Positions 1-64,000 of a stretch of 64,000 nt of DNA are shown piece after piece (the first letter of the stretch is position 1; each line of letters begins with the position of its first letter). The notes below the pieces were generated by a model. It saw only the letters and a program-made list of their open reading frames with translations. It had not been told where the DNA came from and made no database searches. Source of the DNA: Macrostomum lignano (lineage: Eukaryota); NCBI GenBank assembly GCA_002269645.1, contig NIVC01000093.1, positions 930,001 to 994,000 on the forward strand, in the 5' to 3' direction. The position numbers and the translations under genes were made by a program.

Positions 1-111
1 TATCTATCAGTGTAAAAATCACAGCAGTGCACAAGTAAGCAGCTGGTGAGCCAATACTAGAGTGGGACTTCTGGGGATTCATTTATCATTTACACAAATC
101 ACTGAACTCAC

Positions 112-1194
112 TTTTAAATCGTTGACCTCGCAGCCGTAGTGACTTTTGATGACAATTTTTCTACCAGTTTTCATCTCCGTCACCAGCACCTGACTTGGTC
201 CAACGTATTTCACGTCGAACTTGTCCTTGTACACGGCGCGCCTTGTCGAACAGTCAAACACATCAACCGCGCCGCAGAGACTGCCGCTGGCGATTCGAGA
301 TCCATCGCGGCGCCAAGCTAGGGCCGTCACCGTGTACAGATTATCGATCTCGGTAGCTGCACCCTCCTCCCAGGTGCCTTTGCTCGGGCTCCAGTTTAGC
401 AGTCGAATCCGATTGAATGAGCCAACAACCACTGTCTGACCGCTGGGACTGCAGCAGGCCACCGTGAATTCTTTCTCGTTGTCGTCGCGAGAATAGTCGA
501 ACTGCTGCAAAGGCCGACCTTCGCGCGTGTAGGCGTAGATTCGCTTGTCGGAGCCGGCCGCTACCACTGTGGCGCCGGCCCAGCACAGGGCGTAGGGCGC
601 GCTCGGATGGACGCAAAGCTTACCAGACGTCTCCCCGGTGCCTTCGTCTTCGAAAAAGTAGCGCACAATCTGACCGTCCGCATGCCCAGAGACGAAACCC
701 TTGCCGGAGAGATTGGACGCCAGGCTCACCACCAGAGATTCGCTGCTGTAGAGCGTGCTGGACTTGTTGTTCCGCGTGTTCGCCAGCCGGACTTTACCCT
801 CGGCTAAGCCAAAGATAATCTGCTGCTCCGGGGGCCAGATCATGGCTGTGACAGCCGACTGCTGCGGAAATTTGTTGCAGATAACTTTCTTGTCGCCCCA
901 GTTTTCGCCAATCTTGTACACGTAGATAATGTTGTCGGTCTGGGCTACGGCCAGCTTAGCCGAGTCCGGGCCGAATGCGATCGCGGTCACGTGATAGCTG
1001 TTCTTGCTGTACTTGGAGTCGCTCGGCTTAGTGGCAAATTTGTCCTTCCGTTCGCCGCTATCATCGTAGAGTTGGATGACCCGCTCGCTGGTACAGATGG
1101 CCAACTTCTTGCCGTTGGGCGAGAAAGCCAAACAAGCTATTCTAGCAGATCCTTCTGCTGGTTGGTGAATTGTCTTTAAATGCTTTAAGCGCAT
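112..1194 (-). CDS. IFT172: Intraflagellar transport protein 172, first coding exon (WD40 beta-propeller); the gene continues leftward out of the window
   Basis: [12 protein letters not shown]...[35 protein letters not shown]...[17 protein letters not shown] matches the IFT172 N-terminus. Donor AAA|GTGAGT after ...VNDLK at 112 (1083 nt, phase 0). The last 10 residues of the track ORF are intron. Confidence 0.95.
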
Positions 1195-2318
1195 TCTTGA
1201 TTTTTGTCAACTACACTGTCGAGCTGAAGTGACGAAGTTTATTTTGTATCGTTCAGATGCTGCTATTGAGTATTTTTTCTTGAGTCTGTGTAAGCACTTA
1301 TCTTGCATTTGTCTGCTAAAAAGGATTTGACGACAGCCTCAGACAGACGGTTACTTGCTTTTTATCCCGTGTTTAATTAATAATTATTGACATTACTAAA
1401 GCGATTTTATTCTGAGACCAACCCTGAAGTAGCCAATGTGTCTTTTTTGGAAACCATAAAAAATCGCATACTTATTACTTTTAATAAACAACGATTAAAG
1501 TAGCTAAAGTATTGCAAATAGGAAATGTTTGTTTTTTCTGATATACGGATCCTTGTTTATAGCTATTTCTGGATGAAAAAATATCAAGCCTGATTTAATG
1601 TTAATGATTCCATAACATTAAAGTAATCAGTTATTTTGTCCTCTTCATATCTATAAATATCAGCAAAAGCGCATCGTTTACATATTATACAGATATGCTA
1701 ATACATATATTTAGCTATATTCATGTGACTAATTTGTTGCTTTGAGTAAAGAGTCTAATTCATGCAACTAAATTTTAACCTAAGACAGATAGACAGATAG
1801 TTTTGTACTACTAAGAAAAGATAAATATATAATTTTTATTTGTTTATTATATTATCAATCAATTACTTCTACTCTATCTATATCTGTACCTAGAACCTTG
1901 ACTATATAAATGAAAAATGTACTTGTAAGCCCATCCCTAAGTTAATCAATGCTATTTGCGTAACTAGTAAGTACACACTGTCACTGAAGTGCAGTATAGG
2001 GAATCATTCAAGTTAATAGGTAGTGAATGTCTGAGATGTAAAATGGAAAGGAATTTTAATGTTAAAAAGCAAAGACAATGCTTCAAGTCTTAAACATTTA
2101 TCAAAAACTAACTTAGCACAGTGTGAATCTTTTTGTTTTTGTTGAACAAAATTATTCATAAATAGTTATTTACGCCCATACTATGTAAAAACAAAAAATC
2201 TTTGTTTAACTGCTTATAAAATTTTGAAAAGCGTTTATTTATTTATTTGCTCAGCCAGTCTCGTTTAAACTGCGGTGGTCCTCTATCAAACTGACACACG
2301 TGCATACTCACATCAAAA
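1195..2318. promoter_or_regulatory. Divergent intergenic region, putative bidirectional promoter of IFT172 and NDUFAB1
   Basis: Start codons at 1194 (minus) and 2319 (plus) are ~1.1 kb apart, head-to-head, with an AT-rich spacer. No motif was positively identified. Confidence 0.5.
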
Positions 2319-2468
2319 ATGCTTGGAATTTGTCGTACTAAAGCTTCTTTGACTTTGCAACGGCTTGCTAAACTGAACTCATTTCGAGCGCTGAGCAGCT
2401 TGGGCTTCACTGTTATGCCTAAATTTGCTTTGCCAAGTTCAAACAAGCACATCAGCACTTTGAGCGGG
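2319..2468 (+). CDS. NDUFAB1: Mitochondrial acyl carrier protein exon 1 (mitochondrial targeting peptide)
   Basis: ATG at 2319 gives MLGICRTKASLTLQRLAKLNSFRALSSLGFTVMPKFALPSSNKHISTLSG: R/K/S/L-rich, no acidic residues. Donor GG|GTAAGG, phase 0, compatible with exon 2. Not in the ORF track. Confidence 0.75.
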
Positions 2469-2943
2469 GTAAGGTCTTTTTTTCCGAAGTCCTTGTGATG
2501 TACTGTTTAGTTATTACCTTAGTCTTGTATTTAAAATACTGCGGTATAGTTAGGCATAGGCCCCCTAGCCATAGAGCTCTAACTGTTAAATAGCACTGCT
2601 ATCAATATTAGGCCTGTAGCAATTGTAAATAGGCCTACTTTAGCTAGGCACTTTTAACCTAGTCCCTCCCGACTCTAGTCTCTTATTACTTGTCTTTTAA
2701 GTTTGAGGTTTTAATAATGCTTAGAGTTTAGCCTAGGTTGCACTCAGGAAGGTGTCACGTGTATGGAAACGTGTTCCATAATTTTTTGCAGTGTGCACTG
2801 TCCATAGGCCCTAGTCTAGATCATGATAAGCATATGCCAAAATGAAAATTGAAGTTTTTTTAACTTTACACTTATGTAACATAAAAAAATTTTTTTACAC
2901 AAAACCCAAAATTTTTATAGGCCTATGCCATGTTTTAAGAATA

Positions 2944-3485
2944 CCATAGTGTGGATCATGCTAAGTGCACGCGAGAAACGACCTAAAGCTAATTCCCAAA
3001 AGCACGCCGACGACAAGCAAATGCACGCCGATAAATTAAAAATCAAATTGAAGACAAAAAACGTATTTTAAATTGCTAATAAAATAATAATAGTAATTAT
3101 TATTAATAATAGTAATTTTAAATTGCTTTAAATTGTGTAAAACAAAGCAACAAACGATGTACAAAAAATGATATATTTTTAAAAACGTGTATTTCTCATA
3201 TATTAATTTATTTAACAGTCTTATACACTGTTTATTTACAATAGTTTTTTTCCAAAGTTAAATACAATAATATGTATTTTATGTCTGCTTACCATTGTAT
3301 TGGCAGCTTTGCCACATCAGGTGCCAGGCACGCGGCGCATGCCAGGCATGCCAGTGTATTTATGTAGTGTGCATTATGCATGCCAAATGCACGCCACTTA
3401 CCTAATTGCACGCCGGTGTACGCCACTTTTGAAAATGCACGCGGGAAAATTCTCACGTGCACTACATACATGATCTACACTATGG
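2944..3485. mobile_element. TA-flanked MITE in NDUFAB1 intron 1
   Basis: TA|CCATAGTGTGGATCATG..GTGCACGCGAGAA versus TTCTCACGTGCAC..CATGATCTACACTATGG|TA form imperfect ~30-bp terminal inverted repeats. Confidence 0.7.
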
Positions 3486-4008
3486 TAAGAATATATATTT
3501 TTAGGAATTAATAAAAGTTTTAGTGTTTTACTAAACTTTAAAATGGCTATTTTTTGCCAAAAATAGATGTTCTTAGTTTTAGTTTTGTTTTTCTTATGAT
3601 TATATTATTATTTTCTATTTTAGTTTCTAATATTTTAAAGAGCTTTCAACATTGCTTGATATTTAGTTAGCTATAAAAATACATTAGCCTTGAACTTGGC
3701 TATTTTTTATATGCTAACTATGTACACTTCATGTTGATTACACTCCGGATCATAGAGGATAGAATTCTTGCAAAAAAGTTGTTACACATTTGTACACACT
3801 TGTCAAATTTGTGCACACTTGCACGCTAAAAAGGAGCTTACTTGCGCATTCTTAAAGAAGATGTGTGTGCGCTCCATCGTATGCACTTGCACAAGAAGCT
3901 GTTTGCCACAGAATCACAAACAGGATTTGACTTTTACATGCATTCAACATTGTTATATGCCATGTGGCGTATGTGTGCTCAAGTTTTCCTATTTTTCATA
4001 GTCCAGAA

Positions 4009-4794
4009 GGCTCATTCCATATAAGCATGGTCGTAACATGACAGGTTATTTTTACTTATAAAATGAAATCTAATAATAGAATATACTAAACCAATATTTT
4101 AAATGAAAGATTATTTTGTCTAGAATATATTTATAGAGTTTCATATAGATATCATCATTAGTATAGATGCTATTAAACCTTAAATGACACTTATGGTCGT
4201 AACGACAGGATTTTTGACATATAGAAACTAAAAGGTAAAAGTCTTATAACATTTTTTCATTTTTGATATTTTGCAATACATTTTTAAAATTTGACTAAGA
4301 ACATCTTTAGAAATCATACTCTTTTATTAGAATATATAAACTCAAAAGGCAACAAAGATACAAAAGAAAAGGCAGCCTTCTGGTCGTAACATTATGGTCG
4401 TAACATATTTTTTCTGTCAATTCAGTAACTTTGAGGTACTAATACATTAAAAATATAATAGATTATTTGGTCACTAATGCTTTTATCTAATGATGCAAGT
4501 ACTATACTTTTATCTATAGTTTGTTTCAACCTTCAAAAGCTTTCTATTTGTTTTTAAAAGGTACAAAATCTTAATGATGTCTTTTGCTTCGAAAAATGTC
4601 CAAATTTTTACAAAAATGACTTTTTGCCAATTGATAACATACTAATCCAACATTTTACCATTCCTTTATTCTTAGATTGTATATATTGCACAATATAAAC
4701 ATTTGGTAAAAAAATAGGCTAATTAGGCAATGGCAAGCAAAAATATTGACTTTTTTCTATTTTCCAAATATGTCCATCTTATATGGAATGAGCC
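4009..4794. mobile_element. Non-autonomous TIR element with a 4-bp target-site duplication
   Basis: AGAA|GGCTCATTCCATATAAG ... CTTATATGGAATGAGCC|AGAA: perfect 17-bp TIR and AGAA direct repeat. The interior is AT-rich with repeated TGGTCGTAAC motifs. Confidence 0.75.
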
Positions 4795-5671
4795 AGAAAG
4801 TGTTTTTTTGCTAAAAAATTTCAAAACAAAAGTAAAACAAAGAATAATGTTTTTTTAGCAAAAACAGTTACTTTAAAGTTTAGTAAAACTCTTATAATTT
4901 TTAAAGAATATTTTCTCTAAAAAATATAATGTTCAAGCTACTTTACACTTGGAATACAATTTTTTAATTTACGTCGGCGTAGAATTGAAAAACTAGAAAA
5001 ATGAAATTTCATTTTTTGCACATTGGCTATGATCCGCATCAGTGTTGCCACCATTGCGATTTTTTATTGCTCAACAATTTTTAATCACTCAGCAATAATT
5101 TTGTCTATTGTGCTCATTTCCTGCAATTTTTTGTGGACACCAGTCCTTTCAACCTTTTTTTCAAGTACTGTGTTTCATTTTGTGCTCAATTTAAATGTCA
5201 AAATGTCATCAATATAGCATGAGGCTGTGCAAGCCTCCAGTTTTGAAGCTTGGCGAAAGGAGATTGAGCATTCTGCGGTCAAGCAAGCACTGAAGAAAGC
5301 TGCTGACAAAACAGCTCGGCAAAAGAGATAGCCAGAGTTTGGCGCTCGATCTGTCCTGCCAAAGGTTCCAAAGAAAAAATGAACATCCTCTGAAGAGCCT
5401 GCAGTTTTGCCTGACTAACGTGTGACTAGCCAAACAAAGATTCATGTAAAAGTATTTCTTCCCCTACAGTAACCGACATTGATCAACAATTAAAATATTA
5501 AAAGAATTCATTTCAGCTATATAGAGTTAAGAACAGATTCAGACAACTGGAATATAGCACAAAATTTAGTTGTAAAATTGTTATTACTCATCAGTGGTCG
5601 TGGGTAGCATCTTGTGTTTTAGTTGGTTGCTTGGGTTGGTTCCATAATGAACATCAGTAATCTATATTATA

Positions 5672-6284
5672 CACTCACCAACAGTCAAAACCACCACCCT
5701 ACCAAGAGAGGTGACTTCTCTCTCACCTCAACTTCAAGTGACGCAACTTGCACCATGGTATGGCTAAAGCTAGGTGTGAGTGAATGCAGGAGAGGGCAAT
5801 CAGGGAATGCAGGGGATGCCCCATCTGCTTCTTTCACCCCACATTAGACGGAGCAGGGTGGCTGGCGCAGTCGGAGTTCGCCTGACAATCTGCAGCAGAC
5901 GTCGATTTGCCTTGGCTATTGAGCCGCAGAGATCATGGTGCTGGCTGCCTGTGGCTGCGTGCTGAACACTACCAGTATCTTGGGACTTCGTTAACAGCGC
6001 TCGAATTGTTAAACGTGATAGGCCAAATTGGTGAGCAACTGCGCTGATGGATGCACCAGCTTTGAGCATGCCAACAGTGCGCCATCGTTCAGCATCTGTC
6101 ATATGCCTGACCATTGTCACGTATACTGTTGTACCCCCAACCCCAGTCCCTTTTGTACTCTCACCCTGGAATTCACTCTCACCCAGCTTTAGCCACGCTG
6201 TGGTGCAAGTTACGTCACTTGCAGTTGAGGTGAGAGAGAAGTCGCCTCTCTTGGTAGGGTGGCAGTTTCGACTGTTCCTGAGTG
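5672..6284 (-). mobile_element. Internally deleted Tc1-family transposon retaining the N-terminal HTH (ORF 5800-6120)
   Basis: TA|CACTC...GAGTG|TA with ~120-bp TIRs (5672-5790 vs 6165-6284). ORF MVRHMTDAERWRTVGMLKAGASISAVAHQFGLSRLTIRALLTKSQDTGSV is a Tc1/Tc3-type paired-like HTH. No DDE domain. Confidence 0.85.
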
Positions 6285-6859
6285 TATGTATGCCTGTCTT
6301 CCCTTAATAAAATGCTTGTTGTATTACTACTTACTTCACCTTTACTGATTCAGCGTAAATGAGAGTTGAATGCAGTTACTGCAAATTGTAGTAGTTTTTT
6401 TTAGTCAAATAGAATATGGAATTAGAAATAGAATGCTAAAAAAAGAAAGTTGTTTTTGCATACTGGCACCTTTTTCTCTATGACAAATAAGAAATATGTT
6501 CCTGCAATTTTTTTCTTATCCTGCGATAATTTCTTTGGTTGTTGTAGTGGCAACACTGATCTGCATTATGGCTTATTTTTACAGTTACAATTATATACTA
6601 ATTGATATACTTCAATCAATTATGCCTTAAAATGTGTCCAAAAGTAAATTTCACATAGGGCATATAGAGATTATACATGTTAGGTAACCTGTTGTAAGGT
6701 AAATTTTTCTGATCAGCTTTTGCTGTCTTACTATGCATTAAAACATTCTGTTAGGCCTTTGGTATTCACCTTGAATGCCACTTTGTGCATATTTTTTGTT
6801 TATATATGCTAGAATTTTTTCTTTTAATATCCACCTTCTTAGGTATAGAGCCTAGTCTA

Positions 6860-7031
6860 TATCATATATGCGCAACTTTGGGAATCACTAGGCCATTTCT
6901 ATTGGCAACACATACATGTAAGTTGCTATTGGCTGAAAGCAATCATGTGACTACTTTTCTGTCCAATAGCAACTTACATGTGTGTGTGTGTGTTGCCAAT
7001 AGAAATGGCCGAGTGAATCCTAAGGTTGCAC
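6860..7031. mobile_element. Foldback (hairpin) MITE
   Basis: TCACTAGGCCATTTCTATTGGCAACACATACATGTAAGTTGCTATTGG is mirrored by CCAATAGCAACTTACATGTG..TGTTGCCAATAGAAATGGCCGAGTGA. Confidence 0.7.
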
Positions 7032-8389
7032 CCAAGCATAGTCTATATTTCATTGTAAAAAAACTATATAGAATTTTGTAATTAGAAAGGTAGATGAAAT
7101 AGCTCATACCTAATTTTTAAAAGAATATAGATTCTCTCTAAGGAATCAAAGCAACTCAAATGCTAATGCACTTGTACATGTGCAACCTCTAAAATTCAAA
7201 CAGCTGTGCAAATTAGTTTTAACAAAAAATGTGACATCATTTTTGGCCAAAAATGCTACTTAAAAGAAACCCTAAAGCAAAATTAATGCAACTTTAGGTA
7301 AACAGCAGGAGTAACTATGACTGTCTTGTTAAGCTAAAATGCCTCATTATATACTTAGTACTACTTGGGTATTTATTTGGGTAGGAATTTTTGCAACTTA
7401 CCTTAGTTGGCCGCCAAATTGGCCAACTGTTGTGCATATATAAATGCACTTTTATCTTTATTGATTTGCCTTAAGGTTCAAGTATATTTTGGGCAAACAA
7501 AACAAAGAAATTCTGCTCTAGAATATACAAATGGCTTTAAAAATAGAATATAAACAAAAGTGGAACTTAAAGGATATAGGAGAGTGGCTTTGCCAAATAG
7601 ACAATATGAAAAAATATAGTAGTACATCAATGCATTCATAAGAGATGGTTTGTGTATACATTCTCTCAATGCATAATACTGGCATAGCAGATACCATGTA
7701 CCAGTTATATTGGCAAAAACATTTTGTCATTTTGGCAAAAGCCATTGAAAAAAAAACATTTTGGCTAGGCTTTTTTCATGGGTGCCAAGATGCAAAATTG
7801 CATCTATGAGCTATAGCGTCCAATTTTAAGATATGATTTTGATAGTCAAGATATCATATAGTATCCATATTGCATAAAAACCTAGCCTGCATTTTTTTGC
7901 TAATGCTAAGATGCTAAATCACATCCAAGGTCTATTTTGAAAGTGCAATTTTGAAAGTCAAGACTATATAGTGTCCTTATCATACAAAAAATAAATCCAG
8001 CATTTTTGTGAAAGTCATTTTGGCAAAAGTCAAATAGATATATCACAATTTGAAATTGTACCTAGTCTAAACAAAAGGACCATGTGTTTAAATACAATAG
8101 ACATTAAGTATGGTAAAAATGCTTTGTTTTTAGAAAGCAAAGTAGATATTATTTAGTGATTGGTCATTGGTTAAGAACAAATTCAACTAAAACCAAACTA
8201 GTTAAGCTAGTATACAAAGCTTGATGAGTGCTATTAAAATTTTATTTTATAATATATAATATATATTATCACATGTGTATATGATGATTTTAACATATAT
8301 ATGGATAGGAAGCAAGTAATAAAAAACTATATATGTATATATATATATATGATGTGATTTAGCGTGCAAAATGCTTCAATATAAATCTA

Positions 8390-8588
8390 CAGTGGTGGAT
8401 CTAGAATTTTATTCTGGAAGTGGTCCAAGTATTTGGGGTACCAGAATGAGTATGAGGGGCACCAATTTTTAAGCTAGGGGCACAATAATGCATATAGGGG
8501 CGAAAAATCAAGCTTATGGGTGCAATATGTTTTATTAAGCTATTTTGGGGGCAGCTGCCCTCCTGCCCCCTCCCTAAATCTGTCCCTG
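8390..8588. mobile_element. hAT-like MITE (CAG...CTG ends), degraded
   Basis: CAGTGGTGGATCTAG ... CTAAATCTGTCCCTG imperfect TIR; interior GGGGC blocks. No clean TSD. Confidence 0.5.
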
Positions 8589-8864
8589 TATATTCAATAT
8601 AATAGTCATCTTTCTTGCCTAAATCAAATGCCTCGATTTTGAAATGAAGATATGATTTTTTCCTATCTCTACAATTAGTATTTTCCATTAAATAGGCCTC
8701 GGAAAAAGTTCAGGATCTTTAGGTTTTAGTTGTACTATCATATATCATTAGGTTTAACAGATATTTTTGCTGTGCACTGTTTTTGAGACACAATGTATCT
8801 TTTAAGCTTGTTGTTCTTGTGTAATAGACAAAGATAGCAAAAATCCCTTTGTCCTTATTTTTAG

Positions 8865-9002
8865 ATCTCTCAACATGCCATTCAAAGGTGCAGCCAATGG
8901 CGATGTTATGCTAGTGCCTCTTCAGCCGGCTTGAGTCAGGACAAGATTACTGAGAGGGTTATGACTGTGATCAAACTGTTTGAAAAGATCAGCGCAGAAA
9001 AG
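8865..9002 (+). CDS. NDUFAB1: Mitochondrial acyl carrier protein exon 2
   Basis: Acceptor tttttag|. Reads ISQHAIQRCSQWRCYASASSAGLSQDKITERVMTVIKLFEKISAEK, then donor AAG|GTGAGA; aligns to the RVLYVLKLYDKIDPEK segment of NDUFAB1. Confidence 0.9.
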
Positions 9003-9074
9003 GTGAGAAATCCTTTCTAAGCATTTTATTTTGTGCGAAAAATCAAGTAACTTAAAACACCTCTCCAAACATGA

Positions 9075-9263
<189 letters not shown>

Positions 9264-10324
9264 CATTTCTAGCTACATTAAAATTCATATTTCCCGTTGA
9301 ATTTAGTGACAATTAACTGAAAGACATCCGAGAGGTATTTAGCACGCCTGTTAGAAAAACAAGTTGACTGATCTATTATTTAAATCAGTAATTAATAAGC
9401 TTGCATACGTTTCATATTAATGTGTATTTACAAATCCTGTTTTAGTTTCTATACATCTACTAATTGAGCCTTCTCCCTTGTTAGAAAAATGTGTTGGATT
9501 ACTGCAGTAAAGTAACATCATTTGTGCAGTGAAATAGATATAGATTAAATAAAAAACCGAGCGTGTAAATTAAAATACATTAGCGTTGTTAACTTACTTC
9601 GCTGAATTAAAAAGTCACTTCTTTATAGCTCAATTTTATTAACGCATCGTTGTCTTCTATTATTATTATTTTCTGCTTTTTACGCTCGTACTATAAGTAG
9701 GTTGTTAAGAAAGTCTATTTTTGTAGAATTTCGAGCTACCGGCCGGACTTGTCTAAATCTTGAAATGGTGAGTCCAACGAAATTTTTTGTAACGAAATTT
9801 ATTTGTCCTAATTAAATTTGCTTTTTTAAATGATGTCTGGTATTCGTACTGTCTGAGTCTTTCGTGCTGAGTACAAAGCTAATATGCTACTGACTATTGT
9901 GTAAGAAACAATATTTACATAGACGATTAAAAAAGCAGCTGGTTGTCAAGCAGTTAACTTTACCATTTTCCACCCCTTTCATTATCTCTATTTTAGTTCA
10001 ACATTAAAAGCGGTGAACAATCAAATCAATATGCCTGTGAGTATCAATAATTTGTCATGTCTCTTTCTTAAAACCATGATAAAGTTATTACATGATATTT
10101 TAAAAGCCGCTTGACATGATGTCTGATTGTATTCGTACTGTCTGATTTCACAGACTTGAAGATATTGATTCAATAGACAAATCTGATTTTTTAAACCGTA
10201 TATAGTACTTGCAGTACTTTTTATTGTAAAATTGACATTACAGCACTGATAATATTTTTTGTAAACATTTTTTAGGATCGACAGTACGTCTGCATGTAAT
10301 CCGTTTGTCGGCGCCTGGTTAAAG

Positions 10325-10700
10325 TAAGTCAGTCTATATTGTAGTCCAGTTTCTATTAAACACGTACAGTCAGTCTATATTGTAGTGCAGTTTCTATTAA
10401 ACACATGTACAGTCAGTCTATATTGTAGTGCCGTTTCTATTAAACACATGTACAGTCAGTCTATACTGTAGTGCCGTTTCTATTAAACACATGTACAGTC
10501 AGTCTATATTGTAGTGCCGTTTCTATTAAACACATGTACAGTCAGTCTATTTTGTAGTGCAGTTTCTATTAAACACATGTACAGTCAGTCTATTTTGTAG
10601 TGCAGTTTCAATTAAACACATTTACAGTCAGTCTATATTGTAGTGCAGTTTCTATTAAACACACGTACAGTCAGTCTATATTGTAGTGCAGTTTCTAAGT
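10325..10700. repeat. 43-bp minisatellite, ~8-9 copies
   Basis: Unit GTACAGTCAGTCTATATTGTAGTGCAGTTTCTATTAAACACAT recurs at 10407, 10450 and onward; one stray copy lies near 10880-10945. Confidence 0.95.
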
Positions 10701-11208
10701 TTCTAGTAAACACACTAGCAATCAGTGCCCCCGTGAGGGAGCCAAGAAAAATATAAAAAATTTTAATAAACTACATGTAGCTTCTGGCCTTGACCTTGAC
10801 ATCTCAGCAATTCCCCCCGTGAGCCTTGAGACTTCAGTAGTTCTCCCCAGGATGTTTTACATACGCAGTCATGGTACAGTTTCTAGTAAACACATGTACA
10901 GTCAGTCTTTATTGTAGTGCAGCTTTTATTCAACACATGTACAGCCTGTTGTACTTATCAATAGCATAAAGAACGAAGCGCTTTGGAAGGAATACACTTA
11001 GAAAAGTAATATTTCCACTTTTAATTGTATTCGTGCATGCAAATTCGCTGTCTATAAAAACGCAGTCGGACTGCACAGCATTAGGGTTCTAGCTGTGCAG
11101 ATTCCAATAATTGATTCGTCTCTTTATCCTTTCATATTTCCGCTTCACCTGCGTTTTAATTAATCCGTTTTACTCTAGGGTTTGTTATTATAACGTCATT
11201 GTTTCCTA

Positions 11209-11830
11209 CAGGGTCCTGCAGCTGGAAAAAATCAGATTTTAATTTCCTATTACAGTCCTGAGTTAGGCTGGAAACATCACTGACTCTGTTATGACGTGTG
11301 ACATTTGGTCGTCGGCAGAGACGAGGCTTTGGTGTACAGCTTCGACCCCGAAAGTAGGCAGCCCACCTTCAAAATTGGTTCAGTCACGAAGCGTGGCCAA
11401 GCAGATGGTGGCTGTTTTCGTGGCTCGTAGCGGTCCACTGGCAGTTATTCCGTTGGTAACACAGCACACAGAGGTTGTCAACCAGCATTGGACTGTGAGC
11501 ATGCCTCAAGTTCGGCAACCTGTTATTGGTGAGATGCGCCTAAAGACGCAACATCAGGGCACACACAGCCCGACAAAATATTGAGTTCATGGAGCAGAAC
11601 CGCGTCCAGCTGCTTCAGCATCCACCTTCACCCCTGACCTAGCCCTGTGCGACTTTGTCTTGCCTTGTGTATGCTCAAGGGAGTTCGATTTGAGTCACCA
11701 GAACTGGCTGTTGAGGCATTCTCCAGCATCCTGTTTGACATCCATCAGTCGGAGTTGGTTAGCAGCTATATTGGTTTGAAATGATGAGGAAGTACATTGA
11801 TGCATCTTGAGAGTACTTTATGATAAACAT
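11209..11830 (+). pseudogene. Decayed mariner (DD34D-type) transposase
   Basis: Starts TA|CAGGGT. Frameshifted remnants read KQMVAVFVARSGPLAVIPL, EFMEQNRVQLLQHPP(Y)SPDLALCDF and KGVRFESPELAVEAF, matching the mariner catalytic region with the YSPDL motif. Confidence 0.85.
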
Positions 11831-14046
11831 TTGTTTATTATTTTACATTGACTTTATCAACTAGTATGTATTCGGAAATATCCTCATAACTACTTAATTT
11901 TCTTTTTCATCGTACTTGGAAAAACAGTCATCAGCTTACACGACGGCTGAGGTTTAAGAAATGATTCTTAAAAGGGTTGTTCTCTTCATAGTCAGTAAGG
12001 CACTCGTGATTCGGCATCGTCACCTCGCCTACCAAAAAGTCTATGAAGAACAAAGCCCAACAATACTGTAGGCAAAATATCAGATATAATCCAAAAGAAG
12101 TCGTTAGTAATGAGAAACAGGAGTGTCGCTTTCGATTGTAATTATGAATGGTGCTATTGAATTTTTTACTCTAGACGTAGACAGAATTCTAGTTTATTTA
12201 CTTTAAAAAGTATTTGTCATTCGACATCAACTTGACAATTGGCAAAAGCAAGGCATGCAATATGTGTGCACAATTGTTACTTTATGAAAGCATTTAGCAT
12301 TACAACTTGGGGGTTATTTACGATTGAAATACGGTGTTTTCATGTAACATCTAGGGGTCTACACAGTTGTTAATTATTAGTAGCTGTAGCTGCTCTTGCA
12401 AAGAAAACAAATTGCTACTCCGCTTTCATCTATCCTTGATTGGTGACCCAGTTTTTGCCCCTTGGCTTAAAAGCAACGGTCGAAAAGCTACTAGCTATAG
12501 AAATATCTTTCTTTAATGGTAAATTTAGAATCGAAGCACATGAGCGTATCGCGTAAAATTACTAGCACTGCTTTATCTCTTTAGACAAGCCACGTGCAGG
12601 TAGTTGTTTAGCCGTAAATTATCTTGACTCTATCATGACAAAAAGCCTTAGGAGATATTCGCCCGTCCGTTTGACATTGCTGTTCTGGCTGTGACTGTTT
12701 TAATAGATTTTATGATCCAACTTTCTTTTAAGTCACCCTCTGGTTTAATATCGATTTTTCTGTTTAACCCGTGTCCCCATATGTTAGTCCCGCTCCCTTA
12801 ACCCTCTCCGCAAGCTGTTTTTAATCGAAACCTACTTTGTCGGTTGGCATAGGAACTTAGCAATTTTCAGCTCTATAGCAAGAGAAAAACAACAGTAAAA
12901 AGTACGTACGAAGTATGCACTTAGAATACGATTAATGTCCCTTGACACAAAGCTATACAAGCTACAAGTGATGTATCTGCAGCTCATGAAAAACGATTAT
13001 TATAGTACAGTACTTGTATATGAACCTTTATTTGTATGCTGATATGAGCCTACTGAATAAGAGTTAATAAATATTACAATTAAAATGGTTATCAATATTT
13101 TCTATGGCAAGGCGTGATTACAATAAGTACACGTATCTATATAGGCGTACGAGAGCGCACAATATAATTCTTTCACTAACACGTTTCATTTATGCACTGC
13201 AATATGGTGACAATTTTTCCAAGCTATTGTTCAAGATTTTGAAAAACCATACAATTTAGTACGAATACAACAAAAACGTTTGTGAACTTTTGATAAAAAA
13301 TATTAAACGTTTAAGATAAAACTGCGCATGTTTACGAAGCTTTGCCTTCGCTTTGATGATGCAAAAAGTTAATGATCCATTTGTCAGTTGCTATTCATGT
13401 CGCTTGCTTTAAAAATCCTCCACATGCAGACCTAATCGTAGTGCAAGCTTGTTATTACACTTTAACTTCGTCTTTGAGGATGCAAAGCGTTTTAAATTTT
13501 TATCCGCGTTAACTGTCAAACTCCATTTGAGCAGATCCCACTCCATTTTCAGCTCGTGTATTTATCTCTGCTTTTGTGGTCAGAAAGAGGTAATTATATA
13601 GATTCTCTGCCCTGACCGTCGACTATAACCTTTTAATTCTTCGAAACCACTTAACTGCTTCGACCTGCATGCTCTCTTACTCTAACCTGTCCTTTACGGA
13701 CTATTATCCAATTCTCCTTTGTTCCCGATCAGTTGGGCCAACAAGTATCTAACACGACTGATGCACAACGCGACTGAATAGCAACATGTGATGCAAAACT
13801 ATGATCATTTTGATATCCGTTTAGGTTCACAATAGATAAATGGGCCTTCACTAAATAGGGAGTTATGGAATAAAATTACATTACTTTCACTGCTAGGGAC
13901 TGAATTGTGGGATGATTTCACAACAATTTCGGTTTCCGATGGTTTTGGGATTCTAATGCGCTAGATAGAATTTGCACTGATAAGAATCCAGTGCTTTTAA
14001 GTCCTTTCAAGTCCTCCTAGGTAAGCCATAAAAATGTCGGTCAGTT

Positions 14047-14241
14047 CTACAGGCTGCCTTTCTTTCTATTCGAACCCTCGGCTGCCGCTGCTCGCTCGGC
14101 GTCCCTATCTAGGCGCGAAATGGTGGCACTCATCTCCTGGATGTCCTCGCGCAGGTCGGACATCTGCGCGTTAAGCGTCTGTATCTGTTGGGGCGACAAA
14201 TGCCTTTGACGCTTCTTTATCTCGGCTAGAAGGCAGTCGAG
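14047..14241 (-). CDS. PH-domain protein, terminal exon (coiled coil)
   Basis: Acceptor tttcttcatttgcag|, phase 0. LDCLLAEIKKRQRHLSPQQIQTLNAQMSDLREDIQEMSATISRLDRDAERAAAAEGSNRKKGSL* shows a heptad pattern. Confidence 0.8.
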   Translation of the reverse strand, partial: LDCLLAEIKKRQRHLSPQQIQTLNAQMSDLREDIQEMSATISRLDRDAERAAAAEGSNRKKGSL

Positions 14242-14482
14242 CTGCAAATGAAGAAATAAAATAACGGCAAGCAATTAACTGAAGCAATATTTATCGGAAA
14301 CTCATATCTGTGGTAATGCGTTTCGTGCAAGCCCACTAACTTTGCACTGAATCAATAGGCCATAGTCGTCCACAGTGGCCGGTCTGCCCGTGCGTTCAAC
14401 AAGTAGGTTACTAAACTCCAGACTATTTTGGCTTCCTACCATAGATGAACGAAATATCTATTCAATCAAAGCAATTTTGCAC

Positions 14483-14566
14483 CTGTATTTGAGTTGATAT
14501 TCGGCGACGCTTGAGTTCGGCAACCTCCTCGGGTGTGAGCAGCTCCAGTGGATCTCCGGTCACGTT
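14483..14566 (-). CDS. PH-domain protein, penultimate exon
   Basis: ataatttcag|NVTGDPLELLTPEEVAELKRRRISTQIQ|GTGCAA; 84 nt, phase 0-0, joins in frame to the terminal exon. Confidence 0.75.
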
Positions 14567-15534
14567 CTGAAATTATTTTTTGAGAAAAACTTTGGGTTGA
14601 GAAATGAAATCCAGTTTGATGTCTTATGATGCCTAAGTTTATAAGAATGTTTGACAATAGATGGCCTTTATAATGGACACTGAGTTCCTGTATAACTCTC
14701 ATGACAGCAGCTTCTAAATTACATTTCAAGCTAAGAACTAGCTGCTAAGCAATGACTGGAGAAACTCATTTTCGTACAAACATTGCTTCTACACAACTGA
14801 TTCAATATTTCTCTCTCCTATATTCTGCCTCTATCCCTGTTTGCTCGTCCAGGACTTTTCACGAAAAAACCTACAGAGAGTAGCTGCATATATTAGACAA
14901 GACGCTGCATGCATTGCCTGTTCCCTCGCAGCAATGCGTGTTTGCTCTGCTGCATGCATCCCATCCCTTTCTGCCTCTTCCCTTGCTCTCGAGACAATGT
15001 GGGACTCACCCCGCAATGGCACAAAAGCATATGCCTAAAAAGCATCAAAGCCTATCATTTAGCGAATCCTTTAGAAGTTGAGCCTACTCAATACCCACTC
15101 CTCACTTGCATGCTAGCGGGGTGTGCTTATATTTAATTCTTGTGTTTTCTAAGTATTTAGCATTGGATGATACGAAAATAAAATAAAACAAAACATTTCG
15201 CCCTGTTAAACCAGCTAAAACTACTTTAGAATGTTGTTTAAAGATTCTGCAACTGGGTAGTGGCCTTGCGCTGTGCCTATAGCTCTGTACATATTATATT
15301 GTAGACCAGTGATCGTACCACTTTTACTTTTTACTGATCGCCCCAACCCCATATTACGCTCAATCGTGTAACGTACTGTATGCTTTCACTCAGCTTATAA
15401 ATGTCGACCTAGAGTATCTGTCTCAAATATACCCTTTTCGTTTTCATCGCTTTATAGCTAATTGTCTCAATATAGTTATTCTAGCAACCACCTGATGTAA
15501 ACTAAAATAGAAATAATTTTGGAGTCGGTTGTCA

Positions 15535-16105
15535 GGGGACGCCAAAGCTTTGAGTCGAGTGGATGCCAAAGCTTTGAGTCTGGGGGATGCCACAGCTCAG
15601 GAGAAGCCAAGGCTTTGAGTCAGAAGATGCCAAAGCTTTGAGCCGAGGGGGATGCCAAAGCTTTGAGTCAGGGGGATGCCAAAGTTTTAGTCAAGAAATC
15701 CAAAGCTTTGAGTCGGGGGGGGGGATGCCAAAGCTTTGAGTCTGGGGGATGCCAAAGCTTTGAGTCGGGGGATGCCAAAGCTTTGAGTCGGGGGGTGCCA
15801 AAGCTTTGAGTCGGGGGGGGGATGCCAAAGCTTTAAGTCAGGGGGTGCCAAAGTTTTAGTCAGGAAATCCAAAGCTTTGAGTCGGGGGGGATGCCAAAGC
15901 TTTGAGTCGGGGCGGATGCCAAAGCTTTGAGTCGGGGGGGATGCCAAAGCTTTGAGTCAGGAGAAGCCAAGGCTTTGAGTCAGGGGGATGCCAAAGCTTT
16001 GAGTCAGGAGATGCCAAAGCTTGAGTTAGGAGACGCCAAGGCTTTGAGTCAGGAGATGCCAAAGCTTTGAGTCGGGGGGGGGGTGCCAAAGCTTTGAGTC
16101 AGGAG
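15535..16105. repeat. ~25-bp minisatellite with variable G-runs (GATGCCAAAGCTTTGAGTCGGGGG)n
   Basis: More than 20 directly visible copies; G-run length varies from 4 to 9. Confidence 0.95.
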
Positions 16106-16196
16106 ATTCCTACGAGCTCATACGATTTCCTGAGATAGATCTCTAGAACCGAAACTCTGGCATCTGTCTTGGACAAAGCTACAGTCTCTCCCTTAC

Positions 16197-16318
16197 ATAG
16201 TCTTCGTCGTCACTGTCAGCCTGCAGGTTGTCATCGGCGATGCAGTTGACGGTGATGGTTGGCGCGTGCGAGCCCTGATAGTAGATGGTGATTGACTCCT
16301 CGCCCGGTGAACATCCTC
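16197..16318 (-). CDS. PH-domain protein, internal exon (acidic, Tyr-containing)
   Basis: accattccag|(G)GCSPGEESITIYYQGSHAPTITVNCIADDNLQADSDDEDY|GTAAGG; phase 1-0, fits both neighbours. Confidence 0.7.
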
Positions 16319-16455
16319 CTGGAATGGTGGGGCCGTTTTGGGGGAGGCTCATTCAGACAGTTGGAGATTAAAAACTTCATCTGAGACAGTTAAGGCTTCA
16401 AACATCACAGGAGAGAGACAGAAGAGAGTCCCAGGTTTGTCTATCGCCCACTGAC

Positions 16456-16660
16456 CCTGCTTGCTCAGGCCGCTGTAGTGACCGCCGGTGCCCCCGCCAA
16501 GGCTGCTGCCGCCGCCACCAAGGCTGATTGCTCCACCGCTGCCTGCGCCTCCAACGGCGCTTCCGCCGGCTCCGCCGCCAGCGCCGCCCCCGCTGCTACC
16601 GCAGCCGCCAAGCTCGTCCAAGTTTGTACACGAGGCCATTATCTCGCGACTGCTTCGGGA
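16456..16660 (-). CDS. PH-domain protein, Gly-rich internal exon
   Basis: ccaattccag|SRSSREIMASCTNLDELGGCGSSGGGAGGG...SGLSKQ G|GTCAGT; phase 0-1. Confidence 0.65.
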
Positions 16661-16853
16661 CTGGAATTGGTTGGGTGATGAGATTTATTGACTGATAAGT
16701 TGGTTAGAGAACGACGTTGTTAAATAGAGATTTTTTTATCTCGAGCTTCTACTCTATATCTAAAACCGCAAGTTTGAAAAACAAGCAAGACTATTCGACG
16801 ATGTGATGTAGTTTATGAAATATTAAAAATATCGAGCTCATATGAAATTTTAC

Positions 16854-17003
16854 TGCCTTCGACGATGTAAAATTTTTAGCTCGTGGAACGGGAGGATTCG
16901 AGCCTGCGCCAGTTGCCCAGGGGCTGGGCAGCGGCCGGAGGCTGGAGAGAGAGGTTGGGTGGGATTGCTGCAAAACCGCATCAACGGACAGATGGCGGCT
17001 TAG
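16854..17003 (-). CDS. PH-domain protein, Pro/Ser-rich internal exon
   Basis: tcttacacag|LSRHLSVDAVLQQSHPTSLSSLRPLPSPWATGAGSNPPVPRAKNFTSSKA|GTAAAA; 150 nt, phase 0-0. Confidence 0.6.
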
Positions 17004-17355
17004 CTGTGTAAGACTAGGAGACTACAGACTAGCTGGGCTGTCTTTGGTAGATCGAGTTGTGAGGGTGTGAGAGCGACAGAGCAAGAAGACAGCTCTGAGC
17101 AGTTTGCTTTGCACTTTTCTTGGCTAGGGATCTCCCCCCCCCCGAACCCGATCTTGCAACTGGTACACTTGCAGCGTAAGGAACTTTAAGCAAGAATTGA
17201 AGCAGTCTTTTTGATCGGAATGGTAAATAAGGGTGGAAATTTTCAGAGTTGAAAAACTTGCGTGATTTAAAACACCCGATATCGATTTTTTGACCTATAA
17301 ACTTCATCAACGTCATCCAGGTTATTTACACTTTCGCTCGGTTATAGATACTATA

Positions 17356-17633
17356 CTCAGCAACATTGAAAAGTCGCCACCCTTTGCCCCAGTGAGCAGT
17401 GTCTTTCGACCAGCGTCTATCACCCGGTCAACCATTTTGATATTGATAAATGCTTAAAAAACAATGACAACCTAGCGGAAGCTTCAATGCATCCAGTCTT
17501 CGCCCTCCGCTCTTCCCAATCCCTCCGCACCCAGCTCTGCGTCGCGTGGCGCAAGTTGCGTCACTCAAAAGTCAATACTGAGCTAGAATTTACTGCGCAC
17601 TTTAAAAGATGGCGACTTTTTAATGTTATTGAG
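17356..17633. mobile_element. TA-flanked Tc1/mariner-type MITE
   Basis: TA|CTCAGCAACATTGAAAAGTCGCCA vs TGGCGACTTTTTAATGTTATTGAG|TA. Confidence 0.6.
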
Positions 17634-19119
17634 TATCTACAGCAAACTTTATTATTGCATGAGGCTAGCCTTTTTTTTCAAGAAACGAAAGTAATTTTAC
17701 TATTTTCCTTTTCTTTACGCGCACAATACATGCATTTATTATTTTTATCCCATGTCCCGACCGTCCCTCATCGATCAGTTTCAATCTCTCTTCATCAGTT
17801 CGTACGGGCATAAGCTATTAACGGCAGGGTACAGCTATCGTATTGCTAAATTATCAATTAATCAATTGGGATTGGGATTAAGTTCGAACTCGGGAGTGTG
17901 TGTGCGCGTGTGTGTTTGGCCTACTCAATCTAACGAACTAATTGTATCGGTAAAAGCTACGTCTTCTCTCGTATTCAGAAATTTTCCTGGTGTCCAGTTT
18001 CTCGCACAGGAAATCTGGTTACAAACCTGTATAGTAAACACGTGAAGGTATAGTTAAAGATTGAGAATAAGCCATCGAGTCAGGCCTTTGAGTGCTACAC
18101 GACAGCAAAGTTAAATGCATAGCTATTAGCATTGCTTTTGTCGATCCGGTCTGTAGTTTCACTGAAAGCTAACAAAATCCATACCAGTAAGGAACTGGAG
18201 GGATTCTTCTGTTTGATTTCTCACAGCTTAATTAGTCCTTAATTAGTAGTTTATGTAAAAATTAAGAGTAAAAATTGTTGATTAATTTCCATTTCCATTA
18301 GTCTCTTCAAACTTAAAGCAGATTAACATGGGAGACCACTTTGAAATAAACGCACCGAACTGTTAAACGAAAAAAATATGGAAAGTGCTTCTGTTTTTAG
18401 CGCATCTCTTCACCATAGACATCAGGGCGAATGAGTGATTCAAGTGCACAATGTAGTCTGTAACATTAGTGTAATTCTATAACTGCACGCGAGATGAGAT
18501 CAGACTGAGTAACAAGAAATGACGATGTGCGTGAGAAAAGCCGGCGCAGACGTGAGCAGCTATGCGCTTTATATGCATGCCGGGCCTGAGCCTCGCATGC
18601 GAGGCGAGCTAAAAAAGACGATCGTGTTCGAAGAAAGACGACTGATGGAGGGCAAAGACATGCAAGTGGCTTTGACTCTGACCCGAAACCTCACCCGGTT
18701 AGGTTAGAAGGGATGGGGAGCCTCGTAGGAGGAAGAGAGGACGCAACCGGATCGGCGAGTCCAACATAACTGGAAAGAACAGATTGTATATTTTAGTTCG
18801 GCAGATTCGAGCGGAGATGATCCAATAAGTCCCAATGGGAGCTCTCCGCGCAGTTTGGCCTTTCAACGAGAAGGGAGGGGAAATGTAGAGGACGAGTGAA
18901 TGTCTGAGTAGAGATGCTCAGCGTTGAGCAGGGATGAGGGCAGGCGATGGGCCATGCCTTGATGCGGTTGAGCACCTTCGCCAAGACTAGCTAGCTGTCA
19001 AGGCTGGCCGGCTGTTCCTCTTTCTGCCTCTCTCCCTCTCCCCCTTCCTCCCCGTCTCTGTTTCATTTTGCCTGTTATGTCGAACTAAGGAAATGGGAAG
19101 GTTTCCTGCAGCTGCTCAC

Positions 19120-19179
19120 TTTTTCTGCGGGTTGCTGGCCAGTGTGTTGTTTTTCAACTATTTTTCCTCCGCAAATACT
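19120..19179 (-). CDS. PH-domain protein, possible 60-nt exon
   Basis: cccgccctgcag|SICGGKIVEKQHTGQQPAEK|GTGAGC; phase 0-0. Support is splice signals only. Confidence 0.4.
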
Positions 19180-19325
19180 CTGCAGGGCGGGCTTTAATGT
19201 TTAAACATGAAATTAAACTGCACCATACATTGTCCTTTGTTTCCGTTCATCTTTTGGTAGTTTAAAATGACATTATTTATAGCAATGCACCCTGCTCTAT
19301 CTGAGCAACTGCAGTGACTGCTCAC

Positions 19326-19810
19326 AATATTTAGTCCGTGCTTGCCATCCTTGCGCACGAACGCAGGCGACTGCGCCCTGCTGCCATTAGTCGATGACAA
19401 ATTGTGAAACGAATTGCTCAGACCGGATATTCGTCTCGCCTGCAGCGCGTTGAGGGCCTCCACGCTGCGCTCGGATTTTCGCTCGCCGCGCAGAATATTG
19501 TTGAGGCTCTCCTCCCAGCGTTTGAAATCGAAGCGATCCAACGGAGTCAGGTAGACACTCTTCTTCGAGTTGGAAAACCGTAGAGCCAAAGTGCGAACAT
19601 TCTGACTGCCAACGGCCTGCTGGAGTTGCTCCTTCTTGCTCGACGGAACCTCCTTGGAGCTCTCATCTAGCACCTCGAGCTCGTTGAAGTTCTCCAAGTT
19701 AACCTCGTATTCGGCGTTGCAAGCGCTGGACCGCTTCTTGAACATGTAGATTGTCTGGCACTTCAGCACGCCCCACAGCTTCTGACGCTTAGATTTCGGC
19801 TTTCGGTCAC
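19326..19810 (-). CDS. PH-domain protein, PH-domain exon
   Basis: KSKRQKLWGVLKCQTIYMFKK...EYEVNLENF...SVYLTPLDRFDFKRWEESLNNIL has the PH beta2-beta3 strands and C-terminal W-helix. Acceptor aatcag|, donor ATT|GTGAGC. Confidence 0.8.
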
Positions 19811-19914
19811 CTGATTGTTGATAGAGAAATGATTGTTTTTTTATGCGAGCCGGGTTATGGGGTTTCCTGTTTGTCTGGACGGGGGGGGCATTTTGAAAAC
19901 TCGAAACATGAAAC

Positions 19915-20130
19915 GTTTCACTTGTGAATGCCCCGTCTTTACTCAGGGCAGGCCCACCTGCCTCGGCCCAATCCCGGACTTTTCCAATGTTTTCAGGCCC
20001 GAGAATCTCTGCCAGCTCGTCCGCTACCAAAGGGCTACCGGGTAAGTAACCATCCACCTGGACTCTCCGAAAGGTGGACCAAGCTGCGGGCACCGCAGCA
20101 CCAGCTGCCCGTGGTCGCCAAGGGTTAACG
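19915..20130 (+). mobile_element. 5'-truncated non-LTR retrotransposon (LINE) 3' end, antisense in an intron
   Basis: [42 protein letters not shown] is closely related to the minus-strand copy at 54.3-54.5 kb. Confidence 0.7.
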
Positions 20131-20232
20131 GAATGGGCATCAACGCCTCACCGCTGTATCTGGATGCTAGGAGACTCCCTGCAACTGAGTCAAGTAAGCA
20201 AGCTTCTACCGCCACAGGAAGCTAACTCTCAC

Positions 20233-21090
20233 CTGAAGGTTTCCTTCCAGGTCAGGGGAGGTTATCGCTCCGTAGAACATCTTCGAATTTTCAATAATCG
20301 GAGCTCGAAAATTAAAGTAGCCCCAAAGAGAGTCGAATTTCTTTTTAAAGAACTTCGTCGAACACGGACTAGATGACAGAGGCACCTGCGACAACAGGGA
20401 GGCTTGAGATACGTGTCTCGGCGACTGCAAGCCCAAGTTGTTAGGCTTAGTCTCCAAGGGCAGGCTGAGGAACAAATAGGTGATGTCCAACTCTCTTGAG
20501 GCGGACATCATCTCGAACAGGCTCTGCGGATTGTAGCTGACTGGCGTGAACTCCAGGGTCAGATGAGGCGAGGACAGCAGGATGGAGTAGCCATTGATGA
20601 GGTCTAAAGTGCAGCTGTGCAGGCAGAGAGTCAGGTGAGGCGTCAACTCTTGTGCCAGAGCCTGCCATTCGGGCCTGGTTATACCCTGGTTCCCCCACTT
20701 CGCCAAGTCGTTACTCTCCGACGCCTGACACGCGGTCGACGACGTCCCGCACGTGGCAGGCGTTGATTGTCTGGCCATCAGCAGGAGGCCATCGGCGAGC
20801 ACCAGCACCATGGGCGGCTGGTCGCTCAACGGTCCGGTCCGCACCTCGCAGAGAAAATCTGGCAGGAGAATCTCCGTAGGCGGCAGAAGAAACTCGTTAG
20901 GCTCAGCGTGTTCTGTTGATTTCTCGTGGTATTCTTTCAGGCGCTGGAGGCAGGTGGCGGTGAAAGTGGCCTGGCGGCAGCGCACCACTTTGTGCGAGTT
21001 GATTAGGGTTATTAGCTTCGGGCGCACCTGGGAGTCCCAGCTGAGGCTCATGGTGCAGCAGGGTTGCAGTTGCAAAATTGGACTTTGAAC
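20233..21090 (-). CDS. PH-domain protein, large exon (putative first PH fold plus start of the second PH)
   Basis: 296-aa ORF with acceptor ataatgcag| and donor CAG|GTGAGA. MVLVLADGLLLMARQ resembles PH strands that follow DH domains; SPDLEGNLQ resembles PH beta1. The family (FARP/FGD/AFAP-like) cannot be settled by eye. Confidence 0.7.
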
Positions 21091-21139
21091 CTGCATTATG
21101 AAATCGTTTTAATCAGTTTAAAGCAGAACTTATGATTGT

Positions 21140-21900
21140 GCTCGTTTCATTTCACCCACCCCACTGCTCACCCACCCCACTGCTCACTTACCTCACTGCT
21201 CACCCACCCCACTGCTCACTTACCTCACTGCTCACCCACCCCACTGCTCACTTACCTCACTGCTCACCCACCTCACTGCTCACCCACCCCACTGCTCACC
21301 CACCCCACTGTTCAACCACCTAACTGCTCACCCACCCCACTGCTCACTTACCTCACTGCTCACTTACCTCACTGCTCACCCCACTGCTCACTTACCTCAC
21401 TGCTCACCACCCACTGCTCACCCACCCACTGCTCACTTACCTCACTGCTCACCCACCCCACTGCTCACTTACCTCACTGCTCACCACCCACTGCTCACCA
21501 CCTCACTGCTCACCCACCCCACTGCTCACCCACCCCACTGCTCACCACCTCACTGCTCACCACCCCACTGCTCACCCACCCCACTGCTCACTTACCTCAC
21601 TGCTCACCCACCCCACTGCTCACTTACCTCACTGCTCACTTACCTCACTGCTCACCCACCTCACTGCTCACTTACCTCACTGCTCACCCATCTCACTGCT
21701 CACCCATCTCACTGCTCACCCATCTCACTGCTCACCCATCTCACTGCTCACCCATCTCACTGCTCACCCATCTCACTGCTCACCCATCTCACTGCTCACC
21801 CATCTCACTGCTCACCCACCTCACTGCTCACCCACTACACTTTTCACCAACTAAACTGCCCACCAAGCTTACTGATTACCTTACTTCGCTGCTTACCCAC
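21140..21900. repeat. ~16-bp C-rich minisatellite (CTCACCCACCCCACTG / CTCACTTACCTCACTG / CTCACCCATCTCACTG)
   Basis: Three unit variants in patchy order, ~45 units. Confidence 0.95.
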
Positions 21901-22227
21901 TTTTCTAGTAAAAATTTCATAAAAATATGATTTCAGCAGACAACAAATAGATAGAATTACAAACAAAACAGGGCCTCACCCGTCCAGTAAAGTCAGCCTG
22001 GCTCGTCGACTCGGGCAAGAAACTCCTTGAAAGAAGTAAACAGGCGGCTTTTCCTGCCTTCTACCCGCGATGCCTCAGCTTGAATAGCTAGGGATAAACA
22101 ACTTCTGGGACTCGGTGATTCGCTGAGACAAAGCACTGGCTTTGACGGGGGAGGGGTTGAAGGAAGAGGAAGAGAAAGTGATAAGGGCTGCATACAGAAT
22201 TTCAAATGAAAATGGCGCGGCGCTCTC

Positions 22228-22800
22228 TTAAATTAAGTCACGTCTAGGAGTCCTTAAGAGTCCCCTAGAGTCTGTAAGAGTCCCTAAGATTCCCATACAG
22301 TCTATATGAGTCCCTAAGAGTCCCATTGAGTCTAAAGGAGTCCCTAAGATTCCGATAGAGTCTATATGAGTCCCTAAGAGTCCCATTGAGTCTATAAGAG
22401 TCCCTAAGATTCCGATAGAGTCTATATGAGTCCCTAAGAGTCCCATTGAGTCTATAAGAGTCCCTAAGAGTCCCTAAGAGTCCCTTCGAGTCTATAAGAG
22501 TCCCTAAGAGTCCCTTCGAGTCTATGAGAGTCCCTAAGAGTCTATATGAGTTTTTAAGAGTCCCATAGAGTCTATGTGAGTCCCTAAGAGTCCCATAGAG
22601 TCTTATATGAGTCCCTAAGAGTCCCTAAGAGTCCCCTTGAGTCACTACGACTCCTCAGAGTCTGTGAGTCCCATTCAGTCTGTAAGAGTTCCCTAAAAGT
22701 ACCCTATATAGTCCCCTAAAAGTTTATAAGAGTTTAAGAGTCTCTGAGAGTCCCTAGGAGCTTCTATAAAAATCCTTAGATTCCCTACGATTTCCTTAGA
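22228..22800. repeat. 10-bp-based satellite (GAGTCCCTAA variants) with a 60-bp higher-order period
   Basis: The 60-mers starting at 22321 and 22381 are near-identical; the array decays toward 22800. Confidence 0.9.
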
Positions 22801-22997
22801 CTCTAAAAATAACTTTTTATTTCAGTTAAAAAGAAAAAATTCCGTTTGCGCAAATTCCAAAACCGTTTGTTTTCTAACTGAACTTAAATGCTATTCTAAC
22901 CGTCTGTCTATTCTCAAATTTTTATCAAGGAAATATTACATAAAAAAATTCATGGCGAGGCTTAGTTGCTAGCCAAACTACACGATTAGCCAATTAC

Positions 22998-23162
22998 CAG
23001 GACACGGAGTGTGTGCACAGAGGCCTGACAATGAAAAAGGTGCGTGTGTACGAGTGCTTCAGGGGTCAGCTTTTCGCACTGCTCAAAAAAGCCAGTATTT
23101 TGAGCATCACTTTCTTGAACATCGGCACTGCGTAATAGCAACAGCTGTTCCGATCGATCCCG
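22998..23162 (-). CDS. PH-domain protein, possible upstream exon
   Basis: RDRSEQLLLLRSADVQESDAQNTGFFEQCEKLTPEALVHTHLFHCQASVHTLRVL|GTAATT; the phase 0 donor fits the acceptor at 21090. The acceptor of this exon is weak. Confidence 0.35.
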
Positions 23163-24346
23163 CTGCACTGACAACCGGCCGCGGTGTCACGAGCGGGCAA
23201 CCGCCGCTCCCTGCTGCAGTCGCGGCAGTCGGCCTGTCCTCGAGAGCTAAGCCTCGAAAATTGAGAATAATTACAGACTGAGGGACACAAGACGCTGCTA
23301 GAATGCAGAAAGAAATATGTGGGGAAGGGAAGGATGGTTTGAGACCCTTGCAGACTGTCAGGCTGGCCTGTAATTATGGCCAGGCTATGGTGGGGAGGAG
23401 AATCGCGAAGGGGCAGGTGCAACCTGTAGCTTAATTAGGAAGTAGCCCTCCTCCCCCTGTCGGCTATGTGCCTGGGCGCCGCAGCTACGCATACAGTATC
23501 ACTCATTTTCTCCGGGTGAGCCGCATCCTTGTCTCTTTCTTTTCTGTCTACCGGACTCCGATGCTCATTTCTGCCTGACTGGGTACAAAACTGAGTTCTA
23601 TATCCTGGCCTGTGACACATGCAGCTACCTATACGGTAAGGTAAAGAAGAAATTGACGCCATTAAAAACAGATGTTCGAAAAATATTAAAGGAAGGGGTG
23701 AGGTAGCCACAAAACAAAACATGTCGATAAAACGTCTCCAACCATAGACATACAGTTCTAGCATTTGGAGTGGAAACGAGTTTTTCACTTTTACCTCATG
23801 AGGTCACGCAATTATTGTTAAGATAATGTTCACCGCATGGAGAAAGCACTGAATGTCTATGACTCATTCTGACTCTGCCTATGCTACTCGCAAAAAAGAC
23901 TAAATGAGGTTTACAAACTGCGTACACGGACTACTTAAGTAGTCCGTGACTGCGTAGCCTCATGATCGAGGTAAAAGTTAAAACTCGTTTCCACTCCAGA
24001 CGCTAATTATAGTGCTCATTATAGAACTCCTTGCCTCGGGATTCTCCCAGTAAATTTCACTGCCAATATTGATCGACTGGGTAGAGTGACGGATTCCCCT
24101 ACTAGATTGTACACCTACAGACAGCGATTTCCGGGTAGAACTGCTCCGATGAGTGAACCGATTACAAAGGATTTGATAATTAAAATGATTATCAATCAGT
24201 AGATTCATTGTATTCAAACGAACTTCAGTTCCTCGTGGGGAACTGAAACGATCATTAATTACATTCCTGCATTCAAATAACCTATCGATATGAACTACAT
24301 TAATATGATCTATCATTCTGAAATTTATTAAATTAGCGTTCGATTT

Positions 24347-24900
24347 TCCTATATCCTAAAAATGAGTTGTCTGTGCATGTATGTATGTATGTAGCTGTGT
24401 GATCGATTAGAGAAAAACGGCTCAACCGATTTTCTTCAAACTTGCACCATTCGATCAGAAATTTTCCTGGGACGGTGTACATGCATCCTGGCTAAGAAAT
24501 TACTCAATGTTCGAAAAACAAGCTTTTTTGCAAAGGTCAAGCAAAATTTTAGACTTGAAACACATTGTAAGATAGAATGCTAGAGAAAAAACTGACTGAC
24601 TGAATTTTGATTCTGATAAAGATTGCATCACAACAAGTTGAAAACAGTGTCGAAGAAATGCGCACACGACTTGATTTAAATTGCGTAACCATATTGCTAA
24701 CTTGAATTGAGACTGATACTGGCTGACTGAGAAATTGATTATGTCATAACTTTTTACTCTAACCGACTTGCTGTAAGTATTGAACTATAAGGGCCACAAT
24801 TCATGTTCTCCAATTGAAAAGAGATAGCCTATATGATGCGAACAGACTGAACTGCTAATGTAGCGACCTGGGTTCGAATCTTAGTAGTGCAAAATAATTT
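24347..24900 (+). mobile_element. Helitron-like non-autonomous element with an embedded tRNA-like segment
   Basis: 5' TCCTATATCCTAAAAATGAGTTGTCTGT-(ATGT)n-AACGGCTCAACCGATTTTCTTCAAACTT resembles the 5' ends of invertebrate Lep1/DINE-type elements. A B-box GGTTCGAATC lies at ~24871. The 3' end is not defined. Confidence 0.55.
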
Positions 24901-24929
24901 TTTTATTAAAACACCTTAAAAACACAAAA

Positions 24930-25062
24930 TGCTAAACATAAAAGAGCCACCATGTCAAACATAAAAGAGCCACCATGCCAAACATAAAAGAGCTATCATT
25001 TCAAACATAAAAGAGACACCGTTTCAAACATAAAAAGAAGTGTCATGCCAAACAAAATGGAG
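24930..25062. repeat. ~23-bp minisatellite (AAACATAAAAGAGCCACCATGTC), ~5-6 copies
   Basis: Directly visible, degenerate. Confidence 0.85.
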
Positions 25063-25106
25063 CCTATAAAGCTAAGGAAATTGTTGCACTAGCTACTTGT
25101 TCTCTG

Positions 25107-25560
25107 GTGGATGCTTGCTATTTAAGGATGGTTTCTTGCTATCAGGGGGATGATTGCTATCTGAGGGATGCTTGCTATCTGAGGGATGCTTGCTATCTGA
25201 GGGATGCTTGCTATCTGAGGGATGCTTGCTATCTGAGGGATGCTTGCTATCTGAGGGTTGCTTGCTATCGGAAGGATGCTTGCTACTGGGGTAACTTGCT
25301 GTTGGAAGATGCTTGCTCTTGGGGGTGGAGGGTACTTGCTATCTGAGAGGGGGTTGCTAGATATCTATAAAGTCTCTTTGTATCCAGGTTATGCTAGCTA
25401 TCTGGGGGTTGCTTGCTATCTGGGGGATGCTTGCTATCCTGGGGTTGCTTGCTATCTGGGGGGATGCTTGCTATCCTGGGGTTGCTTGCTATCTGGGGGG
25501 GTGCTTGCTATCTGGGGGATGCTTGCAGTCTGGGGGATGCTTGCTATTTGGGGATCGATG
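25107..25560. repeat. 18-bp minisatellite (GGGATGCTTGCTATCTGA), two blocks
   Basis: Directly visible; explains the spurious DACYLR ORFs. Confidence 0.9.
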
Positions 25561-25944
25561 CTTGAATGCTGTCTTTGGATGTTTTGTTTTTAGAGGGAAT
25601 GTCTGTTGTTTTTTATGAAGGCTTTATTTCGCTGTCTATTTGTTATTTGTAAAGAGCAAGGATTCTATCCAGATGTCCCCATCGGGAGGGCGAAGATTGC
25701 TAGTTAGTTACAGTTACTAAATTCACTCTGTCTGGAGACCTCTGTCAGAGACCTGTGTCGGGAGGTCTATGTCCAGACACCCTGTCTAGAAACCCAATCC
25801 AGAGACATTCAGGTGGTATCGTACCACATTGAAGTTTAGACAAATTAGCGCTTTAAATTTATCAATTCTATCAAAAAACCTTACTTGCAGGTGAGCTAAA
25901 TAATGCGAGTAACGATTAAATAGGAGCATCTGATTGGATACAGT

Positions 25945-26032
25945 AAGGTTAGGTTGGATTGAGTTAGGGTCAGGTTCTGATTAGGGTTAGGTTTAGGGTT
26001 AAGTCTATGGTTAAATCAGGGTTTGGGTCAGT
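25945..26032. repeat. Degenerate TTAGGG/TTAGG-like tract
   Basis: GTAAGGTTAGGTTGG..TTAGGGTCAGG..TTAGGGTTAGGTTTAGGGTT..; short and interstitial. Confidence 0.6.
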
Positions 26033-26169
26033 CAGCAGTTGGTGCCGTTTTTAGATAAAGTCAGTAAAATAAGAGTTGTTTGAAACATTGCAATTGTTTA
26101 TATTTTGCATTTAAACAGATGTTTAACGACAGTTTCTGTTCAAGCATCCAATTCAGCAGCTTTCATCAG

Positions 26170-26498
26170 TCAGGCAGTTTCGCCAGAGTAGTTCTTCGGA
26201 ACCGGAACCAGATCGAATATCTCCATTGCGTCCCTACCGCCGCACTTTTCACCATACAAATAGTTGTAACATTGAACGTTGCATATCAAATTGAGAACAT
26301 TTCGGGACCTGATTTCATCTCCACAGAAGCACCGTCTACCATCAAACAGGCCAAAGTATTTCCAAGTTTTTTCCATCAAGCAGTGAGTGGCGCAGACTCG
26401 TTGGCTCATGTATTTGAAGTCTTCGTCAACTTCATATTTTAAAGCAAAATCTCTATGATCTCCATTCAGGTACCAAAGGTAGCATCCTTTCGAAGGCG
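26170..26498 (-). CDS. Poly-WSC protein, terminal WSC exon 6
   Basis: APSKGCYLWYLNGDHRDFALKYEVDEDFKYMSQRVCATHC...LVPVPKNYSGETA*; no TM or GPI signal follows. Confidence 0.85.
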
Positions 26499-27312
26499 CT
26501 TGAAAAAAATGGAACGAAAGTTAAGTAAAAGAATGCGAATGATGAGGCAGAGCCAGCAAGACTTACCGGGAATCATGGGCTGCATATCGATGGGTGCACC
26601 TGAAATTTACAGGTTATGATGGCGTTCTTGAGCTCAATAGTATACTATATTCACAAGCTGAAATTTTCAGATTGTAAAAAGTTGTTGTTTTATTGCCCCG
26701 AAAGACAATCTTGTTTTGAAGACAATCAATAAAAGTTCATACACTTTTCCGTACACTTTGAAAAAGCAACGCGTGAATAGCCTGCATAATGTGGCAAACT
26801 ATTTTTGTTTGTATAATTGCAAACAATCTCAACTCAATTTAGGAGGCTGCTCAGTTATTGCACACAATCACAGGTCGGTTTTGCAGACTGATTAGTTATT
26901 GCACACAATGACAGGTCGGTTTTGCAGACTGATTAGTTATTGCACACAATCACAGTTTGGTTTTGCAGACTGATTAGTTATTGCACACAATGACAGGTCG
27001 GTTTTGCAGACTGATTAGTTATTGCACACAATCACAGTTTGGTTTTGCAGACTGATTAGTTATTGCACACAATGACAGGTCGGTTTTGCAGACTGATTAG
27101 TTATTGCACACAATCACAGTTTGGTTTTGCAGACTGATTAGTTATTGCACACAATGACAGGTCGGTTTTGCAGACTGATTAGTTATTGCACACAATCACA
27201 GTTTGGTTTTGCAGACTGATTAGTTATTGCACACAATCACAGGTCGGTTTTGCAGACTGCTCAATATTAGCACACGATAACAGGTCGATTTTGATGCACT
27301 TAAATTTCTCAC

Positions 27313-27648
27313 CTTCAGGTTCGTAGACATCCAGAGCGCTTTGGCCGGAGTAGATTTTCGGTACCGGCTTCAGATCGAATACTTCTATTGCGCCCCTACC
27401 GCCGCACTTTTTATGATACAAATAGTTGAAACATGAAGCGTTGCAGTAATACTTGGGAATAATTTGTGATTGGATTTTATTTCCACAGAGGCACCGTCTA
27501 CCATCAGCCAGGCCAAAGTATTTCCATCTTGTTTCCATCAAGCAGTGAGAGGCGCAGACTCGTTGGCTCATGTATTTGAAGTCTTCTTTGATCTCTCTAT
27601 TAAGAACGGAATAACCATTCCCCCAATGGTAGCATCCCTTCGAAGGCG
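27313..27648 (-). CDS. Poly-WSC protein, WSC domain exon 5
   Basis: 336 nt, phase 1-1; MSQRVCASHCLMETRWKYFGLADGRRCLCGN. Confidence 0.9.
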
Positions 27649-28882
27649 CTTAAATGAAAAATGGACGAAAGTTAGGCAAAAAAAGGAATGCGAATGATGA
27701 AGCAGAGCTAGCAAGACTTACCGGGAATCATTGGCTGCATATCGATGGGTGCACCTGAAATTCATGAGGTTTTTATGGCGTTTTATATGACAACTATACA
27801 ATTAGCTCTTAATCTTTACAAGCTCTTCACAAACTGTTGTAAGCTTTGAAAAAGTTCAATATTTTGTCAATAAAAGTTCACTAGCTGGCTACAGAACATT
27901 TGAGCTTGACAAATAAAAGAATCTTGAATAGTCTTCATAATGTGACAGACTCATCATTCCTAAGACTGCTTAGTTATTGCACACAATGACAGGTCGGTTT
28001 TGTAGACTGATTAGTTATTGCACACAATCACAGTTTGGTTTTGCAGACTGATTAGTTATTGCACACAATGACAGGTCGGTTTTGCAGACTGATTAGTTAT
28101 TGCACACAATCACAGTTTGGTTTTGCAGACTGATTAGTTATTGCACACAATCACAGGTCGGTTTTGCAGACTGATTAGTTATTGCACACAATCACAGGTC
28201 GGTTTTGCAGACTGATTAGTTATTGCACACAATCACAGTTTGGTTTTGCAGACTGATTAGTTATTGCACACAATCACAGGTCGGTTTTGTAGACTGATTA
28301 GTTATTGCACACAATGACAGGTCAGTTTTGCAGACTGATTAGTTATTGCACACAATCACAGGTCAGTTTTGCAGACTGATTAGTTATTGCACACAATCAC
28401 AGGTCAGTTTTGCAGACTGATTAGTTATTGCACACAATCACAGGTCAGTTTTGCAGACTGATTAGTTATTGCACACAATCACAGGTCAGTTTTGCAGACT
28501 GATTAGTTATTGCACACAATGACAGGTCGGTTTTGCAGACTGATTAGTTATTGCACACAATCACAGTTTGGTTTTGCAGACTGATTAGTTATTGCACACA
28601 ATCACAGGTCGGTTTTGCAGACTGATTAGTTATTGCACACAATCACAGTTTGGTTTTGCAGACTGATTAGTTATTGCACACATTCACAGGTCAGTTTTGC
28701 AGACTGATTAGTTATTGCACACAATGACAGGTCAGTTTTGCAGACTGATTAGTTATTGCACACAATCACAGGTCAGTTTTGCAGACTGATTAGTTATTGC
28801 ACACAATCACAGGTCGGTTTTGCAGACTGCTCAATATTAGCACACGATAACAGGTCGATTTTGATGCACTTAAATTTCTCAC

Positions 28883-29218
28883 CTTCAGGTTCGTAGACAT
28901 CCAGAGCGCTTTGGCCGGAGTAGATTTTCGGTACCGGCTTCAGATCGAATACTTCTATTGCGCCCCTACCGCCGCACTTTTTATGATACAAATAGTTGAA
29001 ACATGAAGCGTTGCAGTAATACTTGGGAATAATTTGTGTTTGGATTTTATTTCCACAGAGGCACCGTCTACCATCAGCCAGGCCAAAGTATTTAGATCCT
29101 AATTCCATCAAGCAGTGAGAGGCGCAGACTCGTTGGCTCATGTATTTGAAGTCTTCTTTGATCTCTCTATTAAGAACGGAATAACCATTCCCCCAATGGT
29201 AGCATCCCTTTGAAGGCG
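28883..29218 (-). CDS. Poly-WSC protein, WSC domain exon 4
   Basis: 336 nt, phase 1-1, near-identical to exons 3 and 5. Confidence 0.9.
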
Positions 29219-30448
29219 CTTAAATGAAAAATGAACGAAATTTAGGCAAAAAAATGTGAATGATGAAGCAGAGCTAGCAAGACTTACCGGGAATCATTGG
29301 CTGCATATCGATGGGTGCACCTGAAATTCATGAGGTTTTTATGGCGTTTTATATGACAACTATACAATTAGCTCTTAATCTTTACAAGCTCTTCACAAAC
29401 TGTTGTAAGCTTTGAAAAAGTTCAATATTTTGTCAATAAAAGTTCACTAGCTGGCTACAGAACATTTGAGCTTGACAAATAAAAGAATCTTGAATAGTCT
29501 TCATAATGTGACAGACTCATCATTCCTAAGACTGCTTAGTTATTGCACACAATGACAGGTCGGTTTTGTAGACTGATTAGTTATTGCACACAATCACAGT
29601 TTGGTTTTGCAGACTGATTAGTTATTGCACACAATGACAGGTCGGTTTTGCAGACTGATTAGTTATTGCACACAATCACAGTTTGGTTTTGCAGACTGAT
29701 TAGTTATTGCACACAATCACAGGTCGGTTTTGCAGACTGATTAGTTATTGCACACAATCACAGGTCGGTTTTGCAGACTGATTAGTTATTGCACACAATC
29801 ACAGTTTGGTTTTGCAGACTGATTAGTTATTGCACACAATCACAGGTCGGTTTTGTAGACTGATTAGTTATTGCACACAATGACAGGTCAGTTTTGCAGA
29901 CTGATTAGTTATTGCACACAATCACAGGTCAGTTTTGCAGACTGATTAGTTATTGCACACAATCACAGGTCAGTTTTGCAGACTGATTAGTTATTGCACA
30001 CAATCACAGGTCAGTTTTGCAGACTGATTAGTTATTGCACACAATCACAGGTCAGTTTTGCAGACTGATTAGTTATTGCACACAATGACAGGTCGGTTTT
30101 GCAGACTGATTAGTTATTGCACACAATCACAGTTTGGTTTTGCAGACTGATTAGTTATTGCACACAATCACAGGTCGGTTTTGCAGACTGATTAGTTATT
30201 GCACACAATCACAGTTTGGTTTTGCAGACTGATTAGTTATTGCACACATTCACAGGTCAGTTTTGCAGACTGATTAGTTATTGCACACAATGACAGGTCA
30301 GTTTTGCAGACTGATTAGTTATTGCACACAATCACAGGTCAGTTTTGCAGACTGATTAGTTATTGCACACAATCACAGGTCGGTTTTGCAGACTGCTCAA
30401 TATTAGCACACGATAACAGGTCGATTTTGATGCACTTAAATTTCTCAC

Positions 30449-30783
30449 CTTCAGGTTCGTAGACATCCAGAGCGCTTTGGCCGGAGTAGATTTTCGGTAC
30501 CGGCTTCAGATCGAATACTTCTATTGCGCCCCTACCGCCGCACTTTTTATGATACAAATAGTTGAAACATGAAGCGTTGCAGTAATACTTGGGAATAATT
30601 TGTGTTTGGATTTTATTTCCACAGAGGCACCGTCTACCATCAGCCAGGCCAAAGTATTTAGATCCTAATTCCATCAAGCAGTGAGAGGCGCAGACTCGTT
30701 GGCTCATGTATTTGAAGTCTTCTTTGATCTCTCTATTAAGAACGGAATAACCATTCCCCAATGGTAGCATCCCTTTGAAGGCG
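30449..30783 (-). CDS. Poly-WSC protein, WSC domain exon 3 (1-nt frameshift as assembled)
   Basis: 335 nt instead of 336; C4 at ~30756-30759 where the sister copies have C5. Confidence 0.75.
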
Positions 30784-32013
30784 CTTAAATGAAAAATGAA
30801 CGAAATTTAGGCAAAAAAATGTGAATGATGAAGCAGAGCTAGCAAGACTTACCGGGAATCATTGGCTGCATATCGATGGGTGCACCTGAAATTCATGAGG
30901 TTTTTATGGCGTTTTATATGACAACTATACAATTAGCTCTTAATCTTTACAAGCTCTTCACAAACTGTTGTAAGCTTTGAAAAAGTTCAATATTTTGTCA
31001 ATAAAAGTTCACTAGCTGGCTACAGAACATTTGAGCTTGACAAATAAAAGAATCTTGAATAGTCTTCATAATGTGACAGACTCATCATTCCTAAGACTGC
31101 TTAGTTATTGCACACAATGACAGGTCGGTTTTGTAGACTGATTAGTTATTGCACACAATCACAGGTCGGTTTTGCAGACTGATTAGTTATTGCACACAAT
31201 GACAGGTCGGTTTTGCAGACTGATTAGTTATTGCACACAATCACAGGTCGGTTTTGCAGACTGATTAGTTATTGCACACAATCACAGTTTGGTTTTGCAG
31301 ACTGATTAGTTATTGCACACAATCACAGGTCAGTTTTGCAGACTGATTAGTTATTGCACACAATCACAGGTCGGTTTTGTAGACTGATTAGTTATTGCAC
31401 ACAATCACATGTCAGTTTTGCAGACTGATTAGTTATTGCACACATTCACAGGTCAGTTTTGCAGACTGATTAGTTATTGCACACAATCACAGGTCAGTTT
31501 TGCAGACTGATTAGTTATTGCACACAATCACAGGTCGGTTTTGCAGACTGATTAGTTATTGCACACTATCACAGTTTGGTTTTGCAGACTGATTAGTTAT
31601 TGCACACAATCACAGGTCGGTTTTGCAGACTGATTAGTTATTGCAGACAATCACAGTTTGGTTTTGCAGACTGATTAGTTATTGCACACAATCACAGTTT
31701 GGTTTTGCAGACTGATTAGTTATTGCACACAATCACAGTTTGGTTTTGCAGACTGATTAGTTATTGCACACAATCACAGGTCGGTTTTGCAGACTGATTA
31801 GTTATTGCACACAATCACAGTTTGGTTTTGCAGACTGATTAGTTATTGCACACAATCACAGGTCGGTTTTGCAGACTGATTAGTTATTGCACACATTCAC
31901 AGGTCGGTTTTGCAGACTGATTAGTTATTGCACACAATCACAGGTCGGTTTTGCAGACTGCTCAATATTAGCACACGATAAAAGGTCGATTCTGATGCAC
32001 TTAAATTTCTCAC

Positions 32014-32352
32014 CTTCAGGTTCGTAGACATCCAGAGCGCTTTGGCCGGAGTGGTTTTTCGGAACCGGCACCAGATCGAATACTTCCATGGCAGAACTAC
32101 CGCCGCACTTTTCAACGTCAGAAAAATTGAAACATGGAACGTTGCAGCCCAACTTGGGAACAATTGTTTTGCTATGGATTTTATTTCCACAGAGGCACCG
32201 TCTACCATCAGCCAGGCCAAAGTATTTAGATCCTAATTCCATCAAGCAGTGAGAGGCGCAGACTCGTTGGCTCATGTATTTGAAGTCTTCTTTGATCTCT
32301 CTATCAAGAACGTAATAACGATTCCCCCAAACGTAGCATCCCTTTGAAGGCG
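32014..32352 (-). CDS. Poly-WSC protein, WSC domain exon 2
   Basis: 339 nt open, phase 1-1; APSKGCYVWGNRYYVLDREIKEDFKYMSQRVCASHC...YEPEG. Confidence 0.9.
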
Positions 32353-33093
32353 CTTAAATGAAAAATGGACGAAAGTTAGGCAAAAAAAGGAATGCGAATG
32401 ATGAAGCAGAGCTAGCAAGACTTACCGGGAATCATTGGCTGCATATCGATGGGTGCACCTGAAATTCATGAGGTTTTTATGGCGTTTTATATGACAACTA
32501 TACCATTAGCTCTTAGTCTTACAAGCTCTTCACAAACTGTTGTAAGCTTTGAAAAAGTTCAATATTTTGTCAATAAAAGTTCACTAGCTGGCTACTGAAC
32601 ATTTGAGCTTGACAAATAAAAGAATCTTGAATAGTCTTCATAATGTGACAGACTCATCATTCCTAAGACTGCTTAGTTATTGCACACAATGACAGGTCGG
32701 TTTTGTAGACTGATTAGTTATTGCACACATTCACAGGTCGGTTTTGCAGACTGCTTAGTTATTGCACACAATGACAGGTCGGTTTTGTAGACTGATTAGT
32801 TATTGCACACAATCACAGTTTGGTTTTGCAGACTGATTAGTTATTGCACACAATCACAGTTTGGTTTTGCAGACTGATTAGTTATTGCACACAATCACAG
32901 GTCGGTTTTGCAGACTGATTAGTTATTGCACACAATCACAGGTCAGTTTTGTAGACTGATTAGTTATTGCACACATTCACAGGTCGGTTTTGCAGACTGA
33001 TTAGTTATTGCACACAATCACAGGTCGGTTTTGCAGACTGCTCAATATTAGCACACGATAAAAGGTCGATTCTGATGCACTTAAATTTCTCAC

Positions 33094-33429
33094 CTTCAGG
33101 TTCGTAGACATCCAGAGCGCTTTGGCCGGAGTGGTTTTTCGGAACCGGCACCAGATCGAATACTTCCATGGCAGAACTACCGCCGCACTTTTCAACATCA
33201 GAAAAATTGAAACATGGAACGTTGCAGTCCAACTTGGGAACAATTGTTTTGCTATCGATTTGATCTCCACAGAAGCACCGTCGACCATCAGCCAGGCCAA
33301 AGTATTTCTTTTTGCGCATCAAGCAGTGAGTAGCGCAGACTCCTTGGCTCATGCGGTCGAAGTCTTCTTTAACCTCCATGTCGAGAAGGGCGTCCTTCGG
33401 GCTCCATTGGTGGCATCCCTTCGAAGGCG
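33094..33429 (-). CDS. Poly-WSC protein, WSC domain exon 1
   Basis: KGCHQW...MSQGVCATHCLMRKKKYFGLADGRRCFCGD...CNVPC...KCGG..AMEVF matches the WSC 8-Cys pattern (GC..M...C...C...YFG...G..C.CG...C...C...CGG). 336 nt, phase 1-1. Confidence 0.9.
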
Positions 33430-33508
33430 CTTGAATTAAAAGCAGGCAGTGACAGGACAAAGGTTAAGCTAAGAATGTGAATGTTGCAGCAGAGCCAGCA
33501 AGACTTAC

Positions 33509-33541
33509 CGGGAATCATGGGCTCCAGATTTATGGGTGAAC
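33509..33541 (-). CDS. Poly-WSC protein, 33-nt microexon 1 (GSPINLEPMIP)
   Basis: gaatttcag|...CCCG|GTAAGT, phase 1-1. Homologous microexons (GAPIDMQPMIP) lie at 32426-32458, 30853-30885, 29288-29320, 27722-27754 and 26567-26599. Confidence 0.8.
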
Positions 33542-33694
33542 CTGAAATTCACAGGTTGTGATAGTGTTTTATAAGCTTATGACTTCACAGGTCGGTTTTG
33601 CAGACTGCTCAGAATCATTCGTAACACATGTATAGTCCGCGACGAGAAAAGGGCGGGATCAAGAGCCAGTTAGAGGGCAGCGAGAGAGGGAAAG

Positions 33695-34567
33695 CGAAAA
33701 CAGAGGGAGAGAAAACAGAGGGAGAGAAAACAGAGGGAGAGAAAACAGAGGGAGAGAGAGAGAAAACAGAGGGAGAGAAAACAGAGGGAGAGAAAACAGA
33801 GGGAGAGAAAGAGAAAACAGAGGGAGAGAAAACAGAGGGAGAGAAAACAGAAAAGGGCGTGAAAACAGAGGGAGAGAAAACAGAGGGAGAGAAAACAGAG
33901 GGAGAGAAAACAGAGGGAGAGAAAACAGAGGGAGAGAAAACAGAGGGAGAGAAAACAGAGGGAGAGAAAACAGAGGGAGAGAAAACAGAGGGAGAGAAAA
34001 CAGAGGGAGAGAAAACAGAGGGAGAGAAAACAGAGGGAGAGAAAACAGAAGAGGGCGAGAAAACAGAGGGCGAGAAAACAGGGAGAGAAAACAGGGAGAG
34101 AAAACAGAGGGAGAGAAAACAGAGGGAGAGAAAGAGAAAACAGAGGGAGAGAAAACAGAGGGAGAGAAAGAGAAAACAGAGGGAGAGAAAGAGAAAACAG
34201 AGGGAGAGAAAGAGAAAACAGAGGGAGAGAAAACAGAGGGAGAGAAAACAGAGGGAGAGAAAACAGAGGGAGAGAAAACAGAGGGAGAGAAAACAGAAGA
34301 GGGCGAGAAAACAGAGGGAGAGAAAACAGAGGGAGAGAAAACAGAGGGAGAGAAAACAGAAGAGGGCGAGAAAACAGAGGGAGAGAAAACAGAGGGAGAG
34401 AAAACAGAGGGAGAGAAAACAGAGGGAGAGAAAACAGAGGGAGAGAAAACAGAGGGAGAGAAAACAGAGGGAGAGAAAACAGAGGGAGAGAAAACAGAGG
34501 GAGAGAAAGAGAAAACAGAGGGAGAGAAAACAGAGGGAGAGAAAACAGAGGGCGAGAAAACAGAGGG
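33695..34567. repeat. 15-bp purine minisatellite (AAAACAGAGGGAGAG)n in intron 1 of the poly-WSC gene
   Basis: Directly visible; explains the EKTEG, RERKQ and SLCFL ORFs. Confidence 0.97.
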
Positions 34568-34832
34568 ATGCCAGTGCCAATAGCACACAATCACAGGTCA
34601 CTTTTGCAGACTGCTCAGCATTAGCACACGTAATAGTTCGCGACGAGAGGAAGGCGAGAGTAATGAGCCAATCAGAGGGCAGCGAGGGAAAGAGAGAAAA
34701 TAACAAGACTGAACAAGACAGACGGGAGAGAAAACAGAGTAAGCAGAGACAAGTGAAGGTGAACTAAAAAATGCCTAAGAAGTCGCGACATCACACAATC
34801 ACAGGTCAATTCTGAGACAACAAATCTCTTAC

Positions 34833-34896
34833 CTTTGGCTTCGTAGAATTCCTGAGCAGTCACAAGGATTATCAGAGTCAGTGCTGAGCACAGCAT
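34833..34896 (-). CDS. Poly-WSC secreted protein, exon 1 (signal peptide)
   Basis: MLCSALTLIILVTAQEFYEAK G|GTAAGA has a hydrophobic core and a likely cleavage site near TA-Q; phase 1. Confidence 0.8.
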
Positions 34897-35787
34897 GATG
34901 CAGAATTTATGTTGCTATACCGAACTTCTTTATTAAGCTTTGAATGGGTCCTTGGTTTGTCAAAAGTTGAGCTGAGAGGCGCAGTCGAGCCTCGCGTCTT
35001 TTTATGCAGCAGAAGTGTTTAGCCATAGACGCTGCAGTTCGTCCCTGCATGTACAGTGCATGCTTGCTTTATAGTCTCTGACCCTTCCTATGAGTCTGAG
35101 TGCAAGCAGTGATAAAATAAAAGTACAAGTGACTGATGGTTCGACAATTAGCGCGAAATGTTAAACTCTGCAGCTGTTGAGCTTTTACTTGAGCCTAATT
35201 CTCACAGGTTATTCGTCCACACCCTGCGTGAATATAGGCGGGTTACAGAACCTGTATAAGCTGCTGCTGCATGTGACGCTCAACTCTATTAGAGTTAGCA
35301 GCTAGACTCTATCAATCTATCCAAGAGCTGCACCAAACTGCCGGTGTTCTACTGAAAGTAGACAGTCAAACTCAGAAATAATAAAACTAAACACTTTTTC
35401 TATGTCTAAGATGATTGGTTGTTCAAAATATGTCTTACAAGGTCTTTAAAATGGCCTGGGTGTCGGTTTTGAGCTGTTTGTCTGACAAGAAAAACTGGAT
35501 CTGTTGACAAAAATCACCTTGAAAATGTCAGGTAAGTCGGCGTAGGTTGTCTGCGGTTTGTTTGATCAATTAGAGCAGGGAGTGTAATGAGTCTAAATGC
35601 CCAAAATTAAAAGCTGTTTCACTAGAATGCATCTAGAAAGCATGTTGTGTAGAGAATGTCAGACTATTGAAAATGTCTGGCTCGATAAAGACATCGTACA
35701 CCAAGTAAATGCGTTTGAAAAGAACTACGCTTAGTTGGAATAGTTAAGCCGAATTATAAACTTAGCGACATGTATTTAATATCTCAG

Positions 35788-36140
35788 ATCTGGAAACGAA
35801 TTTCTGGTCAAAAGCGCTGAGCCGCACGCTGAGTCGGGTGGCCATCAGCGCCCTCTTGCTGGCACCAATCGGACTGGCGCTGCTCTTTGGCACCTGTCTG
35901 CGCCGCTGCCTGCGTATTCGCCGACGCAGACGGCTGTGGCGTAACTTGGCCGCCCTGATGACGGCGGTACGCCAGGCTGCTGACGAAACGGATGCGGCGC
36001 GTAGACATTTCCAGCATCAACGCCGACGGTCAGAAGCGACCGCCAGCTCAGCGGGGGCCGGCGGTGCACCAGACGAAACCAGCTGCTGGAATGTACGGCA
36101 TCCATCAATCCTGCCAATGGTCGCCAGGAAAGTTCGCTGA
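35788..36140 (+). CDS. Probable terminal exon of a small single-pass membrane protein (unknown)
   Basis: atatctcag| opens DLETNFWSKALSRTLSRVAISALLLAPIGLALLFGTCLRRCLRIRRRRRLWRNL...: a hydrophobic helix followed by a basic stop-transfer cluster, with GC-rich codon usage. Upstream exon not found. Confidence 0.55.
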
Positions 36141-36749
36141 CAGCCAACTGCCCAGCAGTGCAAGTGGGTTCGCGTCTGGTTCCTCAATTTTTCACAGCGA
36201 AGTCTCGGTGATTTTTAAATGACAAATGAAACATGCTGAGGCTGAGACTCTGGCGCACTTTAAGCGACATGGGCACACAACCGGCGAGAGGCATTGCTGC
36301 CCATTCCGCCGACTCCTCTGAGCAGGCAAACAAGCGTGCAGATACGTACACAGTCATACCTACAGGCACACACTCACAGGAGTGTACGGCGGCCCGGGTT
36401 TCATTTATCGTTAGTCATGTACACTGCACTGTGTGCGCCAGGATTCCAGCCAGGGCCGCTGGTCTACATGAGTTGAAGGCATAGCCTTAGCAATGAGCAG
36501 TCCCATCTGACAGTAAAGTCACTATTTTCTGTAAATCCTTGCAGAAGATTGAGCAAAATCATCAGCAAAATAATTTGGTCGCAGGTGCAAAATTCTCAAC
36601 GCCTGCAAGCTTGAAAGCTTTGCGAAATCAAAGACACAAGGAGACAGGCAAGAAGCGATTGCATGCTCCCCAGATGCTTTGCTCGTCCCAATAATAGCTG
36701 AGAAATATTTTTCCAACAAATTTACTGAACGATTAAAACAGCTGAAACA

Positions 36750-38125
36750 TCTCCACCTGTAGCAACCCACTTCTCCATGGCTTGAGCATCCCGTCATCTC
36801 CGCCTGTAGCAACCCACTTCTCCCATGGCTTGAGCATCCCGTCATCTCCGCCTGTAGCAACCCACTTCTCCCATGGCTTGAGCATCCCGTCATCTCCGCC
36901 TGTAGCAACCCACTTCTCCCATGGCTTGAGCATCCCGTCATCTCCACCTGTAGCAACCCACTTCTCCCATGGCTTGAGCATCCCGTCATCTCCACCTGTA
37001 GCAACCCACTTCTCCCATGTCTTGAGCATCCCGTCATCTCCACCTGTAGCAACCCACTTCTCCTATGGCTTGAGCATCCCGTCATCTCCGCCTGTAGCAA
37101 TCCACTTCTCCCATGGCTTGAGCATCCCGTCATTTCCATCCGTAGAAACCCACTTCTCCCATGGCTTGAGCATCCCGTCATCTCCACCTGTAGCAACCCA
37201 CTTCTCCCATGGCTTGAGCATCCCGTCATCTCCGCCTGTAGCAACCCACTTCTCCCATGGCTTGAGCATCCCGTCATCTCCGCCTGTAGCAACCCACTTC
37301 TCCCATGGCTTGAGCATCCCGTCATCTCCGCCTGTAGCAACCCACTTCTCCCATGGCTTGAGCATCCCGTCATCTCCGCCTGTAGCAACCCACTTCTCCC
37401 ATGGCTTGAGCATCCCGTCATCTCCGCCTGTAGCAACCCACTTCTCCCATGGCTTGAGCATCCCGTCATCTCCGCCTGTAGCAACCCACTTCTCCCATGG
37501 CTTGAGCATCCCGTCATCTCCGCCTGTAGCAACCCACTTCTCCCATGGCTTGAGCATGCCGTCATCTCCACCTGTAGCAACCCACTTCTCCCATGGCTTG
37601 AGCATCCCGTCATCTCCGCCTGTAGCAACCCACTTCTCCCATGGCTTGAGCATCCCGTCATCTCCGCCTGTAGCAACCCACTTCTCCTATGGCTTGAGCA
37701 TCCCGTCATCTCCGCCTGTAGCAATCCACTTCTCCCATGGCTTGAGCATCCCGTCATTTCCATCCGTAGAAACCCACTTCTCACATGGCTTGAGCATCCC
37801 GTCATCTCCACCTGTAGCAACCCACTTCTCACATGGCTTGAGCACCCCGTCATCTCCACCTGTAGCAACCCACTTCTCCCATGGCTTGAGCATCCCGTCA
37901 TCTCCACCTGTAGCAACCCACTTCTCCCATGTCTTGAGCATCCCGTCATCTCCACCTGTAGCAACCAACCCACTTCTCACATGGCTTGAGCACCCCGTCA
38001 TCTCCACCTGTAGCAACCCACTTCTCCCATGGCTTAAGCATCCCGTCATCTCCACCTGTAGCAACCCACTTCTCCTATGGCTTGAGCATCCCGTCATCTC
38101 CACCTTTAGCAACCCACTTCTCCCA
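36750..38125. repeat. 48-bp minisatellite, ~28 copies
   Basis: Unit CCATGGCTTGAGCATCCCGTCATCTCCGCCTGTAGCAACCCACTTCTC; a variant unit (..CATTTCCATCCGTAGAAACC..) recurs at ~37130 and ~37755. Confidence 0.97.
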
Positions 38126-38267
38126 AGTCAAGGTGAGATATTCAAAGCTGACGCAAAGCAAACACGATCATAAATCTTATAAACACTGCGTGTATAACCC
38201 TGTAATTTGCAGGAAACGAGGCTGTGAAGTCAACATCTACTGAGCCAAATTCGGACCCTGTGTGATA

Positions 38268-38774
38268 CGAGGGGTGTTCCGTAAGTATTTTCCCTTTTAA
38301 GTATTTAACCTTTTGAGTAGCTCAGTCTGCAGAGGTCTGATTCTGGAACTTTTTTGTGTGCTTCTTTTGACACCAGCATCATTAGAGAATATCTACTCTG
38401 CGCAAAATTCCATACTTTTACAGTGACAGCGTCTGAAATGACAAACTCTGCAGTGCCATTGTGACCGGAAATCGCAAGTTGCTGATATGCTGCAAACCTT
38501 TTGGGCAGTCGAGTTTCTTTAAAAGTACGTTAAGATTATGAGAGAAGCTTCTTCTTCTTGCACTTTTAACGCCAACACAAAATTCAGTTTTTTGCAGACT
38601 TTGATTTTTGTAAACCGAGGGTAGATGTCTATGGCATAAACTCTGTTAGCGCAGAGCTGGCTTCACACTTTGATGTCACTTTGGTGTCAAAAGCATAGAT
38701 AAAAGTCCAATGCAATCTGACCTCTACAGTCTGAGCTATACTCAAAACGGAAAAGAATTATGGAACACCACTCG
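38268..38774. mobile_element. mariner-type MITE
   Basis: TA|CGAGGGGTGTTCCGTAAGT ... AATTATGGAACACCACTCG|TA; TACGAGGG.. ends are typical of mariner TIRs. Confidence 0.8.
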
Positions 38775-39319
38775 TATATATTTTTCAACTTTCCAGTTAT
38801 AACACTTTCAACTCATTCAGCTTAGACTAAACTTAAATAAAAAAATGTTAAAAATGCTGTGAAAAAATCCTGGTATTTAAGAACGCTTTTTGTTATTTGC
38901 AATATGTTTTTGTTTTTTTCAACTAAAAATACAACTTGTATGCATTCCAACTCAAATTTCTGCATTGATTTTATCGTGTAATTTTCTACGAAGCAAATTT
39001 CAAAAAAAATAGAATCTAAGAACAACAACAATGAATTGAATAAAATTCGTCAACCAACTGAAATACAAAACTACAAATATAACGTTCGAACAAAAGGCAC
39101 TTGTGTCAATTTAGTTTGGACTTATAAACACAAAACTGCTTTCAGCCCGTGAAATTATTTGCTAGCAATTTCGTTAGCAAACAGTAACAAGCTCTATATT
39201 TTTAGGAAGGTTGACAGCATTAGAAGATGTAGTGAAGCAATACAGTAGATTGTGTTTTGTTCAAAGTTCATTCAAAAATATTTTTCTGGGACTACAGTGG
39301 GTTTCTGATGAGGTCGTTT

Positions 39320-39660
39320 GGATCAGCTGACTGCAGAGGTTACTCACAGCAGAGGAGTGGAGACGGTGTTTGGATTGGATCAGCTGACTGCAGAGGTCAC
39401 TCACAGCAGAGGAGTGGAGACGGTGTTTGGATTGGATCAGCTGACTGCAGAGGTCACTCACAGCAGAGGACTGGAGACGGTGTTTGGATTGGATCAGCTG
39501 ACTGCAGAGGTCACTCACAGCAGAGGACTGGAGACGGTGTTTGGATTGGATCAGCTGACTGCAGAGGTCACTCACAGCAGAGGACTGGAGACGGTGTTTG
39601 GATTGGATCAGCTGACTGCAGAGGTCACTCACAGCAGAGAGGAGTGGAGACGGTGTTTGG
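39320..39660. repeat. 57-bp minisatellite, 6 copies, directly downstream of the UBXN10 stop
   Basis: Unit GGATCAGCTGACTGCAGAGGTCACTCACAGCAGAGGAGTGGAGACGGTGTTTGGATT. Confidence 0.95.
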
Positions 39661-39662
39661 AT

Positions 39663-40313
39663 TTAGTCAAACGCGGTCCGCTGCAGAACCAACAATGAGC
39701 GATCGGTAATGCCCAATTGTTGCAAAGTCTTTGTCATGTCAGCTTCACCAAATGTGACCCTGTCCGCTGGTGACACAACCTCCAGCGGTTCGCTACTCAA
39801 GCTCAGCTTTGCAGAGTCAGCTCTCTCGCCGCTGCGCACGTCCCGACAGAGGACGCCCAGCTGCGTGTCGGACGAATAGCTGCACTGACGACGCGCACCG
39901 TCTGGAGTTCGAATCGCCAGGTAAAGCAACTGCTCTTGCTTGCTAGCTAATTGTTTCTGTGCTTGTTTTTTATGCGATGTTGGGTGCTGCTCTCTATGAA
40001 TGTTTTGTTCTTTCTGTTGCGCAATATCCGGCAGTACATTGTACTTTTGAGCCGACAAAGGTCGTTCAGGCCGCGACTGGTCCAAGCTGGACCGTCGCCT
40101 CATCGGCTGAGCCAGCGGCAGAGGCGAGGTCGGGGCGGCTCTGGGCGACGGGTGGGACGGTTGAGGAACCCGCGATCTGGACGGCTTCTTTGTCGCCGCA
40201 ATGGGAATAATGCCGAAGCGATCGAACCTATTGGGAAGAGACTGCATCGCCAAGGCTGAGGTCCGACTGGCCCGTCCGCTTCGCAGCTGCAAATCGCGGG
40301 AAGCGGCCGACAT
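39663..40313 (-). CDS. UBXN10: UBX domain-containing protein 10 (ciliary p97/VCP adaptor), single coding exon
   Basis: KYNVLPDI, LLYLAIRTPDGAR and DMTKTLQQLGITDRSLLVL parallel the UBXN10 motifs KYPVLPSI, LLLAVRSPTGQR and DLTKSLQECRIPHKSVL; C-terminal UBX domain. Confidence 0.8.
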   Translation of the reverse strand: MSAASRDLQLRSGRASRTSALAMQSLPNRFDRFGIIPIAATKKPSRSRVPQPSHPSPRAAPTSPLPLAQPMRRRSSLDQSRPERPLSAQKYNVLPDIAQQKEQNIHREQHPTSHKKQAQKQLASKQEQLLYLAIRTPDGARRQCSYSSDTQLGVLCRDVRSGERADSAKLSLSSEPLEVVSPADRVTFGEADMTKTLQQLGITDRSLLVLQRTAFD

Positions 40314-40442
40314 TGCATCAAAAACTTTGTGACAATTTCTTCTGGGTCGCTTTTAAAAGCTCGAAACTTTACAAGCTGAAATATTATGTTGTTGAAATCG
40401 CTTTCTAATTGTTGAGTCAGCAGAACTGACTCAGTTCAGGAG

Positions 40443-41112
40443 TCATTCTCTCAGGTGGTTCAGGCGTGATTCTATTAGGCGGTTCAGGTGTGCTTTCTCA
40501 GTTTGTTCAGGATTCATTCTCTCGGGTGGTTTAGGGAGGATTCTCTCAGGTGGTTTAGGGGTGATTCTCTCAGGTGGTTCAGGGGTGACTCTCTCAGGTG
40601 GTTCAGGATTCATTCTCTCAGGTGGTTCAGGGGTGATTCTCTCAGGTGGTTTAGGGGTGATTCTCTCAGGTGGTTCAGGGGTGACTCTCTCAGGTGGTTC
40701 AGGATTCATTCTCTCAGGTGGTTCAGGGGTGATTCTCTCAGGTGGTTCAGGGGTGATTCTCTCAGGTGGTTTAGGGGGGTTCTCTCAGGCGGTTCAATGG
40801 TGCTTCTCTCATGTGGTTCAGGGGTGATTCTCTCAGGTGGTTTAGGAGTCATTCTCTCAGGTGGTTTAGGAGTCATTCTCTCAGGTGGTTCAGGGTCATT
40901 CTCTCAGGTGGTTCAGGGGTCATTCTCTCAGGTGGTTCAGGGGTCATTCTCTCAGGTGGTTCAGGGGTGATTCTCTCAGGTGGTTTAGGAGTCATTCTCT
41001 CAGGTGGTTTAGGAGTCATTCTCTCAGGTGGTTCAGGGTCATTCTCTCAGGTGGTTCAGGGGTCATTCTCTCAGGTGGTTCAGGGGTCATTCTCTCAGGT
41101 GGTTCAGGGGTG
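40443..41112. repeat. 24-bp minisatellite (TTCTCTCAGGTGGTTCAGGGGTGA)n
   Basis: Directly visible, between UBXN10 and SSNA1; explains the PEPPERIT and ILSGGSGV ORFs. Confidence 0.95.
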
Positions 41113-41602
41113 ATTCATGGATAATCTACTGCTGAAGGCTCTGCACTATTCCTAAGACACGGAGAGCTATACGGAGCTAAGCTGGGCTGTGAGTAAAAAT
41201 TACAAATCAACAAGTAATTATAAATTACAGCCAGGAAACTACACAGGGTAACACATACTTTAGTTGAATAAAAAAAATTCATTTAACGTAATTTATGGTT
41301 TATTTTAATTATTAAATTTTCGAAGCTAATTCATCACTGAGCGGATTTATCTACTAAAAGTAGAAAACTGGCACACAAGCAGAGTGATTATAAGCAAGAC
41401 ATTTCAAAGTTAAATTTCATTTTATGTCCAATAATAAAGACAGCCCCGTCAGATAAAAACTTACGCATAAAAATGAAGCGAATCGTTTATAGTAAAATAA
41501 AATTATTATTTTCAAATCAGGCTACTAACAGTAGTTAGCAACAAGCAGTCAGGTTGGAATTCCTATCGCTGTCAGGAAAAATTGTTAAATTTTTTTGCGA
41601 AG

Positions 41603-41919
41603 TCAGTCCCGATTGGCTCGGCTGTTGCCGCCAGCAGCACCGCCAGCAGCCGCGGCGGGCCCGAGTGCCTGGCCCTCCCGTTTCACCAGGGTGAGCAGAG
41701 TCTGCGAGCTCTCCAGAATCTTACTGTAGGCAGCCTCAGTCTCAGCTATGGTCCGATCGTATTGAGCCCTGTGGGCGAGTTTCTTGCTCAGGCTTTCGTT
41801 CACTTTGGCCAACTCGTCGCTCAACAATTTGAGATCGCGCTGAAGTTTTGTCTTCTCGGCCTCCTCCTTGTCGATCTCTTTTTGTAGCAGGTCCCGTCTG
41901 GAGCACAGTTCCTCAATGC
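41603..41919 (-). CDS. SSNA1: SSNA1/NA14/DIP13 exon 2
   Basis: (C)[81 protein letters not shown] matches SSNA1. Acceptor catctcag|, phase 1. Confidence 0.95.
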
Positions 41920-42802
41920 CTGAGATGGGTTCAATAAATTATTGTTAAACCACTTGACAACAGTCCAAGAACTTTCTAGGTATAATAACAAAATAAATGC
42001 CTCAATATGAACAAGTATTCGCAAGTATATCATCTATGATTACTATAAAATATATTGGGACATAATTACTTTCGACTAAAGCTCTTAGCTTCTTGTGTTG
42101 TTTAAAATGGCATCTAAACTGAAAAAATTTACCATAGTAAACATTTTTTGAGATTTGACTAAATCTAATTAACCTTTGTAGTTATTTTATAGAAAAGAAA
42201 TTCTATTGGTATACACTATGTATATCAAAGATTAGAAGCTTGATTAAAATGTAAAACTAATAGAATAAATAAATAGGATATGAACATGTCTATATTTCTT
42301 TTAAATTTTTAATTTGCAATAATTAAATTACTTTACTTACAGGGACTTTATGTTGATTGAAATATTTTTAAATGAAAATATATATAAAAATTGTTTTCTA
42401 AATAGCTTTTGACTTTTTGGAATGGTTAAATGAAATAGTATTTGTGTACAAATATTTCAACATTTCTGACAAACATCATTAATTTTGAAATGTGAACTTT
42501 AAAAATAAGATTTGCTTTTTAATCATTTTTTGATAATTTTATTTTTTAATTACAAACAAGAATTAACTATAAATAAGGAGCAAAACTTATATATGAGCAA
42601 CTGTGTTTGTGTTGGACCTTATCTACCTGCATGAAGTTGACTAATTTTTGCAAATCTAGCTCATTCTAGTTCAATGAGTTTGTTAATTAGAAAAGGAACA
42701 ATGAAGATATAGATATTAAAGACAATGCTGAAAAATATAAATAAGAAACAGGATCTAGATAGTCAAAGATGAAATATATACTAAAGGTATATTACAATAT
42801 AC

Positions 42803-43030
42803 TATGAGGGGCAACCCAAAAGTCCATTCAGTAACCTTATAGTAGTTCTAGAATCACACTGCTGTTGAACAACACTTGAATAACTGTGCTGAAAAGCTCA
42901 TTCATGCAGTAACAGCAATGGCTTACATTTAGATTTTTTTAACTTAGGAAAAGATAAAAGTTGCAGGGACTTATAATAGTATCAGAAGAATATAGGACCT
43001 CTATTAAATGTGACAGAGCAAGCAGTAGTC
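42803..43030 (-). pseudogene. Old mariner remnant
   Basis: Starts TATGAGGGGCAACCCAAAAGT; the minus strand reads approximately YSSD..SPCNFYLFPKLK (the PYSPDLAPCDFYLFPKLK motif) with an indel. Confidence 0.45.
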
Positions 43031-43568
43031 ATAAAGTATGTTTTATTTAAGTTTTAGCTGAAAATGTATAGTTTATTTTTATTAAATTGACAGCCGGTTT
43101 ACAATCCAAAGGGGCAGTAGTTCTATAATGGTCAACTGCAATATATAATGAAGGGCCTTCAGTCTAGCATATAATAGATTGAGTTTGATTGGTTACAAGA
43201 CCATGCTAGAGCCCATGCAGGAAAATGCAGCCAAAAATAGACAAAATTAATACACTTCAAAATAATTCATTTTGAGATACAATTAAAACAAACTTAAGTA
43301 TTGATTACATTAGATTTATATATATCAAGTTAATTAATCAATATTACATTTAAAAAATCACAAATGTTATGCTCAAATAATTCAAAGTATTTGAATGAAT
43401 TTGACACCGTCACACTAGGTATAGCAATATTTCTCAGCTATAGTTCTCCAATAGCCCTATCAAATTTATAGCTATATGAGAATTTATATTGTCATGAAGC
43501 AGCATATGTGTTTTGTGTGCTTATCCCTTAAGTGAGCCTACAATTTGTAAACTGCTTGCTTAGTGAAG

Positions 43569-43688
43569 CAGTGGTGCAGCTAGGTGATGGCTCTGTATTT
43601 TGGTAAAGATGTGCTTGATCAACCCTGTGATTTTTTCAGGCTTTTGGCTAAGGGGGGCAACTACTTCCCACCACTAGTTGCACCACTG
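43569..43688. mobile_element. 120-bp hAT-like MITE
   Basis: CAGTGGTGCAGCTAG ... CTAGTTGCACCACTG; flanks TAGTGAAG and CAGTGAAA match 6/8, consistent with an 8-bp TSD. Confidence 0.7.
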
Positions 43689-43944
43689 CAGTGAAAGCAT
43701 GTTACTAAAATGACTTTGTGCATATATCAAATGTCTAATACAGAATAATAGAAACAGCCAGGGATAAAAAAGGTAACAAAAATTATGGAATAGATTCTTA
43801 CTGCTTATTAAATATTAGACTTTTATGTAAACCATACATGCATGATGCATATATTACTTTTTTGCTAATGACTATATCTCAACTAACAAAATACGATCAA
43901 ACACACAGTATGGCCTTATTAAAGTTCAGTCTAGTATCACTTAC

Positions 43945-43996
43945 ATTTAACAAGCTCGTTGTTATACCCCTGAAGCGCAGCGCCTTGTTGTGTCAT
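43945..43996 (-). CDS. SSNA1: SSNA1 exon 1
   Basis: MTQQGAALQGYNNELVK + T|GTAAGT; 52 nt, phase 1; nearly identical to human MTQQGAALQNYNNELVKC. Not in the ORF track. Confidence 0.95.
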
Positions 43997-45490
43997 TTTC
44001 CGCTGAATATTAGTAAAAATTCAGATTTTTTAGGTTAGGTTACAGATAAGTCAAAGGCTTTAAAGTCAAATTATTGAAGTAAAATAGTAAACAATGATAT
44101 TAAATACTCAAATAAGCAAAAACTAGAGTAAATACTCAACAGTCTAGCTAAGTGAATGACTATTTCGTACGGTTATAGTTTTAAGTTTCAACTACTAACT
44201 TTCTGAAGGGAATCTCATCCAAATCGAAATATTCAAAGACAAATATATTTGCCGACGCTATTTTTTTACTAATAAAAGTGCCCAATCCTTAATTTTTTTA
44301 ACGATAAAAACATTATGTACAAGAAAAACTTTAGTCAGTTGTTTTCTTGGCTAAAATATCTGTCGTTATAGCATACATTGTTTTACTTGTTGCTCCTATG
44401 TAAAGAGTAAAGCGCACTGTTTAACTTTATGATTTTCGTACCATTATTTTTTGGTCGATTCATAAATGGCTTCAAAGAGGATTCAGTTGCAGCAAACTCA
44501 TTAGTCAATAAATCAAAGCTACAAAAATTTTATGAGCCTTAGGTTTCTAACCGTGTGGTGCATCAAACATACAGAATCATAAATTTGGCATATTTTAATT
44601 TATCAGCCTTTGAAAACTCGCTTTTTTGCTGGCTGAGTCTGCTAAAAAGTCTAAATTTGTGTGGATTTACTTTTTACTCTATCTGGATGCGTAAATTGAG
44701 AATCAGAGCAATACATGAAGCCAGTGGCGGCGCACGCGGGGCAGAGGGGGCTGCTCCCCCCGGGTGACCACCCTCCCATCCGCCATCCCTCGTGGAGTGA
44801 CCCCCATAAATGTTTAGTACTAGCTCGTTATGTTTTTGTGAGATTTTCGCGTAATGTGCTGTATGCTCTAATTCTAAAAATTCGCTGGGGGAGGGAGTGA
44901 CCACCCCACCACCGCCCCCCTCCCCTAATCGGAGGTGCTGCGCCGTCACTGCTTATAAAGACATTTATTTTATTAGTTAATTCAAAATATGTTGTTAACT
45001 TTCTGTCTCAGTCATAGGGTAAGGATGCTTAGTGAAGTTCTTAGGCCAGCAAGTATTGAATATAATGTGTGCTACGATGGAGTACTTATATCGTATCTGA
45101 CAGCAAGTCCACAGCTTAAAGCAGCATTTATTAATGCAATGTAAAAAATATATTAAAAATATATTGATATGACAAAAGATAAGGTCTGTATCTTGATGGT
45201 CGACTCATATTTGGCATTAGTCTTTTAATAATTTATAATAATAATTAATTCAAAAATCACCGTGAAAAAAATTTAGTTATAGCTGTACTGTTGTAATACT
45301 CCTGTAATCTTGTGTTGCTTAATGAGCTAAAATTATAGGGTATTTAAACTAATTAATTTTTTCTTCTTTTTGTCAATTCGTCAATTTTATTTTCGTTTAT
45401 TCAGTTCGAAAAGGTGTGAACCGCTATAAACATTGCATGAATAGAAGCATTGCAAAGTTGTAAGCAGCTTAACTTTAAAGTTGTTACAGA
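43997..45490. promoter_or_regulatory. Divergent intergenic region, putative bidirectional promoter of SSNA1 and the DNHD1-like gene
   Basis: Head-to-head ATGs ~1.5 kb apart. Confidence 0.5.
44722..44951. mobile_element. GC-rich hAT-like MITE in the SSNA1/DNHD1 spacer
   Basis: CAGTGGCGGCGCAC ... GCTGCGCCGTCACTG termini; GGGGGC/CCCCC interior. TSD unclear. Confidence 0.6.
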
Positions 45491-47588
45491 ATGGCCCAGC
45501 CGGACTTGAAGTCCAGGTATTTTCGCCGAATCCATTGTTTTTAGTCGTATTATTATGTACCTTTAGAAAGGCTGCTTAGTGAATAATATAAATTAATTTA
45601 ATATATATTACCGCAGGGTCATCGACACTCCCAGATCTTCGGGTGAAGCAGATGGTAACGAAAAAGGCCTTCTGAAGCTGGTCCAGGAACGATTCGTTCA
45701 GGCAATTGAAAATAACAGGTTTAACTTAAATTCAATATATATACTTCTCTTTATGTGCTACTAATGCGCGCAGAATTGATTAATTAATGTACAACGATTT
45801 AACAATCAACGCAGTGACGTGTCATGGAAATCTCTTCAAGACACTCTGCTGGAGTTGCACCACCTGAGGCACGTGCTTCACGGCCGTCCAGAGGTAACTT
45901 CTCAAAGCATACTCAATTCAACTGAGCATTAGCTACTCAATTCAACTGAGCATTAGCTACTCAATTCAACTGAGCATTAGCTACTCAATTCAACTGAGGC
46001 ATTAGCTCCTTAATTCAACTGAGCATTAGCTACTCAATTCAACTGAGCATTAGCTCCTCAATTCAACTGAGCATTAGCTACTCAATTCAACTGAGCATTA
46101 GCTACTCAATTCAACTGAGCATAGCTCCTCAATTCAACTGAGCATTAGCTACTCAATTCAACTGAGCATTAGCTACTCAATTCAACTGAGGCATTAGCTC
46201 CTCAATTCAACTGAGGCATTAGCTACTCAATTCAACTGAGCATAGCTCCTCAATTCAACTGAGCATTAGCTCCTTAATTCAACTGAGCATTAGCTACTCA
46301 ATTCAACTGAGCATTAGCTCCTCAATTCAACTGAGCATTAGCTACTCAATTCAACTGAGCATTAGCTACTCAATTCAACTGAGCATAGCTCCTCAATTCA
46401 ACTGAGCATTAGCTACTCAATTCAACTGAGCATTAGCTACTCAATTCAACTGAGCATTAGCTCCTCAATTCAACTGAGCATTAGCTACTCAATTCAACTG
46501 AGCATTAGCTACTCAATTCAACTGAGCATAGCTCCTCAATTCAACTGAGCATTAGCTACTCAATTCAACTGAGCATTAGCTACTCAATTCAACTGAGCAT
46601 TAGCTACTCAATTCAACTGAGCATTAGCTACTCAATTCAACTGAGCATTAGCTACTCAATTCAACTGAGCATTAGCTACTCAATTCAACTGAGCATAGCT
46701 CCTCAATTCAACTGAGCATTAGCTACTCAATTCAACTGAGTATTAGCTACTCAATTCAACTGAGTATTAGCTACTCAATTCAACTGAGCATTAGCTACTC
46801 AATTCAACTGAGCATTAGCTCCTCAATTCAACTGAGCATTAGCTACTCAATTCAACTGAGCATTAGCTACTCAATTCAACTGAGCATTAGCTCCTCAATT
46901 CAACTGAGCATTAGCTACTCAATTCAACTGAGCATTAGCTACTCAATTCAACTGAGTATTAGCTACTCAATTCAACTGAGCATTAGCTACTCAATTCAAC
47001 TGAGTATTAGCTACTCAATTCAACTGAGTATTAGCTACTCAATTCAACTGAGCATTAGCTACTCAATTCAACTGAGCATTAGCTCCTCAATTCACTACAA
47101 TTCGCTAGCCAACTGAACTAATTAAGTCATAAATTATAATCAGAGTCGCGCCTCTCGCCCCCTGCCAGGTGGAGCACTACCTGGCAAGAATACTTGGCCT
47201 GCTGGATCGCCAACCGAATGAGCCGGCTACTTCGGCGATGCTGGAGACCCTGCAGCAGGTGTTCCCGGCCGAGATAGCCCGCCTGTCTGCATCCAAGCAG
47301 CCGCTGCCTCCGCCGCCAGTGTTGAACGCTTCAACAAAAATCACCACATCATCGTCACCTCGTGTCCGGCGATTTCAGAAGCGAGTTCAGCAGCAGGATG
47401 AAGATCCAGACAAGCCGCTGTTCCAGCTGCCCGAGCTCAGCGACTCTACCTACGCGCCCGTGCCGGAACCGTTGACGGTGCGTCGGCTGCAGGCGTCCAT
47501 TGCCGACGTGATCGCCGAGACCTGCTTGCGTAAGTCTGCATTGGAATCGGTATAGGAGTGGTCATTCAGTCAGTCAGACTGACTGACT

Positions 47589-47622
<34 letters not shown>

Positions 47623-47635
47623 CAGTCAGTCAGTC

Positions 47636-47683
<48 letters not shown>

Positions 47684-47707
47684 GGTTAGTTAGTTAGTTA
47701 GTCAGTC

Positions 47708-47746
<39 letters not shown>

Positions 47747-47791
47747 CAGTTAGTTAGTTAGTTAGTTAGTTAGTCAGTCAGTCAGTCAGTC

Positions 47792-47890
<99 letters not shown>

Positions 47891-47927
47891 CAGTTAGTTA
47901 GTTAGTTAGTTAGTCAGTCAGTCAGTC

Positions 47928-47966
<39 letters not shown>

Positions 47967-47987
47967 CAGTCAGTCAGTCAGTCAGTC

Positions 47988-48054
<67 letters not shown>

Positions 48055-51000
48055 CAGTTAGTCAGTCAGCTAGCTGCCTAACCGAGCTATCGGAACATTC
48101 GCGCCATAAATTTGGCAGGCGAATCGACTCTGGCCAAGCCGTCCGGAGCCACCTGGCGAGCTGCGGCCGCGGATTTCACCATCTTTGAGGTAAATTATTG
48201 ACCAGAAGTTTAATGCTCATTGATTCTTTTTAGGCCTCATTTAGCAACCCTATAGCAGCCACTAACAAACTCCTTCCCAATAGCCAACGGGCGAAAAGCT
48301 GCTGGAGAAAATTCAAGAAGTCATCGACGAAGTCGACGCTGCTGAAGAAGCCGACACGTCGGACGCCGCATCGACAGACTCGTCGGTTAAGACCCCGGTG
48401 CCGGCGCAGCCGCGGCCGCCGCACCGGCCGCCAAGGTTTGCTCGCGACGCCATCGGCCATTTCGTCCGCTGTTACCACCTGGGCGAGCCCGTGGTGGCCT
48501 ACTACAATCCCGCCTTGCCGACCTCGGCGCCAGAACCCGACGCCTATCATCTCGAGCTGGTGCCGAAGCGTCGCGCCAACGCCAGTCTACATTTCGTGTT
48601 CTGCCCGTTTGGCGTCCTCAGAGTGTGCCCTGGCGACGCCAGCGAAGCCATGTCGCTGGTAGAGTGGCACCGAGAGGCTGTGCTGCACTCGGCCATGCGC
48701 CAAATTCCATTCTGTCGACTGTTTCGAAGAATGCGCGTTTTTCGCGCCTGGCGCGCCTGGACGCTGAGGCGCCGGTTTGAAAGCCGGCGTCGGACTTTGG
48801 CGGACAACCTGCTGGCAGCGGTGCCGGCCTACGGGCGCTCAATGCTGCAGGTGGCCACCCTGCTGCAGCAGGTGAACGAGTTAAGCGTGCTGCCAGGCAG
48901 ACCAAGCGTTGCGTAAGTGACTAATTAAGATGACGAGGTACTTTCAGTTTGCTCTTGCCGTTTACCCAAAACCCGTGGACGGATTTCACTGCAAAGTACA
49001 GGATGGTCTAGAAAGGTCTCCCGAATAGTAAACTTGGGACTAAAAGTCTTGGTACTCTCTTCAACAGTCGGTTACAGAAGCTTTGTTTTAAAAAAAAACA
49101 GATTCGCAAATTGACGTCCATTAGAACAAGGTTTAAGCAGGTGAAGTTTGCAATCCCTAATATCTGAACTTCAGAATTTTATTCAAATAAAATGGGGGGG
49201 TTGTAGCCTCGTGGTAAGAGCGTTCCACTTACCACTGAAAGGTCGTTGGTTCGATTCTTGGCCCACATGAAGACTTCCTTTATTTCTCATAATGCATTTT
49301 TCCAGTACAAAAATGGCCTTTAGCAAAATGCGAGTGCCGCGCGTCCCTCTACTTCGGTTTTCTATGAAGAAAATTCGTTAAAATGAAAGTGGAAGATTTA
49401 GTATATATACTCGTACGTACTAGTAATTTAGGCCCTCCGGAGGGTAAACAAACTGATAGATTTGATATCTAATAAACTGTATATGCTACTCACATTTTGG
49501 TGAGCTAGTAGCTAATTGCATTTTTCTCCTATTTTTGTCTCTACTTCTAAACCCAACCAAACAAACCCACTTAGGAGCTGCCTGACCCTGCGACAACTGC
49601 AAGACTTGGTTGACAAGCGAAAACTTCAAGCTGATCGAATTTTGGAAAAGTTCTACAAATTTCTTAAGCAAATTATCGTTGAAACATCCGCCGTGCTGTT
49701 TAAACGGATGGAGTTCTACCAGAAGCAGGTCCATCAGAAACAGCTTTTGTGAGTACTTTTTTTGATGGGATTGCCAGGATGTGTGCGGCAACATCAATGA
49801 TAATTTTGTCCACCGTTGCAGATCAAAGGAGTCGCTTTACAATCAGCGAATCCGAGCCGAGGAGCAGGCCAGAGACCTGGCCACGGCGCGCCGTCAGCTG
49901 GGCCAGTTGGGCAGCTTCATCCGCTACCTGGATCTGTTTGTCGGTTCCGCTTTCTTGCGACTCGCCGTTGATAACGTAGCCAAATTTGTCGATGAAGTCC
50001 TGCTAGTTGGGGCGACGGCTTCGAAGACCAAATCAGTCAAGCCTAACGACGCCGAGGATCCTGTTAACGTGACGGCTACATTCAAGGTGGGTCCAGGGAG
50101 TTTTGAGGTGCCGTTAAAGATCAAAGACAGGGGAGGATTGGCGGCAGATCAGAAAAGATCAAAGGCAGGGAGGATTGGCGGCAGATCATGAAAGATCAAA
50201 GACAGGGGAGGATTGGCGGCAAATCATGAAAGATCAAAGACAGGGGAGGATTGGCGGCAGATCATGAAAGATCAAAGACAGGGGAGGATTGGCGGCAGAT
50301 CATGAAAGATCAAAGACAGGGGAGGATTGGCGGCAAATCATGAAAGATCAAAGACAGGGGAGGATTGGCGGCAGATCATGAAAGATCAAAGACAGGGGAA
50401 GATTGGCGGCAAATCATGAAAGATCAAAGACAGGAGAGGATTGGCGGCAGATCAAGAAAGATCAAAGACAGGGAGGATTGGCGGCAAATCATGAAAGATC
50501 AAAGACAGGGGAGGATTGGCGGCAGATCAAGAAAGATCAAAGACAGGGAGGATTGGCGGCAAATCATGAAAGATCAAAGACAGGGGAGGATTGGCGGCAG
50601 ATCATGAAGGATCAAAGACAGGGGAAGATTGGCGGCAAATCATGAAAGATCAAAGACAGGAGAGGATTGGCGGCAGATCAAGAAATATCAAAGACAGGGG
50701 AGGATTGGCGGCAAATCATGAAAGATCAAAGACAGGGGAGGATTGGCGGCAAATCATAAAAGATTAAAAACGAAGAATAGGGGTAGGGGTCGGTAGCCAT
50801 AAAGATAAAATATGATATTTCCTACACCCCACAGGCGGACCTGAGCGTCAACAATGACCAGCTGTGCAGCAATCCCAGCCTCGACGAGTTCTGCCAGTTC
50901 ATTTTGGCCACGGTAGCCGACACCCCGAAGCTATTGCAGCTGCATGCGTTCCCAATGGACGGCTGCATCACGGATGCACACCTGCACCGGCTGCCGGCGT

Positions 51001-54000
51001 TGGGGCCGGCGACGACGTCCTCCGCCACAGTCACCGCTGCTGGCGACATGCCGAAGCTGCAGCCGCCTCAGAGGCTGAACTCAGGTAAGTTTTTTCAATT
51101 TCTACAATTCAAGCTCAGAGAGGCACATGCGCAGAGAGTGTACATGCCTGACGATTGTATAGTATTGGCGCGCTTGTTTGTGCTCAGAAGTCAGCGGGAT
51201 GGGCTCAGAGTTGCCGTCAGCGCAGGTTGCGGGGCGAAGTCGTTTAATTCGACAGAAAATTTTTTCCATGCATTCAAACTGGATCAGTTATTAGTTCTCA
51301 TTTGTCGCCCGTCCTGGCCGCAGGTCTGTCCGCGGAGCAGCGCGATCAGAGGTCAACTGAGGTCATCCGGCAACCGCCGCCGCAAAACCCACGCGATTTA
51401 ACAGTGGAAGGACGAGCCATTGTGGGCACCGACCAGCCCATTGAGTTTGGGCATATCTGGTTGCAACTGGGAGGCATGTAAGTTTAACAGCGTTTGAATC
51501 GCTGAGATCACAATATAAATCGCTAAGGTCACAACAGAAATCGCTAAGGTCACTATAGAAATCGCTAAGGTCACAATATAAATCGCTAAGGTCACAATAT
51601 AAATCGCTAAGGTCACAACAGAAATCGCTAAGGTCACTATAGAAATCGCTAAGGTCACTATAGAAATCGCTAAGGTCACTATAGAAATCGCTAAGGTCAC
51701 TATAGAAATCGCTAAGGTCACTATAGAAATCGCTAAGGTCACAATAGAAATCGCTAAGGTCACAATATAAATCGCTAAGGTCACTATAGAAATCGCTAAG
51801 GTCACTATAGAAATCGCTAAGGTCACAATAGAAATCGCTAAGGTCACAATATAAATCGCTAAGGTCACAATATAAATCGCTAAGGTCACAACAGAAATCG
51901 CTAAGGTCACTATAGAAATCGCTAAGGTCACAATATCAATCGCTAAGGTTAAACTAGTTAATAATTGAAGAAAACTTGAATCTCATTAACAAAAATCATT
52001 AATGTACAATAATTCTCGTTGCACATCAGAGTTCGCTACCAGCACTACCTGAACCTGTGCCAAAACGCCTTCGACTCAGCCAACGAGGACGTGAATCGCT
52101 TCTTCGAGGAGAGCAACTGGCTGGTGGCCATTCACACCTTCTGCAGAGACTGGCGCTCGGACAGTGTGCAAAAGTACAAAGACCAACCGGCGTTTAGCAT
52201 CGAGGTGAGACTAATAGAGAGGGAGCCAGAAGAGACGGGAGTAGTCAGGATTTTTAATATCAGCTCATCAACCAGTGGCTATAGCACCAGGGGCTTTAGC
52301 ACCAGGGGGCTTTATCACCAGGGGTACCAGCACTTTTAGGATAAAAAATTCCAAATGAATCAAAAACCATTATGCCTTTTCCAAACAGCAAACGTTGGTT
52401 CAGCTTCGCCAATGGACTGAGTCTGTTCGCACATTTGATTCGAATTTTGTGTCGTCAAACGGTGTCGCTCTGATCAACTGTCAGCTGTTGATTGACAGCC
52501 TGGTGCCCATGCTGGAGCGAGCTTACGCTGAGCTGGGCGACTTTGCCACCGTTGAAATGTCTCGCTTAGCTAACGAATTCGTCGCCGAATTGGTCGACCT
52601 GCAGCGACACCTGAGCAATCGGGAAGTGACTAGCGCTAATTTTGCCGTGTACTCAAGCAAACTGCAGCAGGTGAAAGATAATACGCAGAGGTATCAACAG
52701 CGAGCTGACTATATCAAGTCGCTATTTGAGGTAAGATATTTATTTAATAGCATTAAATGGTTTCGAGCGAGGTGGGTGTGTACGCTGGGGTAAGGAAATA
52801 GGAATATGGAGTTAAGTGGGTGTACACTGGGGTAAGAAAATACGAGTGAGGTGGGTGTACGCTGGGGTAAGAAAATACGGAGTGATTTGATTGCACACTG
52901 GGGTAAGAAAATATGGAGTGAGGTGGGTGTACGCTGGATAAGAAAATGCGAGTGAGGCGGGTGAACACAGGGGTAAGAAAATACGAGTGAGGCGGGTGTA
53001 CGCTGAGGTAAGAAAATATAGAGTTACGCGTAAGTGGCCGTACGCTGGGGCAAGAAAATACGAGTGAGGTGGGTGTACGCTGGGGCAAGAAAATACGAAT
53101 GAGGTGAGTGTACGCTGGGGTAAGGAAATATGGAGTGAAGTGGCTGTACGTTGGGGCAAGAAAATACGAGTGAGTTGGGTGTACGCTGGGGCAAGAAAAT
53201 ACGAATGAGGTGGGTGTACGCTGGGGTAAGAAAATACGGAGTGATTTGATTGCACACTGGGATAAGAAAATATGGAGTGAGGTTGGTGTACGTCGGGGGT
53301 ACGGAAATGCAGACTGAGGTGGCTGCACGTTGGGGTAAGGGACGCTTTTAAGACGAAGCATTCTAGCTCGTATTTAATTTCACTGCGTTTTATCGCTTCA
53401 AAGAAAGCCTTGATTTTTTTAATTCTTCTCAAACTCGTCAAATCTCAGATGGTCCGCATGGCCTATCGGCCACTGACTGCCGAAGAAGAAAAGCTTGAAG
53501 AGGAGGCCCAAAGCCAGTGGCACTACATGCTGCAGCTGATGCAGGACAGCTCCGACTTTCAGAACAAACAACTCCCAACGATTATTCGGAAGATGAACGA
53601 CGAGTACGAAGTGCGTAACTTTTTTACAATGTGCTATTCGCTTTTTCTTTCGATTAACAACTAATTATTACTAACGATCACTTCTGCGCCTTCCGATGCA
53701 GGCATTGATGGCGGAGGCCAGACTGATTGCCAAAGATCTCGGCGAGAACTATTGTCAAGTCTCTCCAACCCCAGACAAAGTTGTGAAGGAGATTGTGCAG
53801 GTAAATTGTCTGTCGCTAGGGATATTTGTCTATTCGAATGTAACACGTTTGAAAGATTCCTAATTGGCTTTGCTAATATTTGTAGAAGCGCACCAGAATC
53901 TGCGACATCGAGACCTTGGTTAAACAGCTCAGCGAAACAAAACAAGCCATCGTTGGGGAGAATTATCCCCTTGACGAGCTCAAACTGCTGGTGGCCTCGT

Positions 54001-57000
54001 CAGACATGCGCCTGGAATTGTGGAAATATTTTAGCGTAGCTGTCAACTTCATCGCCGACTGGAAGAAGCAGCTTTTTAAGAAGGTGAGTTGAGCTGTCAA
54101 CGAACGGCCAAAAACAGCTTTTAGTCAGATATTTTGAACTGCAGGCTTCGGAGCACTTTTGGACGACTCTCCGACTGTTGTATTTGGTCTTAGCAATTAG
54201 CTTTAAGAATATCTTGATTTAGATGACCCAGCAGGGAGATCCGGTGGTGCCAGTGTCCGCAGCGCGGTCCCCCTCCGGAGAGTCCAGGAGGTCGATGGTC
54301 GCTCACCCGGTAGCCGTTAGGTAGCGGGCGAGCTGGCAGAGATTCTCGGGCCTGAAAACGTCGGAGAGATCCGGGTTTGGGCCGAGGTAGAAGCCTGTCC
54401 TGAGTAAAGCCGGGGCATTCACAGATGAAGCACAGATGAAGTGCTCCGCATTCTCAACACCGGAGAGGCATAATGGGCATTCCTCACTGCGGATTTTTTT
54501 TCCGGAGGTAGCGATGCCTGGCAAAACAGCCATGACCCTGAGAGTCATGACCCTGAGGCATGGCCTTGCAGAGAGCGAGGGTTACAGTTGACAGCAGCGT
54601 GGGTTGTCGTTGGATTATTTTTTATTCAATATTTGATTCGCATTAACTTTATCAACGCAGTTCGACGCCCGGCAAGCCCTGGACAAAATCACTGAGTGGC
54701 AGAACGCAGCGGTGCATATTAGGAAATTTCTCAACCCAGATGATCCGGTGCTTGCCAGGCTGCTGCAGCTGCTGCAGGACTTCAAACAGAGCCTGCCACT
54801 GCTGGCTAAGCTTCAGTCGCCAGCTTTGAAGGAGCGGCACTGGCGTTCGTTGTACGTCGGCTTCGGGTCGGACTTCGATCCAAATCGGGAGCCTCGACTC
54901 GTAGAACTGCTGGCGTTCGATCTGCCCGCTCACGGCAAGCTGATTAACAGCGTCTGCGCTGCAGCGTTGGCTGAGTATCAGCTGGAGAAAACTCTGGCGA
55001 GGCTGAATAAGCTCTGGCTGGACAAGGAGCTTAAAATGGTGCGGTTTGCCACCGGTAGCATGCTGTTGTAGTTCTGGGGTTGGCGAAAAGGGTAGGGTTG
55101 TCTTGTGGTTGGGGAAGGGGTAGAAGACACGGATTGTTGGGGAAGGGGTAGAAGACACGGATTGTTGGGGAAGGGGTAGAAGACACGGAGGGTTGGGGAA
55201 GGGGTAGAAGACACGGAGGGTTGGGGAAGGGGTAGAAGACACGGAGGGTTGGGGAAGGGGTAGAAGACACGGATTGTTGGGGAAGGGGTAGAAGACACGG
55301 AGGGTTGGGGAAGGGGTAGAAGACACGGAGGGTTGGGGAAGGGGTAGAAGACACGGAGGGTTGGGGAAGGGGTAGAAGACACGGAGGGTTGGGGAAGGGG
55401 TAGAAGACACGGAGGGTTGGGGAAGGGGTAGAAGAAACAGAGGGTTGGGGAAGGGGTAGAAGACACGGAGGGTTGGGGAAGGGGTAGAAGACACGGAGGG
55501 TTGGGGAAGGGGTAGAAGACACGGATTGTTGGGGAAGGGGTAGAAGACACGGAGGGTTGGGGAAGGGGTAGAAGAAACAGAGGGTTGGGGAAGGGGTAGA
55601 AGACACGGAGGGTTGGGGAAAGGGTAGAAGACACGGATTGTTGGGGAAGGGGTAGAAGACACGGATTGTTGGGGAAGGGGTAGAAGACACGGATTTTTGG
55701 GGAAGGGGTAGAAGACACGGAGGGTTGTTGAATTGGATAGAAGACACGGAGGTAGAGAACATTGCGGGTTGGGTGTGCAACAAAGCTGCGTACACTGCTT
55801 GTGGACAGATTCGCCTGCATAAAAACTAGCTCCAACAACCCTCGCAGGTGCGTCACGTGACCGAGAGCGTCATTGCCGACGGAGAGCGGGCTGAGTTGCG
55901 CAACGCGGCGAAGCGCCTGCAGCCGGCGGCAGCTCGCAAGACCAGCCAGCTGGAGAAGATGCGCTCGTCGAAGGCTGTTGCGAACGAGAGCGCCGTCAAC
56001 GGATCAACCGTGGTGTCAAACGCCCACCGAGAGGTGTTCGTTGTGGCTGATTGGCAGGAGATTCTCCACCTGCTGCAGGACAGCCTGCTGACTTTGCAGA
56101 GCATGCGAGCTCCGGCGAAGGCCACGGAGTTCTACGCCGAGCTGCTGCAGCTGGACGAACGCTTGACCGCAGCTGAGGCCGCCTTCGAGCAGCTGCTGAA
56201 GGCTCAACGGCGCTGGCAGTTCCTAGAGAAGTTCTTCCAACGCGCCGCCGTGGCTTCCCGACTGCCGCGTCAAACTGACGCCTTCCGACCGCTCAACGAA
56301 CGCTTCGTTGAACTCACTCGATTGCTGGCCTCGACGCCCAAGGTGGGGCAGCTTGCGGACGCCGCGCGCCGGGCCAAGCTGACGGATCTGGCGCTGAAAC
56401 TGAAGAAGCTGGCGGCCAGCCTGAGGCCTCTCGTAGATCAGGCGCGTCGTCAGCTGCCGCGGCTGAACTTTTTCAGCGACGAGGAGGTCATGGAGCTGCT
56501 GGCGCTGTCGCGCGAGCCCGGCGCTATGCTGTCGCACGTGCGCCGCGCTTTCCCGGGCGTGCGCCAACTGCAGCTGGCGCTCCCGGCAGGTGGCGCCATC
56601 ACCGGGACGAGGCTGGACTACCAGCTGAACGCCGACAAACTGCTGCTGTCCGGGCTCGTTGGCGAATGCGGCGAACGGGTCGCCTTCTCGCCCATCGCCG
56701 CCTCGCCGCATCCGGTTCGCTGGTTGGCTCTCGCTGAGGCGCGCTTGAAGGATTCGAACTCGCGACTGTTGCGCGACGCCGTGCGAACCCGATTGAGAAT
56801 GGCCGAGCCCGATGCGCCAGCCGTGGCCGAAGCGCTCGAGGAGCTGACGGCGCTGGAGAAAGCCGAATCCGACGTAGGCGACAGCTCGGAAGCTGGCTCG
56901 ATTCTTCATCACTGGCTGTTGCGTCATCCCGCCAGCTGCGTCCTCGCCGCCGATCGAATCCTGTTCACCCGCTTGGTGGCGGTGATTCTGCGCGCCGGAC

Positions 57001-60000
57001 GCGCCGCCGAGGACCTGCCGGGGCGCCAGCGGGTTCTGCAGAGACGGCAGCAACGTTACTGCGACCTGCTGAGAGAGAATTTCAAGCGGGTGTTCGCCAA
57101 CGACAGGCGGCGGAGGCTGCACGCCCTGCTACACAGCCTCATCCTGGCCTGTCAGGAGCAGGTGGGATATTTTCTACACTAGCAATCCACTGCATAGTCT
57201 AGCAATCCACTGCATAGTCTAGCAATCCACTGCACAGTCTAGCAATCCACTGCACAGTCTAGCAATCCACTGTACAGTCTAGCAATCCACTGCATAGTCT
57301 AGCAATCCACTGCATAGTCTAGCAATCCACTGCATAGTCTAGCAATCCACTGCATAGTCTAGCAATCCACTGCATAGTCTAGCAATCCACTGCATACGAC
57401 GTAGTAGTATAGCAATCCGCTATATGATCTAGAAATCCACACTCACTCCAGTCTAGCAATCTACACTCACTCCAGTCTAGCAATCCACACTCACTCCAGT
57501 CTAGCAATCCACACTCACTCCAGTCTAGCAATCCACACTCACTCCAGTCTAGCAATCCACACTCACTCCAGTCTAGCAATCCACCCTCACTCGTGTCTAG
57601 CAATCTTAGAGAAGCTGAATATTCTTAGAAACAAAAAATCGACAATTTCAAATTCCGTCGCAGGTGAACATCCTGCAAACTCTGATTGCCTGCGGCCCCA
57701 GCTGCAACGACCGCAACTTCGACTGGGTCCGCCTGGCCAAGCACGAAATGCCAGTTGAAGCGTTACCGAAACTTCGACGCAGTGAGCAGCCAGATGGTGA
57801 GCAAGTTGACGACCTTCGGCTCCGCCGATGCCGCACCAGCCTGCAGCAGGAGCTTCTACTAGGCCGGTACACCGTCAGCCAGTTGGGTCATCAGCTGAGC
57901 TACGATTACGAGTTTGTGCCCTGCCATCGTCGGCTGGTGATTAGCGGCGTCACCGAGCGGGCGCTCTGCCATCTGAGCCTGGCGCTGGCCAACTACCAGA
58001 TCGGCTGTTTGGCCGGCGACGCCACGGCCGGCAAGAGCGAAACCGTCCGAGAGTTGGGCTGCGTGAGTGGCGCTGCTTATTGAAGGGATTATCGATGGGA
58101 TTATCGATGGAAATATCGATGGGATTATTGGTGGGATTATCGTTGGGATTGTCGATGGTAATATCGATGGGATTATCGATGGGATTATCGATGTGATTAT
58201 CGATTAGATTATCGATTAGATTAACGATTATATTAACGATGAGAATATCGATGGGTTTATCGGTTGGTTTATCGATGGGAATATCGATGATATTATTTAT
58301 GGGATTGTCAACGGTATCGTTGATAGAATTATCGGTGTGCTTATCGATGGGATAATTGATTGAATTTTCGATGAATATATCGGTGGGATTATCGATAGAA
58401 ACTCCAAAGGGATTATCAATGAGATTGTCGATGGGAATATCGATAGGATTATCGATGGGATTATCAATATGATTATCAAAGGTATTACCGATATGTCCTT
58501 CCTCTATAGCTGCTTGGCCGCCTGTCAATCAGTCTCAACTGCGGCGCCGATCTGTGCCCGTCCAGCATTCGGCGCCACCTAACCGGCGCGCTGGCCTGCG
58601 GCGCCATCCTCGTGATGGAGGAGCTGGGCCGCCTGCCAGCGCCGCTGGTTGCCGCGTTCGCCCAGGACGCCGCGCAAATCGGACGCCTGTTAAAAGGCGC
58701 CGATCCGGCCGGCGCAGCCAAGTCGTCGGAGGAACAGACGGCGACTCGTCGAGAGCAGCGACGTCGGCGAAGGCGAAGCGGCAGCATTGGCGAAGATCCG
58801 TCGATGACTGGTGATCAAGGCGACTGCATCGGCGAACAGGGTCGACGGCGGAAGCGTCGAAACTCGGCCGACGACGGATCGGCAGGGATCGCGACAGGAA
58901 GCGGCGTCGTTGACGGCGGCATCGACAGCGACGCGTACAGACCGGTGCGTCTCAGCGGAGTCTGTTTTGCCGGCTGCCTGCTGTCGCCGAAGGATACCTT
59001 CGGCTGCTTGGCCACTCTTGGCAGCGGCGGCGAGAGGTGAGCAATGCAGTGGGTTGCTAGACTGGACTGAGAATTGCTAGACTGGACTGAGAATTGCTAG
59101 ACTGGACTGAGAATTGCTAGACTGGACTGAGAATTGCTAGACTGGACTGAGAATTGCTAGACTGGACTGAGAATTGCTAGACTGGACTGAGAATTGCTAG
59201 ACTGGACTGAGAATTGCTAGACTGGACTGAGAATTGCTAGACTGGACTGAGAATTGCTAGACTAGACTGAGAAGTGCTAGACTGGAGTGAGTGTGGATTG
59301 CTAGACTGGGGTGAGTGTGGATTGCTAGACTGGAGTGAGTGTGAATTGCTAGACTGGACTGAGAATTGCTAGACTGGAGTGAGTGTAGATTGCTAGATTG
59401 GAGTGTGAATTGCTAGACTGGACTGAGAATTGCTAGACTGGAGTGAGTGTAGATTGCTAGATTGGAGTGTGAATTGCTAGACTGGACTGAGAATTGCTAG
59501 ACTGGAGTGAGTGTAGATTGCTAGATTGGAGTGTGAATTGCTAGACTGGACTGAGAATTGCTAGACTGGAGTGAGTGTAGATTGCTAGATTGGAGTGTTA
59601 ATTCCCAAACTCTATAAATTTTTAATTGTCACCCCCAATCGTGAGAAGTCAGTCAAATCCACCCTGTGACCCTCGCCGCAGACACGGCACCGCGGCGGCT
59701 GCTGTGCCTGTGGCGGAGCTGCCAGACTGTCTGCGGCGCCAATTGCGTCCCTGCAGCCTGCTCGGGCAGGACTGGCAGCCAATCATCGAGCAGGAGATGC
59801 TGTGCCTCGGCTTCACCAAACTCCGGCCGCTAATTCGCAAGGTGCTGTACTTGGCCGAGCAGCTGCGCACCCACCTTGAGCCGGAGTTCCGGGTCAGTCT
59901 TCGAGCAGTGCTCAACTGCTTGCAGCTGGCGGCGATCCGCCTGAACCTGCCCAGCCAGGAGGACCAGGCGGCCCTGGATCAGAACAACCGGCTCAGCTGC

Positions 60001-63000
60001 GAGGAGGCAGCCCTGGTCCGCGGTTTCAGCTGCTTCGTCATACCGCAGCTTCGTCGACGCGACACCGTTGAGCTGTACCGTGGCCTGCTTCGCAACGTGT
60101 TTCCGCTGAGCGCCCGGCCGCAGGCGAACTCGCAGACGCACGATCCGGAGCTGGTGACCTGCCTGCAGGAGCAGCTGGCCGCCGCTGGACTGCAGGCCAC
60201 CCAGGCACAGCTGGGCAAGATGCTGCAGCTGCACGGGTTTCTTGTCGGCGAATCGGCGAGGCCGGCGGTGCTCACCGGAGCCGCTGGCACGGGAAAGTCC
60301 GCCAGCCTGTCCGTGCTGGCCGCCGCCCTGACCAGCCTGGTGGAGCGTCGAGCTGCCGAGTCCGAGCAGGAGGACGCCGCGGACGCTGTCCGGAGAACTC
60401 GGCCGGGCAGCAATCTGGGAATGCTGGACAGCCTGCCTGTTCGACCGGCTTCGTCGGGGGCTTTTAAAATGTGGCAACAGGTTAGAACCTTCTCAAATCT
60501 GCCCAAGGGATTCTCAAATCTACGCCAGGGATTCTCAAATCTACCCCAGTGATTCTCAAATCTACGCCAGGGATTCTCAAATCTGCCCCAGGGATTCTCA
60601 AATCTACCCCAGGGATTCTCAAATCTTCCCAGGATTCTCAAATCTACTTAAGATTTTCTTATCAACATCGGCGCTCAAAGCTCAAACAATCATATTCATA
60701 TTTTAACGCTTCAACTCTCGCAGGTGATCAGTGCCGCCGCACTTGAACAGATGTACATCGAGGTAACCGCCGATTCCGACAACGCCAGCCGCTATCGTCG
60801 GGTTAGTCAACAGAGAATATTTTGCGATGCGCTGACGCCCCCGGAGCTGGAGAAGCTCACCCAGCGCCTCCTCGCCCGAGCCAATCGTCGTCAAGAAGCC
60901 TCCGAATCGTTCGCCGACAATTTTGACGCCAAGCGCTACAAAGGCCTGGCGAAACCGTCCACCACCGACACCTGGCTGGTGTTCGACGGCCAACTCGGTG
61001 GCCAGCTCGGCGAAGCCTTGATCGCCGCCGCCGCCGCCAAGTCCGGCACCGAGGCGACTCTGAAGCTGAACGACGGAAGCAGCTTGAGCGTCAGCCAGCG
61101 GACGCGAATCGCTGTTGAGACCGACCGACTGGACGGCATGTCGCCAGGGATGCTGGCCAGATGCGGCGTCATCTACTTCGGCGAGGACGTCGTCGGGCGG
61201 GAGAGCCTTTGGCGGAGCTGGCTGCACCGCGCCAAGCACCGATACGCGCTCACTAGCGGTGAGGGCCCGGGTCTGCGGGTGGAGGTCAGGGGAGTCTGTA
61301 GCCTGGGGTCAGGGGAGTCTGTAGCCTGGGGTCAGGGGAGTCTGTAGCCTGGGGTCAGGGGAGTCTGTAGCCTGGGGTCAGGGGAGTCTGTAGCCTGGGG
61401 TCAGGGGAGTCTGTAGCCTGGGGTCAGGGCAGTCTGTAGCCTGGGGTCAGGGCAGTCTGTAGCCTGGGGTCAGAGGAGTCTGTAGCCTGGGGTCAGAGGA
61501 GTCTGTAGCCTGGGGTCAGGGCAGTCTGTATCCTGGGGTCAGGGGAGTCTGTAGCCTGGGGTCAGAGTAGTCTGTAGCCTGGGGTCAGGGGAGTCTGTAG
61601 CCTGGGGTCAGGGCAGTCTGTAGCCTGGGGTCAGAGTAGTCTGTAGCCTGGGGTCAGATCAGTCTGTAGCCTGGGGTCAGGGCAGTCTGTAGCCTGGGGT
61701 CAGAGTAGTCTGTAGCCTGGGGTCAGGGCAGTCTGTAGCCTGGGGTCAGAGTAGTCTGTAGCCTGGGGTCAGGGGAGTCTGTAGCCTGGGGTCAGGGGAG
61801 TCTGTAGCCTAGGGTCAGGGCAGTCTGTAGCCTGGGGTCAGGGGAGTCTGTAGCCTGGGGTCAGGGGAGTCTGTAGCCTGGGGTCAGGGGAGTCTGTAGC
61901 CTGGGGTCAGGGCAGTCTGTAGCCTGGGGTCAGGGCAGTCTGTAGCCTGGGGTCAGAGGAGTCTGTAGCCTGGGGTCAGAGGAGTCTGTAGCCTGGGGTC
62001 AGGGCAGTCTGTATCCTGGGCTCAGGGGAGTCTGTAGCCTGGGGTCAGAGTAGTCTGTAGCCTGGGGTCAGGGGAGTCTGTAGCCTGGGGTCAGGGCAGT
62101 CTGTAGCCTGGGGTCAGAGTAGTCTGTAGCCTGGGGTCAGGGCAGTCTGTAGCCTGGGGTCAGAGTAGTCTGTAGCCTGGGGTCAGGGGAGTCTGTAGCC
62201 TGGGGTCAGGGGAGTCTGTAGCCTAGGGTCAGGGCAGTCTGTAGCCTGGGGTCAGGGGAGTCTGTAGCCTGGGGTCAGGGCAGTCTGTAGCCTAGGGTCA
62301 GGGCAGTCTGTAGCCTGGGGTCAGGGGAGTCTGTAGCCTAGGGTCAGATCAGTCTGTAGCCTGGGGTCAGGGCAGTCTGTAGCCTGGGGTCAGATCAGTC
62401 TGTAGCCTAGGGTCAGATCAGTCTGTAGCCTGGGGTCAGGGCAGTCTGTAGCCTGGGGTCAGATCAGTCTGTAGCCTAGGGTCAGATCAGTCTGTAGCCT
62501 GGGGTCAGGGCAGTCTGTAGCCTAGGGTCAGGGCAGTCTGTAGCCTGGGGTCAGGGGAGTCTGTAGCCTGGGGTCAGGGGAGTCTGTAGCCTAGGGTCAG
62601 GGCAGTCTGTAGCCTGGGGTCAGGGGAGTCTGTAGCTTGCAGTAAAACAATGTGACGGTTCATTTCTAAAAAACCACCTCAGGCGGAGCTGCAGTGCTGG
62701 AGGACCTGACCGACGCTCTGCTGCCACCTCTGGTCAGCTTCGCATCCAGTCGTCAAGTTCGCTTCGCCCTTCCCGGCTGTCGCGCCTTCCACTGCGTCAG
62801 CGCGTTCCTTCGCGTACTGGACGCTTTGATGTCGCGGTATTTTACCCAGGAGGACTGGACTTTGCCCACGACTTCGGACAGTCCTCCTGTCAGGTCTGGA
62901 GACTGTTCGGGACTGCACAGCCTGCCGCCCAGCTGGACAAGCATCGACACCAACCTGCCGCTCTATTATGCTCTGCTCCGCGCCTTCCACCTGTACGCCC

Positions 63001-63826
63001 TGGCCTGGGGCTTCGGCGGCTGCCTGACCTCGGAGCAGTGTCCTGAGTTCGATTCCATCATCAGAGACGCCGTTAAAACTGGCGGAGAGAAGACTTCGTC
63101 AGTTGAATTGCCCGACTGCGGACTATTCGAATGCTTTGTGGATATGAAGACTGGATCGCTGCTGCGCTGGTCGGAGAAGTACATGGAGAAGGCCCGGCCG
63201 AAGGACAGTTTCTGGCGAACACCGGACACGGAAAGTTGTCACCACGTGGCTCGGTTGCTGCTTCAATCCGGCCGCTCGGTCAGCCTCTGGGGCGCGAGCG
63301 GTTGCGGCAAGACCAGCTTTGTCGAGTTCTACTTCAACAAGCAGCCTCTGGCGGCTCGACGAATCGCTGTGTCGCCTCGACTGTCCAGCCGGCAGATGGA
63401 GGCTTCCATTGACGCCGCACACAGCGAGCTGCTCAGCAAGAGACGGCCGCAAAAGCAAAGAAAATTGCTGCTGTTTCTTGACGATCTTCACCGAGGCGGC
63501 AGCTGCTCGGAGCTGGCCCGCTGCATTGTGGACTGCGGCGGTCATTTCGCCCGGGGCGATGACGCTGACGATGGGGAATTCCGCGAACTGTCTGAGGTGC
63601 AGCTGCTGACGGCGGTATCAGCGGCGCCGCCCGGGTCGAAGCAGATGCTGAGCTCGCGGCTGCTTCATCAGATGCAGCCGGTGAGGCTGGACACCGCCAA
63701 GGAGGCTGCACTGACTGGCGTGTTCGTAAAACGGGTGTCAGCGTGGATGGCGGAGTTCCCGGCCTACGCTTTGCCGCACGAGGAGTTTCTGGCTAATGTG
63801 AGCTATCTGTGTAGGGTGCTAGAAAT

Positions 63827-63863
<37 letters not shown>

Positions 63864-64000
63864 CAGTCAGCTAGTTACTTGGTGGAAAACTAGATCAAAG
63901 CTATCAATGCATTCCACTGCAGACTATGGCCCAGGCGCTGCACCAGCTGTACATCCGGGTTGAGCGGGAGCTTCCAGCCACGCCAGCCTGCCCATTGAAC
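45491..64000 (+). CDS. DNHD1: DNHD1-like dynein heavy chain, 5' part. Exons: 45491-45516, 45617-45718, 45815-45893, 47169-47529, 48119-48189, 48284-48912, 49575-49748, 49822-50086, 50835-51084, 51324-51477, 52030-52204, 52389-52730, 53449-53610, 53702-53800, 53886-54083, 54661-55038, 55848-57161, 57664-58062, 58510-59036, 59682-60480, 60724-61258, 62683-63797, 63923->64000
   Basis: All GT-AG with consistent phases. [41 protein letters not shown]...[23 protein letters not shown] parallels DNHD1 HYIFSPFGILHVHP..GSETMTLGTW...QFIPFF...HLLLAVPHFGAGLLHISRLLQEL. Linker [14 protein letters not shown] and [20 protein letters not shown]1 [13 protein letters not shown]2 GAAGTGKS and WLVFDG, AAA3 GASGCGKT and LFLDD. 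Confidence 0.85.
45911..47095. repeat. 24-bp minisatellite (ACTCAATTCAACTGAGCATTAGCT)n, DNHD1 intron 3
   Basis: Directly visible, ~49 copies. Confidence 0.97.
47570..48070. repeat. (TTAG/TCAG)n microsatellite, DNHD1 intron 4; a second short copy at 63828-63870
   Basis: Directly visible. Confidence 0.97.
49198..49266 (+). pseudogene. tRNA-derived element (SINE head or tRNA pseudogene)
   Basis: A-box-like TAGCCTCGTGGTAAGAGC and B-box GGTTCGATTC at tRNA spacing, but the anticodon and acceptor stems pair poorly. Confidence 0.55.
50119..50765. repeat. 38-bp purine-rich minisatellite, DNHD1 intron 8
   Basis: AAAGATCAAAGACAGGGGAGGATTGGCGGCAGATCATG at 50191, 50229 and onward. Confidence 0.95.
51505..51950. 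repeat. 21-bp minisatellite (AAATCGCTAAGGTCACTATAG)n, DNHD1 intron 10
   Basis: Directly visible; explains the VTLAISI ORF. Confidence 0.95.
52765..53340. repeat. Degenerate ~35-bp minisatellite (GTGGGTGTACGCTGGGGTAAGAAAATACGAGTGAG), DNHD1 intron 12
   Basis: Directly visible, degenerate. Confidence 0.85.
54240..54560 (-). mobile_element. 5'-truncated LINE 3' end, antisense in DNHD1 intron 15
   Basis: [45 protein letters not shown] has the CCHC-type knuckle found at the end of non-LTR ORF2; same family as the copy at 19.9 kb. Confidence 0.75.
55085..55755. repeat. 28-bp G-rich minisatellite (GTTGGGGAAGGGGTAGAAGACACGGAGG)n, DNHD1 intron 16
   Basis: Copies at 55151, 55179 and onward. Confidence 0.97.
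57178..57605. repeat. Compound 20-bp/24-bp minisatellite (CTAGCAATCCACTGCATAGT then CTAGCAATCCACACTCACTCCAGT), DNHD1 intron 17
   Basis: Directly visible. Confidence 0.95.
58085..58495. repeat. Degenerate 12-bp repeat (GATTATCGATGG)n, DNHD1 intron 18
   Basis: ATCGAT cores spaced ~12 bp apart; explains the IDNP ORF. Confidence 0.9.
59045..59598. repeat. Compound 20-bp/24-bp minisatellite (GCTAGACTGGACTGAGAATT, GATTGCTAGACTGGAGTGAGTGTG), DNHD1 intron 19
   Basis: Directly visible; reverse-complement relative of the intron 17 array. Confidence 0.95.
60489..60650. repeat. 21-bp minisatellite (GGGATTCTCAAATCTACCCCA), DNHD1 intron 20
   Basis: ~7 copies, starting just after the donor. Confidence 0.9.
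61283..62636. repeat. 23-bp G-rich minisatellite (GGGGTCAGGGGAGTCTGTAGCCT)n, DNHD1 intron 21
   Basis: ~58 copies, directly visible. Confidence 0.97.

Follow-up and report, generated by a model that had tools for sequence, protein, structure and literature searches.

A tandem-WSC gene of Macrostomum lignano with a putatively secreted product and a probable origin in head-to-tail duplication of a single-WSC gene

Repeats within proteins can grow by intragenic tandem duplication or by duplication of phase-1 exons, the Hp2 allele of haptoglobin being an example. The WSC gene of Macrostomum lignano described here is similar in that intragenic tandem duplication would multiply a domain, unequal crossing-over would alter the copy number and the units are symmetric (phase 1-1). 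It differs from the textbook case in that the founding breakpoints appear to be exonic, in the coding sequence of the first and the last exon, and not intronic, and the internal exon would therefore have taken both its splice donor and its linker codons from the signal-peptide (SP) exon.

Secreted lectins with several WSC domains are described from fungi, for example the glucan-binding WSC-domain proteins of Serendipita indica (PMC9252488; for WSC3, Wawra 2019 as cited there). They are, like the predicted M. lignano product, secreted and composed essentially of tandem WSC domains, and they are multivalent glycan binders. They belong, however, to another kingdom and no orthology has been shown; neither the gene structure nor the origin of the linkers is related, and glycan binding by the M. 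lignano protein is putative. KREMEN1/2, polycystin-1 and WSCD1/2 are of the same domain family, with KREMEN1 as the best structural match, but they carry a single WSC in multidomain membrane or Golgi proteins whose other features (kringle, CUB, transmembrane segment, sulfotransferase) are absent from the M. lignano protein. The yeast cell-wall sensor Wsc1 (PDB 7PZ2; PMC9024836) has the eight-cysteine WSC fold in common with the M. lignano units; unlike the M. lignano protein it is transmembrane, with one WSC, a Ser/Thr-rich stalk and a cytoplasmic tail. No orthologue of the M. lignano gene was found outside the species, and the duplication event can therefore not be dated.

Gene structure and predicted product

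The window, a stretch of 64 kb of M. lignano DNA, contains the gene on the minus strand with the ATG at 34896 and the stop codon TGA at 26170-26172 (Table 1). The sequence-only reading of one SP exon followed by six pairs of a 33-nt microexon and a WSC exon was borne out, since all introns (12/12) have GT..AG borders, and the protein ends in SGETA directly before the TGA, as had been proposed. The claim of six intact phase-1 units holds for the chain except for unit 3, in which the WSC exon is 335 nt and not 336 nt and the frame is shifted. The terminal WSC exon retains what would be the ancestral C-terminus and continues into a 3'UTR that has its homologue in the paralogs described below.

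Table 1. Features of the six-unit WSC gene, with positions in the window
Feature	Position	Strand	Length (nt)	Remarks
TATAAAG box, promoter region	35067..35074	(-)		~170 nt upstream of ATG
SP exon	34833..34896	(-)	64	phase 1; MLCSALTLIILVTA/QEFYEAK-G (slash, predicted cleavage)
Last part of SP exon	34833-34857	(-)	25	putative source of inter-unit linker
Intron 1	33542..34832	(-)	1291	
15-bp GAAAACAGAGGGAGA array	33696-34568			inside intron 1
Microexon 1	33509..33541	(-)	33	SPINLEPMIP
WSC exon 1	33094..33429	(-)	336	putative SP-exon-derived tail, last 25 nt (33094-33118)
Inter-unit intron 1-2	32459..33093	(-)	635	41-bp minisatellite at 32666-33040
Microexon 2	32426..32458	(-)	33	
WSC exon 2	32014..32352	(-)	339	recombinant
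Inter-unit intron 2-3	30886..32013	(-)	1128	41-bp minisatellite
Microexon 3	30853..30885	(-)	33	
WSC exon 3	30449..30783	(-)	335	frameshifted
Inter-unit intron 3-4	29321..30448	(-)	1128	41-bp minisatellite
Microexon 4	29288..29320	(-)	33	
WSC exon 4	28883..29218	(-)	336	
Inter-unit intron 4-5	27755..28882	(-)	1128	41-bp minisatellite
Microexon 5	27722..27754	(-)	33	
WSC exon 5	27313..27648	(-)	336	
Inter-unit intron 5-6	26600..27312	(-)	713	41-bp minisatellite at 26853-27293
Microexon 6	26567..26599	(-)	33	
Terminal WSC exon, coding part	26170..26498	(-)		..NYSGETA + TGA

The assignment to the WSC family was upheld by Pfam, which gave six matches to PF01822 (189.6 bits, E=9.6e-57); scanned singly, units 1 and 6 scored 50.0 and 40.6 bits against a curated cut-off of 27.8 bits. 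The protein has 49 cysteines, eight in each of the six units and one in the signal peptide, and the cysteine columns are invariant across the unit alignments. Among PDB sequences the matches were yeast Wsc1 (7PZ2, the best, E=1.1e-8) and KREMEN1. Unit 1 is predicted to adopt a PAN/apple-like WSC fold in a model of moderate confidence (AF2, mean pLDDT 60, with most 10-residue core blocks at about 63-78 and residues 83-99 below 50), for which the top Foldseek matches were KREMEN1 (5FWS/5FWV) and Wsc1 (7PZ2), with a probability of 1.00 and E values from 3.5e-5 to 3e-4. No domain other than WSC exceeded the Pfam threshold in the six-unit protein. Membership of the Kremen, polycystin-1 or WSCD groups was rejected, as no kringle, CUB, transmembrane, REJ/PKD or sulfotransferase domain is present.

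The only hydrophobic stretch is formed by residues 1-14, which agrees with the earlier claim that a transmembrane segment and a GPI tail are absent: outside the signal peptide the maximal 19-residue hydropathy is below 1, and the C-terminus (..PKNYSGETA) is polar with no hydrophobic GPI signal. The candidate signal peptide is only 14 residues long and lacks a basic n-region; its core LCSALTLIILV has a Kyte-Doolittle value of 2.84 over 11 residues. The predicted cleavage site, VTA/Q, is based on the -3/-1 rule only. Judged from the sequence, the product would be a secreted, putatively multivalent carbohydrate-binding protein of beads-on-a-string type, with linkers of about 35 residues and no membrane anchor. 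It may act as a lectin, in mucus or in immune recognition, as the sequence-only reading suggested.

Exon tails, introns and paralogs

The tail of the SP exon matches the tails of the internal WSC exons at 19 of 25 nt, as the sequence-only reading had it (binomial P 1.6e-7). When the 269 GTRAG sites of the window, both strands included, are ranked by this match, the donors of the five internal WSC exons have this value and the next best site has 12/25. Local alignment of exon tail and intron start gave a score of 48, against 16.9+-2.3 in 2000 shuffles (z~13), and the homology reaches about 55 nt into the intron. The shared intron start GACCTGT.AT.GTGTG claimed earlier is found after the SP exon and units 3-5, while units 1 and 2 are followed by GACCTTT. 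In an internal WSC exon, similarity to the terminal exon ends with ..GGCCAAA and similarity to the SP exon starts with GCTC.., with a gap of 2 nt between the two, so that the unit boundary lies 25 nt inside an exon. Past the terminal stop, the sequence does not resemble the internal tail and intron. Classical exon duplication with intronic breakpoints was rejected on account of this chimeric exon, in which the switch from terminal-like to SP-like sequence takes place within 2 nt.

Single-WSC paralogs, which had been predicted, were found at two loci, L003 and L004 (Mlig018627.g1, PAA81925.1; Mlig028911.g1, PAA91226.1). Both have the identical SP-exon peptide MLCSALTLIILVTAQEFYEAKG, a 33-nt microexon and one WSC exon, and end in SGETA or SGKTA before the stop codon; in the L004 copy the WSC exon lacks an AG acceptor. 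Compared with the six-unit gene, the SP exon is identical at 63/64 nt, the promoter at 81% (250 nt of 5' flank, against the flank of the L003 paralog) and intron 2 at 83%, and the 3'UTR is homologous. The paralogs differ from the six-unit gene in having one unit, no chimeric exon and one 41-bp monomer where the six-unit gene has arrays, and their WSC cores are strongly diverged from it (74% nt identity or less). The scaffolds of L003 and L004 are about 99-100% identical to each other, yet a core of 250 nt is unalignable. The single-WSC paralogs are gene-conversion mosaics with an ancestral-like architecture, and not demonstrably the ancestor. A more distant paralog with two WSC domains (P0016) has a 64-nt SP exon, identical at 42/64 positions overall and at 14/25 in the tail, while its WSC exons lack an SP-type tail; because the SP exons are homologous, the tail must originally have belonged to the SP exon and not to the WSC exons.

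In intron 1 of the six-unit gene, the first ~55 nt and last ~36 nt show homology both with the inter-unit introns and with the paralogs' intron 1. The intron 1 that the paralogs have (244 nt) likewise matches the inter-unit introns at both ends, and it holds exactly one copy of the 41-bp monomer that is amplified in the inter-unit introns. In the window the monomer has 77 matches, all inside the six-unit gene.

Origin of the repeat and state of the units

The tandem-WSC gene probably arose from a three-exon, single-WSC type by head-to-tail duplication. The starting point would have been a compact gene with an SP exon, a 33-nt microexon and a WSC exon containing the stop codon, a type that persists in the genome. 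The duplicated segment would extend from the predicted signal-peptidase site in exon 1 (..VTA/QEFYEAKG) to the last codons before the stop in exon 3 (..SGETA), giving a chimeric exon in which the WSC body is followed by the 25-nt tail of the SP exon; this tail would bring the SP exon's splice donor and, behind it, a copy of intron 1. At its simplest, the event would be a single intragenic tandem duplication with both breakpoints exonic, at the pentanucleotide ACTGC common to the SP exon (..GTG ACT GCT CAG..) and the terminus (..GAA ACT GCC TGA). Since the present-day junction AGCGCT departs from the postulated ACTGCT at 2 of 6 positions, use of this microhomology is only inferred. Unequal crossing-over and gene conversion would then have led from two to five or six units, and a 41-bp piece of intron 1 would have become the minisatellite of every inter-unit intron. 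Four independent lines support the earlier proposal that each repeat equals one mature ancestral protein joined at the post-cleavage tail of the signal peptide: the breakpoints coincide within 2 nt with no homology beyond the terminal stop; single-WSC paralogs with matching promoter, SP exon, tail and 3'UTR exist; their intron 1, with its single monomer, matches the inter-unit introns; and the homologous SP exon of P0016 gives the polarity.

The same junction would be produced if a single-WSC gene had been duplicated whole in tandem and a deletion of about 1.4 kb, running from the stop codon through the 3'UTR, the intergenic DNA and the promoter and taking in the first 39 nt of the SP exon, had then fused the copies in frame. 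Single-WSC genes of the family do occur head to tail about 1.3 kb apart, in L003 at 4143-8729 and 10001-10734 with further WSC exons at 768-1103, but this route is possible rather than probable: it requires two events where one is enough, and no intermediate with two adjacent complete genes of the subtype is present among the loci examined. The one-step duplication at ACTGC would account for the structure as well as the two-step route does, and the sequence does not discriminate between the two. Far less credible is the opposite polarity, in which a multi-WSC gene came first and was truncated at the 5' end, a new signal exon was assembled from new sequence and the 25-nt tail of an internal WSC exon, and the single-WSC genes arose later by collapse of the array. 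Arrays can collapse through unequal crossing-over, and the L003 core is about as near to the sixth WSC core (dS 0.28) as the sixth is to the fifth (0.34). Such a history does not, however, predict that the homology to the terminal exon ends where that to the SP exon begins, and both the P0016 exons and the paralogs' intron 1, with one monomer and no array, speak against it. If the units are indeed concatenated mature proteins, the chain might also be a polyprotein whose linkers are cleaved, each of the single WSC proteins so released corresponding to the ancestral mature one, in the manner of the known multi-copy peptide precursors in which each unit is one mature product. This is very improbable, as the linkers (VPVPKNHSGQSALDVYEPEGAPIDMQPMIPAPSKG) have no dibasic or other obvious convertase site and every K/R pair lies within a WSC domain.

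Three syntenic loci contain five, five and six units (six in the window), in the same order on separately assembled contigs and with varying intron lengths. The homeolog L001 has an intact five-unit gene, and the exon model applied to it translates exactly to PAA87879.1 (635 aa), which is derived from RNA-seq (annotation method in PMC5730564). In the window, WSC exon 2 is recombinant and switches once, at about column 190 of the alignment, the 5' half being like WSC exon 4 and the 3' half like WSC exon 1. Units 3-5 have identical introns of 1128 nt and the exons of units 3 and 4 are identical apart from a homopolymer, which in this highly repetitive genome with its redundant assembly (PMC5730564) could suggest that some or most units are artefacts of the PacBio assembly. 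That explanation is very unlikely given the unit counts and shared order of the three contigs, the agreement of the five-unit chain with a transcript-based protein, and differences between neighbouring units (40 between units 3 and 4, 14 between units 4 and 5) that are substitutions and not random indels. The homopolymer itself is G4 in WSC exon 3 (C4 on the plus strand, 30756-30759) instead of the G5 of units 4 and 5, and the assembled reading frame therefore ends at a TGA in unit 3 (30704-30706) after 305 codons; the GenBank model at the locus, PAA91241.1 (473 aa), comprises units 3-6 only and starts just past the frameshift. If the frameshift is real, the window copy would encode only two intact domains. 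A genuine null or truncated allele, with a two-WSC product of 305 residues or an mRNA lost by nonsense-mediated decay while L001 supplies the full protein, is a serious possibility, though somewhat short of even. A second contig, L002, which is a different haplotype from the window, has G4 in its unit 3 as well, and this G4 persisted through Pilon polishing (PMC5730564). On the other hand, homopolymer indels are the typical PacBio error, polishing with short reads is unreliable for multi-copy sequence, and L002, G4 aside, shares its haplotype with the intact L001; dN/dS among the units (0.6-1.3) does not discriminate between the alternatives.

Implications for the WSC family

The six-unit gene cleanly illustrates a process that is already known, and its origin is unusually easy to read; it points to no new mechanism and no new function. 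All pieces of the construction are preserved at the locus: one can still see what type of gene was the parent, where both breakpoints lie, that the splice donor was borrowed and that unequal crossovers followed. This makes it useful for teaching and benchmarking the evolution of repeat proteins. It is also instructive for the building of gene models in a flatworm genome rich in repeats, in which microexons escape annotation and models are split at frameshifts. A more speculative reading, which is at present rather unlikely, is that the WSC genes of M. lignano make up a rapidly diversifying repertoire for recognition in immunity or reproduction, with exchange of core cassettes among paralogs. 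It is hinted at by the unalignable cores within the nearly identical scaffolds of L003 and L004 and by the dN/dS values and unit counts. Conserved scaffolds (promoter, signal exon, introns, C-terminal tail and UTR) may then surround cores evolving at dN/dS near 1, the copy number of the cores may vary between homeologous chromosomes, and the six-unit gene may be one product of a general process of mature-unit concatenation and cassette swap. The biological interest of the locus would grow if the family were such a diversifying lectin repertoire.

Structure of the multi-WSC gene and its surroundings

The multi-WSC gene on the minus strand of the window consists of a signal-peptide (SP) exon followed by six units, in each of which a 33-nt microexon precedes a WSC exon (W1-W6). 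The internal WSC exons 1-5 are 336, 339, 335, 336 and 336 nt long and are followed by the terminal exon, W6. The borders are GT..AG in 12 of 12 introns. The gene structure proposed in the sequence-only reading thus holds for the six microexon-WSC units and their introns, but not for the reading frame, as exon 3 is one base short.

Pfam finds the six WSC domains that had been proposed, with no other domain above threshold, and each unit has eight cysteines. The units are joined by the sequence ..SGQSALDVYEPEG. The expected absence of a transmembrane segment or GPI tail is borne out, since residues 1-14 form the sole hydrophobic stretch and the C-terminal end is polar. In the PDB, the sequence comes closest to KREMEN1 and the sensor domain of yeast Wsc1, and the same structures were matched with probability 1.00 by an AlphaFold model of one unit, which is of moderate confidence (mean pLDDT 60, with 63-78 over most of the core and less than 50 in one internal segment) and of low confidence in the first 12 N-terminal residues of the unit. 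The product is probably secreted and multivalent, with WSC domains spaced by linkers of about 35 residues. No dibasic sites are found in the linkers, which makes polyprotein processing unlikely.

Positions of features in the window
Feature	Position	Strand	Remark
Multi-WSC gene	26170-34896	-	
SP exon	34833-34896	-	64 nt, ATGCTG...GCCAAAG/GTAAGAG, ATG at 34896
Stop codon of terminal exon	26170-26172	-	exon end ..VPVPKNYSGETA, then TGA
G4 run	30756-30759		WSC exon 3, C4 on plus strand
Neighbouring ORF with domain match	79-1194	-	
Neighbouring ORF with domain match	19194-20093	-	
Neighbouring ORF with domain match	39663-40313	-	
Neighbouring ORF with domain match	55848-57182	+	
Neighbouring ORF with domain match	62694-63830	+	
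Minisatellite array	36748-38125		48 bp x 28.6
Minisatellite array	45910-47094		24 bp x 49.5
Minisatellite array	61284-62636		23 bp x 58.8

The rest of the 64-kb window contains no further WSC exons; unlike its single-WSC relatives, the multi-WSC gene thus lies outside any local WSC cluster. The neighbouring ORFs match WD40, PH (weak), UBX and dynein heavy chain (DHC_N2, AAA_7). The window carries over 20 distinct minisatellite arrays, their periods ranging from 4 to 57 bp, a load that fits the published 15% of simple and tandem repeats in the M. lignano genome. A degenerate TTAGGG-like (telomere-type) tract is located at 25930-26020, about 150 nt downstream of the stop codon of the gene.

Exon ends, paralogs and the origin of the repeat unit

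The claimed homology of exon ends was confirmed. Over the final 25 nt, each internal WSC exon agrees with the SP exon at 19/25 positions (binomial P 1.6e-7). When the 25-mers upstream of every one of the 269 GTRAG sites of the window are scored, those at the five internal donors reach 19 and the best of the others reaches 12. Similarity persists for about 55 nt past the exon end, interrupted by a single 2-nt indel, and exon tail and intron start together give a local alignment score of 48, compared with 16.9+-2.3 for shuffles. The SP exon ends ..GTG ACT GCT CAG GAA TTC TAC GAA GCC AAA G/GT, the internal exons ..GGC CAA AGC GCT CTG GAT GTC TAC GAA CCT GAA G/GT and the terminal exon ..GGC GAA ACT GCC TGA. 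An internal exon is terminal-exon-like up to ..TCCGGCCAAA and SP-exon-like from GCTCTGG.. on, the two boundaries being 2 nt apart, and ACTGC occurs in both the SP exon and the terminus exactly at the switch point. Decay of an internal exon was rejected as the origin of the terminal exon: the sequence beyond its stop codon resembles the internal tail and intron no more than shuffled sequence does (alignment score 16, shuffles 17.9+-2.4).

The predicted single-WSC paralogs were found in an exhaustive HMMER scan with the SP and unit 1 as query, which in M. lignano matched PAA81925.1 (121 aa, locus L003) and PAA91226.1 (locus L004); the latter gene appears to be on the window's own contig, the recorded length of 1,033,890 bp being identical. 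Both have an SP exon identical to that of the window gene at 63/64 nt, a 33-nt microexon (ASIDMQPMIP) and one WSC exon ending ..VPVPKNNSGETA or ..SGKTA before the stop. Identity to the window gene is 81% in the promoter with TATAAAG, 83% in intron 2, 74% in the WSC exon and 75% in the 3'UTR. Intron 1 of the paralogs has a length of 244 nt as determined for L003; outside the WSC core, the gene in L004 is nearly the same. This intron starts with GTGAGAGATTTGTGTTGTCCCAAGCT and continues with a single GACCTGTGATTATGTGCTATTACTGAGCAGTCTGC copy, and its 3' portion can be aligned with the unique 3' portion of the window gene's inter-unit introns. The 41-bp element forms tandem arrays in every inter-unit intron, with 77 hits in the window, all inside 26883-33026, and one copy per paralog locus. 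This distribution and the alignment together indicate that each inter-unit intron is a copy of intron 1. A dispersed mobile element was rejected as the source of the 41-bp repeat because in the window it is confined to this gene and in the paralogs it occurs once, in intron 1. The repeat unit extends from the last 25 nt of exon 1 up to, but not including, the stop codon.

The polarity is given by PAA92753.1, a more distant paralog with two WSC domains (locus L005). Its SP exon (64 nt, phase 1) is identical to that of the window gene at 42/64 positions, 14/25 in the tail, while its WSC exons lack an SP-type tail. The tail was therefore originally part of the SP exon, which makes the internal exons the chimeras.

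The observed structure would follow directly from one tandem duplication within the gene, its breakpoints lying in exons 1 and 3. The route first proposed, a whole-gene duplication followed by a deletion of about 1.4 kb, gives the same product and agrees with the tandem arrangement of WSC family members, but is considered less likely. A working secreted product would result only from in-frame junctions lacking both the stop codon and the hydrophobic core, which is probably why the unit equals a mature protein. The proposed fusion of mature-protein units is well supported by the coincident breakpoints (2 nt), the paralogs, the intron 1 copies and the polarity of the SP-exon tail.

The two WSC units of PAA92753.1 (L005 6001-7106) are joined differently, and probably independently. 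Two tiny exons (15 and 9 nt) follow the SP exon, and the first WSC exon continues without an intron into a microexon equivalent (..VYNVTGKIIPLLP/gtaagt), followed by the APSKGC exon. The ..VYNVTG at the end of its first WSC domain was rejected as a second SP-tail fusion since VY is the canonical WSC end; the 11 residues after VY (NVTGKIIPLLP) correspond to the microexon (GAPIDMQPMIP), and the junction type differs.

Intron 1 of the window gene contains an array of about 56 copies of the 15-bp GAAAACAGAGGGAGA (33696-34568), flanked at 33590-33680 and 34570-34690 by two diverged copies of a segment of about 90 nt starting with a 41-bp-type element.

L003 and L004 are collinear and homeologous with a background identity of 94-96%. 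The promoter, SP exon, intron 1, microexon, intron 2, last 40 nt and 3'UTR of the two genes are about 98-100% identical, while the WSC core of about 250 nt (L003 10412-10690, L004 9926-10200) cannot be aligned (36-54% per 50 nt). Paralogs about 8 kb upstream share 82.5% identity with the L004 core, and W6 shares 74% with the L003 core, a pattern that looks like cassette replacement by gene conversion. At L004 9920-9930 the acceptor AG of the WSC exon lacks its G (aattcaa/cgcc, L003 attcaag/cgcc) and the annotated protein of 80 aa begins at an internal Met; the lost G may reflect pseudogenization or faulty assembly. In L003 (10412-10465) the RNA-seq-based PAA81925.1 is spliced to an acceptor lying 54 nt into the WSC exon (..cgcaaag/CTGCG), leaving out the first cysteine, while the older model A0A1I8G3A9 has the full WSC exon and leaves out the microexon; there may be alternative splicing, or one model may be wrong. 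A gene for a CAP-domain (CRISP/antigen-5-type) secreted protein adjoins the single-WSC cluster (L003 14835-16454, L004 12103-13682).

Homeologous copies and the frameshift in unit 3

The window gene is already deposited as a hypothetical protein, PAA91241.1 (BOX15_Mlig009486g1, 473 aa; assembly GCA_002269645.1, Macrostomum lignano), which starts with MLPLGN.. immediately past the frameshift and matches units 3-6 at 100% identity. Synteny with the window, at 96-98.5% identity, extends to two further contigs (L001 and L002), each with a five-unit version of the gene; a UBX-domain gene lies upstream in both and an SSNA1-like gene is found in L001. The three copies are explained by the redundancy of the DV1 assembly owing to extra large chromosomes (PMC5730564). 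The L001 copy is intact, and the exon model transferred there translates exactly into PAA87879.1 (635 aa). The annotation was built from RNA-seq (StringTie/TACO and mapped de novo transcripts) with ORFs by TransDecoder (PMC5730564), so this agreement supports the SP-(microexon-WSC)n chain indirectly at the transcript level.

WSC exon 3 has a G4 run in place of the G5 intact in units 4 and 5, and the assembled frame reaches a premature stop at 30704-30706, 305 codons in. G4 is also found in the third unit of L002 (about 10007-10018), while G5 is kept in L001, otherwise of the same haplotype as L002; the haplotypes of the six-unit window and L002 differ. The shared G4 could be a recurrent homopolymer error; a real truncating allele is conceivable, if somewhat doubtful.

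Later evolution and function

W2 is a clean recombinant, with 42/43 W4-type sites in columns 8-189 and 32/33 W1-type sites in columns 191-312. Units 3-5 are near-identical and differ by substitutions, and both unit count (6/5/5) and minisatellite lengths vary across the window, L001 and L002. The dN/dS of 0.6-1.3 among units and against the L003 paralog, with a conserved cysteine scaffold, suggests relaxed or diversifying evolution, based on few sites.

A word-indexed protein search with the repaired 757-aa protein returned its own cluster only, without orthologues in other species, and the 141-aa single-unit protein retrieved M. lignano proteins only; the duplication event is therefore undatable. 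Nothing relevant was found in the literature on these genes, on the WSC domain in Macrostomum or flatworms, or on chimeric-exon or signal-peptide duplications. Fungal WSC domains are glucan-binding lectin modules (PMC9252488; PMC9024836). The multi-WSC gene would, on its predicted features, encode an ordinary internally duplicated secreted lectin-like protein, of modest interest in that its origin is unusually legible.
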